Origin: Ostrea edulis
Taxonomy: Eukaryota
Assembly: GCF_947568905.1 (NCBI RefSeq)
Contig: NC_079168.1
Coordinates: 93,930,001-93,994,000, forward strand
Length of the DNA: 64,000 nucleotides
Direction of reading: 5' to 3'
Shown: positions 1 through 64,000 of the stretch, piece by piece
How positions within the stretch are numbered: position 1 is the first letter of the stretch
How the letters are laid out: every line of letters starts with the position of its first letter
The notes under the pieces: generated by a model
Databases searched by the model: none
Told to the model about the DNA's origin: nothing
Seen by the model: the letters and a program-made list of their open reading frames with translations, nothing else
Position numbers and translations under genes: made by a program

Positions 1-3000
1 ATTTGTAACTGACGATTCGCGGTGAAAATCATGCGCTGATCCAGGAATATAGTCTCGGGTGTCAATCCTTGCATTGGGGGGGGGGGGGGGGGGGGGGGTC
101 TAAACAAGGTTACAAACATGCAGTATCTATTAAATAGATGTAGATTATATACAAAAATATGACACACTACATGCATGTTTTCATGAAACACTGTTGAAGG
201 GTGGTTGTCTATATCTGGACCCATGTTGCTCTTGCAATGAAACAGTTTAGGGAAGGGGATAACTTAATTTGATAGTTTTAAAAACAATTAAAATGTCATG
301 GAGTTATTACTTTTCAAGTTGAGTGGGTTGGGTAGGAGTCTGGACCCATGCAGCATCTGCTCTTGCAACGAAACATACATAATGATGGGGGGGGGGGGGG
401 GTATATATATATCTTGTTCTACAATGAATATTTGTATTATATCACTGTGTATATAAAAAATCCGTGGGAATACTTAACGACCCGAGTTGAATTTCGTTTA
501 GAAATAGTTTAAGGTGACAACTTCAAAGCTACCGGAAAACCAGAAGCGACACATATTCCTCCACTACTTCGGGAGGGGGTATATTTTTTTCCATTTTTAA
601 GAAATATTCTTAAGTCATCATTGAAAATAAAGATAAGTGGCTGCAGTGTGTAAAATATCTAGTTCACCAATTGGGTGTCAATCTTTTTACTTCATATGCC
701 CCCCCCCCCCCCCCCACACACACACACTCTCAAATACTTTTTATCACTTGACCATGAAAATGTAGAACGATTAAATTTGAAGTACTCAGTCAATGCAAAG
801 TAATTCAAAGTGAATTTCAATTAAGTTTCAATAAAACTATTTCTCATTTTGTTTTGTGTTTAATTGAAAACATTCATAGAACACAAGATTAGATGCTTTT
901 TGAGCAGTCATTTTCTTCATATTAAAACTTGACAGTTTACTAAAGTTCACAAGCACAAATGTAGATGACAATTCACATCACTGAAAGCAATTAGTGGATA
1001 TCCTGGTTTGACCACTATGTACAGTGTAGTAACCAGCTGATGGAGGTAAATATTATCCACTGGAGTCAATATGGCTGTCATCTGTGGGTACTAAATGGAA
1101 CAAAGAAGAAAGTTGCCAGTGAAAAATATTTAAAACACAGTACTGTAGGTCTAAGTGTTCAAGTTTATATGTGCATTATAACATAAAAACATTCAAATTC
1201 CATACCATACAGCAATATCAAAACATGCTTCATATGAATTTTCTTTTAATTTATCATTTTGAAGAAATCAATATTGACTAGATGTAAATAATACCTATAT
1301 TTATGTATATCCAGTGCCTGATTGGATTACTTAAAGTTTGTAAAAATTACCTTGTATGTACATTTGTGGTCACTGGTCTAGAGATGTGGAAAATTGGAAA
1401 TATGCTCTTTGAAAAGTTCATATTCTTGTTGGTATCATGCACATCTGTAAATAGCATTATCTCATATTATAAATACATATGCTGCAAACATTCAATGTAT
1501 TGGAGAAGGGTCTCAAATACACATAAAAAATGTGGGCAATCAGTATGCATTCAGGGTCTTTTATTTTTCTTCCATTTATTCAAACTGTAATGTAAGCGAA
1601 AATATTCCAAGTTTATTTTTTTTTTTTTTGTATGTCACTTGATAAAATTATATGTGACTGTAAATCTAGCACATGAAAATTAATGTCGTTACACGTGCGT
1701 TTGTAGAAGATATTACCACAGGTACCTGATGCACTGATACTAGCCACCCTCCCCCCTTTTTGAAAATAATTTTTGCAGCGATAAATCTGAAATGTGTTGA
1801 TTCCCTGTCGAACTCATTTCTCTTTCGATTTTTAAAAGTATTGTAATCGTTTCACACTTTTTGTAAGCTTTAGAGAGTGGCCTTGTACGGGTATAAAAAA
1901 ATTGAGTACAAATTTTGTAATAAATCATAGGCTGTTATACTTGCAATACTAAATTATATATACAGTTAGATGTCATATGTACATGCCAAATATATATACA
2001 CGTTTTTACATATATGCATATGAACTGTTAGTATTTAGTTTGTCATCATTATACATATCTCATCATTGTGTAACATGATTGTATGCCAACATGCTTGGTG
2101 AATCAATAAATAAATTAAATCATACCGGTAGAAGCTTACAAAAAGCGTGAAAGGATTACATGAATCGAAAGAAGGATGAGATAGACAGGAAATCGACTTA
2201 TTTCAGAGAAAGTATAACAAGAAAAAAAAATCAAAAGAGTGTGGGGGGGGGGGGGGGGGGTCATGTAATATCCATACTTTAGGTGCCTGTGGAGTTTACT
2301 GCCTAGATACCCGCCTGTACTCATGTTTATATAAACAAACAACAACTGGTACCATTTGAGCATCATTTCTCTAACATATAGGCATATTTTGCGTGTGTGC
2401 ACCCAATACGCTACACATCGGCATCGCAAAAAAAAAAAAAAATCAAAAGAAGGAGGGGGGAGGGGGGGGGGGGGGGGAGTAGTGTCCATTTCTCAGGTGC
2501 CTGTGGAATTTACTGCCTAGATACCCGCCTGTATTCATGTAAATCATGTGTATATGAATAAAAAAAACCAAACAACTGGTACCATTTGAGCATCAGTTCT
2601 CTACCATATATCTTGCGTGTGTGCACTTAATGCTACGAATGACGTGTGCAGTATGTAAACAAAGAACATCAAACTATGTATATACTACCTCTAAAGTATT
2701 GAGTCAATGTATATAACACAGTAAATGTTGTCTACTTTCATTGTTGACAACCTTGGTTTCAGGTATTCATACATCATTATTTCAATTACAAGAATTTACC
2801 TTGTTTTTTCCGATTTCAAAGTTCTACAACTGACATCTTCTGAACGTCGTCTTTGCCATGTGCCTAGTAAGCGTATTTTAGACGCTGATTCCAACCATAC
2901 GACAAACTTCACCAGGGTATTTCTCATCATAATGCCTTGTGATGTGTTGTCAAATCAGGGAAATTTGACTAATTTTAAGCGTAGAATAAAGGCAATATTC

Positions 3001-3292
3001 CGATATATTTTTATATGATCCTAAAAATAGAGTTTGTGTAAATGTATCCAAATATGGATTGATCAAGGCGGGGCAACTGTCATGACGTATCAGCTCATTA
3101 TGATCTCATTATCATACCGAGTTCATTCGTTACCTTAAGTGTCCTGCGTGCACCATGTATAGGGATTTTCGCCGTGACGTCAGAAATCAGTCACGTGACT
3201 TACTGGTTGGCAAAACATCAAACTTCCACCAGAGTTCGTTTGCTCACAAACCAAACTCTTCCACTTAGGCATTATGGGATAGCGATTTCTTA

Positions 3293-3608
3293 GGCCGCGT
3301 ATACTGTGACGTCACTGTAGAATGACGAAAAACCATAACGTCAAACGTAAACAACTTTCAAAACAAGAACGTAAACATCAAGTTCATTACTTTACACAAT
3401 AATTTGAACATAGTCTCCCTACTTTTTAATGATCTTTTGATCATTTTATGTTTAAAATAAAATCCATACTTTTATATTAATGCTCTTAATATTAATATCT
3501 TCAAACTTTTAACTGCGAACTACTTCTTTAGTGTAATTTGTCTACGTGATAATCGCGGACTCACAATATACAAATCTGTATATTGTGGTGCGTCACATAG
3601 GAGAGGTC
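3293..3608. mobile_element. Possible small non-autonomous element nested in the ISL2EU left end
   Basis: Imperfect inverted ends GGCCGCGTATACTGTGACGTCAC / GTGCGTCACATAGGAGAGGTC (about 16/23), TA on both sides; AT-rich interior. Confidence 0.3.
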
Positions 3609-3702
3609 TATTCGTAGGTGACGTAATGAGGCCTCGACGGGGAGTTTGGGCAAAACATTTGAAAGTTTAATGGCCGAATGCTGAGTAAACACGAGCAAAA
3701 CG

Positions 3703-6137
3703 ATGGTTGTATCATGTTGTGTAATAGGCTGTGCTAATCGATTTGATAAGAGTAGTCCGAAAAGCTTTTACCGCATACCCAAGAAGCCAGAATCAAGAAG
3801 AGAGCTCTGGATATCTGCAATTAAGCGTCAACACATCAGTGGTAAACCATGGGAACCAGCGGACCACGACCGTGTTTGCTATCTGCATTTTGTTACTGGT
3901 ATGTACAATATATACATTCATTTAGAAGTAAACAGACACATATGCTTGGACCTTAACTTATTGATACATATATGTACAGGTTAGATGTGTATTCATACAA
4001 GAATGTTAAGACCAAGCACCGGGAATTGAGGGGGGGGGGGGGTGACAAGTAAACAGAGAGAACGGATTTTGCCCGATCATTAAAATCTTGAATTGTGAGA
4101 AGGATGGGGTGGAGTATTTATCAACACAATTTGCCTAAAACCCCATATCAATATCATTTGAATTGTTAAGTGGGGAGCATCAAGCAGCACTGATGTTTAC
4201 ATGAGTTCAATATTCATAACTGTTAAAATCTTACATTCTTCTCATCTAGTCCTAATACAGCTGTAGTATGTCATACTATCAACATTAGAGGGATTTATCC
4301 AATATACCTTATATCTTTATTTATGTATAAAATAAAAGATGATCAATGTCACTCACATAAGGGGGGGGGGGGGGGGCTAAATTGTACTCAATGAAGATTC
4401 AATTGGGAACAACTCATACTTGTAAAAAGAAATGCATAAATGATTCATTATAATCTTAATTTCAGGTTCGAAGAGCAATGATCTGTCATCTCCTGATTAT
4501 GTGCCATCTGTGAATATGGGATATGACACAATCAGACAGAAAAATCCAGACCTACGAAAGGCAAGATACTTGAGAGCAGAAAAGCGTGAAACAGAGAGAC
4601 AGCATATTGAAGTAGCTTCTGCCCTTTTGGATTTATCCTGCAAGGAAAATCTCAACATGCCAGTATCAGATCCAGATCTACCCATTGACTGTAAGTTTCA
4701 GTATGTTTTCTGAATAAAAGTGCTTATAACATTTTAATAGATTAAATATAATGTATAAGATGTACAATTTCAAAATTATCAATATTTAAAAATATGCTTC
4801 TCTACAACCTGCAAGGTAAGCTAAATGCATAGTCATGTGTAGAAAAGTGTTCATTTTATTATCGTTCTGATTCCAGGGTGGAGTCAAAGTTGGCATTATC
4901 ACTAGTGCTTTTGTACTACTTGAATTTACCTCTATTTTATTGTTAAATTGTTCTATAGATATACAGTACTGCTGCTGAGTATTAAAGAGCTTAAAATTAT
5001 GCGGAACAGGAAAATTATGATAAATTTCGTAGCCTTTCAGACTATTATTTAATAATTTATCTGATACTCAGGTGATTGAAAAGACCTGTGGGACTCATTT
5101 CTACATGCATATATTCATTGACTCATTGCATTTCAGGTCCATCAAATGCATCTCAGCATGACAATTGTCAGAAGAAAATTGCTGAACTTCGCCTGGAAAA
5201 TAAACAACTTTATTGTGAATTAGAAAGACTTCAGGTGGAGAACAAAGCACTCAAAGAACAGGTGGGAAAGAGTTGCTTTGAGGAGCAAGTGACAGGGAGT
5301 GACCGCAAGCTACAATTTCACACAGGAATTCCGTCAGTTACTTTATTTATGTGGCTACTTTCATATGTGAACAGTGACCTGCCTACAAGCAAAGTGATGT
5401 CAGCTAAAAGTGTTCTATTGTGCATTTTAATGAAGCTTAGACTAAACCTACAACACCAGGACTTGGCTTATCGTTTTAATGTGTCGTTGACTACAATTTC
5501 AGATATGTTCAATTTAAGTCTACCCATTATAGCAAAGAAACTGTGTTTTCTGATTCAGTGGCCAGAAAAACAAACATTGATCCAAAATATGCCCTTTGTG
5601 TTCAAATCTTCATATCCGAAGTGCTGTAGTATCATTGACTGCTTCGAAGTCTTTATTCAGCGACCAGGACACCTTACAACAAGAGCACAAACATGGTCCA
5701 ATTACAAACATAGCAACACCATAAAGTTTTTAGTGTCTATTACACCAACAGGTGCTATATCATATGTTTCAAGAGCATTTGGTGGAAGGACATCAGACAA
5801 AGTCATTACGTTGCGAAGTGGATATCTTGACAAACTCCAGTATGGTGACCAAGTGATGGCAGACAGGGGCTTTTTGATAGCGGAGGAATTAGCAAATCAT
5901 GGAGCAACCCTTGTGATTCCTGCCTTTACCAGAGGGAAAACTCAGCTCTCGGCAAGAGATGTTGAACAAACACGGAAAATTGCACATGTAAGGATACATG
6001 TAGAGAGAGCCATTGAGAGGATCAAGAATTTCAATATTCTGAGCACTAACTTGAGTATGCACATGGTGCCTCATGCTGACAGTATTTTAACTATTTGTGC
6101 TGCAGTATGCAATCTTCAACCAAAATTAGTGGCATAA
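3703..6137 (+). CDS. THAP-coiled coil-HTH-DDE (Harbinger-type DDE_Tnp_4) transposase, 3 exons: 3703-3898, 4466-4690, 5137-6137 (473 aa)
   Basis: Exon 1 THAP C2CH (CCVIGC...W...CYLHF); GT-AG introns are phase-consistent and give ...HFVTG-SKSNDLSSPDYVPS; catalytic IIDCFE, MADRGF, VERAIERIK; total 1422 nt with no internal stop. Confidence 0.9.
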
Positions 6138-6578
6138 TGTATCAACTTAGAAGACTAATATTATATTGTCTAGATGTAAATTGAAATTTCCTTCTGCATT
6201 GACTTTTTTTATTTAAACATTGGGAGTGAAGAATTGTACTTCAAAGTTGGAAATGAACTTTCAGACATCTGTATGATCAATTCTGTTGCATTACAACCCT
6301 TTTATTTAAAGTTGTGATTTATTCCACTTATTAAACCATTGAAATATTGATTTACATTTAAAGTTCTTCATATGGATATAAGAAATATGTTTGAGGATGA
6401 CAACCATTTTTAATATGACAAATGTCAGTCATATGATAACCACTGCATCAGAGTGAAGTCAATAAAAAGGAATAAAATACATTTTATTTGCTACAGAACA
6501 GGAAATAAGCAAATAAAAGAAGAAAACAATCATGAAAACTATACGTCAATTGAGAACAATATCTTAGTCAATTTGCAG

Positions 6579-9053
6579 TCATGTATTGCAACTTGCACAG
6601 AACCACTGACCACGGGGTTTGCGTCGAATGTTAACACATGGGTAATGAAACCATTGGTACACACATCCTTCACTTTCACACTCAATCATTCGACCATACT
6701 CAGGCTCCTTGCATATGCACCAAGTGGTCCTCTCTCCGTTGTTGTTGTCAGGTGCGCCTTGGACAGAGGATGTGGGCTGTTCCTCCAACTGCCTTGTTAA
6801 CAGTTCCTTTAGGACATGGGTTTTCATAAACCTCTCACATTTGTCCAGCAATGTTCTGCAGAACTGCTCATCCCAAAAAATTCGTACTATCACCATGCTT
6901 GCAGATGGTTGGCACTTGGTGAAAACTACAAAGTCACAATACTGGCATTTCGTAATACACATCTGCATCTGTACCTGGGTAAAGTATCTGTGACTTGTCT
7001 TCAACTGTAACGACTTGTCAAGACAGAAGTCTCCATCCTTCTGTGCTGCCTCCTCAACTGAAATATCTCTGTGTTTATAGGGGCACTTAATCTCTAAAAC
7101 ACCTTTCCCACAACAATCACAGCTTATCATGCCATCTGGACTAACTCCTAAGAAGGGGTGGGCAGGATCAATCACAAATCCAGATAACTGACATTTGAAG
7201 TTCAGGTGGTTTCCTTTTTGATGACTGGCAAATGCCTGCCTGCACTCCTCTTCAGTATCTATACCCCATTTCACAGCAGTATTCTTGGACAAGTCATACA
7301 CGCTGTAACCAGCTACACGTCTTACCAAGTTATCTGGTGAAGTTGAGTCTCTCCTCACAAGAACGTCATGGGCTTTAGAGGCAGTGATCCTTCCCATTCG
7401 GTGCTGGTACCACAAAGGACTAATGCTTTGATTTCTTGTTGCTTTTTCCAAGTTGCTGACTTGGCTGGCAGACACTGAGTATGACTGGTATACTTCACAC
7501 AAATCGGGAATGTTGCCTTCAATGTCATCTTGTCTTAAGGTAGATAATAGTTTTGGATATTTTGGTTCAACTTGATCAGTCACTGATGTCATTCCACTCA
7601 AGGAAGTGAAAAAGGCAGCATTTGGTGCGATGGCGTACAATTCTTGAAGAATGTTTTGTGGTGGAAGAGGTGCTGAGCCATGTGCTTGGACAGAATCAAT
7701 TTCCTTTGTCCGTTTTCCCTTTATTTGGCTGTATATTTCTGTAATTGTGGCTGGTGTCACCTTAAAAATGAAAGAAATGTTGCATATTTGACATGTATTC
7801 AATACATTCTATTTACCTGTATCTAGATAAATGTAAAACAACTGACAAGTTTGCTAATCCAAACTATAAATAATGTCAATTTTTCATTTCCATTGTGGTT
7901 TGTGACAATAGGAACAAAGAAAAAAACATTATTAGCAAATTTACCTCCTTTCGAAATGTGCAATTCCACTGACAGGCCTTGCTGGTAGAACTAGACTTTG
8001 TTAAGCCCATCTTCACTGCCATCTCCACTTCAAACAACAACGCTGCCACATGACTGCAAACTTCTCCAAGTCTGGAATAATCATATGATTCTCAATGCAT
8101 TGCAAATATCCAGTAAACTAACGCTGACAATTTTGAAATTTAGAATATTTTAGCTTTATGAATTAAATTTTAAAGAGTACTTACAATCACAATTCATTAA
8201 ATTATACAAAGAAATGTCAATGTGTGTAAACAATACATAACTAATACAGTATATGCAATTTATTTCAAACCTCAATTTATCTTAAATCATACCCTGCCAT
8301 GCATGTGCAGTGTGCACAGTACACTGATCCACTGGCCTTCTCCAAATACACCCATGGTTCGTGGGGTTTGTCTCTGGCTCTCTGTGAAGGTGTTACTTTG
8401 GTCTTTAATGTCATATATGGACAATTCTCGTCAATCTGATGAGAGATCACTTCCTGCACATGTCCACTCAATACGTACCTGAACACACAAAAAATATCAT
8501 TAAATACCTATTTTATCCAAGTATTGAAGTAAAATATTAGAATGATATGCGCCCGGTATATATCTATATAAAGAAGTTTGCACGCCTATGTAACACGTCA
8601 CAGGTAAAGTGACCAAATATAGAAAAACACGTGATCTTTTATAAATAGGTTGATTTTATCAAAAAATCTGTTTAAAGTTTTCATACTTGTACTAAGTTAT
8701 ACGTTAGTCATGAATTCCATTAGGAATTATTTAAAAGAACAACTATCGTAATTATGCATTTATATTGTCCCATACTTGTAAGCATCTAATGATTTGTAGG
8801 CCTTCATAGACTCCTTTGTAAACAAAGATGGCGTGTCGATCAGGTACAGGTAAATATCACCGAACGTCAGATCTGGCCAGGTATCTGGGCTTCGGCTCCA
8901 ATTCTCCGTTAAATGGTAAGGATCAGGCAGAGAACAGGTACCACGGTTGTACAGCAACTTTACCGTATATCTCCTTTTCGCTTCTTCTGACAAAGAGTTC
9001 GCATATGTTGATAAAATATCGTTATCGGTAGACTTCTTCATACTAAGCGCCAT
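6579..9053 (-). CDS. SWIM zinc finger + YqaJ (lambda-exonuclease-like) nuclease + C-terminal PHD finger, 4 exons: 9053-8776, 8478-8293, 8071-7945, 7760-6579 (590 aa)
   Basis: Splicing rebuilds SLDAYKYVLSGHV and SWIM CAHCTCMAGLGEVCSH; YqaJ motifs RMGRITAS, SPDG, LEIKCP, YFTQVQMQM; PHD WCIC...MIEC...C..QWFH..C...WFCASC; 1773 nt, in frame, all GT-AG. Confidence 0.88.
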
Positions 9054-9198
9054 TATCAATTTTTGGTTCTGCCAACCAGTTTACACGCATGCCCGAATCG
9101 TGACGTCACAGTACGCTTCGGCGAACATTCCTATAGGTAAGAAATGCATGTTTCATTGCGATAAGGAGTTAATAGGATGTCTAAGGTGAAAAGTTGAA

Positions 9199-9880
9199 GC
9201 GTAAACCTAGGTTGTAAAGTAGTTTCAGTAGTGCATAAACTGCGCGGAATCTTGCGTAAACCTAGGGTGGCGATTAGCAGGGGCGGATCCAGGAATTGCT
9301 GTTACGAGGGGCGCCACTTTATGAGGCAGGGGGTCTGGGGGCCGCCTTGAGGCCTCCTGTGGGTCCAGGACAAAGCCCTGGTGGGAGCCCAAGGGGCGAA
9401 GCCCCCAAAAGCTCCTAGATTTTATAGGGCTTGAAATATGTCTCCTAGTTAAGTCATTTGTATTATTTTCTATCATTCTTAATAAGGTGAAATTAGTAAA
9501 ATAACACAAATTTGTAGGATTTTTGGAAAAAATTAAGTTCTCCAAATAAAGTAATTCAAGAAATCGAAAGATTTTGTCATTTATTGCTTCGGGAGTGGAA
9601 GAAATTATTGCTTCTTTTATTGTTTAGTACATTTTTCTAAACAAGATACCACACCTTACTTTAAATTTGAAAATTTTAGGGGGGGGGGGGGGGCGCCGGC
9701 TACGTCCCCCGCTTAAATCCGCCACTGATTAGTTTCAGTAGTGCGGAAACAGTGCAGAGACCTTAGGTTTCAGCAAGTTTCCGCTGCGTAAACCACATGG
9801 AATTGGGAACAGCCTAGGTTTACGCACTTTGTAAACTCCTGTAAACTTGAAGTTTCCAAACTGAAACCTTGCGTAAACCA
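9199..9880. repeat. Array of GCGTAAACC(TAGG) motifs in both orientations, probably subterminal repeats of a non-autonomous DNA transposon
   Basis: Repeated GCGTAAACC, its complement GGTTTACGC, and AGTTTCAGTAGTGC on both sides of the 9278-9727 insertion. Confidence 0.5.
9278..9727. mobile_element. 450-bp MITE with CAG(G/T)GGCGGAT TIRs and 5-bp TSD (hAT5-like)
   Basis: Starts CAGGGGCGGAT, ends ATCCGCCACTG; ATTAG duplicated at 9273-9277 and 9728-9732. Confidence 0.8.
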
Positions 9881-10193
9881 TTTGTTTTCTTAATTTTCCG
9901 CAACATGGAAACCATTATGATAGTTTTCATGCAGTGCGTATACGTATATTTGACCCTTAGACGACTCGCTAATATCACTTTGCCATTTCTAAAAATACTG
10001 ACATCTAAGACATGGTTCAACAGTAGTTTTTAACGAACTGATATTTATACGACTTGTTGATTCCATACGTTGGAATACCTACAAAGATAAGAAATATTTT
10101 TAATGCACATAAGTTCTTTTACAAAATTGGCCATATAAATACTTATAAAAAATACAAACTACCTTATTCTCTGGACTTAAAGGTAATTTTGCC

Positions 10194-10453
10194 CAATGAG
10201 ATATTGAATATCATTCTTGTATATACTGTCACATGTAAAGGTGGGTGACATAGACTACAATGAGATATTGAATATCATTCTTGTATATACTGTCACATGT
10301 AAAGGTGGGTGACATAGACTACAATGAGATATTGAATATCATTCTTGTATATCCTGTCACGTGTAAAGGTGGGTGACATAGACTACAATGAGATATTGAA
10401 TATCATTCTTGTATATACTGTCACATGTAAAGGTGGGTGACATAGACTACAAT
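10194..10453 (+). repeat. Tandem minisatellite, 4 x 64 bp
   Basis: Unit CAATGAGATATTGAATATCATTCTTGTATATACTGTCACATGTAAAGGTGGGTGACATAGACTA starts at 10194, 10258, 10322, 10386; near-identical, no spacers. Confidence 0.95.
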
Positions 10454-10467
10454 CTGGCTTTGTGTGT

Positions 10468-10572
10468 TTGTTGTTTTCCGCCACAGTCGACAATTTTTCA
10501 GTTATCTGGTGGCGCCCACTTTTTATTAGTGGAAGAGAGAACCCAGATACAATGTACCTGGAAAGAGACCAC
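10468..10572 (-). mobile_element. 3' fragment of a tRNA-derived SINE (same family as 11315-11527)
   Basis: Reverse complement of the 3' half of the 11315-11527 copy (GGCGCCACCAGATAACTGAAAAATTGT...GTGGCGGAAAAC). Confidence 0.75.
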
Positions 10573-11314
10573 CTTAAAATTGTGAATTTACTGGATGATA
10601 TTAATCAATATGGGAATCTTTGATATCTTTTCACTTTGGTAACGCTACATCTTCCATCTTTTTACCCTGTGTTATTTTCATTTTGAAGCCTTTCGTCAAA
10701 ATAAAGACTATTATGAACCCCAATTTAGTAAGAAATTGAATGTCTTTTTATAATCTTGTGACACATTATGATGGATCTTTCTCAAATTGTTTCAAACCCT
10801 GAGTTCAGCTCATGAAGCAAACATCCGTGCGAATTTTCTTAGGTACTCGATATTATAAACACGAGTGTTTGAGAGAAGTAACTACTTTCATTCAAAGTGT
10901 GGGATATATTCTGTTTCTTGATACATCTGTGCGTTCCGTGTGATATGTTTTTGATAAAGAAACCTCTCATTTATGTTGTTTTTTTTAAAGAAAAATAAAT
11001 AGACCGATCTCTTCAACAATCTGGAACCCGTGCGTTACTGAATCTTTTCACCATGGTCACGATAGTCCACGGTGTCTTCCCAACTATTTGAATTTATATT
11101 ATCTTTTGATCTCGCCCCTTAGGAGCGATTATATTTGCATAAATCCGAATCTCTCCACCGCTTTTGCATATTCCTGTTTCTCCTTCGAGCAAAGAATTTT
11201 TACAATTTCATACATGTACATATGAATTTAACTTTCGTTACTTAGACAATGTAATGCCCTTATTCTTATCTTCAAGTAAATTAAAGTTTTAGTCCAGAGA
11301 AGATTCAACTCCAA

Positions 11315-11527
11315 GTGGCCGAGTGTTTAGAGCATCGCGCTCAAAATCACACGGCCTTTCACCTCGCGCCGGTAAGTGAGAAAGTTTCCCAGTTTACTTT
11401 CGGAAGGTCGGTGTTCTCTTCCTAGGTACATTGTATTTGGGTTCTCTCTTCCACCAATAAAAACTGGGCGCCACCAGATAACTGAAAAATTGTTGAGTGT
11501 GGCGGAAAACAGCAAAACAATCAATCA
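11315..11527 (+). mobile_element. tRNA-derived SINE with B-box region deleted
   Basis: A-box-like GTGGCCGAGTGTTTAGAGC head, SINE body, (CAAT)n tail. Confidence 0.7.
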
Positions 11528-14313
11528 ACCAAGGAAAGAGAAACGAAGGAAAAGACGGAGTAAATTCTTTTTAGGGATCAAATTTCGTTTGCCTGGGAAA
11601 CAATGGTCCCTTAGGTCTCTTTCTTCATTTTTATTTATTTATTTTGACAATCCAATTTAAACATTTACATTAAGTATATGCAACATTTAATTAAGTAGCC
11701 GTTAAAAATTACCCCATTACTGTTCAAAATTTAATGTTGATCACTTTTCGATGATCGTTTTTGATCAAAATTTAACGTTAAATTTTGATTGGGGTCAACC
11801 TGTAATGTTCAGAAATGATCCCAGGGGTCGTTCTTCAACGAGATCAGTTTGTCATGTCTGTATAGATTGATGAATATTTGTCTTTATTCCTCGTTGTGTC
11901 ATTTGGCAAAGGTGTCAGATGTACTCTATATGTTGTTAGAAGGGGCCGAAGTGTCAATGTACTCTGGATAGAGTCGAAAATATGCAATGAATTCATAGGA
12001 ATAAGCAGCATAAAAGTAGATGAATCTCACCCAAGTGTCCAGACTATCCAAAGTCACATTGATAAAGAACTTTTTAAATTTTGAACCTTGTAATGAGAGT
12101 TTTATCATTAAATGCATTAGTAAATTAGGGGTACGGAAAGCCACAGGTACAGTGTATAGATGGAATTTCAGCAAAGATTGTAGAGATTTACACAAAGAAA
12201 TTCTTAAACCTTTAACATCTATTGTAAATTTTTCTCCTTTAATAAAGCTGACATGAATGAATAAATATAGCAGAATTCTTTATATCCGCCATACTTCTCT
12301 GCTAATCCGCCATATTAGATGAATTTTCTATTGTTGGTGGAGTTCGCGTGTTAACTATAGTCTAGTGCGGAAGTCTAGTTTACGCATGTCTAGTCAACTA
12401 GTGCACGCGAACGAAGTTAAGTTTAGTTCAGATATAAAAATATGGCTGTCTGCAACAAATCAGTTGTGGAATTGTCAATTTTGCAAAGTAGTTTTCGATA
12501 ATGGCGTTGAAGAATCACAGATGTACCAGCATAAATCTACTAACTACAGCTTGTTTCTCGATAACCATCTTTTTCGGTATCGAAAATTTTTCCAAAATTA
12601 TGAGTAATTTAGAATACTTTTTAAATTGCATTTATTAAGCTCGCTTTCCAAGTGGAGAACGACTGACTTCGATATCAAATGTTGCATTTTACCATGCTTT
12701 GGGCAAGCGTAAAATGTAAAACATGGGCCTAAATGAGTAAAATCGACTAAATTACTGAAAACATGCACCTCTGTGATTTCTGTCATATATTCCTCAAAAT
12801 TTAATTTCTGCTAACGTGCTCCAATTACTTTTCACACTTTGTCCACCATCTTTGAACTAGACCGCTAGTACATTGTATGTGATAGAATAGTTAGTAATTT
12901 TCGACTAGACTCGTTCACTTCCGGCAAACTAAAGCACGTTCGGGTGAAATATAGTATTACTTTTGTGACTATAGTTTGCAATCGAACTCCATCGTTATAT
13001 GTATCTGGATTCGCATGGTATATAAGGCGACGAGTTTTGCTACGGTTCACTTCACATCAGTGTTTTCGATTTATCTGTGCGGGTAGCTTCGACAGGTAAC
13101 ACGAGCATATCCGATACGAAGTTATAAGGCATCAAAAAGAAATAAAATCACGTTTTGGAACACCATGCAGTGCTAAAAAATTATGTACAATGAAAAATAA
13201 TAAATCATTCTAATATTTTTGAATAAATACATTTAGATCGAATGGTTTTTCTTTACATGCATGTACGTACAGTTGCAGTAAAATGTCAAAACTATACAAA
13301 AATTCGAAATATTTTATCTATTGACAGAATGAATAAGCAAAGGTCGTAAAATTTATTCCATTCACTCTCACTTCAAGCCAAATGCAAATACATAAATACT
13401 ACTGTACTTATACACATGCCATGTATGCTCGCCATGAAAACGCATCGAATGCGGACGACTATTTACATAGGTCTACTCGTAATATCTGTAAAGGGCCGCA
13501 GTTGTACGTGTACACTTGTCGAAAATACCCTAAGTAGTAGTAGAACTCCCTTTATTTGCATAATCCATGAAACAAAACGATAAAGTCCATTTGTATTCCT
13601 TCCGTAAACACCGTTGTAAAGACCGCGACACACTTAGCCCGTGCCGATCAGCTATCTTCAATCAGGGGAAGTATCAGAGTAGAATATTTATCCTGAATCC
13701 TTATACCGTATGATTTACTGGTCAGAGTATTGCAGATTTGTAAATCGGGAAATCGTTTAGGCACATAAATTGCGCATGTATATATAAATTTGTATACATG
13801 TACTACACTGTGCGAGTGTATGGGATTGGAGAGAGAGATTGAGATAGAGAGAGATCGATTCAAACGATGATCTTGTTGTAATATTGTGCTGTAATTAGGA
13901 CAAATGATATCGTTAATTCAATAAAAAAAATAAAATAACAGTAACTCAACAGCGCTCTCATTAATTGATAGTACAGATTTATGATCCATTTAAAACACAC
14001 AACAATTAAAAATTACAGATATCATTAAACAATGTTATCTTCAATTACTTCATTTTATGCTATTTTGGCACTCAGTAGATCTTATATATCTATGACATTT
14101 TGCGTCATTACATTCTGCGTTGAACTCGACGCAAATTCAATTCTGCGTTGAACTCGACGCAAATTGTAGAAATGCAAAATGTAGCAATTGAGTTTATCAT
14201 ATTCTGCATCGTTATCAGGCCCAAGGAATCAAGGGGAGGGGACAAGGGGGTCTGTCCCCCCTCCTTTTTAACAACATCCTTAATTTGTAATTTTGTAATG
14301 CAAATAAGAGATA

Positions 14314-14593
14314 TGTAGTAATTCTAGGCGACTTAACCTGGGTTAAGCTGTCTATACTATATTACCCGGATGTGTTATCAAGCCCTTACCGGAAGTGAAT
14401 TACTGGAACCCCAGTTGATTGTGATTTCCCTACCAGAGCAGACGTGTTCCACGGACCAGTTTCCTAATACGCCGCTGCCCTTGGGATAAATCGACTCAAG
14501 CTATTGACTCGCTGTCTTCTACATCGAGGAACTTACCTTGCTGTATTCACAGACCAAGTGGTGAGTTTAGCTAGATAGCCACGATTTACTATA
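14314..14593 (+). repeat. Single LTR (280 bp) of the decayed Gypsy element
   Basis: TGTAGTAA...TTACTATA inverted termini (terminal CA apparently mutated to TA), followed after 1 nt by TGGCGTC; no partner LTR in the window. Confidence 0.6.
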
Positions 14594-14680
14594 TTGGCGT
14601 CGCCGGTAAATTGGAATAACCACTTGTTTTGTGTGTTAGTTCATAAAACCCGCGTCAATAGATGACAATTGTTGTGCTCG

Positions 14681-14924
14681 CAGCACGTAAAATTTGCAGA
14701 TAACTCATGTACATGTCATATTAGTATATGCATTTTGGTTACAGTGCTCTAGGAAAATTCCTTAGAAGTACTGCAATCATTTGTGTGCATTTTTGGTGTG
14801 ACAACGTGTAAGCAGCACGTCAAAACTTGCAGAAAGAGTGCATGTCCAGATATTAAATGCATATTGGTTACAGGACTATTGGACAATTTCATTTCAGTTC
14901 TGCAATAATTTTTGTGCATTTTTG
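14681..14924 (+). repeat. Diverged tandem duplication (132-bp period) in the Gypsy leader
   Basis: CAGCACGT at 14681 and 14813, each followed by TTGCAGA...TGGTTACAG...CTGCAAT...GTGCATTTTTG. Confidence 0.7.
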
Positions 14925-15104
14925 AGAAAAATTCCTTTCACTTCCGCCGGCAATTTTTTCACGTGAATTTTTCCCGCCAAATTTTTTTCACGAGATTTAA
15001 AGGTAAGCAATACCTATTATTGTCTACTTTAGTTCCATTGTTAACATTGTAAATTTATAAATTTATAAATCTAATTCAATTCTTGTGCAAAATTGTTGTA
15101 AACT

Positions 15105-17185
15105 ATGGCTGACAAAAATGTCAAGAGCGAAAACGAGAATTTGCCAATTAATAGTGGACAAGAAAAGGTTAAAATAAACTATTCAGAGGTCGTAGAGCTT
15201 AGAAAATTACCATCAGTGGGAGAAGTGACAGCTGATAACATTATAAAATATAGATAAAAGTATGGTAACATAACACCTGGCAAATTGGCAGTGATCCAGT
15301 TCATAAGAGTTAGTTCAGAATTCCTAGCACTTGTGGACTTTGAGCCCAATGAAGAATTTGAACCTAGAACCCCAGAGTCAGAGGGTCAAAGGTTATGTAG
15401 ATGGTCACTTCATGAATCTGAGGATGAACATAATTCTACAAGGTCTGAAAAAAAACAAGAGAATTAATAGAGAGGGTAGATGAGTTGGTGAAGGAAAAAG
15501 CAAATGCAATGTTGTTAGCTAAGCAAACAGCCGATTCGCATTCACTGACACATAGTACCCTGAGTCATTCTTAGCATCCCAATTAGAGGATAGTAGGGTG
15601 AAAAGAGAACACTCAGATGAACGAGAATTGTTGATTGCAAGTCAAGGTGTAGGTTTAGAGGGCAGATATGTGGTAAACAAACAACCACCATATGACTACC
15701 CTACTAACAGTCAACCAGTGTGGGGCCAAATGTCGGGACCAGTGGGTATGCAAACACCCGGCATGCCATTGTCAGGTATGCCACCACCCCAATTCATGCC
15801 TTGTTACCCAGGCATGCAACCAGGCTACCCGTGGATGCCATATGGAATGCCGTATTCGGTGCCCCAATATTATCAATACCATCCACAGGTAAGCCAAGTA
15901 CCTGGTAATCCATCACCTTGGCCACAACACGTAGGTAACTGGCCGACAGTATATGGTAACCAGGCACCACCACAAGTGATGGCTGGGCATCAAGGGCCAG
16001 CAATTCAGACAAGACCAGATGATGAGGTAGGACCATGGCAACCAGTAAGACCTAGGGGGGATTACCTCCGGTACATCCGCACGCATATGAAACAACTGAC
16101 AATCTAATAAGACGTTGGCGTACGGATGAGGTAAGAATTAGAGAACCTCCCCAAGAATGCGACTTTGATGCGCATCGGCTACTCCGACGAGAACAACCGC
16201 AGCCATTCGAGCAGCCGCACCGTATCATGCGTCACGTAAGAGAGTTGAGAGATAACCCAGGGCCAGTTCGGCGTGATGCTGAATTACCAAAAGGTTTAAG
16301 ATTCGAGGGCAAAGAGAACTGGTTAGGGTTCAAGCATAAATCTATGCGTTATTACCAGGTGAGGCAGTGGACACCAAATGAAGCCAAATACTTCCTGTGC
16401 TGGTGCCTCGAAGGTAAAGCAAGTGAGTTTTATGCGACAGTAGTTGCACGGGATCAAGGAATTGATTTCGTGAAAATACTGAATAAGTTAGAGAAAAGGT
16501 TTGGGGGTGTTCCACTTCCGGACACCGCCCAGGTTCAACTGGCCAACTCTAGGCAGTGGCCAGATGAATCGATCGAGAATTGGGCAGACATAGTTTTGCA
16601 GTTGTCTGTTCATGCATTCCCTGAATTACCCGAGGAGTATATGTACAGACAAGCCATAAAGAGAATTTGTCATGGTTGCATTGATAGGGAAGAAGGTCAG
16701 TTTGTGGTGAACATGAACTTAGAATCAGTCGAATTGACTATCGACACAAAAGTTATCAATTCAACCACCAGTCGATTTATGATAGAGGTCGGAAGGAGGT
16801 AAGAGAAATTAAAGTGTCTCAAGAAAGTGACCAAACCTCCAGTGATGAGGAAGCTTCCCATCACAAGGTACGAAATGCGTCTCAAAAAACAAAGCGGAAG
16901 TCAAATTTGTCAGAATTAACCCAGAAAATGGGGGATATTCATGACACAATGAAGTCATTAGTGGCACAATTGGAGAAATGGCAGGCACAAACTCCAAGGA
17001 ATCCTTCAAGGAGTCCTGTAAGGAGTAAGTCAGCCTCTCCAAGTAGTGGCCGTTGTTTTAATTGTGAGGGCATAGGGCACTTTGCTAGGGAATGTCTCAA
17101 GAAGAAAACAGAAAATAGGTCGGCAGTGGCCAAACAAGTATCCTTCTCAGATTTAAACGCACATTTGGGACCACAATTATACTAG
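15105..17185 (+). pseudogene. gag: gag pseudogene: N-terminal HhH motif, P/Q/M-rich linker, capsid-like domain, zinc knuckle; several stops and frameshifts
   Basis: ATG 15105; VKINYSEVVELRKLPSVGEVTADNIIKYR*KYG; capsid-like 16227-16802 (WLGFKHK...LEGKASEFY...LEKRFG); CFNCEGIGHFAREC in 16814-17185. Confidence 0.8.
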
Positions 17186-18880
17186 CTAAATTCAAACCAC
17201 TGACAGAGAACACAGTGATAAACTATACCGGTACACAAGCAGTGTAATTATGGAAGTAAATAACTCAAACAAATTGGAATTGTACATATTACATTTATTA
17301 TATGCAATTCCTAGCTAAACATAATTAACTGCTTCTAAAGATAATTCATTTTCAATAGTTCTGCCAATGAAATTGTTTCAACGGTTTCAATAACTGAATT
17401 AACCTTTGAAATAATTTCCTACTCTAAGTCTCTTGATTTAATTTGGCATCTGTATGCTTTACACAGCAGAACTAAATCTTTTTTGGTCACACATTCTAAA
17501 TACCCTTTGTTCTTAGGTATGGCTGACTTTAATAAATTGTGAGAAACTATTTTGTTCTCAGTCATCATCAAAAATGAAATTCATATCCGCTTTTACTTCT
17601 TTAGGAACATTGTTTGATCTAACACAAATTTGTTTACTATGTGCCTTTTTTCCTACGCACAAAGACACAAGAAAATCTTTACGAAACTGATTGAACATAA
17701 CCATTGGAAATTTCTCTGTCCACTCTTTAAATAATTGCTCAATTGCCCCAACTGTGTCCAACATTTCTGAGATAAGCCTGGGTATTAGAGTTTGATCTTT
17801 GTACAAACACAACTGGCAAACTTCTCTAGCAACTGGTATCTCTGGTTAATCTCTAAACTACAAAATTGAGAGATATTTTCATTATGAATTTTTACATTGT
17901 TACAGACTGTATACCAATAAAAATAGGCATACTTCACAGATTGACACAAAAAATGCAAAAAGGTCATCGGAAATATTTGCAAGTCCTCTAGTAACATTCT
18001 GCTTTCGGTATGTTTCAATAAGCGATAGTGGATATTGTGATAAAGAACCAATAATGCTTTCATTCACAGACAAACTGTCAATGATGCCCAACCTAATACA
18101 AGATTCTTTATATTTGGCCTGGTTTTCTATTTTCAGCTTGTAACAATTTGAACCCAACTGTTTGCTATACTTTTGTCTGACTTTAGCTACACAATAGCCC
18201 CCTACATAGCGTATCTTCCCATAACTCTCCTGTGTTACTTTCCTTTGTACAGTATGATGACCTGTGGTGCAACAGACTTTGTATTTGTTTTCAAGGTCAC
18301 TTAACATGTGCTTTCTAGCATTAACTGTAATATTATAGGAAATGTGCGACATAACCTGCTGAGAAATGGTTCTTTTCAAATAAAAAAACATTTAGTTAAC
18401 AAAACGCAGGCCTTGTATTGTGTAGAAGTTTGATGTTCATGACATGTACGATAAAATTCAGCAAGTCTATCTGGCTTAATGGCTTGTGGTATTTTTTTCC
18501 ACCCGAATGCTTTCAATCATATCATTCATAATGGAAAATTCATCAGCACAAAATTTATGGTGTGTTTTTTTTTTTTTTTGCATGTCTGTCACCACATTTT
18601 TCGCATAGAGATTTCTTAACATTTCTATGGTGCTGAAATCAGCATGTAAACTGAGAGTATCAGCGCTACACGGAGTATCGCTGGTAGGAACTGTTAAAGT
18701 ATTCAGAGCAGATTCTTCAAAATCAAACTCGGACTGCATTGTAACTGCTAAAATGTCTATAGGTATTGGTTTTTCTCCTTCAAAGTCAGAAACAATTTGC
18801 CTGAAATATGCATAAACCAATATAAATGTTTCATCATTCTGTAAAGCATATTTATCATTAGACAGAAAACAAGAGGACAA
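17170..18880 (-). pseudogene. Degenerate coding relic of an unassigned transposon-associated gene (YxGGY...GL motif as in P/THAP9 C-termini; SAP-like C-terminus)
   Basis: Broken minus-strand ORFs 18476-18880, 17900-18391 (KIRYVGGYCVAK...RGLANISDDLF) and 17558-17812; downstream frame reads VTKKDLVLLCKAY. Confidence 0.4.
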
Positions 18881-19522
18881 CTCGCTTGATCACCTTGGCT
18901 TTAGATATATATATATGTCCATATTTAAAGATTTTCCCTACATATATGCATGTAAAACTTTGGTCCCTATTGCGGCTCCAACCTACCTCCGGGGACCATG
19001 ATTTTTACAAACTTGAATCTGCACTATGTCAGGAAGCTTTCGTGTAAATGTAAACTTCTTTGGCTCAATGGTTCTTGAGAAGAAGATATTTAAAGATTTT
19101 CCCTATTTATTCCCATGTAAAACATTGATCCTTTATTGTGGCCCCATCCTACTCCCGGCGGTCATGATTTGTACAAACCTGAATCTGCACTATGTCAGGA
19201 AGCTTTCGTGTAAATATAAACTTCTTTGGCCCAATGGTTCATGAGAAGATTTTTGAAAAGAGTTTTCCTATTTATCCCCATATAAAACTTTGATCCCCTA
19301 TTGTGGCCCCTTCCTACCCCCGGCGGCCAGATTTGTACAAACCTGAATCTGCATTATGTCAGGAAGCTTTCAGCTCCTCTGGCCCAGTGGTTCTGGAGAA
19401 GAAGATCTTCAAATGACCCCTCCCTATTTTTGCATTTTTGTGATAATCTCCCCTTTTAAGGGGACATGGCCCTTCATTCGTAAAAAATTCAAAGCCCTTC
19501 ACCCAAGGATGTTTTGTGCCAT

Positions 19523-19558
<36 letters not shown>

Positions 19559-19625
19559 TGAAAATGTGAAAAGTTTACACCGACAGACAAATTTTGATCA
19601 GAAAAGCTCACTTGACCCTTCGGCT
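18867..19625 (+). mobile_element. Non-autonomous Helentron-like (HINE) element with about 166-bp HindIII/Cg170-type satellite monomers
   Basis: AACAAGAGG start, repeated monomers with GGAAGCTTTC and TGTGGCCCC...CCTACC, GACA microsatellite, AAAAGCTCACTTGA subterminal end. Confidence 0.75.
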
Positions 19626-19751
19626 ATTAAAGTAAATTCCACAATTTTAATTATCTCTACCCCTTCCCTAATACTGTTGTAATTATAAGGATTTGACATA
19701 TAATCAATAATATTTAAGCTTAGATATTGGTAAATCAACTTAACTGTCGAT

Positions 19752-20805
19752 CAAGAGGCCCATGGGTCACATCACTCACCTGAGTCACCTTGGCCATGTC
19801 TATGTTCAACTGTTGGGATTTTTGAAAGATTTTCCATCCCAATATTTATTCCCATTAAAATTTTGACCCCATATTATTGCACCTCTCCATAATACCACCT
19901 CTTCATGTTCTAAGTTTGAAGTCTTAATGTCATTTGAAGGGTTCTCAAGTTATGACCTCTTTTGGAATTATAATTTTACATTGGAAAGAATGTTGAGATA
20001 AAAATTGTAATGTAGTGCATCTCAGCCTAATCTCATTGATGGGTGTTGATGATATCGTTATAAATAATCATAGTCCTGCTGTTGCTGATAATTTGAAATA
20101 AAGATTTTCGGAGATATTTCTCTACAAATTCCCATTTAAAAGTGTGAATCCCTAATGTCGTCCCATCCTTCTTCCAGGTGCCATAACTAGAATAAACTTG
20201 AATCTGTTCTACCTAAGGATGCTTGCATATTAACATTACTAATCATGATCCTGTTCTTGAAAAGAAGATTCTAAGCTATTTTTCGATATATCTGCATGTG
20301 AAATTTTGATCCCCAATTGTGGCCCACCCTACCTCCTGGGGACCATGATTTGAACAAATTTGAATCTACTCTACCATGAAGCTTTCATGTAAATTCCAAA
20401 TATTTTGGTCCAGTGGATCTTGAGAAAATTTTACAAATGTAACCTATATAGATGTATCTGCAGGTAAAATTATTGTCCCCTATTGTGGCCCCAATCAACC
20501 CCCAGGAGCCATGAACTTGAGTCTATTCCATATCAGGAAGCTTTCTTGTAGATTTTAACTTTTATGGCGAGTGGTTCTTGAGAAGTAGATTTTAAGATGA
20601 CCCCACCCTATTTTTGCCTTTGTATGATTATCTCCTCACACAGCCCTTCATTTTCACAAACTTGAATTCCCTTCACCAGAGGATGATTTGTGCCAAGTTT
20701 GATTAGAATTGGCCCAGTGGTTCTGGCGAAAAGATGAAAATGTGAAAAGCTTACAAAGACAGACAGAAGATGACAGACAAAAAGCAATCAAAAGGTGTGC
20801 TTAAA
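19752..20805 (+). mobile_element. Second, more diverged HINE element with satellite monomers
   Basis: CAAGAGGCCCATGGGTCACATCACTCACCTGAG head, monomers with AAGCTTTC, GACA repeats at the 3' end. Confidence 0.7.
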
Positions 20806-21140
20806 TATAGACAATACCCATTCCACAACTTAGCATCTATAATTTTTTTAATAATGTGTCATTGAAATTCTTTTCCTCCACCAAGTTCACTGTCATTTAA
20901 AGTTCCAATTGAATTAAAAGTTCTTAGATGGGTAATTGATAAATTTGAGCGGTTTTTTTTTTGGATAGGCTAATAATTCGTCTGAGGGAAGAACCTGATG
21001 AAGAAATTGAGCTGATATGTGAAAGGTCTTTCACTTAAAAATATTCCTCATCTAACTGACAGTATTCTGGATTTTAACAGCATTTCAAATTATATGCCAT
21101 CTGAAGTAGTTTCAGAAATAATATCAGAAAATGAAATCAT

Positions 21141-21285
21141 ATGAAAGGCGAAAGTAACGAACAATGATCAATCTCATAACTCCTACAAGCAATACAAAAT
21201 AGATAGCTGGGCAAACACGGACCCCTGGACACACCAAAGGTGGGATCAGGTGCCTAGGAGGAGTAAACATCCCCTGTCAATCGGT
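21141..21285 (-). mobile_element. 3'-terminal fragment of a common oyster retroelement, probably the Penelope-like family seen at 57685-58172
   Basis: TGATCAATCTCATAACTCCTA...GGGCAAACACGGACCCCTGGA...GGGATCAGGTGCCTAGGAGGAG, closely similar to 23797-23935; family assignment from recall. Confidence 0.5.
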
Positions 21286-21726
21286 TATCCAGGACTCTAT
21301 ACAAGTGTAACAATTATCCCATCAACAAGAACATCTCTTTCTATGGAAATGATGTATGGGAAATGAAATGTGCGAATCAGAAAATAGATTTATCATTCCT
21401 GAACATTTATCCAAAGTATTTGTGCTCTAAATAGGGTATATAATCTATTTTGAAAATTACTGATAAACTGAAAAGGTGTGAAATAACTACCTTAAATTCA
21501 ATTGCATGTAGTAGATTCCAAACTATAGAACAATTTGATTATCACCCAGATACTGAGGAGAAGGATAATTTTTTTTACTGCAGCAGATTTTTATCTGTCA
21601 CATCTAGAAGCAACACATGTAGAAAATGTCAAAAAATGGCTGTATCTGCTGGAAATAGTTAGATTTCAAATGAAAAGCAAGAGGAAAAAGACATTGACAG
21701 TGCATATCAATGTGTAACAGAGGTAA

Positions 21727-21955
21727 CTAAGGATGTATATTTAATTGCTGTGATAAAATTTAGAAATTCATTTCAAAATTAAGGATTATCTCCCTCATCC
21801 ATAGCTCTGATCCTTAGACGAATTTGACTCCAGACATCATTCTTTGGCACTATGTTTTTCTTAGTTCTTACAAGTTTATTGTTATTTCGGATTTCCAATA
21901 TTACTGCTTGAGCATCTGGTGCATCAAAATTGGTACCGTATAAGTTTTACATAAT
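21727..21955 (+). repeat. Partial copy of the ~350-bp AAGGATTATCTCCCTC / AAAATTGGTACCGTATAAG repeat unit
   Basis: Shares sequence with 38660-39456 and 54119-54610. Confidence 0.75.
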
Positions 21956-22786
21956 TGCCCACTGCATCTGACAGCATGTTAACATTGCTTCTGAGCCAGG
22001 TTAAAAACTTGGGACGTAATCCAAAGAGCAGAAGATAGCCAAATGAAATCATTTCCATATGTTTGGATATCTACAATAGAAGTCCTAAGAGTTATAATTG
22101 TTTAGAAAAAAGTAACATGTTAGTACTGCCATCTGCAAAACTGTTGATTTTGTACAAAAACTGTGTTCAACTTAGGCGAAAAGTTGGATTCCAGTGGAAT
22201 CTTTGAGTGGATCTTTTAAGAGGTCACAAGATTACAAGTTCCTAGAGAAGGATTTGTAGGGGGGGGGGGGGTATTCTTGACGAAATGTCAATACAAGAAG
22301 ATTTGCAGATTGAGAAAAACAAAAATGGGGTAGAACTAGTAGGATTTGCCGACAAAGGAGATGAGGCTAATACATGTGCAACACTAAGGGCAGGCACAAA
22401 AGAGAAAACACTTGGAAACCATGTCCTTCAATTTTTGTTGTTTTGTTTTTTAAGACTGACAGGTTTTTCCATATGCCCATTTCATAAGTGACCAGATACA
22501 GGGCTATGATCTGTATATGCTTTTTTTGGGACGCAGTGGACAGACTGCAGATGTTTGGGTTTTCATGTTCGTTTACTTCAATGGATGGAGCAGCTAACAA
22601 TAGATCTTTCATGAATATTAATGTTTCTGACGAAAACAGAATAACCGGAAGTGAACAAAGAAAACATCAAATTTCAAAATTATGCTCTAGAAATGAAACT
22701 TTTATTATAAAATAAGATATCTTTTGTTTAAGAAAATGTGATACCTACCGGAATTTAAAACAGAAGCTTCCGTTTTATTTATTTAA

Positions 22787-23053
22787 TATTGTTTAACGTC
22801 CCTCTCGAGAATATTTCACATATATGGAGATGTCACCATTTCCGGTGAAGGGCTGCAAAATTTAGGCCTATGCTCGGCGCTTATGGCCTTTCAGCAGAGA
22901 GAGAGGGGGGAGAGAGATATCTTTATCGTGTCACACCTGCTGTGACACGGGACCTCGGTTTTTGCGGTCTCATGCGAAGGACCGCCCAATTTAGTCGCCT
23001 CTTACGACAAGCAAGGGGTACTGAGGACCTATTCTAACCCGGATCCCCACGGG
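22787..23053 (-). mobile_element. Meta-domain SINE with non-tRNA head
   Basis: Minus strand reads CCCGTGGGGATCCGGG...GTAAGAGGCGACTAAA head, AAAACCGAGGTCCCGTGTCACAGCAGGTGTG Meta-like core, CTCGAGAGGGACGTTAAAC 3' end. Confidence 0.75.
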
Positions 23054-23796
23054 AATCCGGTTTATTGAGAAAAACTTCGAAAAATTGTTGTTTCTTAAAA
23101 TATAAATCAAATTCCAATAGTCCAAGACAATTGTCAAATGGAATATGCATTGCAATGATCCCAAAAGTCGCAATTTCTACTTTTAAAAATTGTAGAAAGT
23201 TATAACATTAATCATTTATCCATCTGATATATTCCTATCATGGCTTTAATTTTACGAAAATGACTTAACTGCGGAAAATAAGGTTAATTATGGCTAAATA
23301 AGTTAAATCAATTTATCTTTGCTGGTTATTTAGAATTTTACCATATAAAACAAACATATCAGTGGTGTTACAATTTTCCTCAGTTGTGTCACATTATTCT
23401 TTGTTACACAACTGACAGTTACACCAATGATGTATTGAGGTTAAATATGTCGATGTAGCCTAAGGAGTTCATCAAATAGAGATAGCAGCAAGCTACATCT
23501 AAATTAGATCTATAATAGAAATTATGGATGAACATTCCATGCTTCTGTTTTGAAACTTATCTGTGAAATCAGTGTTACACCATTGACTTGTTTAAAGCTG
23601 TACCCATTAAACCAAACTTACCAAAATTGAAAATATTTCACGATCACAAATCACACTGTTTCAAGCATTGTTTCTTAGTGACAGGAAGTGATGTCACTAA
23701 TGACAAGGGGTATTCAAACGTCGATTTGGTTTCAATTTCCCAATGAATATTTAGATTTTACGTCTCTGTTACATCACTTATCAGAAATGTTTGTAC

Positions 23797-23935
23797 ATGA
23801 AAGGTGAAGACAATGAACAGTGATCAATCTCATAACTCCTATAAGCAATAGAAAATAGATAGTTGGGCAAAGACGGACCCCTGGACACACCAGAGGTGGG
23901 ATCAGGTGCCCAGGAGGAGCAAGCATCCCCCGTTG
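23797..23935 (-). mobile_element. Second 3'-terminal fragment of the same putative Penelope-like family
   Basis: Near-identical to 21141-21285. Confidence 0.5.
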
Positions 23936-24138
23936 AATATTTAACCTTCTCATGATATTTTGTCCAAAGTTCAGAGTCATAATTCTATGAAAAATTTCAA
24001 TACAAAGTACACTTTTATATGATGCAAGTTTATTTTTAAAATCAAATTAATTATGGTATTGTACCCGAAAGAGAAGATCAGGATTTATTGACAACCTCAA
24101 AACGCCAATTTCTGTAGTTTGGGGTCAATTTTCTTCTG

Positions 24139-24300
24139 CTTGGCATCAAGTGTGAATGTCACGGGTCCTCGGAGATGACCTTAAAAACGGATGTCCCGTG
24201 TCCCATTAGGTGTGGCACGCTAAAGAACCCTCACTTGAAGCCCTTCTGAGTGAAAAATTCTCGAGCGAGACGTTAAGCAACATACAATCAATCAATCAAT
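24139..24300 (+). mobile_element. 5'-truncated, internally deleted Meta-domain SINE
   Basis: GTCCCGTGTCCCATTAGGTGTGGCACGCTAAAGAACCC core and (CAAT)n tail. Confidence 0.75.
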
Positions 24301-24755
24301 CTTTAAATGTATAACAAAAATTAAAAATATGCAGTGTAATATGACACCTTATTCATACTTGATTCATGGATATTCATTTTTTTCCATCTACATAGCTTAG
24401 GAACAAGAGTTTAAGGAGTGACTGAAAAATCTGCGAAATTTGATAATGACCCTAACATAAGTAAGAATGGATACGGGCCCGCACTGATGTGGGTATGAGC
24501 TTAGTGCATAGGTCTGAATTTGTGGTACTTTACTACAGTTTGTGTTGTCTCATTACAAAAGAAAAGGTGAAAATAAAGAATAGTTATTTAAATGTAAGTG
24601 ATATAGACATCGTATAAGAGGTGACCTTCAAAACGGAGTCCTGTGTCGCGAAAGGCGTTGGCACCTTAAGGAACCCCCACTGATACGATCATGGGTAGAT
24701 CTAAATTTATGGTATTGCACTTACACATGATGATATCTTTTAAACATAAACCAAA

Positions 24756-25000
24756 CAAGCAGACATGAAAGATGAACTTAACCAGACTCTCATGTCGCGA
24801 CAAGCAGACATCATATGAAAGATGAACTTAACCAGACTCTCATGTCGCGACAAGCAGACATCAAATGAAAGATGAACTTAACCAGACTCTCATGTCGCGA
24901 CAAGCAGACATCAAATGAAAGATGAATTTAACCAGACTCTCATGTCGCGACAAGCAGACATCAAATGAAAGATGAACTTAAACAGACTCTCATGTCGCGA
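24756..25000 (+). repeat. Tandem minisatellite, about 4.9 x 50 bp
   Basis: Unit CAAGCAGACATCAAATGAAAGATGAACTTAACCAGACTCTCATGTCGCGA at 24801, 24851, 24901, 24951 plus a shortened first copy. Confidence 0.95.
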
Positions 25001-25180
25001 CGAGAGCGTTGGCACGAAAAAGTCATCATTGCTTGCCTACTTTTCTCTTATGATTTTATGACAGCGATTTCTCGAATATTTTTCGACTAAGAAATTTGTA
25101 GAGATGAGACGTCAAAATAGAAATGATCATTGAATTTTTTTCTTCTGATTATTGTTCGCGCATTTTCTCGGGTATGTGTA

Positions 25181-25336
25181 ACCGCTGCGGGGGTCTAGAG
25201 GTAGAGCGTTCGCCCCGCAAGTGTAAGGTAGGGGTTCGAATCCCTGCCGCGACAGATCTGTGCCATTAAAACAGGTAGTGACAGTTCCATCGCCAAACGC
25301 TCGCCATCAGGTGTGAATGTCACGGGTCCTCAGAGA
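25181..25336 (+). mobile_element. tRNA-headed SINE, 3'-truncated
   Basis: A box GGTCTAGAGGTAG, B box GGTTCGAATCC (about 25232), continuing into the same body as 35152 and 38202. Confidence 0.8.
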
Positions 25337-25507
25337 TTGCCGTTGCAACGCTTAACAATACAAATTATCGCATAATGATAATTATATAGCTACAGTATAA
25401 ACCGTTAATCATACAGTCCCCACTAATGACACAATTGGAACACTTGCAAGTGCTGTTGCGATGTAACAAGCACAAATTTGCAGTCCAACAGCACAAGTTG
25501 TATCAAG

Positions 25508-25776
25508 ATTGATTGATTTTATATTGTTTAACGTCCCTCTCGAGAATATTTCACTGATATGGAGACGTCACCAATGCCGGTTAAAGGCTGCAAAATTTAA
25601 GCCTATGCTCGGCGCTTACGGACTTTGAGCAGAGAGAGATCTTCATCGTGCTACACCTGTTGTGACACGGGACCTCGGTTTTTGCGGTCTCATCCGAAAG
25701 ACCGCTCCATTTAGTCGTCTCTTACGACAAGCAAGGGGTACTGAGGACTTATTCTAACCCGGCGGATCCCCACGGG
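25508..25776 (-). mobile_element. Full-length Meta-domain SINE with non-tRNA head and TSD
   Basis: Same family as 22787-23053; flanked by GTTGTATCAAGA / GTTATATCAAGA (about 12-bp TSD, 1 mismatch). Confidence 0.8.
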
Positions 25777-26650
25777 AGTGGTTATATCAAGAAGATCATC
25801 AAGCGTCACAATAACAACGATTGATAAGACAAACCTGCTGTGTTTGTGTGAACTTGACATTATTAACATTTTCTTTACTGTTATAAATTCTATTGTTTCA
25901 CTGTTTTATATTTTTTGAATTCGAATGTGTGCTTCAAATCCGACAGATCGGTAAATCTGTTTCAATCAATGTTGCTCTTTATATTTCAAAGTTCGAAATA
26001 TCTTTTCGATTTACATGTATATGATTCTTAAACATTCGGAGTTTAAATCAGAATATCCCCTGTGTAGGCCATTGATATTAAAGCAAGCGGTGAGAATCTA
26101 GAGATTTTTCAGTAGAAGGGAAAATATCATCTGTCTATCTATCTCTATCTAATTATATCTCTATATATATCTACATGAATGTGTACAAACATCTATGACA
26201 TAGCAGCGATATTATTGTGAAGGCGTGAATAAAATAGAAAAAGAAAGAGTACGAAAATACACTCTTTTTACATGCAGTCTTCAATATTTTAATCAAAGTA
26301 CAATGAAATGAAAAATAGTAAACTTTACTTTCTTTGGTGACGGTGGACAGATCTTTGGCCGTCTATATTCAATAAAATTACATTGGTCTCGTATGAAGTT
26401 TGGCAATTACATTTAGGAAATATGAGGCACATGTGTGATTGTAATTTAGAATTTACTGGGTGGAAATAAACTAAACCCCAATATGACAACTCCTAATGTA
26501 ATTTTTGTATTTGCACCCACCCAATAAATTCAAAAACACATGTATACTTTTCTTAAGGGGTTTATGTGATATGGCAAAATATAAACAAAAATTTCGGCCT
26601 TCATAACCGAAAAATAATAGTAAAGATGTCTGCGATTAATAATCTATTGA

Positions 26651-26784
26651 TTATTAATGCCATGAGAAACAGCGGAAGATATCTCTAGTTAGAATTCAGA
26701 TAGCCGTAAATTAGGTAATTATTAATGCCACGAGAAACAGCGAAAGATATCTCTAGTTAGTTTTCAAATAGCCGTTATTTAGGC
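26651..26784 (+). repeat. Tandem duplication, 2 x about 68 bp
   Basis: TTATTAATGCCA(T/C)GAGAAACAGCG(G/A)AAGATATCTCTAGTTAG repeated. Confidence 0.85.
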
Positions 26785-27136
26785 ATCATTATGATTGGTA
26801 TCTTCTAATATTAGCATATTTTATGTTATTTAAACTGATAAAGCTGTTATGATAATGAAAATACTGGATGGAAGGGAAAAAAGCTTCTGAAATAATTATC
26901 TGATTATCATAGATAGATAGATGATATTTTTAATGAAAAAACGACTAACATTTCAAACAATGTGAAACCCAGCAAAAGCCCCTGGGCTTTGGTTTGATAT
27001 TTTTACGATGTCGTACATATACAAGAAAATGAATAAGAAAATAAACCGAATGCTTCAATATATAATTCCTATCCAATTTGTCTGTCAATTCATTTCAGGG
27101 CAATACTGGGAAAACGTGTCAGAACTCTATGTACCC

Positions 27137-27585
27137 TAGTTTCTGTGGAAACGAGGGGGTTATTTATATTCGGTCTTTCCTGTCCCCCTCGTTTCTGTCC
27201 AAGCCTTGATAAAGTATGTGGGAAATCCGTCGCGTTTCGATTTCAATTTATTTCAGCTTACATTTGATGTGAATCGTTCGAAAACTTACATAAATCAATT
27301 CATGAATGATTTTGCCGCAAGGGAATACAATTGAAACCATTCAATTCCACACTAAAGCAACTATAATCGTCGTCATTTCAAACACTACATCCTTTCGCTA
27401 TCAAATTCGCCTCCATGATAAACAATGCCTTCAGCGCATGCGTCATTTCATTTTGTAAAAATAAAAATAATTGAAATCGAAGCGCGACGGATTTCCCACA
27501 TACTTTATCAAGGCTTGGACAGAAACGAAGGGGATAGGAAAGACCGAATATAAATACCCCCCCCCCCCCGTTTCCACAGAAACTA
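27137..27585. mobile_element. 449-bp MITE with about 115-bp TIRs and 9-bp TSD (Mutator-like)
   Basis: TAGTTTCTGTGGAAACG...CGTTTCCACAGAAACTA; TATGTACCC at 27128-27136 and 27586-27594. Confidence 0.88.
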
Positions 27586-29925
27586 TATGTACCCCAATAT
27601 GAACCAACGAAAACCATATATTTTACACACTTTGATTCCCATATAAGAAAACATTTATTTTCTTAGACCTCTACCTGATGCTTTAACATATATTTGGCAG
27701 CATTCCATGTGTCAAACAATACATTTAAATTGATGTCAAAAAACCCTCTAATGGCACCAATACATGTATCTAGGCAGTGATAGTCAGAATTCAGTATTGT
27801 CTGCTGATGTTGACTTCGCGACATGTAAAACTTTTATATTGATCTGGTAATTTAGTAAACAAGAACTGAAAAAAAGAAATAATAATAGGAATATGTAAAT
27901 TATATTAATTCCAGCTGACAAAGCTTGCAACGACATTGTCTTTCTTTGTCAGGCTCAATATTACAACGAACGAACTTGGCTTACTTATACTCCAAAAAAG
28001 AAAATTCTTCAAAATCGCGCTTCAGTTTTAAACACTTTTAGTATCTGTGAAGGGGAATATATAAACAACATGTAAATCTAAAGCTGTCATTTCCAGGAAA
28101 TCGGGAAATCATATCATTCTACGTCGCTTCGATCTTTGATCTTGTACCTTCTACAGAGAAGCAGTGCCTGACAAAGCTTTACAAAAATAGTACCATCGTA
28201 TTACTGCTTACATTCTGAATGTTACATATTTCTACAGCGTTCTTGAATTGGTGACAAAATTTATCAAATGTATTTATAAAATTTCATGTCAATTCATTAA
28301 TTTTAGGTGCGCTTCTCTTTATATTCCCGTTTAAGTCAGCAAAGAGAATGCAAGGAAGTGCGTAAATCCTTCATTATAGTGTGTTGTACAACTTTTGTAT
28401 TTCAGTCAATTTTATACAAGGCCCAACGGACCTATATGTCACTTTAAATAATTTGACACAGTAAACGATATTTGCTCACGCACAGTCATTTGGATGTATA
28501 TTCATATGTATAATTGAATTATGTGGCTTTTTTTGTCAGGTGTTTATTGCACGATGGAATATATGACGGAATGCTATGTTAAAATGCTACTGCAGCGAAA
28601 TCCGGTATTTCACTTTTTTCTTTCAGATAATATGAAATGAATGGCCTACATTTTTGCAGTTACTCCCCTTACACCAGGCGTTGGGGGCGCGCTTACGATT
28701 GCGGTCCTAGCCTTCACATAAATAGTGTTAACAAATAGTGTATAGTAAAGCTTACGTTACCAAATTCTTTATTATGCTTGAGTTTTAACAGGTTGTATTT
28801 TATAGATCTACGACACAAACAAGGTTGAATTTCTTTAATTTTATGGGGAAATTTTTTTTTTTTAAATATGCACTTCGTCAAATTGTAGAGTTGGGGGAGG
28901 GGGTGTTAAAGGCGTATTTGACGTTATTTCTGTCCAAGTTATAATGCAATTAATACCGAGAATTTCAGTAGTAATCTGATTTAAAAACAACATACACTTA
29001 GAATTAAAGCACAATGAAAGCATGTGATATAATCAGGCACGTTGCATCGGGTTTTAAAAAAAAAAAAGGGGGGGGGGATTGACTTCATGATATTGCCCAA
29101 CAATTCTTGACAAGTAAATCTTTTTAAAATGCAAAGCTCGAGAAGAAAGGCTTCAAGGGTTGATCTTTCAGTTCCATTACCATTCACAATGCTGTTTTTT
29201 TTTAAACAAGGGGGGGGGGGGCTTGCAGCTTATCATTAGATCGAACTTCGCTCTTACTTCGCATGTAATAATAAAAGGGGACAGACCCATTGTTACTACG
29301 TGCCTGATAATTGTTTTTGTGCTCATTTGAGTAAATGAAGTGCAAGAAGAGCCATAAGTTTAATGATTTACATAAAATTTAACTTTCAAAAGATTGAATC
29401 ACACGCACGTTGCATCGTTTTAAAAAAAAAAGGGGGGGGTGATTTTATAATATTGTCCTACATTTCTTGACAAGTAATTTTTTTTTTAAAATCCATGTTC
29501 TGTTTATTGCCACTTGGTGTATATCTAGCAACAAGCAGTTTGAAATGATAAATTGATGAGGTACATGTATGCATTGCTTGCACATGTGTTTTTAGGCTTA
29601 TCTTATTGCATGTGTTTTGGTTGTCGAAAATAGTGATCAAAATCAATAATGAAGAATTGCTGATATACTAAAGACATCCTGATTCTGATCTAAAGAAGTC
29701 GAGGAGTAGTTAATATTTACATACTTTCTTACATCATTACCATATACTGCTTGCGAGAAAACCACACAAGAGACACATACTAGTAGATGGTATCAGTAAC
29801 TAAACTATTATTGCTCAGTTAAACTATTTTTAAGCCATTACACTTAATTCTTAGAAAAAATCCTTAACTGGCAATTGATTGGAATCAAAATTTATAAAGT
29901 TTTCATTTATTCCCTATATGACACC

Positions 29926-32034
29926 CACAGGCACTTGTTTCTGTAAATGACTTATGACCTCTGTATACTTTTAACAACACAAGGTACCTAGCTTCAAATG
30001 ACACAGAATGGCACCCCCTGAGAATGTCGGCTTTTTGAGCCTCCAGGGAATATGCTATGTAAATGTATTTACTACCGTTGTATTGTACAATCATTCAACT
30101 TATAAACCATGTATGACATGACTGCATTCATTGCCTCTTATCGCCGAAAACTGCAACAAAACATGGATTTTCCGTTAGTGCTATGTACTGATACCGCACA
30201 GAATGAAAATTGTATATTCGTTGGGTTGAAAAGTCTCATTGTTTTATTATCACAATAAATTGATACGATGTTTATTACCAAAAAATCTTGAAAATATTGC
30301 TTTGTTAACAAAATAAAAAAATTGAACTGAAGACGCTGTACGCTATTTTTAGTTACTAAAAAAAAACAACAACCCCAAAGCTGTTCGTACATTTCGGGAT
30401 TTTACATGTCATCAGAAGATAGAAGCTAAGTCTTCCGGAGTGGAGATTTAAAAATATTTTCGTGTCGGAATCATTTCTGATGAAGATGACAATGAAATTA
30501 TGACTTACTGTAAATACAACTTCGTTAACTAGTATGAGAAATATTTCTGCCAATTGCATGTTTCATCAGATCTATGGAAAGTCAGAGAAAATACAGATAA
30601 AAGATTATTTGGAAGTATGCAAAATAGAGCATGGAAAGTTTTTTAGTGATGTGTTATTGACTTTGTGCTATGTATTGATGTGACAAGTACCTGTTGTTAC
30701 ATTGAAGTTTTATGAAACCCACCATAAGTACCAAGAACGCTGCAGGCACATATCAATGTTTTTCGGAGGCGACTGGCCAACCCTGTTAATTGACAATGAA
30801 CATTAACTGTTATTTTCATGCATGCAAATGAAGGTATATTGCGAGAATGGCCACTCCACTATTTTTGATAGTACTATGTAGTAGTGAATGAGAAGATATT
30901 AATGCATGTAAGCTTGAAAGTTATAAAATGAAGGCCTGGAGCAAAGAATGACCCCCCATCCCAGCCTGAGGGGAAAAAATTGAGACAGCAATGCCGAACA
31001 CTATACCCCCCCCCCTAATTAAGGTTCTGAAGATCTTTATCATGACTATTATATTTTTATCATTGTCTGTCAGGAAATTTAAACAAGCCATGTACAACTT
31101 CCAACTTCTCCGGCGAACCCCCTCCCCCGCATCCCTAATATTATGGATCTGTGCCGATATGGAAAAATTCACAGGCATCTGAAGTATGGACACCCCCCTT
31201 TCTGATTTTTTGGGGCGGCGATTATTTCTCCGAAATGTGTGGATTCCCCGTCTATTCCATCCTAATTTCGATTTATGTAATCGTAAACATGCTTTTTTGT
31301 AAGCCTTATACTTGCCTTATACTGTTTATAATAAGTATATTTTATTATACCAGTCCAGTAGAAGGCCAATCTCTAAAGGTTGTAAAACGACTACATCTAT
31401 CGAAATTGGGTTGAGAGAGACAAGGAATCCACACATTTTGTAGGGAATTGTCACCGCAGAAAAAAAATCAGAAGGGGGGATTATAGTTATCAGGTGTCTG
31501 TGAAAAAAAATATACGGGGGATGGAGTCCCCTTTATTTTTTGTAGCATTCCCCCCCCCCCCCCCCTAATGTTAGTAACTAAATTATGTAAACTAAGATCA
31601 ATTGTGGTTAATGGTCACCATTAAAATCATCCTTTTGCCTGTTATTTTAATTCATCTCTGATGCTCTATCTTTCTATAAATAACTCTAAAGAATTCCAAA
31701 CGTAATTTTAGAAGAGCGTGCTAGCCAGTCAAAATCGCCCACGTATTCTGCGCGGTATCGGTACATAGCACTTCGTGGTATAAAACGGAAAATCCATGTT
31801 TTGTTGCAGTTTTCGGCGATAAGAGGCAATGAATGCAGTCATGTCATACATGGTTTTTAAGTTGAATGATTGTACAATACAACGATAGTAAATACATTTA
31901 CATCGCATATTCCCTGGAGGCTCAACAGGCCGACATTCTCAGGGGGTGCCATACTGTGTCATTTGAAGCTAGGTACCTTGTGTTGTTATTAGTATACTGA
32001 GGTCATAAGTCATTTACAGAAACAAGTGCCTGTG
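29926..32034. mobile_element. 2109-bp non-autonomous P/Galileo-like element with about 280-bp TIRs and 8-bp TSD
   Basis: CACAGGCAC...GTGCCTGTG (CANRG terminus); arms 29926-30204 and 31745-32034; ATGACACC at 29918-29925 and 32035-32042. Confidence 0.88.
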
Positions 32035-32904
32035 ATGACACCGTCAACTGAGGGCCACAATATGCTGCGCGCCATCTGTAATCATGGGGAAATAACTCGC
32101 ATAGCATTGTGAAAAATGTAGGCCATTGTTATACGATTTGTTGTGATATACAATTTTAAAGTTTTTGCATTGCTTATAAATATCGTGAGGAATATAATCG
32201 ACTACGGAATGTCCACGAGCTAAAAGGGACGTGTATCTGACCGACTGTACATCATAATGTCCAATTAATACACAACAGCGACTGTCATTTAAAAAGTCGA
32301 AAAGATTTTTGTGCTAGTTTTGTGGAAAATATTGTCGATACAGTAATTAATATCGTTAACATTGCACCAAATATAATTATTGCGTCAACGTCATGATGCA
32401 AGTATATTTCTGTAAGATGGGAAAAGAAGGAACTTGCATCACGGCCCCAGGGAGAATTTTCTGGTGGCAAATAAGTTGAATATAGAACAAAGAGAAAATC
32501 ATTGACTTTGTTTTGAAATTGAATTCCTGGGATGCCTTCAAAGGACATCCATGATGTTTATGTTGTAAACCTTAAATAGCCAGTTGTTTTTTTTTTTTTT
32601 TTTTTTGTTTTTTTTTTTTGTTTTTTTTTTTCAAATTCCAACTGAACCTTTTGGTGCGTTTACTGAATATGAGAATGGTTTAATCCCATCCATTTGTTGT
32701 CTTAATGTGATAAATTTAATTCATCTTTATCAATTAAATGAGTTTCGTTTACAATAATAATAATTTCAGTTCGTGATATGATTTGATCAAACCACATACA
32801 CTTAAGTGTCCTATTATTATTATTCGAAAGGGACGGGTGTTGGCCTAACCCTAAATGTAGAAAACTACAATGTTTAATTATTATGATTAAAGAAATTGTA
32901 TCTC

Positions 32905-33972
32905 AGGTCCTTGTGAAAGTTACCACATATAGATGAAATTCGCTTCCTGTTGTCTTAAGCGGCACATTAGTTACATGTAGTATCAAACATTGTTTGAAGA
33001 AACTGTTGTCTGAAAAAATTGAAAGCAAGATGTTTAACCTTTTATTTTATCTCTAACTGCTGAGGCTCAAGTACTTTCAATAATAGAAAAAAATTATATA
33101 GTACCTTATACGAATACAATTGTAGAAATTATTATTGATATGCAGTAAGATAACTCTATATATTTGGGATGTAGCTAAAACGGGGATTTGATAATGGAAT
33201 GGAAAACGGAAAATTTTATGCATTAATATTGGAAGGCCAGGAGTCAGCATTTTGTAAAATAAATAAACAAGGTAAGGAGAAATTACAAAGAGAATTTATG
33301 GTGCAGAATTTTAAGATAGAATTGTTTTACCGCTTGTGAACAAGTTCCTAAAACTTTATTTTAATCAAAATAAAGCATAATTGTCCGAATATTGGTGTTA
33401 ACTTTGTTGCATTATAATTATTTTAATTCTTAAATTCCCGTTAAATTTTCCGTTCCGCGTCCTAGCAACACCCATATATTAATGAACATTTGTGCCTATT
33501 TATTTGTCTATCTTGTAAAACCAACAATATCCACATGTATACATACATTTGTCCTTAGAGTAAAAGATATTAAAACGTATTTTTGCCTAACTTAGTGTTT
33601 CCCTGACCTCCGACCTGTAACCCCCCCCCCCCCCCCCCCCCCCGTTGTGAATTTTTTTGGATATGAAAATTATTGCACCTGGTAAAATTTAATCAATTTC
33701 GTATATTTACTTTGTACTTAGCACACCCACCCGTTCCGACGTTTAAAACTTCGTAAATGTCAACCCGAAAGACTACATCAAAGGAGAGACGAAATTTCAT
33801 TTAGATGTGGTAATTTTCACAGGGGCGGGGAGATACCATTTCTAATCATTATGATTAAGAATCTGTTTCGTTTCATTCTGTTTTGTTTCGTTTTGGTAGG
33901 TTTCGTTTCACTTTGGTAGATTTTGTTTCGTTTCAATTTCGCTTCGTTTCGATTACGTTTCGCATTTTACAG
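32905..33972. mobile_element. Older, truncated copy of the foldback family seen at 39524-41333
   Basis: Shares TGTGAAAGTTACCACATAT, GTCTGAAAAAATTGAAAGCA, CAATATCCACAT and a (GTTTC)n right arm ending TTTACAG. Confidence 0.65.
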
Positions 33973-34307
33973 AAGATATCCTTTTTCTACAGCATTGCTG
34001 CATTGATTTGAACGAAATGGGGTACATTGTCTATGTAAGGGGCGAGATAAAAAGATCGATGTCATCAATATTACCCGTCTCGATGGTCGGTTCTACTAAG
34101 TGCACTTTTTAGGTCAACAGAGTGCACTGAGCTTGGAGAGCGCTATGACGTCAAAATAGGAATAAAAGGGGAAAGCGCGTGCCGAGCTAGGGCTGTTCGT
34201 GCCGAGCTAAGGTGGGAAGCGGGTGCCGGGCTAACGCAGGAAGCACGTTCCAAGCTATAGACCATGGGCTAGTAAAGGTAATGGGGGACCCCCCAAGGGA
34301 TTTTTGC

Positions 34308-35030
34308 AAACAAGTATTTTTTGAAAGTACATAGTCCCTAGATTATAAATCAGGTTGTTTGACATTTCTACGTGGGGGCGTTTACGAGTTTTGGGGCAAA
34401 AAACATGAAATTTATAAAAATGATAGCCAAAAACTGGAAAAACTCTTCAGATCCGATATAGATGTCATTGACATTTCCAAACAAGTATTCTTTAAACGAA
34501 TATAACCCTTTGTTTATATATAAAGTTGTTTGACATAAATATGTGAGGGCAGTTACGAGTTTTGGGGCTAAAACATGATTTTTTTCATTAAAAATCGACG
34601 AAAACTGGTAAAAACTCTTCACATCCGATATAGTTGTCATTGACATTTACAAACAAGTATTATGTGAACCTATGTAACCCTTTGATTGACAAGATGGTTG
34701 ACATAAAGAATTGGGGATGTTTACGACTTTTGGGGCTAAAACATGATTTTTTTTCTTTAAAAATCGACGAAAAATAGAAACGTTCTTCAGATCATTTATA
34801 AATGATATGGACCTTTGAAAACAATTATTTTTTGAAAGTATGTAACTCTTGAATTGTGAAAAAGATTGCTTGACATTAATGCAAGGGGGCTTTTTCAAGT
34901 TTTGGGGCAAACTCATGAAAGTAATGTTTAAAAATGGAAAAACTTCGAGAATCTTACAAACACGATGGGGACATTTGCAAAAAAAGAACTTAACCCCTTG
35001 TTTATATATCAAGTTGTTTGACATTAAGGC
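34308..35030 (+). repeat. Diverged tandem array, about 4.3 x 170 bp
   Basis: AAACAAGTATT...TTGACAT...GTTTTGGGGC(A/T)AAA.CATGA...ACTCTTCA recurs at about 34308, 34479, 34650, 34818, 34978. Confidence 0.8.
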
Positions 35031-35151
35031 GAGGTATATGAATTACTGAGTTATTAGTAAGAGATATTCTTGCATGCAATATTAATCCAGAATTTGTAAT
35101 CGCATTGCAAATAGAAGTTTCAAACTCTTGAGTCTGTGAGTAACTTCTACA

Positions 35152-35428
35152 ACCGGCCGCGACAAACTAAGTTGTTAAAACAGGTAGTGACAGTTTCATC
35201 GCCAAACGCTCGGCATCAGATGTGAATGACACGAGTCCTCGGAGATGATCTTAAAACAGATGTCCCGTGTCGCAGTAGGTGTGTCACGCTAAAGAACCCT
35301 CACTGCTCAATGGCCGTGGGCGCCGAGTAAAGGCTTAAATTTGAAGCCTTTCACCGGTCTTGGTGACAGCTCCATATGAGTGAAAAATTCTCAAGAGGGA
35401 CGTTCAGCAAGATACAATCAATCAATCT
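35152..35428 (+). mobile_element. 5'-truncated Meta-domain SINE (tRNA-head family)
   Basis: GTTAAAACAGGTAGTGACAG body, GTCCCGTGTCGCAGTAGGTGTG core, (CAAT)n tail. Confidence 0.8.
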
Positions 35429-36148
35429 ACAATAACATAACAAGTTTGATAGTGTAATTAACTTAGTACTTCTCGTCAGATGGTGCATAGTCAATTTTAA
35501 GGTGAGATGCTTAGGTAATATCCATTTGTCATCCATAGCTGAGACACATATGTCCTGAGAGTACGAGTTGGGAAACCTTTCGCCATTGAAAATAAGATGG
35601 ATTGTCTGATACAACTTGAGAGAGACATGCAATGAGATATCATTTACACATGTATTCAGAGATGATGGAGATGTGGCCGTAATAAGTTATTGCATGGCAA
35701 TTTTGTGGCAGTCAGAAATCTGCCTTTTGATTATCATAACAGATTCTTTGACTTGAAAGGGCTAACGCAAATGCAGACTCAATTCAGTAACAACACATGC
35801 AGATGATATAAGTTCGCCTTTGGAGTTTTCCAAAATTCAATTTTGTTACCAAATTTTCTTTGTGTTTTTTATTTAGGTTTCAAGTTTTGTAATCACTGTT
35901 ATATGAATCAGGATAAATGACAAGTATCTCTCTCTGAGCTTTGTCATACTTTCAACCACAGAATTCTACACAATATTTATCTCCTTATATTCGGATAAAA
36001 GTCAAATGCCTTTCCATATTGCTCAAGAATTATATCAATTTTAGGTTCTGACTTGTTTAGATCATCGAACTTAGTGTACGTTTTTCTACAGGTTGGATAA
36101 AACATTAATTCCAACCAAATCAATATACTGAACTTCACTTATAGTTGT

Positions 36149-36492
36149 CCCGTGGGTATCTGGGTTAGAAGGGATAGGTCCTCAGTACCTTTTGCTTTTC
36201 GTAAGAGGCGAATAATGGGGCAAGAAAACCATTGCCCTGTGGGAATCCAGATTAGAATAGGTCCCCAGTACCCCTTTGCTTATTGTAATAGGTGACTAAA
36301 TGGGGCGGTCCTTTGGATGAGATCGCAAAAACCGAGGTCTTGTTTCACAGCAGGTGTGGCATGATAAAGATCCCTCCCTGCCCAATTGCCGTAATCACCG
36401 AGCAATTTTGCCGCCCTTCATCGGTAATGGTGACACTTCCATATGAGTGAAAAATCCTCGAGCAGTACGTTAAACAATATACAATCAACCAA
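36149..36492 (+). mobile_element. Meta-domain SINE with tandemly duplicated non-tRNA head
   Basis: Head CCCGTGG...GTAAGAGGCGAATAATGGGG (36149-36222) followed by a second head from about 36235 and a full body. Confidence 0.75.
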
Positions 36493-37990
36493 TTAATTTA
36501 TTGTGTTATAGTCACTTTTATTGAGTTTTTTTAAATGGCTTCTACTGTTTTTGTCACACACTTAACAAGTTTGTGTTTTTCCTTGTACTTGAGTTTCTTC
36601 ATTACCGAACAGACATTTATGGGCGGGGAAAAGTGTCGTTAGTGAACACAGGTTGAATGAACGTTTCTTAGTCTTACAGTTCACTTGACTCAGCGCAACT
36701 TCGTCAATACTCAAGTTTTACTTCTAGTAACTAATTAATATTTGTAAATTATTATAACACCAGCGATTGAAACCATGCAAGGCACCATTTAAAGGTGGTA
36801 AACAATCTATGCCTTTATTATTCTTGGGACTCTGTCTTATGTGACATCTTTATAAGTAAGCTGAAAATTGATAAGGTGTTCAATATTACATAATCTATTT
36901 ACAATTGTAGATTAATACAATTCATTAATCTAAATTATTCATAAATTAGTTTATTGTTTGTAATATGTCATATTCTCAATAGTCGAGCCATTATTTATCA
37001 GGATTTCCCCCATTTTTGCATTATATACTCAAAAGTAATCCATGTGCTTTCTTTTTATTGATTATACACATTTATGGGCTTCCATACATTAGATAAAGAC
37101 ATGGAAATGTGGACAACGATTTTTATGTTGAAAGTTATATTTACTAACTCAAGATTGTATATATATCATATAGAGATAGGGTCTACGGATTGTAGTATCT
37201 AGGAATGAACAGTTTTTCATACTGTTTATTAAGTATTCATTGAACATGTTAATAGGTACATGTTATTTTTGGGAATGTAGTTTACACTGTATAATTTCGT
37301 AAGACATGAATTTGTAGACATTTAAAATATGTATCACTTTCCTTAATACACTGTCTTCTATTTTTATACTTATTTCTCACAAATGTCCTCTCTGGGACGT
37401 CCCTATCTCGTTGTTTGTGTTTACAATGTGACGTCTGTAATGCGATATGGAACACCGTAACAGCCATGTTGAATTTGCGAAAATTTTGATAAATTCAAAT
37501 GGCCATATCTTGAAAACGCCCCAACATAAATTTATCAAACAACCTTCATTTACCTTTATTTTATACACACTTTTAAAAAATCATAGTGTAGAACAATCCC
37601 TAGAGGGGGGAGGTAATGTGTTACTGGCCCATGGTCTACTAGGGCTGAGTATGCCGAGCTAAAAAAAAAGGTGAAGCGCGTGCTGAGCAAAGTCGGGAAG
37701 CGCGTGCCGAGCTGGGACTGTGCGTGCCGTTCTAGGACTCTATGAGCTCGAAGAGCACTACGACGTCATAATAGGAGTAAAAGCGGGAAGCGCTTGCCGA
37801 GTTAGGGGAATAAAGGCGCTATGACGTAACATTCAGGTTAAAGTCGAGATTGCTATGACTACGAGCTCTAGGGAGAGCAGGAGTTCAATAGGATCGCAGA
37901 CTTATGACGTCATCCTTCTATATTCATTGTCACGATCTCCTTGCGATTGTCGTGCCCTCACTTATTTTCCGGTTGTTGAAAGTCATGATT

Positions 37991-38201
37991 ATGAAGTATT
38001 GTTGTATCGTAGATTGCCACAATTCTCATGGGAAGACGACAAGTTTGGCTGAAACTGTTAGCTACTTCAGCTTTCGAAAAGGGAACGACCCTAATTTCAA
38101 ACTTTACAGGTCAAAACTTATTGCAGCAGCGAGCAGAGTTGACCCAACTTTCAATGCAGATACGACATTTCATTGTTCAGTTCATTTCGACAAGATCTGT
38201 A
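37991..38201 (+). pseudogene. THAP-domain exon cut at its 3' end by a SINE
   Basis: MKYCCIVDCHNS...SYFSF...CSVHF C2CH pattern; continuity lost at the SINE start (38202). Confidence 0.75.
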
Positions 38202-38508
38202 TTCGCCCCGCATGCGGTAGGCCGGGGTTCGAATCCCGATCGCGACAGACCCAAGTCGTTAAAACAGGTAGTGGTAGTTCCATCGCTAAATGCTCGTCAT
38301 CAGGTGTGAATGTCACGGGTCCTCGGAGATGACCTTAAAAACGGATGTCCCGTGTCACAGTAGGTGTAGCACGCTAAAGAACTCTCACTGCTCAATGGCC
38401 GTAAGTGCCAAGCATAGGCCTAAATTTGAAGCCCTTCACCGGTCTTGGTGACGTCTTCATATGAGTGAAAAATTCTCGAGCGAGACGTTAAGCAAGATAC
38501 AATCAATC
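38202..38508 (+). mobile_element. Meta-domain SINE, tRNA head 5'-truncated
   Basis: B box GGTTCGAATCCC, Meta core GTCCCGTGTCACAGTAGGTGTAGCACGCTAAAGAAC, CAAT tail. Confidence 0.85.
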
Positions 38509-38659
38509 TACTATTTCGTGGTATATAATATTACAGGATACTTGCTTCTTATTTTAGAAATTAAATTGCTAAAAAAAAAAAAAAGATTACACTGTAGATA
38601 ATACCATAGGAGACTCGCTACGCTCGCGAAGCTCAGTGGTTGTTGTTTACATTCATTTT

Positions 38660-39456
38660 ATTACAATCATTTAAGGATTATCTCCCTCATGCATAGCACT
38701 ATCCTTGGACGAATTTGGCTACAGTTTTTGGCACTCTGGTTTTCCTTTTAGCTGGGTTAGGGTCAGGGTTAGGGTTTTCCAATTTCCAAAATTTCGGCTT
38801 GAGTATCACTGAAAAGACATTATTTGTCGAAATGCGCATCTGGTACATCAAAATTGGTACCGTATAAGTTTTACATTGTAGACGTTTACAGATAAAACTC
38901 CCGACTCCTGTGATGATACTGCACCAGTTCATGCATAGCTTTGATGCTTAGACGAATTTGACTCCAGTAGACCTTACTTTTTTTTTTGGTTCTTATAAGT
39001 TTATTGTTATTTCGGATTTCCAATATTTCGGCTTGAGCATCAGTGAAGAGACATTATTTGTCGAAATGCGCATCTGGTGCATCAAAATTGGTACTGTATA
39101 AGTTTTACATTACGACCCCTGAGTCGAGGCCTCTGCTGGTGAACTGTTAGTCCCCGAGGGTCTCTACAGCTCAGAAGCTACGTACTTCGTTACTAGCTTG
39201 AAAATACGGATGTTTAATTTTAAATTGCTGTGATAAAATTTAAAAATCCATTTCAAAATTAAGGATTATCTCCCTCATGCATATCTCTGATGCCTAGACG
39301 AATTTGATTCCAGTCGTTGGGACGTTTGTTTTTTAGTTCTTATAATTTCATTGTTATTTCGAATTTCTAATATTTCGGCTTGAGCATCACTGAAAAGACA
39401 TTATTTGTCGACATGCACATCTGGTGCATCAAAATTGGTACCGTATAAGTTTTACA
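38660..39456 (+). repeat. Head-to-tail array of the ~350-bp AAGGATTATCTCCCTC repeat (one full and two partial units)
   Basis: AAAATTGGTAC(C/T)GTATAAGTTTTACAT recurs at about 38850, 39085, 39433. Confidence 0.8.
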
Positions 39457-39523
39457 TACAGTACATGTATGTATACAGCGGTCAGACGAATTCGATTGCT
39501 GTGGCCAGATGGCTCAGTTAGTA

Positions 39524-41333
39524 GGGGTACCTGTAAAGTGCGAAACGAAATCGAAACGAAACGAAATCTACCGAAACGAAACGAAATCTACCGAAAGGAA
39601 ACGAAATTCAACGAAACGAAACCTACCGAAACGAAACGAAACAGATTGTATAACTGAACTCTTTTAATTATAATAATTAAAAATGGTATCTTAGGCCCCT
39701 GTGAAAGTTACCACATATAACAATCGCCTCTCCTTTGATATAGGCTTTCGGCTTGACTGTTACAAAGTTTTAAAAGTTGGAAAGGGGGGGGGGGGGTAAG
39801 CACAAAGTACATATCCGTAGTTGATTAAATACCATGTACAATTAGTTTTGGATCCATAAATTTCAGAACCGAGGGTTACAGTCTCAAAGATCTGGGGAAA
39901 CGCATTATACGAGGGGTGGGATCGCCGACGTTGGATCCGCCTTTGGGCATAGATACATCGTTTGAAGAAGCTCGTGTCTGAAAAAATTGAAAGCAGGAAG
40001 AGCTCTTAACCTCTTATTTTATCTCTAACTGGTGAGGTGCGAGTACTTTCAATAATGGAAAAACTCTATACAGTTGGAGTGTTGCTAAGACGGGAAATTG
40101 AAAACGGGTCGGAAAACGGAATTTTTTTAATGCAATGATATTAGGAGGAGGTCGGCATTTTGTAAACTGAAAAGGCTTAAGAACGAGGGAATTTTAAGTA
40201 GAAATCGCAAAGAGAACGGGAGGGCATATTCAGAATCCACCGTTTGATATACTACATACAAATACACAATATCCACATTTATTATATAGCTAATAAATAG
40301 TCTAATATAAAATCTGCGTAAAATCTAGAGAATGTTAGCGTTCAATATCCTGAGAATTTATTGAACGCTAACTTTACATTGCGTAAATTGTATGCACCCG
40401 AAACATTCCGAGTATGAGCGTTCAATATTGACGTTACCGTAACGACGTAAACAAGCCAAAATGGCAAACGACGGTCCTCCGAACCTGACAGAGCCGGTAT
40501 TTTGATATTTACTTAAGCAAAATGTTTTACTGTACATAAATTATGATGTCCCCATTTACAAAATCAGTTTGCTTTATGCATTAATGACGGGTTAAATATT
40601 GAACAGTTAAGAAATGCATGCTGTTATTGCACACTGCCAATATTGATGAATTATCGTCTATTTTGGAGTAGTTTGAGTGAAAAGGGATATAATTTAACAA
40701 CTAAATACTTTAGCTATATAATAAAAGGGTTATTGAACTTATATAGGTGAATATTGGCACTCGTTGGCTGTCAAAATGCACTCGCAAGCTCGTGCATTTT
40801 GACAGCCAACTCGTGCCAATATTCACCAATATAAGTTCAATAACCCTATAGTATACATATATTTGTCTTTAGAGCAAAAATACTGAAACATGTATTTATG
40901 TCCAAAAGCGGATCCAACGCCGATAACCCCATCCCTCGTTTAGTGTGTTTCCGCAGACCTCTGACCTGTGAGACTGTAACCTTCCGTTCTGAAATTTATG
41001 GATCCGAAGCTAATTGCACATGATATTTATGTACTTTGTGCTTACCCCCCCCCCCCCCCTTTCCAACTTTTAAAACTTTGTATCAGTCAAGCCGAAAGCC
41101 TACATCAAAGGGGAGGCGAATTTTGTTTATATGTGTAAACTTTAACAAGGGCCTAAAGTACCATTTTTAATTATTACAATTAAAAGAGTTCGATTATACA
41201 ATCTGTTTCGTTTCGTTTCGGTAGGTTTCATTTCGTTTCGGTGGGTTTCGTTTCGTTTCGGTGGGTTTCGTTTCGTTTCGATAGATTTCGTTTCGTTTCG
41301 TTTCGATTTCGTTTTGCACTTTACAGGTACCCC
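39524..41333. mobile_element. 1810-bp foldback/MITE with about 430-bp TIRs containing (GAAAC)n, 8-bp TSD
   Basis: GGGGTACCTGTAAAGTGC / GCACTTTACAGGTACCCC; AGTTAGTA at 39516-39523 and 41334-41341. GG termini with an 8-bp TSD suggest Merlin or Mutator. Confidence 0.9.
40283..40854. mobile_element. ~570-bp insertion with a long terminal hairpin and no TIRs (Crypton-like, inferred)
   Basis: Absent from the sister copy at about 33530 (CAATATCCACATGTATACATACATTTGTCC); TATAG at both ends; 55-bp stem at 40727-40846. Confidence 0.55.
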
Positions 41334-42199
41334 AGTTAGTAGAGCACCTAATTAGAAGTTTGAATCCCAATCTGGTTCGTTGCATATTCCTCCTTCCTGT
41401 TGTATCAAAATATCTAAAAGTCCTAATTCAAAGTCTCATTCAAGATAAACCGTTGGTGTAAAAATGTCTGCTTAAAGTAAAAGGACCTGTCGCAAAATAT
41501 TTGCATTCTTAAATATATGATCCTTCTCCATTATAAGATTAATTTAAAGGTTAATTATTTCAACTTGGAAGAAGTAAAGAGGGACGCCATGAAGTGTGAA
41601 GAGTGGATAGTATTAAAATCTGACCATTCACTTCTGGGCCAGTATGACCATACGACTGGTAGATTCTCAAAAAGAGTGGTCATCGGTTCAGATTTATCTA
41701 TAAACGTGTTTTTGAAGGTCTGTTCAACATATGTATAAGATGATATTATAGTATATGTATTCATTTTTTTTTTCCATTGTGCACAAAATATCCTTTACAT
41801 CTCTGTAGATCAGAACGAGGCTGGATCATCTGAAAAGTCGGCCATACATTGAATCATTCTCAAAATATCATTCAATTGTCAAACTATTGCTATCAATTAC
41901 TCAGTTTACAATTGTGAAATGCAATTTTGAATGCTTTAAAAATCAACAAAGTGCAAGTTCGCAGGTCGTCCTACACTTGTTAAAAAGTTGCTGGATCAAC
42001 ATCATGACTAGTATTTCATGTACTTTTTTCAATGCAATGCTAATATTAACCATGTACACAATTTTACTTAATTTATTCGTATTATCATTTTGTTTATTGC
42101 TTTGCATATTGATAATTATTTTTACAGCTTTATATATTGCACTAAACTTTTAATTATGGTCAATTTAAAGCAATAAAATGCAAGTAACCTCATATTTTA

Positions 42200-43372
42200 C
42201 ATGCAGAGGTGTGTGTCACAGGATTGGGAAGATCAGTAGAGAAAATGCCCCTAGTAACCTATTTACAGAAAGTTGCCATCTTAAGTAAATGTACTGGTGT
42301 GGAGGATTTCACAGATGGGCCACTTCAAAATGATGGTTACAGGTTTGTTTCAACCTTCATAATCAATGGCAAGCCCATTACAAAAACTACCATCAGATCA
42401 CATTTATGGTGGTATCCAGAAAGTTGACACAAATAGATATGAAAGTTGTGGTGTATTGCTCGACAAACATTCCAAGTAAAGAACTGCAGGTAACAGAACT
42501 GTGCATCCAAAAACTCCATTAACTTCTCTGCCCCAAAGATCATTGATTCAAGAGATGAAAGCTGCACGGCAAGGAAATGAAAAAGCCCAAGCTATTTTGA
42601 CTGCTTTAAAAAGTGGTTGAAAAAACTATTCTTGCAGATGATGTTAGTAAGGGCCTCTTATCATCTGTAGAGAACAAAAAAAAACTATGCTTGCAGATGA
42701 TGTTAGTAAGGGCCTCTTCTAATCTGTAGAGAACAAAAAAAAAAAAAAACTATTCTTGCGTATGATGTTAGTAAGGGCCTCTTCTAATCTGTAGAGAACA
42801 AAAAAAAAACTATTCTTGCAGATGATGTTAGTAAGGGCCTCTTATCATCTGTAGAGAAGAAAAAGCCAGACAACACTCTGATGGATTTGTTCTGGGAAGA
42901 GCAAAAGAAGGCTTTTTCAACTAGTTCAAAAGTCAAGATACATTTAAGAAAGCAAGAGTATTGTATTACATCATATTTATATAAATTTAATCCATGGTGT
43001 CGTGTGTTAATAGAAACGATGAATGATGACGCAAGTTTTATAGTCTGTTTTGAGCGATGTAATTGTAACAATTTTGCATATTGGAGACCAAAGGTCCCCT
43101 CATGCAGGTTTATTAATAGAAAATATATTTGCTTTGAATGATGAGAGCCAATGGTTTATTATATTGGTTTATTGTGCACATTCTACATGTACCTTGGCTC
43201 CTTTCAATAGGAATGAGGTGGCATCCTATGGTGATTATTTTGCATTATACCTCCAATATCAAAGGTCCACGGCATATGGTGTTTTGTGTGAGTCAGGAGT
43301 ACTACGCCTCCCTAACAAATCAACTCTGCGGGATTACACCAACTTTATTCAACCAAAATCTGGTTTCAAACT
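42200..43372 (+). pseudogene. P-element/THAP9-like transposase N-terminal relic
   Basis: MDLFWEEQKKAF (42881) and GMRWHPMVI / FALYLQYQRSTAYGVLCESGVLRLPNKSTLRDYT...GF (43200-43372), the typical Tnp_P N-terminal block; frameshifted. Confidence 0.8.
42621..42857 (+). repeat. Tandem repeat, 4 x about 57-64 bp, inside the P-transposase relic
   Basis: Unit (A)nCTATTCTTGCAGATGATGTTAGTAAGGGCCTCTT...ATCTGTAGAGAAC with variable poly-A junctions. Confidence 0.95.
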
Positions 43373-43503
43373 CAGGCCTTAGGGGGAACATATTTAGATA
43401 TGTTCAACATCTTGAGTAACATTTAGTTATAGTAATGATGTCTCCCCCCTTCAGAGGGGGGGGGGTCATATTTTTTGTACTTTTGTCCATCCATCTGTCT
43501 GTC

Positions 43504-44113
43504 TGTAACCAGATGACCTTAAGAATTGATTGTATTATCACTTATATTAGTCTTGCATTATCTTTATCGATTATATTAGCCTTAATTACCAATTATATTA
43601 TTAAATTTACAATGTATGTGAGTGATGCAGGCCTGTGGAATCTTACTGATCATATTTAGTCATTTTAGCTGATGAAATTATGTAAGCCGCATTGCAAACA
43701 AATACATAAAGGTCACCATGTTTTGTACGACCTTTATGAGTAAAACTCGCGATACTGTTATTCCAGTACCTGCATCACCCATAAATGATTGGCAGTTGGG
43801 ACAGTTTTGTTACCAAAAATGTACACTACTGCAGCTGCGTTTATTATAGCGCATTAGTGTCAATAATGTTAATCACGTACCCATTTCATATATATATATA
43901 CGTTTGTAAATTTGTCAAAAAGGAGAAGAGAATAGAACCTGGTATTGTATTTGAATGTTGCTGAGTTTATGTTAGAAATAAACTTTGAAACCAACACGAA
44001 TTGAGTGTAGTTAAGACTTTGTTGGTAGAAGTCAGAGTAATAAGACTTTGTTAGTATAAGTCTTCAGGTTAAGACTTTGTTGGAAGAAGTCTTAAACAAA
44101 TAATCCGGTTACA
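43504..44113 (+). repeat. 5' LTR (610 bp)
   Basis: TGTAACC...GGTTACA; by-eye comparison with the 3' LTR shows 2 substitutions and one 57-bp indel. Confidence 0.97.
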
Positions 44114-44126
44114 TAGTGATTATTTT

Positions 44127-44148
44127 TGGTGCCGTCTTGACCAGGATT
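44127..44148 (+). other. Primer binding site, tRNA-His-like with a 3-nt insertion
   Basis: TGGTGCCGTCTTGACCAGGATT versus TGGTGCCGTGACCAGGATT, the complement of the invertebrate tRNA-His 3' end. Confidence 0.75.
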
Positions 44149-44269
44149 ACGGAAGCAGAGTAAGGACAGGACAGGAAGCAGACTTTTAAAAACAATTGCA
44201 GTTAAGGTAGGAACGTTTTCCTTCAGAACTTTACCTTCTGACTTAAGAGCATCTTAGCATGGTCTTAGT

Positions 44270-45532
44270 ATGTCTCTTGATAGAGAAGCCTTTAGTAAAG
44301 CACTAGATGAATTAACAGAAAAGTTTGGGGATATTCAGTTAAATCAAAATAATAAAATGGGAGAGAAACAACAATCAGAAATACCTTCTTTACGTATAAC
44401 AGAGGCCCCATCCTCTCAGATTTGTCCCGGTGATCCAATGTCCACATACACCTAAGCTAGGCGTCAGGATGACGATGATAAGGAATTTTTCATTAATCAG
44501 ATTAAGGCAATGACTGCCGCGTTATCTATACCTCTATCATCAGTAGTAACACCATTTGAGGGGGATCCCAGAAAATTTAAGCAATGGGTCAAAGAAGTAG
44601 AGAAATATGCCCTCATGTCAGGAAAACAGAACAATGAAGTTCCTACTCTCGCATATATGACTTGTAAAGGGTCAGTAGGAGATTTTATCAAAAGATATTT
44701 AGATGAAACAGAGGCGTTAGAGAGCGTTCCAAGTTGGAATGATTTAAAGAAATTGCTTAAGAATAGATTCTCTGAAATAACAGATTCACAGCATGCGCTC
44801 GCAGTTATGCGGAGGACCCGACAATCTGACAATGAGAGTGTACAGTTGTTCGCGGAGCGTTTGCTACAAATTGCAGAGGATGCATATGATTCTGAAAGAA
44901 TGGCGGATCCGCTAATTCAACAGCAATTAGTAGACATCTTCTGTGATGGCATAGCATATGACTACCTTAGGATGAAAATCTTAAGAGAAAATCCTAGAAA
45001 TTTAGAATCTGCGGTAGAAGTAGCTATGAAGGAACAAAATCTTAGAAAGAGATTGAATTTACGCAGCGCAGATACCACTAAGTCAACTGAACCACTGAAT
45101 GAAGCACGTTTTGACACTACCCCTCATTTCATGGCTCAGAATTTTGGTCAAGCCCCGTATACTTCTCGGTATGAAGAACCCATGGAGGTAGATCACTATC
45201 GAGGTATTCAGTGTTATAAATGTAAGAAAAAGGGACATAAAGCAAATAAATGCTCTACTAACCAATCCTCAAAGTCTCAAAAACAACAACCTTTCAAATA
45301 TTCGAAAACAGTCAATTCAGTGACCCCAGATAGTAACAAAAATAATATTCAATGCTGGCGTTGTCACGAGTACGGTCACGTGAAAGCCGACTGTCAACGG
45401 AGAATTAGTCGAAGTCGTTGGCGAAATGATGAAAAGTATCGAACGAGAGAGAGGGCACCAGATCGTTGGTCTGAACAAAATGAATCCGAACCCAAACAAA
45501 ACTTCCGTCATAGATCTAATCAGGAAAACTAG
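44270..45532 (+). CDS. gag: Gag with two CCHC knuckles; one in-frame TAA at 44453-44455
   Basis: ORFs 44270-44455 and 44510-45532 share a frame that is open between them; FEGDPRKFKQWVKEVEKY; CYKCKKKGHKANKC and CWRCHEYGHVKADC. Confidence 0.9.
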
Positions 45533-48500
45533 GACGGTCCTCCTATAAGAAGCCGTTAGGAAGACGTAATAATAGACCTACTTATGACATAAATCTTACA
45601 AATAATCCTAGTTCTTGTATTTTAAAGATAGGGAAAAATCGTTTCAGAGCATTAATAGATACCGGAGCCGAGGTATCCTTAGTTAGCAAGAGAATGTTTG
45701 ATAGTCTCCCTTTTCAACCCCGAATAAATAGAAAGGATATTCCTTTTCTGCAAGCTGCAAACGGAAACTCTTTAACCTCAATAGGTTCAGTAAAATTGAC
45801 CTTTAGAATCAGTGGACTTGACATGACACAGAAATTTTACGTGACAGACGGACTCAACCGAAACATGATACTTGGACGTGATTGGATGACGAGATACAGT
45901 GTTCGTCTCTATTTTGATCTTGGCCTAATGCGTATAAATGGGAAAACCTATACGGAACTCAAAGAGGACATACATATTTCCTCCATTGTAAGAACCACCA
46001 AGAAATTGACCATAAAACCCAACACTGTAACAGTGTGCAGAGGGAAGGTGAACAATAATTTCCCTATTGAACAAATAGATTTTGTGGAAGTTCATAACAT
46101 TGATAATGAATGTTTACTGGATGACCCTGGTGTGTATATCAAGGACTCAGTGTGCGCCGTTAGACAATCCCGAAATATCCCAATTATTATAGTGAATCAA
46201 TCAAACAGGCATTACAAGATTCCCCGAGGTCACATTGTGGGTAGAGTGACCCCAACTGAAACTACCGAGATCTTCGAGATTCAGAACGATACAAGCGAGG
46301 ACGAAAAGATCAATGTACCACGGAAATTCGAAACTTCAATCAAAAGTATAATCAGAAGAAATAAAGACCTTTTCGCAAAGAAGGATAGTGACTTGGGTCT
46401 TACTAACACTGTTAAAATGTCTATTGACACTGGGGACCACGATCCTATTAAAAATAGACCCTACAGAGTTCCTCTGAATAAAAGACAAATCATAGACAAA
46501 GCAGTAAAGGAAATGTTAGATGCCAAAATTATTGATAGATCTCAATCCCCTTGGTTATTTCCTTTAGTAGTGGTCAAGAAAAAGGATGGGTCAGATAGAA
46601 TGTGTGTAGATTTTCGGACTTTGAACAAGATAGTCAAACCAGTATCTTTTCCATTGCCTCTAATAGATGACATTCTATGCCTATTAGGAAAAGCAAGGTA
46701 TTTTACTGCTTTAGATCTTAAAAGCGGATATTGGCAAGTTCAGTTAGACGAAAAAAGTAAGGAAAAGACGGCATTCGCCTGTCACAAAGGTCTGTTTCAG
46801 TTTAACAGAATGCCTTTTGGCCTGAGTAATGCCCCAGTGGTATTTCAAGAACTAATGAATATAGTTCTTCAAGGTAAGGAAGATTTTTCGATAGCCTACC
46901 TTGATGACATTTTGATATTTTCTGAGACAGCAGAGAAACATCTTGAACATATACAAGAAGTGTTCGATCGTCTCAGAAAACACGATCTAAAATTGAAACT
47001 TAAGAAATGTAGCTTCTTCCAAGAACAAACAGAATATTTAGGCTTTATAATTAATGAAAAAGGAGTTAAACCAGATCCTAAGAAAGTAGCTGCGATTCGA
47101 CAATTACCAGCACCAACTTCTGTAAGAGAAATTAGAGGCTTTATCGGTATGTGTAGTTACTATAGACGTTTTATTCCAAATTTCTCACAGATAGCTGAAC
47201 CCCTTATTGACTTAACTAGAAAATATGCTAAATTCAGGTGGTCGGAAACATGTCAGAGAGCCTTTGACTACTTGAAAAAGAGTCTTACAGTAGTTCCACT
47301 ACTGACATATCCCGATATAAACAAACCTTATGTCTTATATACGGATGCTAGTGATGAGTGTGTCGGTGCTTGTCTCACCCAACAAACTGATGAAGGTGAA
47401 GAAAAACCCATCTACTATCTATCACACAAGTTAAGCAAAACCCAGAAGAAATGGCCTACAATAGAGAAAGAAGCTTATGCTATCCACTATGCTCTTCAAA
47501 AACTTGACCATTACCTGCACAATGCAGAATTTGTGATAAGAACTGATCACAAACCTCTTAAGTACATTTTAGATTCGCCAATGCAAAATAAAAAGATACA
47601 GCTGTGGGCTCTGAGCATAGCGGGATATAACTGCAAGGTAGAATATATAGAAGGTAGATATAACTGTTGTGCTGATCTTCTTTCTAGACTACCCACTAGT
47701 ATTAAAGAAAATGAGCCAGAGGAAGAATCGAATGACGATGAGCCTGATTGCAAGGACAACTTCTTTGAAGTAAATGTCCTTAACTCAAACGCCTTTGCAC
47801 TTTCACCAAAGAAATTGGCCGGATGTCAGGTCAAACAAAAAGATGAGTTAATTAAACCGTTTCTAGATCTTCCCAAAGAAATTAACATACAAGAGGCTCA
47901 AAAGAATGATGTTCAGATTAAGAAATTAAGGAATAAATTAACCAAAGGTACAGCAACGGTCACAGAGGAAAAGAAATTTCTTGAAATAGAAGGTCTTATG
48001 TATTATCTTTCGGATGGAGACTCGGAGTCTCCACGATTAAGACTATATGTTCCGAGAGAATTAGAGTCTTTGGTAGTCCAACAGTATCATGATGGACTTG
48101 GTCATATGGGTGTAGATAAGACATATGATGCAATTAGATCTAAATATTACATGCCAAATTTGTACAAAAGGTTGCATACGTATGTAGAAGGATGTGTGGT
48201 CTGCCAAACTCGCAGTGGTAAGAAAACTCAACCCCCACTCCAAGAAACAGACATACCTCCCTTTCCTTTCGCTAAGGTAGGACTAGACTTATCAGGTCCA
48301 TATCCAACAACTCTATCTGGGAACAAGTACATCATTTCATTTATTGACATTTATTCTGGTTGGCCAGAAGCATTCCCAGTTCCTGACAAGTCCGCGGATA
48401 ACATTGTCCATCTCATCTTAGAAGAAATATACCCCAGATTCGGTTGTCCGTTACAAATTCTAACGGATAATGGAACAGAAAACGTCAACAAAGCTGTAGA

Positions 48501-49599
48501 TGAGACCCTAAAAGAATTAAATATAGATCATATCACAACGTCATATTATAGCCCACAAGAAAATGGAAAGGTAGAAAGATTTCATCGCACTCTTCATGAG
48601 AAGATTGTGAATGATGCTCAAACATGGGACATTTATTTAAATCAAACTTTAGCTGCCATAAGATTTCACCCAAATGAGTCATCAAAGTTTTCACCATACT
48701 ACCTATTGTACAATCGTGATGTAGTACTCCCATTAGACACTTTGTTGAAGCCGAGAAGACGATACAATGGAGAAGAACAACATAAGATCATCCTACAAGA
48801 ACAACATAAAGCCTTCTTGTTGGTTCATCGGAATATGAAGATATCTAAAAGAAAACAAAAAGAACAAGCCGACAAGAAAAATGAAGACATTCCATTACAG
48901 ATAGGAGATCCAGTATACTTAAAGAACAATAGAAGAAAAAACAAGCTGGATAAGAAATGGCTACCTTACTACAGAATTATAAAACAGACAGGACCAGTCA
49001 GTTTTGTTGTGAAAGATCAATTAACAGGAACGACTACCAAGTGTCATGCCCGGCAATTGAGATTGGCTGACTTGGCGCAGTGGCCGAGCCATATCAGCAA
49101 TGAATCAGACCGACCAATGAGAAAAACAAATTACGTGGTACCACCAACAGACGAGGAGTCGTCAGAGGAAGAAGAAATCCTTGAACCTCTTGGACGTGAA
49201 ATACGCCATAAGCAGAAAGAAAGAGAGGATTCAGATGATGAGGAAGATATACCATTGGCCGAATTACAGAGACGATTACGTGCAAAGAAGATTATGGATC
49301 AAAAACCTACAAAAACTAACTCCGATAGCGACGAGACGGACGTTGACTATGAATCAGATAGTGAGAGACGAGAGTTTCTGGTTGCAGACGAACAGTCCCC
49401 CAAACAAGAACCCCTAGATGAAGATATGGAAATAGATGCGGTAGCATCAGTAGGTCGAGGCTTCAGTAAAAAAGATACCCCAATTCCTTTGCCCCGGTTG
49501 CCTAGAAAGCAACCTATTCCAGTACCGAGAAAAACAAAATTAAAAGAGAGAGAAAAGATGGTAGAATTGTTTACCTCTATGACTAAGTTATTATTATAA
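45520..49599 (+). CDS. pol: Pol (aspartic protease, RT, RNase H, integrase, acidic tail), in the -1 frame relative to gag
   Basis: Frame open from 45520; ALIDTGAEVS, RMPFGL, AYLDDILIFS, YTDAS/IEKE/TDHKPL, HHCC (HDGLGH...CVVC), LDLSGP/TDNG/VERFHRTL. Confidence 0.97.
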   Translation, partial: SGKLGRSSYKKPLGRRNNRPTYDINLTNNPSSCILKIGKNRFRALIDTGAEVSLVSKRMFDSLPFQPRINRKDIPFLQAANGNSLTSIGSVKLTFRISGLDMTQKFYVTDGLNRNMILGRDWMTRYSVRLYFDLGLMRINGKTYTELKEDIHISSIVRTTKKLTIKPNTVTVCRGKVNNNFPIEQIDFVEVHNIDNECLLDDPGVYIKDSVCAVRQSRNIPIIIVNQSNRHYKIPRGHIVGRVTPTETTEIFEIQNDTSEDEKINVPRKFETSIKSIIRRNKDLFAKKDSDLGLTNTVKMSIDTGDHDPIKNRPYRVPLNKRQIIDKAVKEMLDAKIIDRSQSPWLFPLVVVKKKDGSDRMCVDFRTLNKIVKPVSFPLPLIDDILCLLGKARYFTALDLKSGYWQVQLDEKSKEKTAFACHKGLFQFNRMPFGLSNAPVVFQELMNIVLQGKEDFSIAYLDDILIFSETAEKHLEHIQEVFDRLRKHDLKLKLKKCSFFQEQTEYLGFIINEKGVKPDPKKVAAIRQLPAPTSVREIRGFIGMCSYYRRFIPNFSQIAEPLIDLTRKYAKFRWSETCQRAFDYLKKSLTVVPLLTYPDINKPYVLYTDASDECVGACLTQQTDEGEEKPIYYLSHKLSKTQKKWPTIEKEAYAIHYALQKLDHYLHNAEFVIRTDHKPLKYILDSPMQNKKIQLWALSIAGYNCKVEYIEGRYNCCADLLSRLPTSIKENEPEEESNDDEPDCKDNFFEVNVLNSNAFALSPKKLAGCQVKQKDELIKPFLDLPKEINIQEAQKNDVQIKKLRNKLTKGTATVTEEKKFLEIEGLMYYLSDGDSESPRLRLYVPRELESLVVQQYHDGLGHMGVDKTYDAIRSKYYMPNLYKRLHTYVEGCVVCQTRSGKKTQPPLQETDIPPFPFAKVGLDLSGPYPTTLSGNKYIISFIDIYSGWPEAFPVPDKSADNIVHLILEEIYPRFGCPLQILTDNGTENVNKAVDETLKELNIDHITTSYYSPQENGKVERFHRTLHEKIVNDAQTWDIYLNQTLAAIRFHPNESSKFSPYYLLYNRDVVLPLDTLLKPRRRYNGEEQHKIILQEQHKAFLLVHRNMKISKRKQKEQADKKNEDIPLQIGDPVYLKNNRRKNKLDKKWLPYYRIIKQTGPVSFVVKDQLTGTTTKCHARQLRLADLAQWPSHISNESDRPMRKTNYVVPPTDEESSEEEEILEPLGREIRHKQKEREDSDDEEDIPLAELQRRLRAKKIMDQKPTKTNSDSDETDVDYESDSERREFLVADEQSPKQEPLDEDMEIDAVASVGRGFSKKDTPIPLPRLPRKQPIPVPRKTKLKEREKMVELFTSMTKLLL

Positions 49600-49663
49600 T
49601 CAGTTAAGATAGGTAGAAATACCTAAGATAGGAGGTAGTAAGAAATTGATTCTTACATTACAG

Positions 49664-50032
49664 ATGGGGCACCAACAAAATGAAGTTTCGGGCCAATTGG
49701 TGGGTTTGGATATGCCGGACCTAGATAATTTACGGGTCAAATTTCGTACGGGAAATATTATAAGATATTTTCAAATTGAATATAAAGAGGCGTATATTGA
49801 TGTAAATGATGAAGAAAGTTACGCAAGGTTAGTTATAAAAGGACAATTACGTGTAACGATGGAAAGGTCACTAGACGAGAGTGACGAATCGGTGCCCGAT
49901 GAAGGCGATCCCGACTCAGATAATGAAAATGTCAACGACGAAAACGTTGAAGAAGATAATAGACAATTATCACCAAACCTTATCAAGAAGGCCTGGGGTA
50001 TTGATACTGGTGTCCCCATCGGAGAGTTGTAA
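49664..50032 (+). CDS. Unknown 122-aa accessory ORF with acidic C-terminal half
   Basis: ATG directly after a splice-acceptor-like TTCTTACATTACAG (49650-49663); open for 369 nt between pol and env. Confidence 0.55.
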   Translation: MGHQQNEVSGQLVGLDMPDLDNLRVKFRTGNIIRYFQIEYKEAYIDVNDEESYARLVIKGQLRVTMERSLDESDESVPDEGDPDSDNENVNDENVEEDNRQLSPNLIKKAWGIDTGVPIGEL

Positions 50033-50132
50033 ATAATCGTAAAAATGAACACAAATTAAAGTTCCGAGCACGCTTTGCATTATATATCCAAACTGCTAAA
50101 AGTTTTCATGTATCTGTATTATCATAAAATGA

Positions 50133-51407
50133 CTTTTAGAAAGTGACCGTTTAATCATTGTATTATCCATACCTCTTTTGACAGCAAATAAGAGACTTGA
50201 ATTGTTTAAGATTCATAACCTACCCGTGCCAAATTTGAAAACAAACCAAACTGATCTTCTAGCGAAATTTGATTTAAATCTCGCCGCTCTTGCTATTGAT
50301 GATGTTCATGACACCTACACTGCGTTGTCTAGTGTCGAACTGCAGAATTGCGAGAAACAGCATGGTAATTTCTGTCCTATCGAAAAACCATTTTACCCCG
50401 TTGCTACTTCAAAAGCCTGTGTCGTGCAATTATTTCAAAACATTAGGGAAGGAATTGACAAATTCTGTTCTATTTCTGTAGAAACTAGTTCTGCTGACCC
50501 AGACGCAAGAAATCTGCGTGAAGGGAAATGGCTAATAATGTCATCTCAATCATTAACTATTAATGTAAAATGTGGACAAAAAGTTTCGAGTAAAACCACC
50601 AATCCACCCATTGACATACTGACCTTAGATTTGGGTTGTTCAGGACACCATGGATCGTTACTTTTGCCCCCATATTATAATAAGGAAACTCATTATAATA
50701 TGACAAACAGCTTTCAAGATTTCTTAAACGAACTTCAAACCAATTCATTATGGGAACAGTTCAATCAACGATTCCCACAGAAAACCAAGTATAAAATTCC
50801 CCCGAAGTTGAAAAACATAAAAGAATTTCCAATAGACACACTTTTGGCGGAATTACCAGAAGAACAATTAGTATCTATGAAAACCTCACCTTGGGTAGGA
50901 TCCCCTTGGTTCTATATAACCATCGCTTCAATGGGTTTCTTTCTTTTGATAATCATTGGCAAGTTAATTAGGAATAGGGATAAGGTTAAGAAAAAGTTAA
51001 GTAAGTTAGGGTGTCTAAGATGCAACAAGTCAAAGGGAGAAAGAAAAGAGGGAGACGGTCCACCTGAAAGAAAGGATCCAGCCAAAATCGAATGGATCCC
51101 CTTAGAGACATTCCATGAAAAAAATCAGAAGAGCTCCATCTCCAACACGAAAGGCAAGGTAAAGAGAAACTCGCTACAACCTAGCAAGAAAGTTACATAC
51201 AAAAGTGTTAACCTTGATAAACCTTACCGACCAGACTATGCGTTATCACAAAGATATCTGCAAGAACGAAAAGAACTCTCGGCAACGACGTCAAGCGACT
51301 TGAAAGATGATAGAAGCGTCTTGGCAGGTGCAACCTACCCGTCCGTGCCACCAATGAACTTGTATCCGAGCATAGACCAACATATACCGGTGATGTATGA
51401 TTCCTAA
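50133..51407 (+). CDS. env: Env-like type I membrane protein, C-terminal half of an F-type (baculovirus F/errantivirus-like) fusogen; N-terminus missing
   Basis: IIVLSIPLL...LELFKIHNLPVP; Cys pattern QNC...NFC...KAC..QLF...FC; GKWLI; VKC...GC; TM PWFYITIASMGFFLLIIIGKLI; long cytoplasmic tail. No ATG, signal peptide or furin site upstream (TGA at 50130). Confidence 0.75.
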   Translation, partial: LLESDRLIIVLSIPLLTANKRLELFKIHNLPVPNLKTNQTDLLAKFDLNLAALAIDDVHDTYTALSSVELQNCEKQHGNFCPIEKPFYPVATSKACVVQLFQNIREGIDKFCSISVETSSADPDARNLREGKWLIMSSQSLTINVKCGQKVSSKTTNPPIDILTLDLGCSGHHGSLLLPPYYNKETHYNMTNSFQDFLNELQTNSLWEQFNQRFPQKTKYKIPPKLKNIKEFPIDTLLAELPEEQLVSMKTSPWVGSPWFYITIASMGFFLLIIIGKLIRNRDKVKKKLSKLGCLRCNKSKGERKEGDGPPERKDPAKIEWIPLETFHEKNQKSSISNTKGKVKRNSLQPSKKVTYKSVNLDKPYRPDYALSQRYLQERKELSATTSSDLKDDRSVLAGATYPSVPPMNLYPSIDQHIPVMYDS

Positions 51408-52075
51408 ATGGATGTGTTTAACTGTGAATTCATATTGTGAATATTTGTGTAAGGAATGATAACGACTATCCATGGAATGATTCTAAGTAATTCAAGGAAG
51501 ATCGAATGATCCTGGCCGTTCGTGATATATTGGAACATTATCGCTTGAGAACATTATTAACTATATGTGCTTTGATATTAACACTGCCGCTTTTTGTATC
51601 CTGGACACTTTGTTTTATCCGATTGACTTTATTGAATCCTGAATCACGTTTCAAGAACATTATAAACATTGATTTTATACTTGTGAACCAAATTCTGGTC
51701 ACATTTTGTTGAGAAACAACGCTATGTTGATGAATGAATAATATGTTGGTATATATGTATGTTAATATCCTGGCCACATCTTGTTTAAGGATATTAGGTT
51801 GATATGTTGACATCCTGATCATGCAAGTGACTATACCATTCTGATCACTGACTTGAAAACTATTCATCTTAGTCACTGGTTGATTCCCGGAGCCGACGGA
51901 GACGGAATAAAGTCGTTTTAGGAAATATGTAATTTACCATTACCTCTTAAAATAGACGTGTCGACTGGTGTGTCATCGGTCGGCATCGTCTCAAGTTAGA
52001 GGAATGAGTAAAAGTCATTTCCACTGTCGGGCGCTTGATGGAAGAAATCTTCCCTTCTGGAATATTTCTTTTATC

Positions 52076-52086
52076 AGGGGGACGAG
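52076..52086 (+). other. Polypurine tract
   Basis: AGGGGGACGAG directly before the 3' LTR. Confidence 0.85.
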
Positions 52087-52639
52087 TGTAACCAGATGAC
52101 CTTAAGAATTGATTGTATTATCACTTATATTAGTCTTGCATTATCTTTATCGATTATATTAGCCTTAATTACCAATTATATTATTAAATTTACAATGATG
52201 AAATTATGTAAGCCGCATTGCAAACAAATACATAAAGGTCACCATGTTTTGTACGACCTTTATGAGTAAAACTCGCGATACTGTTATTCCAGTACCTGCA
52301 TCACCCATAAATGATTGGCAGTTGGGACAGTTTTGTTACCAAAAATGTACACTACTGCAGCTGCGTTTATTATAGCGCATTAGTGTCAATAATGTTAATC
52401 ACGTACCCATTTCATATATATATATACGTTTGTAAATTTGTCAAAAAGGAGAAGAGAATAGAACCTGGTATTGTATTTGAATGTTGCTGAGTTTATGTTA
52501 GAAATAAACTTTGAAACCAACGCGAATTGAGTATAGTTAAGACTTTGTTGGTAGAAGTCAGAGTAATAAGACTTTGTTAGTATAAGTCTTCAGGTTAAGA
52601 CTTTGTTGGAAGAAGTCTTAAACAAATAATCCGGTTACA
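52087..52639 (+). repeat. 3' LTR (553 bp)
   Basis: TGTAACC...GGTTACA, followed by TGTC. Confidence 0.97.
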
Positions 52640-53253
52640 TGTCACAAAATCCTGTGAATGCCTCTCCTTCCATATGGCTTATCGGATAGACTTAAGACTT
52701 TGCACAATACTTCAATGCCATTTTCAGATGTGCATATTGTAGGGACAGGAGGATTCAATCGTTATTCTTAATGTTATAGTGGATCTAGGAGGGGTGGAGG
52801 GTGTAAATAAAATTGTGAATATTTCTCTTATATGGCTTATTTGAGTTCATAATGGCTATGTTCCTGTCCATGCTTTCTCCTCCATAACATGCAGTACATT
52901 AAGGAGAGGAGGTTTTATTTGCTGCACTTCCAATTTGGGAAGACATTTGTTTTTCATAAAAACAATCTCTAGTAATGTACTTTAAATGATGAGGGTTTTT
53001 AACAGGAGTTGAAAAAAGTAGCATCAGATTTGCCACCAGCAACGCATGTTCAATGTTAAATAGTAATATATATACTGTTGCAAAATCCTCTTGTACAGTA
53101 TCATTACTACTATCTAACGACACAATGTTAGAACTCTCCAAAGGAAAGCAGTGGATTCAAGGTCAACAACCCTTTAGTGAAAAATGTTTTGGCAGACAAA
53201 GATTTTTCATTTTTGGAGCTTTTCACCAAAGCTGTTAAGGGAGTTAACTCTAG

Positions 53254-53874
53254 TTTTTAGCTCACCTGAGCTGAAAGCTAAAGTGAGCTTTTCTGATTAC
53301 CATTTGTCCTTCGTCTGTATGTCCATCTCTCCATCTGTCTGTAAACTTTTTACTTTTATGACTTCTTCTCAAGAACCACGGGGCCAATTTAACCAAACTT
53401 GGCAAAACGCATCCTTAGGTATAGGGCTTTCAAGGTGTTTTTTTTTCAAATGAAGAGCCATGGGGGAAATAATCACAAAAATTCAAAAATAGGGTCGGGT
53501 CATTTAAATATCTTCATCTCGAGAAACACTGGATCCGAAAAGCTGAAATTTACATGAAACTTTTCTGACATTGTGCAGATTCACGTTTGTTGAGATCATG
53601 TCCCCTGGGGGCAGGATGGGGCCACAATAGGGAATCAAAGTTATACAAATATATATAGAAAAATCTTCTCAAGAACCACTGGGCCAAGAAAGTAGAAATT
53701 TACATGAAAGCTTCCTGACATAGTGCAGGTTCAGGTTTATTAACATCATGACCCCCAAGGGGTAAGTTGAAGCCACAATAGGGATCAAAGTTTTACATGC
53801 GAATATGTAGGGAAAATCTTTGGATATGGACCAAAGTGACTCAGGTGAGAGATGTGGCACATAGGCATCTTGTT
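53254..53874 (-). mobile_element. HINE element with HindIII/Cg170-type monomers
   Basis: TTTTAGCTCACCTGAGCTGAAAGCT end, TGTC/TCCA microsatellite, monomers with GAAAGCTTCC, ends ...GGCATCTTGTT. Confidence 0.75.
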
Positions 53875-54118
53875 TAAGTAATTGATAGGCAGTATTATAC
53901 TATGTATTACTATAACATAATATATATTTGAGAAAGTTGGTTTAAGGTGGCCTTCTTGTTGAAAATGGATAAAATATGCATAAATCGTTCTCAAAATTTA
54001 CCTCGAGATTTAGTAGCCTGTCAAACGCTAAACCTTTAAACTTACATGCCTGGGTGGTTTAGGTGCTCAGCAATCTTACACTTAAACCATACATTCCGAG
54101 TTCAAGTCCAATATTTTC

Positions 54119-54610
54119 CCAATGTAAAACTTATACGGTACCAATTTTGATGCACCAGATGCGCATTTCGACAAATAATGTTTCTTCAGTGATGCTCAAC
54201 CGAAATCTTTGAAGTCCGATATAACTATGAAGTTTTAGAGCTAAATATAGCCAAAAACAGCGTGCCAAAAAAAGTGGAGCCAAATTCGTCCAAGGATAAG
54301 AGCTATGCATGAGGGAGATAATCCTTAATTTTGAAATGAATTTCTAAATTTTGTAACAGCAATTAAATATACATCCGTATTTTCAAGCTAGTAACGAAGT
54401 ACTTAGCTACTGGGCTGTAGAGACCCTCGGGGACTAACAGTCCACCAGCAGAGGCCTCGACCCAGGGGTCATAATGTAAAACTTATACGGTACCAATTTT
54501 GATGCACCAGATGCGCATTTCGACAAATAATGTCTCTTCAGTGATGCTTAACCGAAATTTTTGAAATCCGAAATAACTATGAAGTTTTAGAGCTAAATAA
54601 AGCCAAAAAC
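54119..54610 (-). repeat. Inverted array of the ~350-bp repeat unit
   Basis: AATGTAAAACTTATACGGTACCAATTTTGATGCACC at about 54121 and 54473. Confidence 0.85.
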
Positions 54611-56254
54611 AATTTATTTTGTTTTTTGTTTTTTTTTTGTTTGCTTTTCATTTTTTGGGGTCGTTTTCTTGAGAGGGTGTGTGTGTGTGTGTCAAAAATG
54701 TGATACATATATATTATAACAAATATTAGTCATTTTCATCATAACTTCCAATATTTGCAAGTTACGACTTAAAGAAAGGGAATTTATTCCGAGGTCACTG
54801 TAGTTCCGTTTCTTTGCACTAACATGTTCCTGTGTGCACAGGAGTTTTAACCCGTAATGTGGCTGACGAAAATCTAAACAAATACTACAGGGAAAAGGGC
54901 ACAAATGCTCACTTGGAGCCTTCTGGGGTGGGGCCAAAATTGCAAAGAAAATACCAAATTTTCAAAAGTCTTCTCCTTTACTCCTTTATATAGGGAGAAA
55001 AGCCAAATGTATGGTTATGATATCCATAAACCCTTTATCTTTTTGTGAATTTCATGACCCATTGGTTTGGGGTTCAGTCTATAGGGTGGAGCCAATTTTG
55101 CTATATAGTAAAACTATCTAAATCTTAGAAAATCTTTTTCTCTGCTTCTGCTGCAGAAATCTCCTTTAATATTACGTACATATGTATGATTATGACAATA
55201 TCAAGGGTCTTGGTGGTCAGGTCAGTTGAGGCTTGGGGATGGAGATAGATGGGTGGGGTGTTGACTTGTCCAGATCATAGTAAATATGTGTTCTATTTAA
55301 GGAAATCTATTTTGGTTTATTGTGCACTGTAATGATAAAGCTGTCTATTTAAGTCGGAAATATCATTATCCCTGGGGCAGGAGTATTTATTCCAGAGAGA
55401 TTGGGAAGCCAAAATGGTTATACTAGATGTAGTTAATTAAGTTCAAAGACTGGTGATGAAGCGTTGTCGTTTATTCATCAACGTAAGAACTGAAACATAC
55501 AAATGATGTATACACACTGTTATGAGACAAAAGAAAGTGACAATTCGTCACACTTGACTAGTAAAGTTATAAACATTTTGAATAATATTGAATAGAAAAA
55601 ATTACATTCACATTCAATTAATTGACATGACTTAGAGAAAACTGCATAATTTCATACTAAATTCTTCACATTTACGCTTCAAATCATGTGACTAAACTGG
55701 ACAAAGGAAGATAACTCTAATTTGTGAATATTCAAAATTCTCTACGTAGGCTTAATGCTCAATACTTCAATAATTGTGTACTATAATATGTTCATTAATT
55801 CGTTAGATAATAGTAAAACATTTGCAAAATAGATGCACAAAGCTACATAACTAAGTACAGCAAATATCATGCACGATTAAATATACACGTCACACAATGC
55901 GCGCCATGTTTAAACCACACGATACTACAGAACATGTAGGCCTATCTAATCTGGTGCAGATAATCATACATAAACAATAAACTCATATAACAAGACATCA
56001 AATTACCTTGTAATCTCTCTGACCAAACTGCTGGGAAATTAAGACTGATGTAAAATAAAAAGTGGATCACGCACGTTGCGTGTTACGTAATCTGTACGTT
56101 AAATAATGCAGATGCTCGTCAATGCGTAACTAAACACTGGTACAGAACCAATAAAATGAACAGTTCCGGAATGTACAATTCTACTGAGTGCTAATACATG
56201 TAGTAAATGTAATTATTCTAACATTAAACAAAACAAAAACTTGCCAAAAAACAC

Positions 56255-57684
56255 TTACAATTCATCAGGGTTTGAATGTTGTGAACTACAATGCTTCACA
56301 GCAGCATTCTGTTCTTGAAGTGCTAACGCATTTCATGAAGCATGCTGATGTAAAACGTCATAGTAACGAGTTCATTCCTCCATTCAAAATTGAATTTTAA
56401 TTCCTTAGATAAATGGTTTCTTTCTTCACAAAATTAGGGAAGGTGTGTAATTCCATTAGATTTATTGTGTTAAATTTTCAGTTCCTCTAAATGATGACAC
56501 AAACTTTACGTTATGTGAGCAAGAATCTTCAATAGAATGATAGAGAAAAAACATCTGTCTACAAGAGAGAGTAGCAGCTTAAATGTTTGTTGTAGGTGCC
56601 TACCGTAGCCTGCCTATTTTGCATTCAGTGATGGGTTTTCGAAAGACAATATGTTCATTAACAAAATCTTCTTAATATTTGTGGAGTACAGATCCATTTT
56701 CAGGCAAGGCAGTAGTGTGGTTCATTTCAGTGGACATAGGTTTAGACATGTACAGTGCTTTGTGAAGCTTAAAATTGTAATGAGAATTGCATTGGTCCTT
56801 TAGTGAAAATGATATAAAAATGTATATCAGATGAAGTAAACGATCATGTTCTCCACAGCACATCTTACAGACACTTGATTTCTTTGAGACCAAGCTCTGA
56901 ACAGCTGATAGCCATTAATGTGAAGGACATCACTGATTTGTCTACATGTATGTGCAAAATGACAAACTGTGGGGTGGGTTTTTTTTCCATAATCCCAAAA
57001 GAAGTGGAAAAAATTTGTTTAGTTCAAAGGTTACAGATTATATGATTCACATACATGTACTATTAATTTTAGTTTTTTTGGACAATCATAATACCTGTGC
57101 CTAGTGCTCTGTTTGATACGGTGTTGCAGATCATGATATGTAATTTGGCTATCTATTACATTTTCAACAATAAAATACTGGAATTGAATACGTAAGATCG
57201 TAAATACCGAGTTAGCGGAACTCTCTTGTAAAGAAGTCCGGAAAAGTTGGCATTTTTTGTTTATTCAAACATGGCATCGGAAGACGATTTAACCTCCATG
57301 TGTCTGCCACAATTAAGGTATTCCATGTATAATGAAAGGATAATGAACAATTCTGAACGATTTAGATCAACATAAAAGTTTATTGTTTAATAATGATGAA
57401 AGTGAAACAGATGAAATTCACATGACTGGTAAATGATTAGAAGCTGATCTTTTTACACTTAAGACTTTTTGGAAGAGTTGTCTGTCCTTTGTAAATTAAA
57501 GAAAAATCTAATTTTCTAAAAATGTGTGTGGTCAATGATTAATTTTATTTCATATTTTCATAAAAAGAAAGTGTATGTAACTTTCTACCAAGAGATTAGT
57601 ATGAAAATATAATTTGTTTTTAAAATATTATAATAAAACATGCTTTTCCCATATACTTCAATGTTAAATTCTAGGTGAAATAAA
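56255..57684 (+). repeat. Left arm of a 1.43-kb inverted repeat
   Basis: Reverse complement of 62495-63927 along its length with scattered substitutions (about 5 amino-acid differences in the mirrored 63-codon spurious ORFs). Confidence 0.95.
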
Positions 57685-58172
57685 GGACGGCTTAACAATC
57701 GGTATGAAAGACGTCAGACAGCATTTAACCCAATGATAGCTTGTATTGACGAACTAGATCGTTATATCGACCATAGAATTTGCGAAATGCTGACTTCAAT
57801 AGAGACTGTTGAAACCACTGTACTATCAAGTTGTTTGTCAGTAGCTTACCTTGATGTAAAAACTGACTATACCCAGAACAAGCTCTTGCATATCGAATCA
57901 GTTGAGATATATAAACACCATATGCAGGTGATAATGGAATATTGCTACATAAATGTGGGAAGTTGACGATGGAGAAGCTGAAATCATCCCGTTTGTCATA
58001 CAGCTGAGTTGTTAGTTTGCCGTTAATGTCTACTTTCAATAAAATATATAAGTATGAAGCAGAAGTGGACGACTCTGTGGTGTCCTTTATTTCGAGCTCA
58101 CAGGGATATATCAAATCGACATATGAATGAAAGCTATCATTATTAATAGACAAAACGTCATCGATACAATGC
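57685..58172 (-). mobile_element. Penelope-like retroelement fragment (RT C-terminus/thumb)
   Basis: IDDVLSINN...IYPCELEIKDTT...LYDKRDDFSFSIVNFP...AYGVYISQLIRYARAC...FRKFYGRY; the ORF ends after RT with no downstream GIY-YIG, as in RT-last (Naiad-type) PLEs. Confidence 0.7.
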
Positions 58173-58344
58173 AGTACATATATTAAACAAATTTGATATT
58201 TTGCATATCGATATGAATGCTTGAAATAAGTATTGATAGACGTTGCACATTCTGTATATTGGATGTTTTCAATGACAATTACAATACGCATATAAGAGGA
58301 CTATTGTTTATCAGTTAGTAATGAGCATGTAATGTTTTTTAAAG

Positions 58345-60230
58345 TACCTGTGCCAACAATTAGTTGCACTCGAAGTCCAACAAGTGAACACACATATGCA
58401 CTAACTGATGAAAACTTGGTTAACATTGACACTCCTAGTGAGGCAGACATAAAGGCACACTTGACATCCCTGATGGTAGAAAACAAACATATAAAGGTAT
58501 GTGTAAGTTTTATATTGATGTTATAAATATGTAACCAAATATTTCTCAATTTTTAGGATCTTAACCATGTATTTTGTATGGAGAGGGATTATGTTTTAGC
58601 AATGCCTGCTGTCCAATCCAGTTAATATTTCTAGTTTAAAACTATATCTTATTATGTAGAAAACATGTTTTCTACATTATAAAATATGGGTTAAAACTAG
58701 AAACTATGTCCAACTGATTCTTAACTATTTTATAGTTTGTTGTCGAGTGCCACTTGGTAAGGCAAACAATTAAAAAATGATTTGTTTGATATACTCGAAC
58801 CCACCCACCCTCATACCCAATCTGTTTAAGACTTACACAGGGAGTTAATTTTTTTTTTTACCAAACTTTTAAATTTTTTTTTTTAGATTTAATTGAATAT
58901 TGGCCTCAATTCTAGGTTTTAAAAGTAATTTCTCTTTTTTAAAAAAAAGATCTACCTATCAACTCCCCTTGAATTAAAAAATATTGTATAATTGTAGCTT
59001 CACACTTGTTAATAGAAATCTTGATACATAATATGGCAAAATTAGGTCCATATATTTTGAAATTTTAATTTTACATGTTTGATATTGAATTTGTCAAGAT
59101 TTTAAATTTCTCATTCATTTTTCAAAGAAGATGTACTACCCTGGAAGAGAAAGCCAAAGGTCTTCGAACACAGCTTAAGAACACAAAGTGTGAACTGAAG
59201 GAAACCAAAAAGTATGCTGATGAGCTCAGTGACAAATTGGATGAAAAAGACAAACTATAAAGGGAACTTCTTCTAGAAAAATTAACAAAAAACCGATAAA
59301 AATGTAAGTGTTTTAGGATTACCTAGTATTGTATTTCTGATGGGTTTATTTGACATATTGAAGTCACATGGATCAAAGATGAAGTACTGGACTCGACAGT
59401 CATCTAGTGAAGAAAAGGAATGGCAGCAAGCAAATCGAAAAAAAAACAACAACAGGGAAGCCTCGGAAATTAAAATTGTTTGAAAAATTTATTTTAACTC
59501 TACTAAGTCTTCGCTTAGGTTTAAATACATATTTCCTTGCTATGCTTTTTGGTATTACACAGTCACTTGTATCATTCACTTTTACATCATGGATTTCTTG
59601 TATGGAACAAGAGTTGTTGCCCCTTTTGAAATGGCCTTCAAGGAAACAAATTCAAAGACACATTCCACTTTCATTCAAATTGAAGTATTCCTAGATGCCA
59701 CTGAATTCTTTGTTCAGCGTCCCAGAAATCCCACAACTGAAAGTCGAACTTGGTCAAATTATAAATCTAAAAACACATTTAAAGCGCTTGTGGGCATAAC
59801 ACCAAATGTTGCATTTTCTTTCATATCTGATCTTTGGTCAGGAAATATATCTGACAGGTGTATCACAGAGAAAAGTGGGTTCTTGGATTACATTCAGAGG
59901 GGTGACCATGTGATGGCTGATCGTGGATTTCTCACCAATGACTTGTTACTACCAAGAGGTGCGTTTTTAAATATGCCACCGTTTACAAGAGCATGTCGCC
60001 ATGGTAAAGGGAGGTACTTGACAGTTAAAGAAATCAGGCAATCTAAAAGCATTGCATCTCTGAAGATACCTGTAGATCGTGCCATCCAAAGACTGAAATC
60101 ATATCAGTTTAATTCTCAGTGGAACTTTTACATAAATTCAATACCAGTGGCAAATCAGGCTTTTAAGGTGTCTGCAGTGTTATGCAACTTTATGAAACCT
60201 CTGGTGAAAAAAGTAAACACATGGAATAAA
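58345..60230 (+). pseudogene. Degenerate ISL2EU/Harbinger-type transposase (THAP exon lost)
   Basis: Exon 58345-58496 (VPVPTI...EHTY), coiled coil about 59127, HTH (FILTLLSLRLGL), LDATEFFVQRP, MADRGF, VDRAIQRLK (third catalytic E replaced by D); stops and frameshifts. Confidence 0.88.
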
Positions 60231-60301
60231 TTTAAGCCACTAAAGAAAAAGATTTGTTATTTACATAATTTTATTTGTAGATATGTTGGAGTAGAATGAA
60301 T

Positions 60302-62385
60302 TTACACAGATATTTTAGGAAATGCGTACTTTCTGTAAAACACAGTTAATCTATCTGAAATGTTTTCCCAAAATTTAGCATCAAAATTAACTTTGTGGAT
60401 AAAAATATCAACATGTGTATGTATTATTAAGTCGCACCATTTCCTTTTTGTAACAGCAAGTTGGCACTGAATTTGGCAAAAATATGGTGAGGATTCATTT
60501 GTTTTCAAAGAAGGGACTCCTTGTTCAATCTTAAATATTTTTGAATCATGACAAACAGCATCTTAAGCAGTCATCTGAGCACATGAAAAAGGACATTTAA
60601 TTTCTATAAAACCTTTTCCACAGCAATTACATTGCACTAAACCATCGGATGATGCACCAATGAATGGGAAGTCATTATAGATAACTAACCCACTAAGATC
60701 ACAAGAAAAACTATTGTGGTCTATATTCTACTTTTCAACATACAAATCTCTGGCTTTATTTTCACACTTTTCCCCATGATTCAAAGAAGCTATATTGTTG
60801 TATGTCATATTATTGTGATCTAACATTTGTTTTAAAAGATTTCCATTTTCATTTCTACCAGTAAAATGCAAACAACTGTGTACAACAGAGGCAGTTATTC
60901 TGCCATATCTTTGATAAAACCAAACATCACAACTACTCTGAGATTTACTCTCCATGAATATTTCCTTGCAAACATTTTTCTCATAATATGTTTTCAGGAT
61001 ATTAACAAAATGTTCATATGATTGATCAGCAGATTTCGCAAGATCAAGTACATTACTGTGAATAGAATTTTCAAATTCGTATTCAGATTCTGAGCTATCT
61101 GACAAAGTATAAGTAGCACAAACTTCTAATTTTTGAGTTTTCATAAGTTTGTATATTTTTTTCTCAATGACATTACTCTCTGTTTCATTTTGTTGTAAAT
61201 GAACAGGTTTATAGAATTGTTCAGTTGGTTTTGCTGGAGTTTCACAGTTGGGCTCCTTTCGCAAGTCCAGTTGAACAACTTTGATAGGTCTAGAAGATCT
61301 TGTTGGGTTCGTCCACTTTGCTAACTCGATCAGTGACAGAAAAAAAGTTTATAAGCTCCAGTTATTTAGAAGGTCCAATTTTTTATTGAAGCAAAGTTAA
61401 ATCATTGTCATCCTTTTGAAAAATTTATTTTCCTTTATAATATCACAGAAATCTTTAGTCAGATAGAATTTTATACCATTAAGATATAATCTCTTTTATC
61501 ATAAAGGTTTAAGTTGCATGCAAAATCTACAAAAGTGTATTAGGGCAGCAGTGGTATCTTTTACTACTATTTATCATACCAAATCATCAATTTGAAATAA
61601 GAATTATCAGTTTGTTATAACAAATTATCAGTATGATTTAACTATAATGTACATGTAATTATTAAATTTTCATTTAAAAAAAACCCAACAAATTACTAAT
61701 TTGTTATAATAATTAATAAACTGATAATACTGTCAAATAGTTTGATCAGTTAAGTCAGATTCCACTAATCACTATACTAAAATCTTATCCTGCGCTCGTT
61801 GAATGGATCAAAGGATCATACTTTTTATATTGTTGTTTATATAACAATACAAGAGTTTACATACGCTACACATGTGCATTCTCCGGAGTGTTTGACTCCT
61901 TCAACATCAACCAAGATCCAAAGGTTATATGGGGCAGCAGACTGTCTCTCTTCTGGTGTGCATTGGGCCCGAATGTAACGGGACTTGTCATCCAGAAACG
62001 TCATCATTACGTTACTGATGTGTCCATTGCTGTGTAATCGATAACTATTGTCATTCTTGTAAGATTTCAATCTATCATTAGTCCACGCACACTTACTTTT
62101 TAGATAAAATTGTACATCAAACCTTTCTATATTGGGAAGATCAGTCAAGTCGCCTTTCCATTTTAAATCAGTGCAGACTGGATTGGGGTACACTTTTCCA
62201 TTGATTGTGCGTCGTGAATCTCGACTTTTATCATCGTTGTCCAAATCGGTCTTCGTTGGAATATCCTGACGTAAAGCTTCGCGAGCCAAATCTAGGAGTT
62301 CATATTTTCTGTACCCAGACGTTTTTACACCCCTTTCATTCAAAAATGCTTGTAAGGTATTCAATGTATAATGACCATATCTCAT
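60302..62385 (-). pseudogene. Degenerate SAP-like + SWIM + YqaJ gene, convergent with the transposase
   Basis: LQAFLNERGVKTSGYRKYELLDLA (SAP-like), GECTCVA/GT donor at 61865, QRYGRITAS, FIGASSDG...IEIKCPF, YFCQIQCQL; frameshifted; no PHD. Confidence 0.85.
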
Positions 62386-62494
62386 ATCTAATAAATGGAT
62401 GGTGGAATATTTGTAATCATGGTATCATTTTGAAGGGTTCGTCAAATAAAAATAATCCACCATAGGAATTTTCAAAATTTTGTTTCATGTTTGA

Positions 62495-63927
62495 TTTATT
62501 TCACCTCGAATTTAACATTGAAGTGTATGGGAAAAGCATGTTTTATTACAATATTTTAAAAACAAATTATATTTTCATACTAATCTCTTGGTAGAAAGTT
62601 ACATACACTTTCTTTTTATGAAAATATGAAATAAAATTAATCATTGACCACACACATTTTTAGAAAATTAGATTTTTCTTTAATTTACAAAGGACAGACA
62701 ACTCTTCCAAAAAGTCTTAAGTGTAAAAAGATCAGCTTCTAATCATTTACCAGTCATGTGAATTTCATCTGTTTCACTTTCATCATTATTTAACAATAAA
62801 CTTTTATGTTGATCTAAATCGTTCAGAATTGTTCATTATCCTTTCATTATACATGGAATACCTTAATTGTGGCAGACACATGGAGGTTAAATCGTCTTCC
62901 GATGCCATGTTTGAATAAACAAAAAATGCCAACTTTTCCGGACTTCTTTACAAGAGAGTTCCGCTAACTCGGTATTTACGATCTTACGTATTCAATTCCA
63001 GTATTTTATTGTTGAAAATGTAATAAATAGCCAAATTACATATCATTGTCTGCAACACCGTATCAAACAGAGCACTAGGCACAGGTATTATGATTGTCCA
63101 AAAAAACTAAAATTAATAGTACATGTATGTGAATCATATAATCTGTAACCTTTGAACTAAACAAATTTTTTCCACTTCTTTTGGGATTATGAAAAAAAAA
63201 AAACCCACCCCACAGTTTGTCATTTTGCACATACATGTAGACAAATCAGTGATGTCCTTCACATTAATGGCTATCAGCTGTTCAGAGCCTGGTCTCAAAG
63301 AAATCAAGTGTCTGTAAGATGTGCTGTGGAGAATATGATCGTTTACTTCATCTGGTATACATTTTTAAATCATTTTCACTAAAGGAGCAATGCAATTCTC
63401 ATTACAATTTTAAGCTTCACAAAGCACTGTACATGTCTAAACCTATATCCACTGAAATGAACCACACTACTGCCTTGCCTGAAAATGGATCTGTACTCCA
63501 CAAATATTAAGAAGATTTTGTTAATGAACATATTGTCTTTCGAAAACCCATCACTGAATGCAAAATAGGCAGGCTACGGTAGGCACCTACAACAAACATT
63601 TAAGCTGCTACTCTCTCTTGTAGACAGATGTTTTTTCTCTATCATTCTATTGAAGATTCTTGCTCACATAACGTAAAGTTTGTGTCATCATTTAGAGGAA
63701 CTGGAAATTTAACACAATAAATCTAATGGAATTACACACCTTCCCTAATTTTGTGAAGAAAGAAACCATTTATCTAAAGAATTAAAATTCAATTTTGAAT
63801 GGAGGAATGAACTCGTTACTATGACGTTTTACATCAGCATGCTTCATGAAATGCATTAGCACTTCAAGAACAGAATGCTGCTGTGAAGCATTGTAGTTCA
63901 CAACATTCAAACCCTGATCAATTGTAA
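62495..63927 (-). repeat. Right arm of the 1.43-kb inverted repeat
   Basis: Reverse complement of 56255-57684. Confidence 0.95.
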
Positions 63928-64000
63928 CTGTTATATCTGTAATTTTAGTAGACCTCTAAATATGTATTTATTCATCTTCTTATTGAACACCAGAATAACT

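What the first reader, a model, noticed from the sequence alone, without database searches (positions are those of the whole stretch)
43504..52639. Young env-bearing endogenous retrovirus-like element in a bivalve
Near-identical LTRs (2 substitutions seen in 553 bp), a perfect TSD, an intact pol and an F-type env-like ORF with TM anchor indicate a recent insertion from a lineage that may be, or may have been, infectious. Env-bearing Ty3/Gypsy elements are best known in insects, although they also occur in other animals. In a filter feeder, an enveloped element offers a route for cell-to-cell or horizontal transfer.
Basis: partly seen in the sequence, partly recalled or inferred. Interest (0 to 1): 0.75.

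Follow-up and report, generated by a model that had tools for sequence, protein, structure and literature searches.

The report
Young gypsy-type provirus with truncated env
This is a recently inserted Ty3/gypsy-type endogenous retrovirus-like element with open gag and pol genes, but its envelope gene is only the rear 58% of a baculovirus/paramyxovirus F-type fusion protein, so this copy cannot make a working envelope, and elements of this kind are already described in molluscs.

Summary
The element is real: window 43504-52639, with LTRs of 610 and 553 bp. It has TG..CA ends, a 4-bp flank repeat and a polypurine tract.

- **gag and pol:** both frames are open. Pol runs PR-RT-RNase H-IN, and its best solved relative is yeast Ty3.
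- **env:** the F-type likeness is real (Pfam Baculo_F 28.9 bits against a 24.1 cut-off; the model matches RSV F and baculovirus F). However, the 424-codon frame matches only residues from about 300 onward of full-length relatives (about 660-750 aa).
- **What env lacks:** an initiator ATG, the signal peptide, the basic cleavage motif, the fusion peptide and the first long helix are absent from every frame of the window. This counts as one break, a 5' truncation, with no internal stops or frameshifts.
- **Relatives:** at about 30-37% identity, several carry all these features in one ORF, so the wider lineage had a complete env.
- **Same layout elsewhere:** two near-identical 401-aa calls from other data sets show the same truncated ORF.
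- **Extra ORF:** a conserved orphan ORF of about 122 aa lies between pol and env.

[quoted passage not shown] The bivalve host could not be verified. Interest is low to moderate.

The parts
43500..43503 (.). 5' copy of the 4-bp target-site duplication (TGTC)
   Evidence: the same four bases directly flank both LTRs.
43504..44113 (+). 5' LTR, 610 bp, with TG..CA ends, a TATA-like run (43889-43900) and an AATAAA (43977-43982)
   Evidence: Compared with the 3' LTR it shows 2 substitutions and one 57-bp indel.
44127..44142 (+). Primer-binding-site-like stretch beginning TGG, 13 nt downstream of the 5' LTR; the tRNA is not assigned
   Evidence: Read directly. No tRNA gene is present in the window for comparison, so this is inconclusive.
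44456..45532 (+). gag: open frame of 358 codons (first ATG at 44510) with two CCHC zinc knuckles and a weak Retrotrans_gag match
   Evidence: No internal stop.
45520..49599 (+). pol: open frame of 1359 codons in the -1 frame relative to gag, with a short overlap. Protease about 45625-45885, RT about 46573-47052, RNase H about 47239-47628, integrase zinc finger plus core about 48049-48621, then an acidic C-terminal tail
   Evidence: The best solved relative is Ty3 Gag-Pol (7q5b), E = 1e-105. The protease DTG lies upstream of the first ATG, so pol must be made as a Gag-Pol fusion (inference).
49613..50032 (+). Small conserved orphan ORF (conserved ATG at 49664, about 122 aa): a conserved N-terminal part of about 75 aa followed by an acidic tail
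   Evidence: only 5 relatives among 1.84 billion representatives, all stand-alone ORFs of 92-133 aa at 36-96% identity; shared start column and 7 invariant columns. No Pfam or PDB relative.
50133..51407 (+). env remnant (a broken gene, given as one part): 424 open codons equal to about the C-terminal 58% of an F-type envelope fusion protein. Baculo_F-matching part about 50139-50666, membrane anchor about 50913-50969, then a cytoplasmic tail of about 145 aa. One break (5' truncation of about 300 codons), 0 internal stops and 0 frameshifts
   Evidence: Structure model; fold matches.
52076..52086 (+). Polypurine tract abutting the 3' LTR
52087..52639 (+). 3' LTR, 553 bp
52640..52643 (.). 3' copy of the 4-bp target-site duplication (TGTC)

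Best explanation
The region is a 9,136-bp provirus of a Ty3/gypsy (Metaviridae) LTR retroelement from an env-carrying, 'errantivirus-like' lineage. It inserted recently.

**What the sequence shows**
- The parts needed for reverse transcription and integration look whole: LTRs, a PBS-like site, a polypurine tract, gag, and pol with protease, RT, RNase H and integrase.
- The envelope gene is defective. Only the rear 424 codons of an F-type class I fusion protein of about 740 codons remain: part of the head, the membrane-proximal region, the anchor and the tail.
- These 424 codons have no initiator ATG near their start, no signal peptide, no basic cleavage motif, no fusion peptide and no first heptad-repeat helix.

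**What I infer**
- This copy can at most behave as an intracellular LTR retrotransposon. It cannot produce a fusogenic envelope of its own.
- The truncation probably predates this insertion (about 0.6), which would make it a member of an env-defective subfamily. Two other data sets hold near-identical 401-aa ORFs with the same layout, one on a contig of the same length (8,044 bp) as a contig that carries the small ORF.
- A conserved orphan ORF of about 122 aa between pol and env is probably a lineage-specific accessory gene of unknown function.
For: - **Element structure:** LTR pair, TG..CA ends, 4-bp flank repeat and polypurine tract.
- **gag and pol:** open frames with complete domain sets and catalytic motifs. 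Ty3 is the best solved relative of pol, E = 1e-105.
- **env is F-type:** Pfam Baculo_F at 28.9 bits against a 24.1 cut-off, covering profile positions 299-473 of 609 only. The model core has pLDDT 70-89. It matches RSV F in the PDB (E = 3e-4, probability 1.00) and baculovirus F/Ld130 proteins in BFVD (E = 2e-10 to 2e-7).
- **env is truncated:** all 17 relatives tested align as a single stretch in a single frame. The 14 whose own sequence reaches further N-terminally align only from their residue 91-314 onward; the other three are shorter C-terminal calls that align from further inside the frame. None matches anything else in the window (relaxed search, best E = 0.25).
- **Complete env in relatives:** at least eight natural relatives carry a signal peptide, an R/K-x-K/R-R motif followed by a hydrophobic stretch, the conserved helix motif and an anchor in one ORF. 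The model of one of them (P0010) matches RSV F over 510-620 columns, E = 2e-10.
- **Same layout elsewhere:** P0001 and P0057 (401 aa) differ from the window by 2 and 1 residues. P0057 and the small-ORF protein P0050 are both on contigs of 8,044 bp.
- **Small ORF:**
Against: - No DNA of other copies was examined, so copy number, the timing of the truncation and whether close family members keep a full env are not shown.
- The 401-aa calls elsewhere could be the same locus in other individuals.
- The gag/pol frame change has no canonical slippery heptamer, and no stable downstream RNA structure was found (z = +1.0). I cannot prove it is programmed rather than a defect.
- The PBS-like site lies 13 nt from the LTR and its tRNA is unassigned.
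- Transcription of the element was not examined.
Confidence: 0.78

Rival explanations
1. One reading: the copy carries a complete, potentially functional F-type env and could still be infectious.
For: The env frame is open for 424 codons, has an anchor and is truly F-type. gag and pol are open. The LTRs are nearly identical.
Against: About 300 N-terminal residues present in every full-length relative are absent from all frames of the window. There is no ATG before codon 136, no signal peptide and no cleavage motif in the ectodomain part.
Confidence: 0.03
2. The truncation arose at this locus after insertion, as a private deletion in one copy, and the family's active members keep a full env.
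For: Close relatives at 55-62% identity to the window include N-terminal env fragments with a signal peptide, and in two of the four a full basic cleavage motif before the fusion-peptide stretch (P0006, P0009, P0015, P0016). That part of the gene therefore exists in the near clade. Deletions are common in proviruses.
Against: The insertion is young (2 substitutions in 553 bp), which leaves little time. Near-identical 401-aa calls, with one or two differences, occur in two other contigs. That fits several copies or alleles sharing the same layout.
Confidence: 0.2
3. The apparent truncation is an assembly artefact (a collapse or mis-join inside a repeated element), and the real locus has a whole env.
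For: No direct evidence. Multi-copy LTR elements are prone to mis-assembly. The window has no N runs, so no gap marks a join.
Against: Independent short-read-derived contigs give the same 401-aa ORF, one of them on an 8-kb contig with ample upstream sequence. The conserved small ORF lies intact directly upstream.
Confidence: 0.04
4. The env remnant is a co-opted host gene, for example a truncated envelope kept as a receptor-blocking or restriction factor, rather than debris.
For: The 424 codons have no stop. Truncated or domesticated env genes are known elsewhere (general knowledge, for example the domesticated F-type env gene Iris of Drosophila).
Against: It lies inside a young provirus between its own LTRs. 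It has no start codon near its 5' end and no signal peptide. An open frame is expected anyway at 0.36% LTR divergence.
Confidence: 0.03

Closest known systems
Env-carrying Ty3/gypsy 'ancient errantiviruses' of non-insect metazoans with F-type ENV (Chary & Hayashi, eLife 2026, PMC13524379)
   Same: GAG-POL-ENV order, Ty3/gypsy pol and an F-type env related to baculovirus and paramyxovirus/pneumovirus F. Mollusca are among the reported hosts, and multi-copy young insertions are reported.
   Different: That catalogue required an ENV without large truncations, with a signal peptide, furin site and fusion peptide. This copy fails that criterion. The small ORF between pol and env is not mentioned in the text I read. 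The phylogenetic position within their tree was not tested.
Drosophila gypsy / ZAM / Idefix (insect errantiviruses)
   Same: LTR element with gag, pol and an F-type env, and a 4-bp target duplication (general knowledge for gypsy).
   Different: According to PMC13524379, insect errantiviruses carry a duplicated 'pseudo' RNase H. That was not examined here. Here env is truncated. No comparison by sequence was made, because I did not fetch animal-virus comparators.
Baculovirus F (Ld130/Efp) and pneumovirus/paramyxovirus F class I fusion proteins
   Same: Pfam Baculo_F is above its threshold. The fold of the retained head region matches baculovirus F models and RSV F structures. Full-length relatives match RSV F along most of their length. 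A profile of the relatives (A4) also matches solved chain 9w4d_A, named only 'fusion protein', at E = 6.5e-13.
   Different: Sequence identity is only 10-18%. The window protein lacks the F2 part, the cleavage site, the fusion peptide and heptad repeat A.
Env-less derivatives of endogenous retroviruses (e.g. murine IAP; Ribet et al. 2008, cited in PMC13524379)
   Same: A retrovirus-like element that keeps gag-pol and LTRs while env is lost or disabled. This is the expected route to purely intracellular amplification.
   Different: Amplification of the truncated form is not shown here. Only two near-identical ORF calls elsewhere hint at it.
Steamer-like Ty3/gypsy elements of bivalves (e.g. PMC11046912)
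   Same: Young LTR retrotransposons of the Ty3/gypsy superfamily reported in bivalves.
   Different: As described, those elements have gag-pol only. This one belongs to an env-bearing lineage and has an extra small ORF.
LTR retrotransposons with captured additional ORFs (bdelloid rotifers; Rodriguez et al. 2017, PMC5408684, cited)
   Same: An extra ORF besides gag, pol and env.
   Different: No sequence relationship was tested. The ORF here has no known family.

Membership tests
Ty3/gypsy (Metaviridae) LTR retroelement | Two LTRs in direct orientation with TG..CA termini, flanked by a short target-site duplication | tested here: met
   LTRs of 610 and 553 bp, 7-bp inverted termini, and TGTC on both flanks.
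Ty3/gypsy (Metaviridae) LTR retroelement | pol domain order protease - RT - RNase H - integrase, with Ty3-like RT | tested here: met
   (Asp_protease_2, RVT_1, RT_RNaseH, Integrase_H2C2, rve, in that order); the best PDB relative is Ty3 Gag-Pol, E = 1e-105, ahead of caulimovirus and retrovirus RTs.
Ty3/gypsy (Metaviridae) LTR retroelement | gag with a nucleocapsid zinc knuckle | tested here: met
   two CCHC knuckles. Retrotrans_gag scores 23.4 bits, just under its 24.1 cut-off.
Ty3/gypsy (Metaviridae) LTR retroelement | tRNA primer-binding site next to the 5' LTR and a polypurine tract next to the 3' LTR | tested here: inconclusive
   The polypurine tract is present. A TGG-initiated stretch lies 13 nt from the LTR, but no tRNA sequence was available from a tool to match it.
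Intact env-carrying errantivirus sensu PMC13524379 | Uninterrupted GAG, POL and ENV ORFs without large domain truncations | tested here: not met
   gag and pol are open, but env lacks about 300 N-terminal residues relative to all full-length relatives.
Intact env-carrying errantivirus sensu PMC13524379 | ENV ectodomain bounded by a signal peptide and a transmembrane domain, with a furin site and a hydrophobic fusion peptide | tested here: not met
   Only the anchor is present in the window copy. Natural relatives P0008, P0010, P0012-P0014, P0023, P0024 and P0028 have all four features.
F-type (Baculo_F / paramyxovirus-pneumovirus F-like) class I fusion protein | Sequence membership in Pfam PF12259 above the gathering score | tested here: met
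   28.9 bits against 24.1 for the 424-aa frame (partial, profile positions 299-473). Relatives score up to 71.8 bits over positions 36-589.
F-type (Baculo_F / paramyxovirus-pneumovirus F-like) class I fusion protein | F-like fold | tested here: met
   for the remnant (core pLDDT 70-89; RSV F E = 3e-4; baculovirus F E = 2e-10). for full-length relative P0010 (RSV F E = 2e-10).
'Ancient' versus 'insect' errantivirus clade (PMC13524379) | Position in the POL RT/connection and IN trees; mini-domain versus pseudo-RNase H in the bridge region | not tested
   Reference sequences would have had to be fetched, and I left that out.
Bivalve host | The flanking genome belongs to a bivalve | not testable with these tools
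   Five exact look-ups of non-viral ORFs of the window found no record. Protein hits carry no organism names.

The most novel reading that the evidence does not exclude
The conserved orphan ORF of about 122 aa between pol and env is a true accessory gene of a mollusc-associated errantivirus-like lineage, giving a four-gene, 'complex' organisation. The env-truncated form that keeps this ORF is a proliferating subfamily rather than a single dead copy.
Probability: 0.3. Interest if true: 0.5.

Novelty: new member of a known kind. Interest (0 to 1): 0.28.

Why it matters
If the reading holds, the locus is one more datable example of a retrovirus-like element that has lost its envelope function while keeping its replication genes. 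That is the step that turns an infectious-type element into a purely genomic one. It shows that the step also happens in the non-insect F-type lineages catalogued only recently.

It adds little to the question of whether such elements move between animals, because this copy cannot make an envelope.

The one item not covered by what I read is the conserved small ORF. If it always accompanies env-bearing relatives, it would be a new accessory gene class for invertebrate retroelements.

Tried and rejected
**Searches that found nothing**
- I looked for the missing env N-terminus in other frames or elsewhere in the window. tblastn of 17 relatives, including a relaxed search upstream, found nothing beyond noise. 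I therefore rejected 'frameshifted but present' and 'encoded elsewhere in the element'.
- The window env alone against PDB sequences gave only noise. A profile headed by the window sequence (A3) gave no hit at E = 0.01 or below. A profile headed by a full-length relative (A4) hit 9w4d_A 'fusion protein' at E = 6.5e-13. The organism of that entry is not given by the tool.
- No other copies or solo LTRs of the element are in the window.
- The stretch between pol and the env remnant has no similarity to the pol tail or to any other part of the window. I first suspected filler left by a rearrangement. I rejected that once the exhaustive protein search showed a conserved small ORF.
- The small ORF has no Pfam family and no PDB relative.
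- Rfam found nothing in 40000-56000, and there are no tRNA genes in the window.
- RNA folding downstream of the gag stop gave no unusual stability (z = +1.0). The junction has no canonical X XXY YYZ heptamer, so the -1 frameshift mechanism remains an inference.
- Five exact look-ups of non-viral ORFs to identify the host found nothing on record.
- No supplementary tables of PMC13524379 are held. Two mollusc transposon surveys do not mention env.

- The window has no N runs, and I took nothing for human sequence.

**Procedural note**
The content is unchanged.


Full report
**1. Observation**

- The repeat finder and two pairwise alignments show a direct repeat pair at 43504-44113 and 52087-52639.
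- The 5' copy is 57 bp longer, so there is one indel and the LTRs are 610 and 553 bp.
- Both LTRs start TG and end CA, with 7-bp inverted termini, and both are flanked by the same four bases, TGTC. A 4-bp match has a chance of about 1 in 256, and the upstream flank is a short TGTC run. The duplication is therefore credible but not strong evidence on its own.
- Each LTR holds a TATA-like run and an AATAAA. An 11-nt purine tract abuts the 3' LTR. A TGG-initiated stretch lies 13 nt after the 5' LTR.
- There are no N runs in the window and no second copy or solo LTR.

**2. Genes**

Stop-to-stop frames give four open frames on the + strand.

- **gag (44456-45532).** It has two CCHC knuckles and a near-threshold Retrotrans_gag match.
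- **pol (45520-49599).** It has 1359 codons without a stop.
  - Domains in order: aspartic protease (DTG), RVT_1 (YLDD), RNase H, the integrase zinc finger and the rve core.
  - Its best solved relative is yeast Ty3 Gag-Pol (E = 1e-105), ahead of a caulimovirus polyprotein and retroviral RTs. It is therefore a Ty3/gypsy element.
  - pol is in the -1 frame relative to gag, with a short overlap. The protease begins upstream of the first ATG of the pol frame, so pol must be made as a Gag-Pol fusion.
  - I found neither a canonical slippery heptamer nor a stable downstream structure (z = +1.0). The programmed frameshift is an inference from what is usual in this superfamily, not a result.

**3. 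The env-like frame (50133-51407, 424 codons)**

The likeness to F proteins is real.
- Pfam Baculo_F scores 28.9 bits against a gathering score of 24.1.
- An AlphaFold2 model built with 18 natural sequences has a well-predicted core (pLDDT 70-89 over residues about 20-185).
- That model matches RSV F structures in the PDB (E = 3e-4, probability 1.00).
- In BFVD it matches baculovirus F/Ld130 proteins (E = 2e-10 to 2e-7), chuvirus-like glycoproteins and an abalone herpesvirus protein.
- There is one strong hydrophobic anchor, followed by a tail of about 145 aa.

The frame is only part of a gene.
- The Pfam match covers profile positions 299-473 of 609.
- All seventeen natural relatives from the word searches align to the window as one stretch in one frame. 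The fourteen that have sequence further N-terminal align only from their own residue 91-314 onward. The other three are shorter C-terminal calls. None matches anything else in the window.
- A relaxed search of the 1.2 kb upstream gave only noise (best E = 0.25).
- In the multiple alignment the window sequence is absent from the first 326 or so columns. There the relatives have a signal peptide, a basic R/K-x-K/R-R motif directly followed by a hydrophobic stretch (9 of the 11 sequences that cover it), a long helical region and a strongly conserved short motif.
- The first in-frame ATG of the remnant is codon 136, and its ectodomain part holds no basic cleavage motif.

Count of breaks: env has one (a 5' truncation of about 300 codons), with no internal stop and no frameshift. 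gag has none and pol has none, and the gag/pol frame change is counted as organisation. By comparison with P0006, the full protein would be about 737 aa, so 58% is left.

**4. Does the lineage have a complete env?**

- Yes, at some distance. P0008, P0010, P0012, P0013, P0014, P0023, P0024 and P0028 (659-747 aa) each carry signal peptide, cleavage motif plus fusion-peptide-like stretch, the conserved motif and an anchor in one ORF.
  - P0008, P0023, P0024 and P0028 are 35-36% identical to P0006.
  - P0010, P0012, P0013 and P0014 are 29-34% identical to P0002.
  - Those aligned to the window are 24-32% identical to it.
- P0010 matches Baculo_F over positions 36-589, and its model matches RSV F over 510-620 columns (E = 2e-10).
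- A profile of these proteins also hits solved chain 9w4d_A, 'fusion protein', at E = 6.5e-13.
- In the near clade (55% identity or more to the window) I saw only fragments. There are N-terminal pieces with a signal peptide and fusion-peptide stretch (P0006, P0009, P0015, P0016) and C-terminal pieces (P0002, P0003).
- On one 8,190-bp contig the env is called in two pieces, P0037 plus P0002.
- Many of these contigs are short, so the absence of a complete close relative is weak evidence.

**5. The same layout elsewhere**

- P0001 and P0057 are 401-aa calls that differ from the window by 2 and 1 residues.
- P0057 lies on a contig of 8,044 bp, the same length as the longest contig carrying P0050, the 96%-identical small ORF.
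- So the arrangement 'small ORF plus truncated env' very probably exists in at least one other data set.
- I cannot tell whether these are other genomic copies or the same locus in other individuals. I put 0.6 on the truncation predating this insertion.

**6. The small ORF (49613-50032, conserved ATG at 49664)**

- That search returned five hits in 1.84 billion representatives. All are stand-alone ORFs of 92-133 aa, at 96, 51, 49, 46 and 36% identity.
- They share the start column, seven invariant columns and a conserved N-terminal part of about 75 aa followed by an acidic tail.
- There is no Pfam or PDB relative.
- Conservation of start, length and pattern at 36-51% identity argues for a real protein-coding gene. 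Its function is unknown, and its position in the relatives was not examined.

**7. Age**

- Two substitutions in 553 bp give K = 0.0036.
- With T = K/2r and an assumed neutral rate of 1-5 x 10^-9 per site per year, this is roughly 0.4-1.8 million years.
- That rate is my assumption. No rate for this host was available from a tool.

**8. Comparison with what is known**

- Chary & Hayashi (eLife 2026, PMC13524379) searched invertebrate genomes systematically.
- They report intact GAG-POL-ENV Ty3/gypsy elements with F-type or gB-type env across most phyla, Mollusca included. Most are multi-copy, and the F-type ENVs have a conserved furin site and fusion peptide.
- The kind is therefore known. This copy would have been discarded by their filter against large ENV truncations.
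- It works like an env-less derivative of an endogenous retrovirus, such as the IAP case they cite.

**9. Surroundings**

- The flanks hold no recognisable host gene.
- The window is rich in other mobile elements (see Noticed in passing).
- The host could not be identified.

**10. Limits and conduct**

- Copy number, timing of the truncation, RT/IN phylogeny and the context of the small ORF therefore remain open.
- One slip: while thinking about the primer-binding site I recalled tRNA 3' ends from memory. I stopped, used none of it, and leave the tRNA unassigned.

Noticed in passing
window 56250-63932: A 1.44-kb inverted repeat, 98.5% identical (arms 56250-57684 and 62495-63932), encloses a PIF/Harbinger-type DDE_Tnp_4 ORF (59589-60299 +) and a YqaJ/viral-alkaline-exonuclease-like ORF (60728-61264 -). 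It looks like a DNA transposon of about 7.7 kb with unusually long terminal inverted repeats.
   Followed up: partly
window 5076-7802: A second DDE_Tnp_4 plus HTH_Tnp_4 transposase ORF (5076-6137 +) lies next to a second YqaJ-like ORF with a weak, sub-threshold PHD-finger match (6579-7802 -). The same pairing occurs at 59.6-61.3 kb, which suggests that the two genes travel together.
   Followed up: no
window 16227-16802 and 37904-38332: A PNMA/gag-like ORF and a THAP-domain-like ORF, both just under the Pfam thresholds. They are probably further mobile-element remnants.
   Followed up: no
window 42620-42864: A 60-bp unit is repeated four times in tandem, about 640 bp upstream of the 5' LTR.
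   Followed up: no
window 18900-20800, 38700-41300 and 53300-54600: Several dispersed repeat families at 70-87% identity, some of them inverted, lie on both sides of the provirus. The element sits in repeat-rich DNA.
   Followed up: no
window 50133-51407 (model m5724ffd1b6eb): Among the BFVD fold matches of the env remnant is an uncharacterised protein of abalone herpesvirus (E = 2.4e-8), beside baculovirus F and chuvirus-like glycoproteins. F-like folds seem to be shared among several viruses of invertebrates.
   Followed up: no
P0051 (relative of the small ORF at window 49613-50032): One source names this 92-aa relative 'DNA-binding IclR family transcriptional regulator'. Pfam gives no support for that in any member, so the name looks like an annotation error.
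   Followed up: partly
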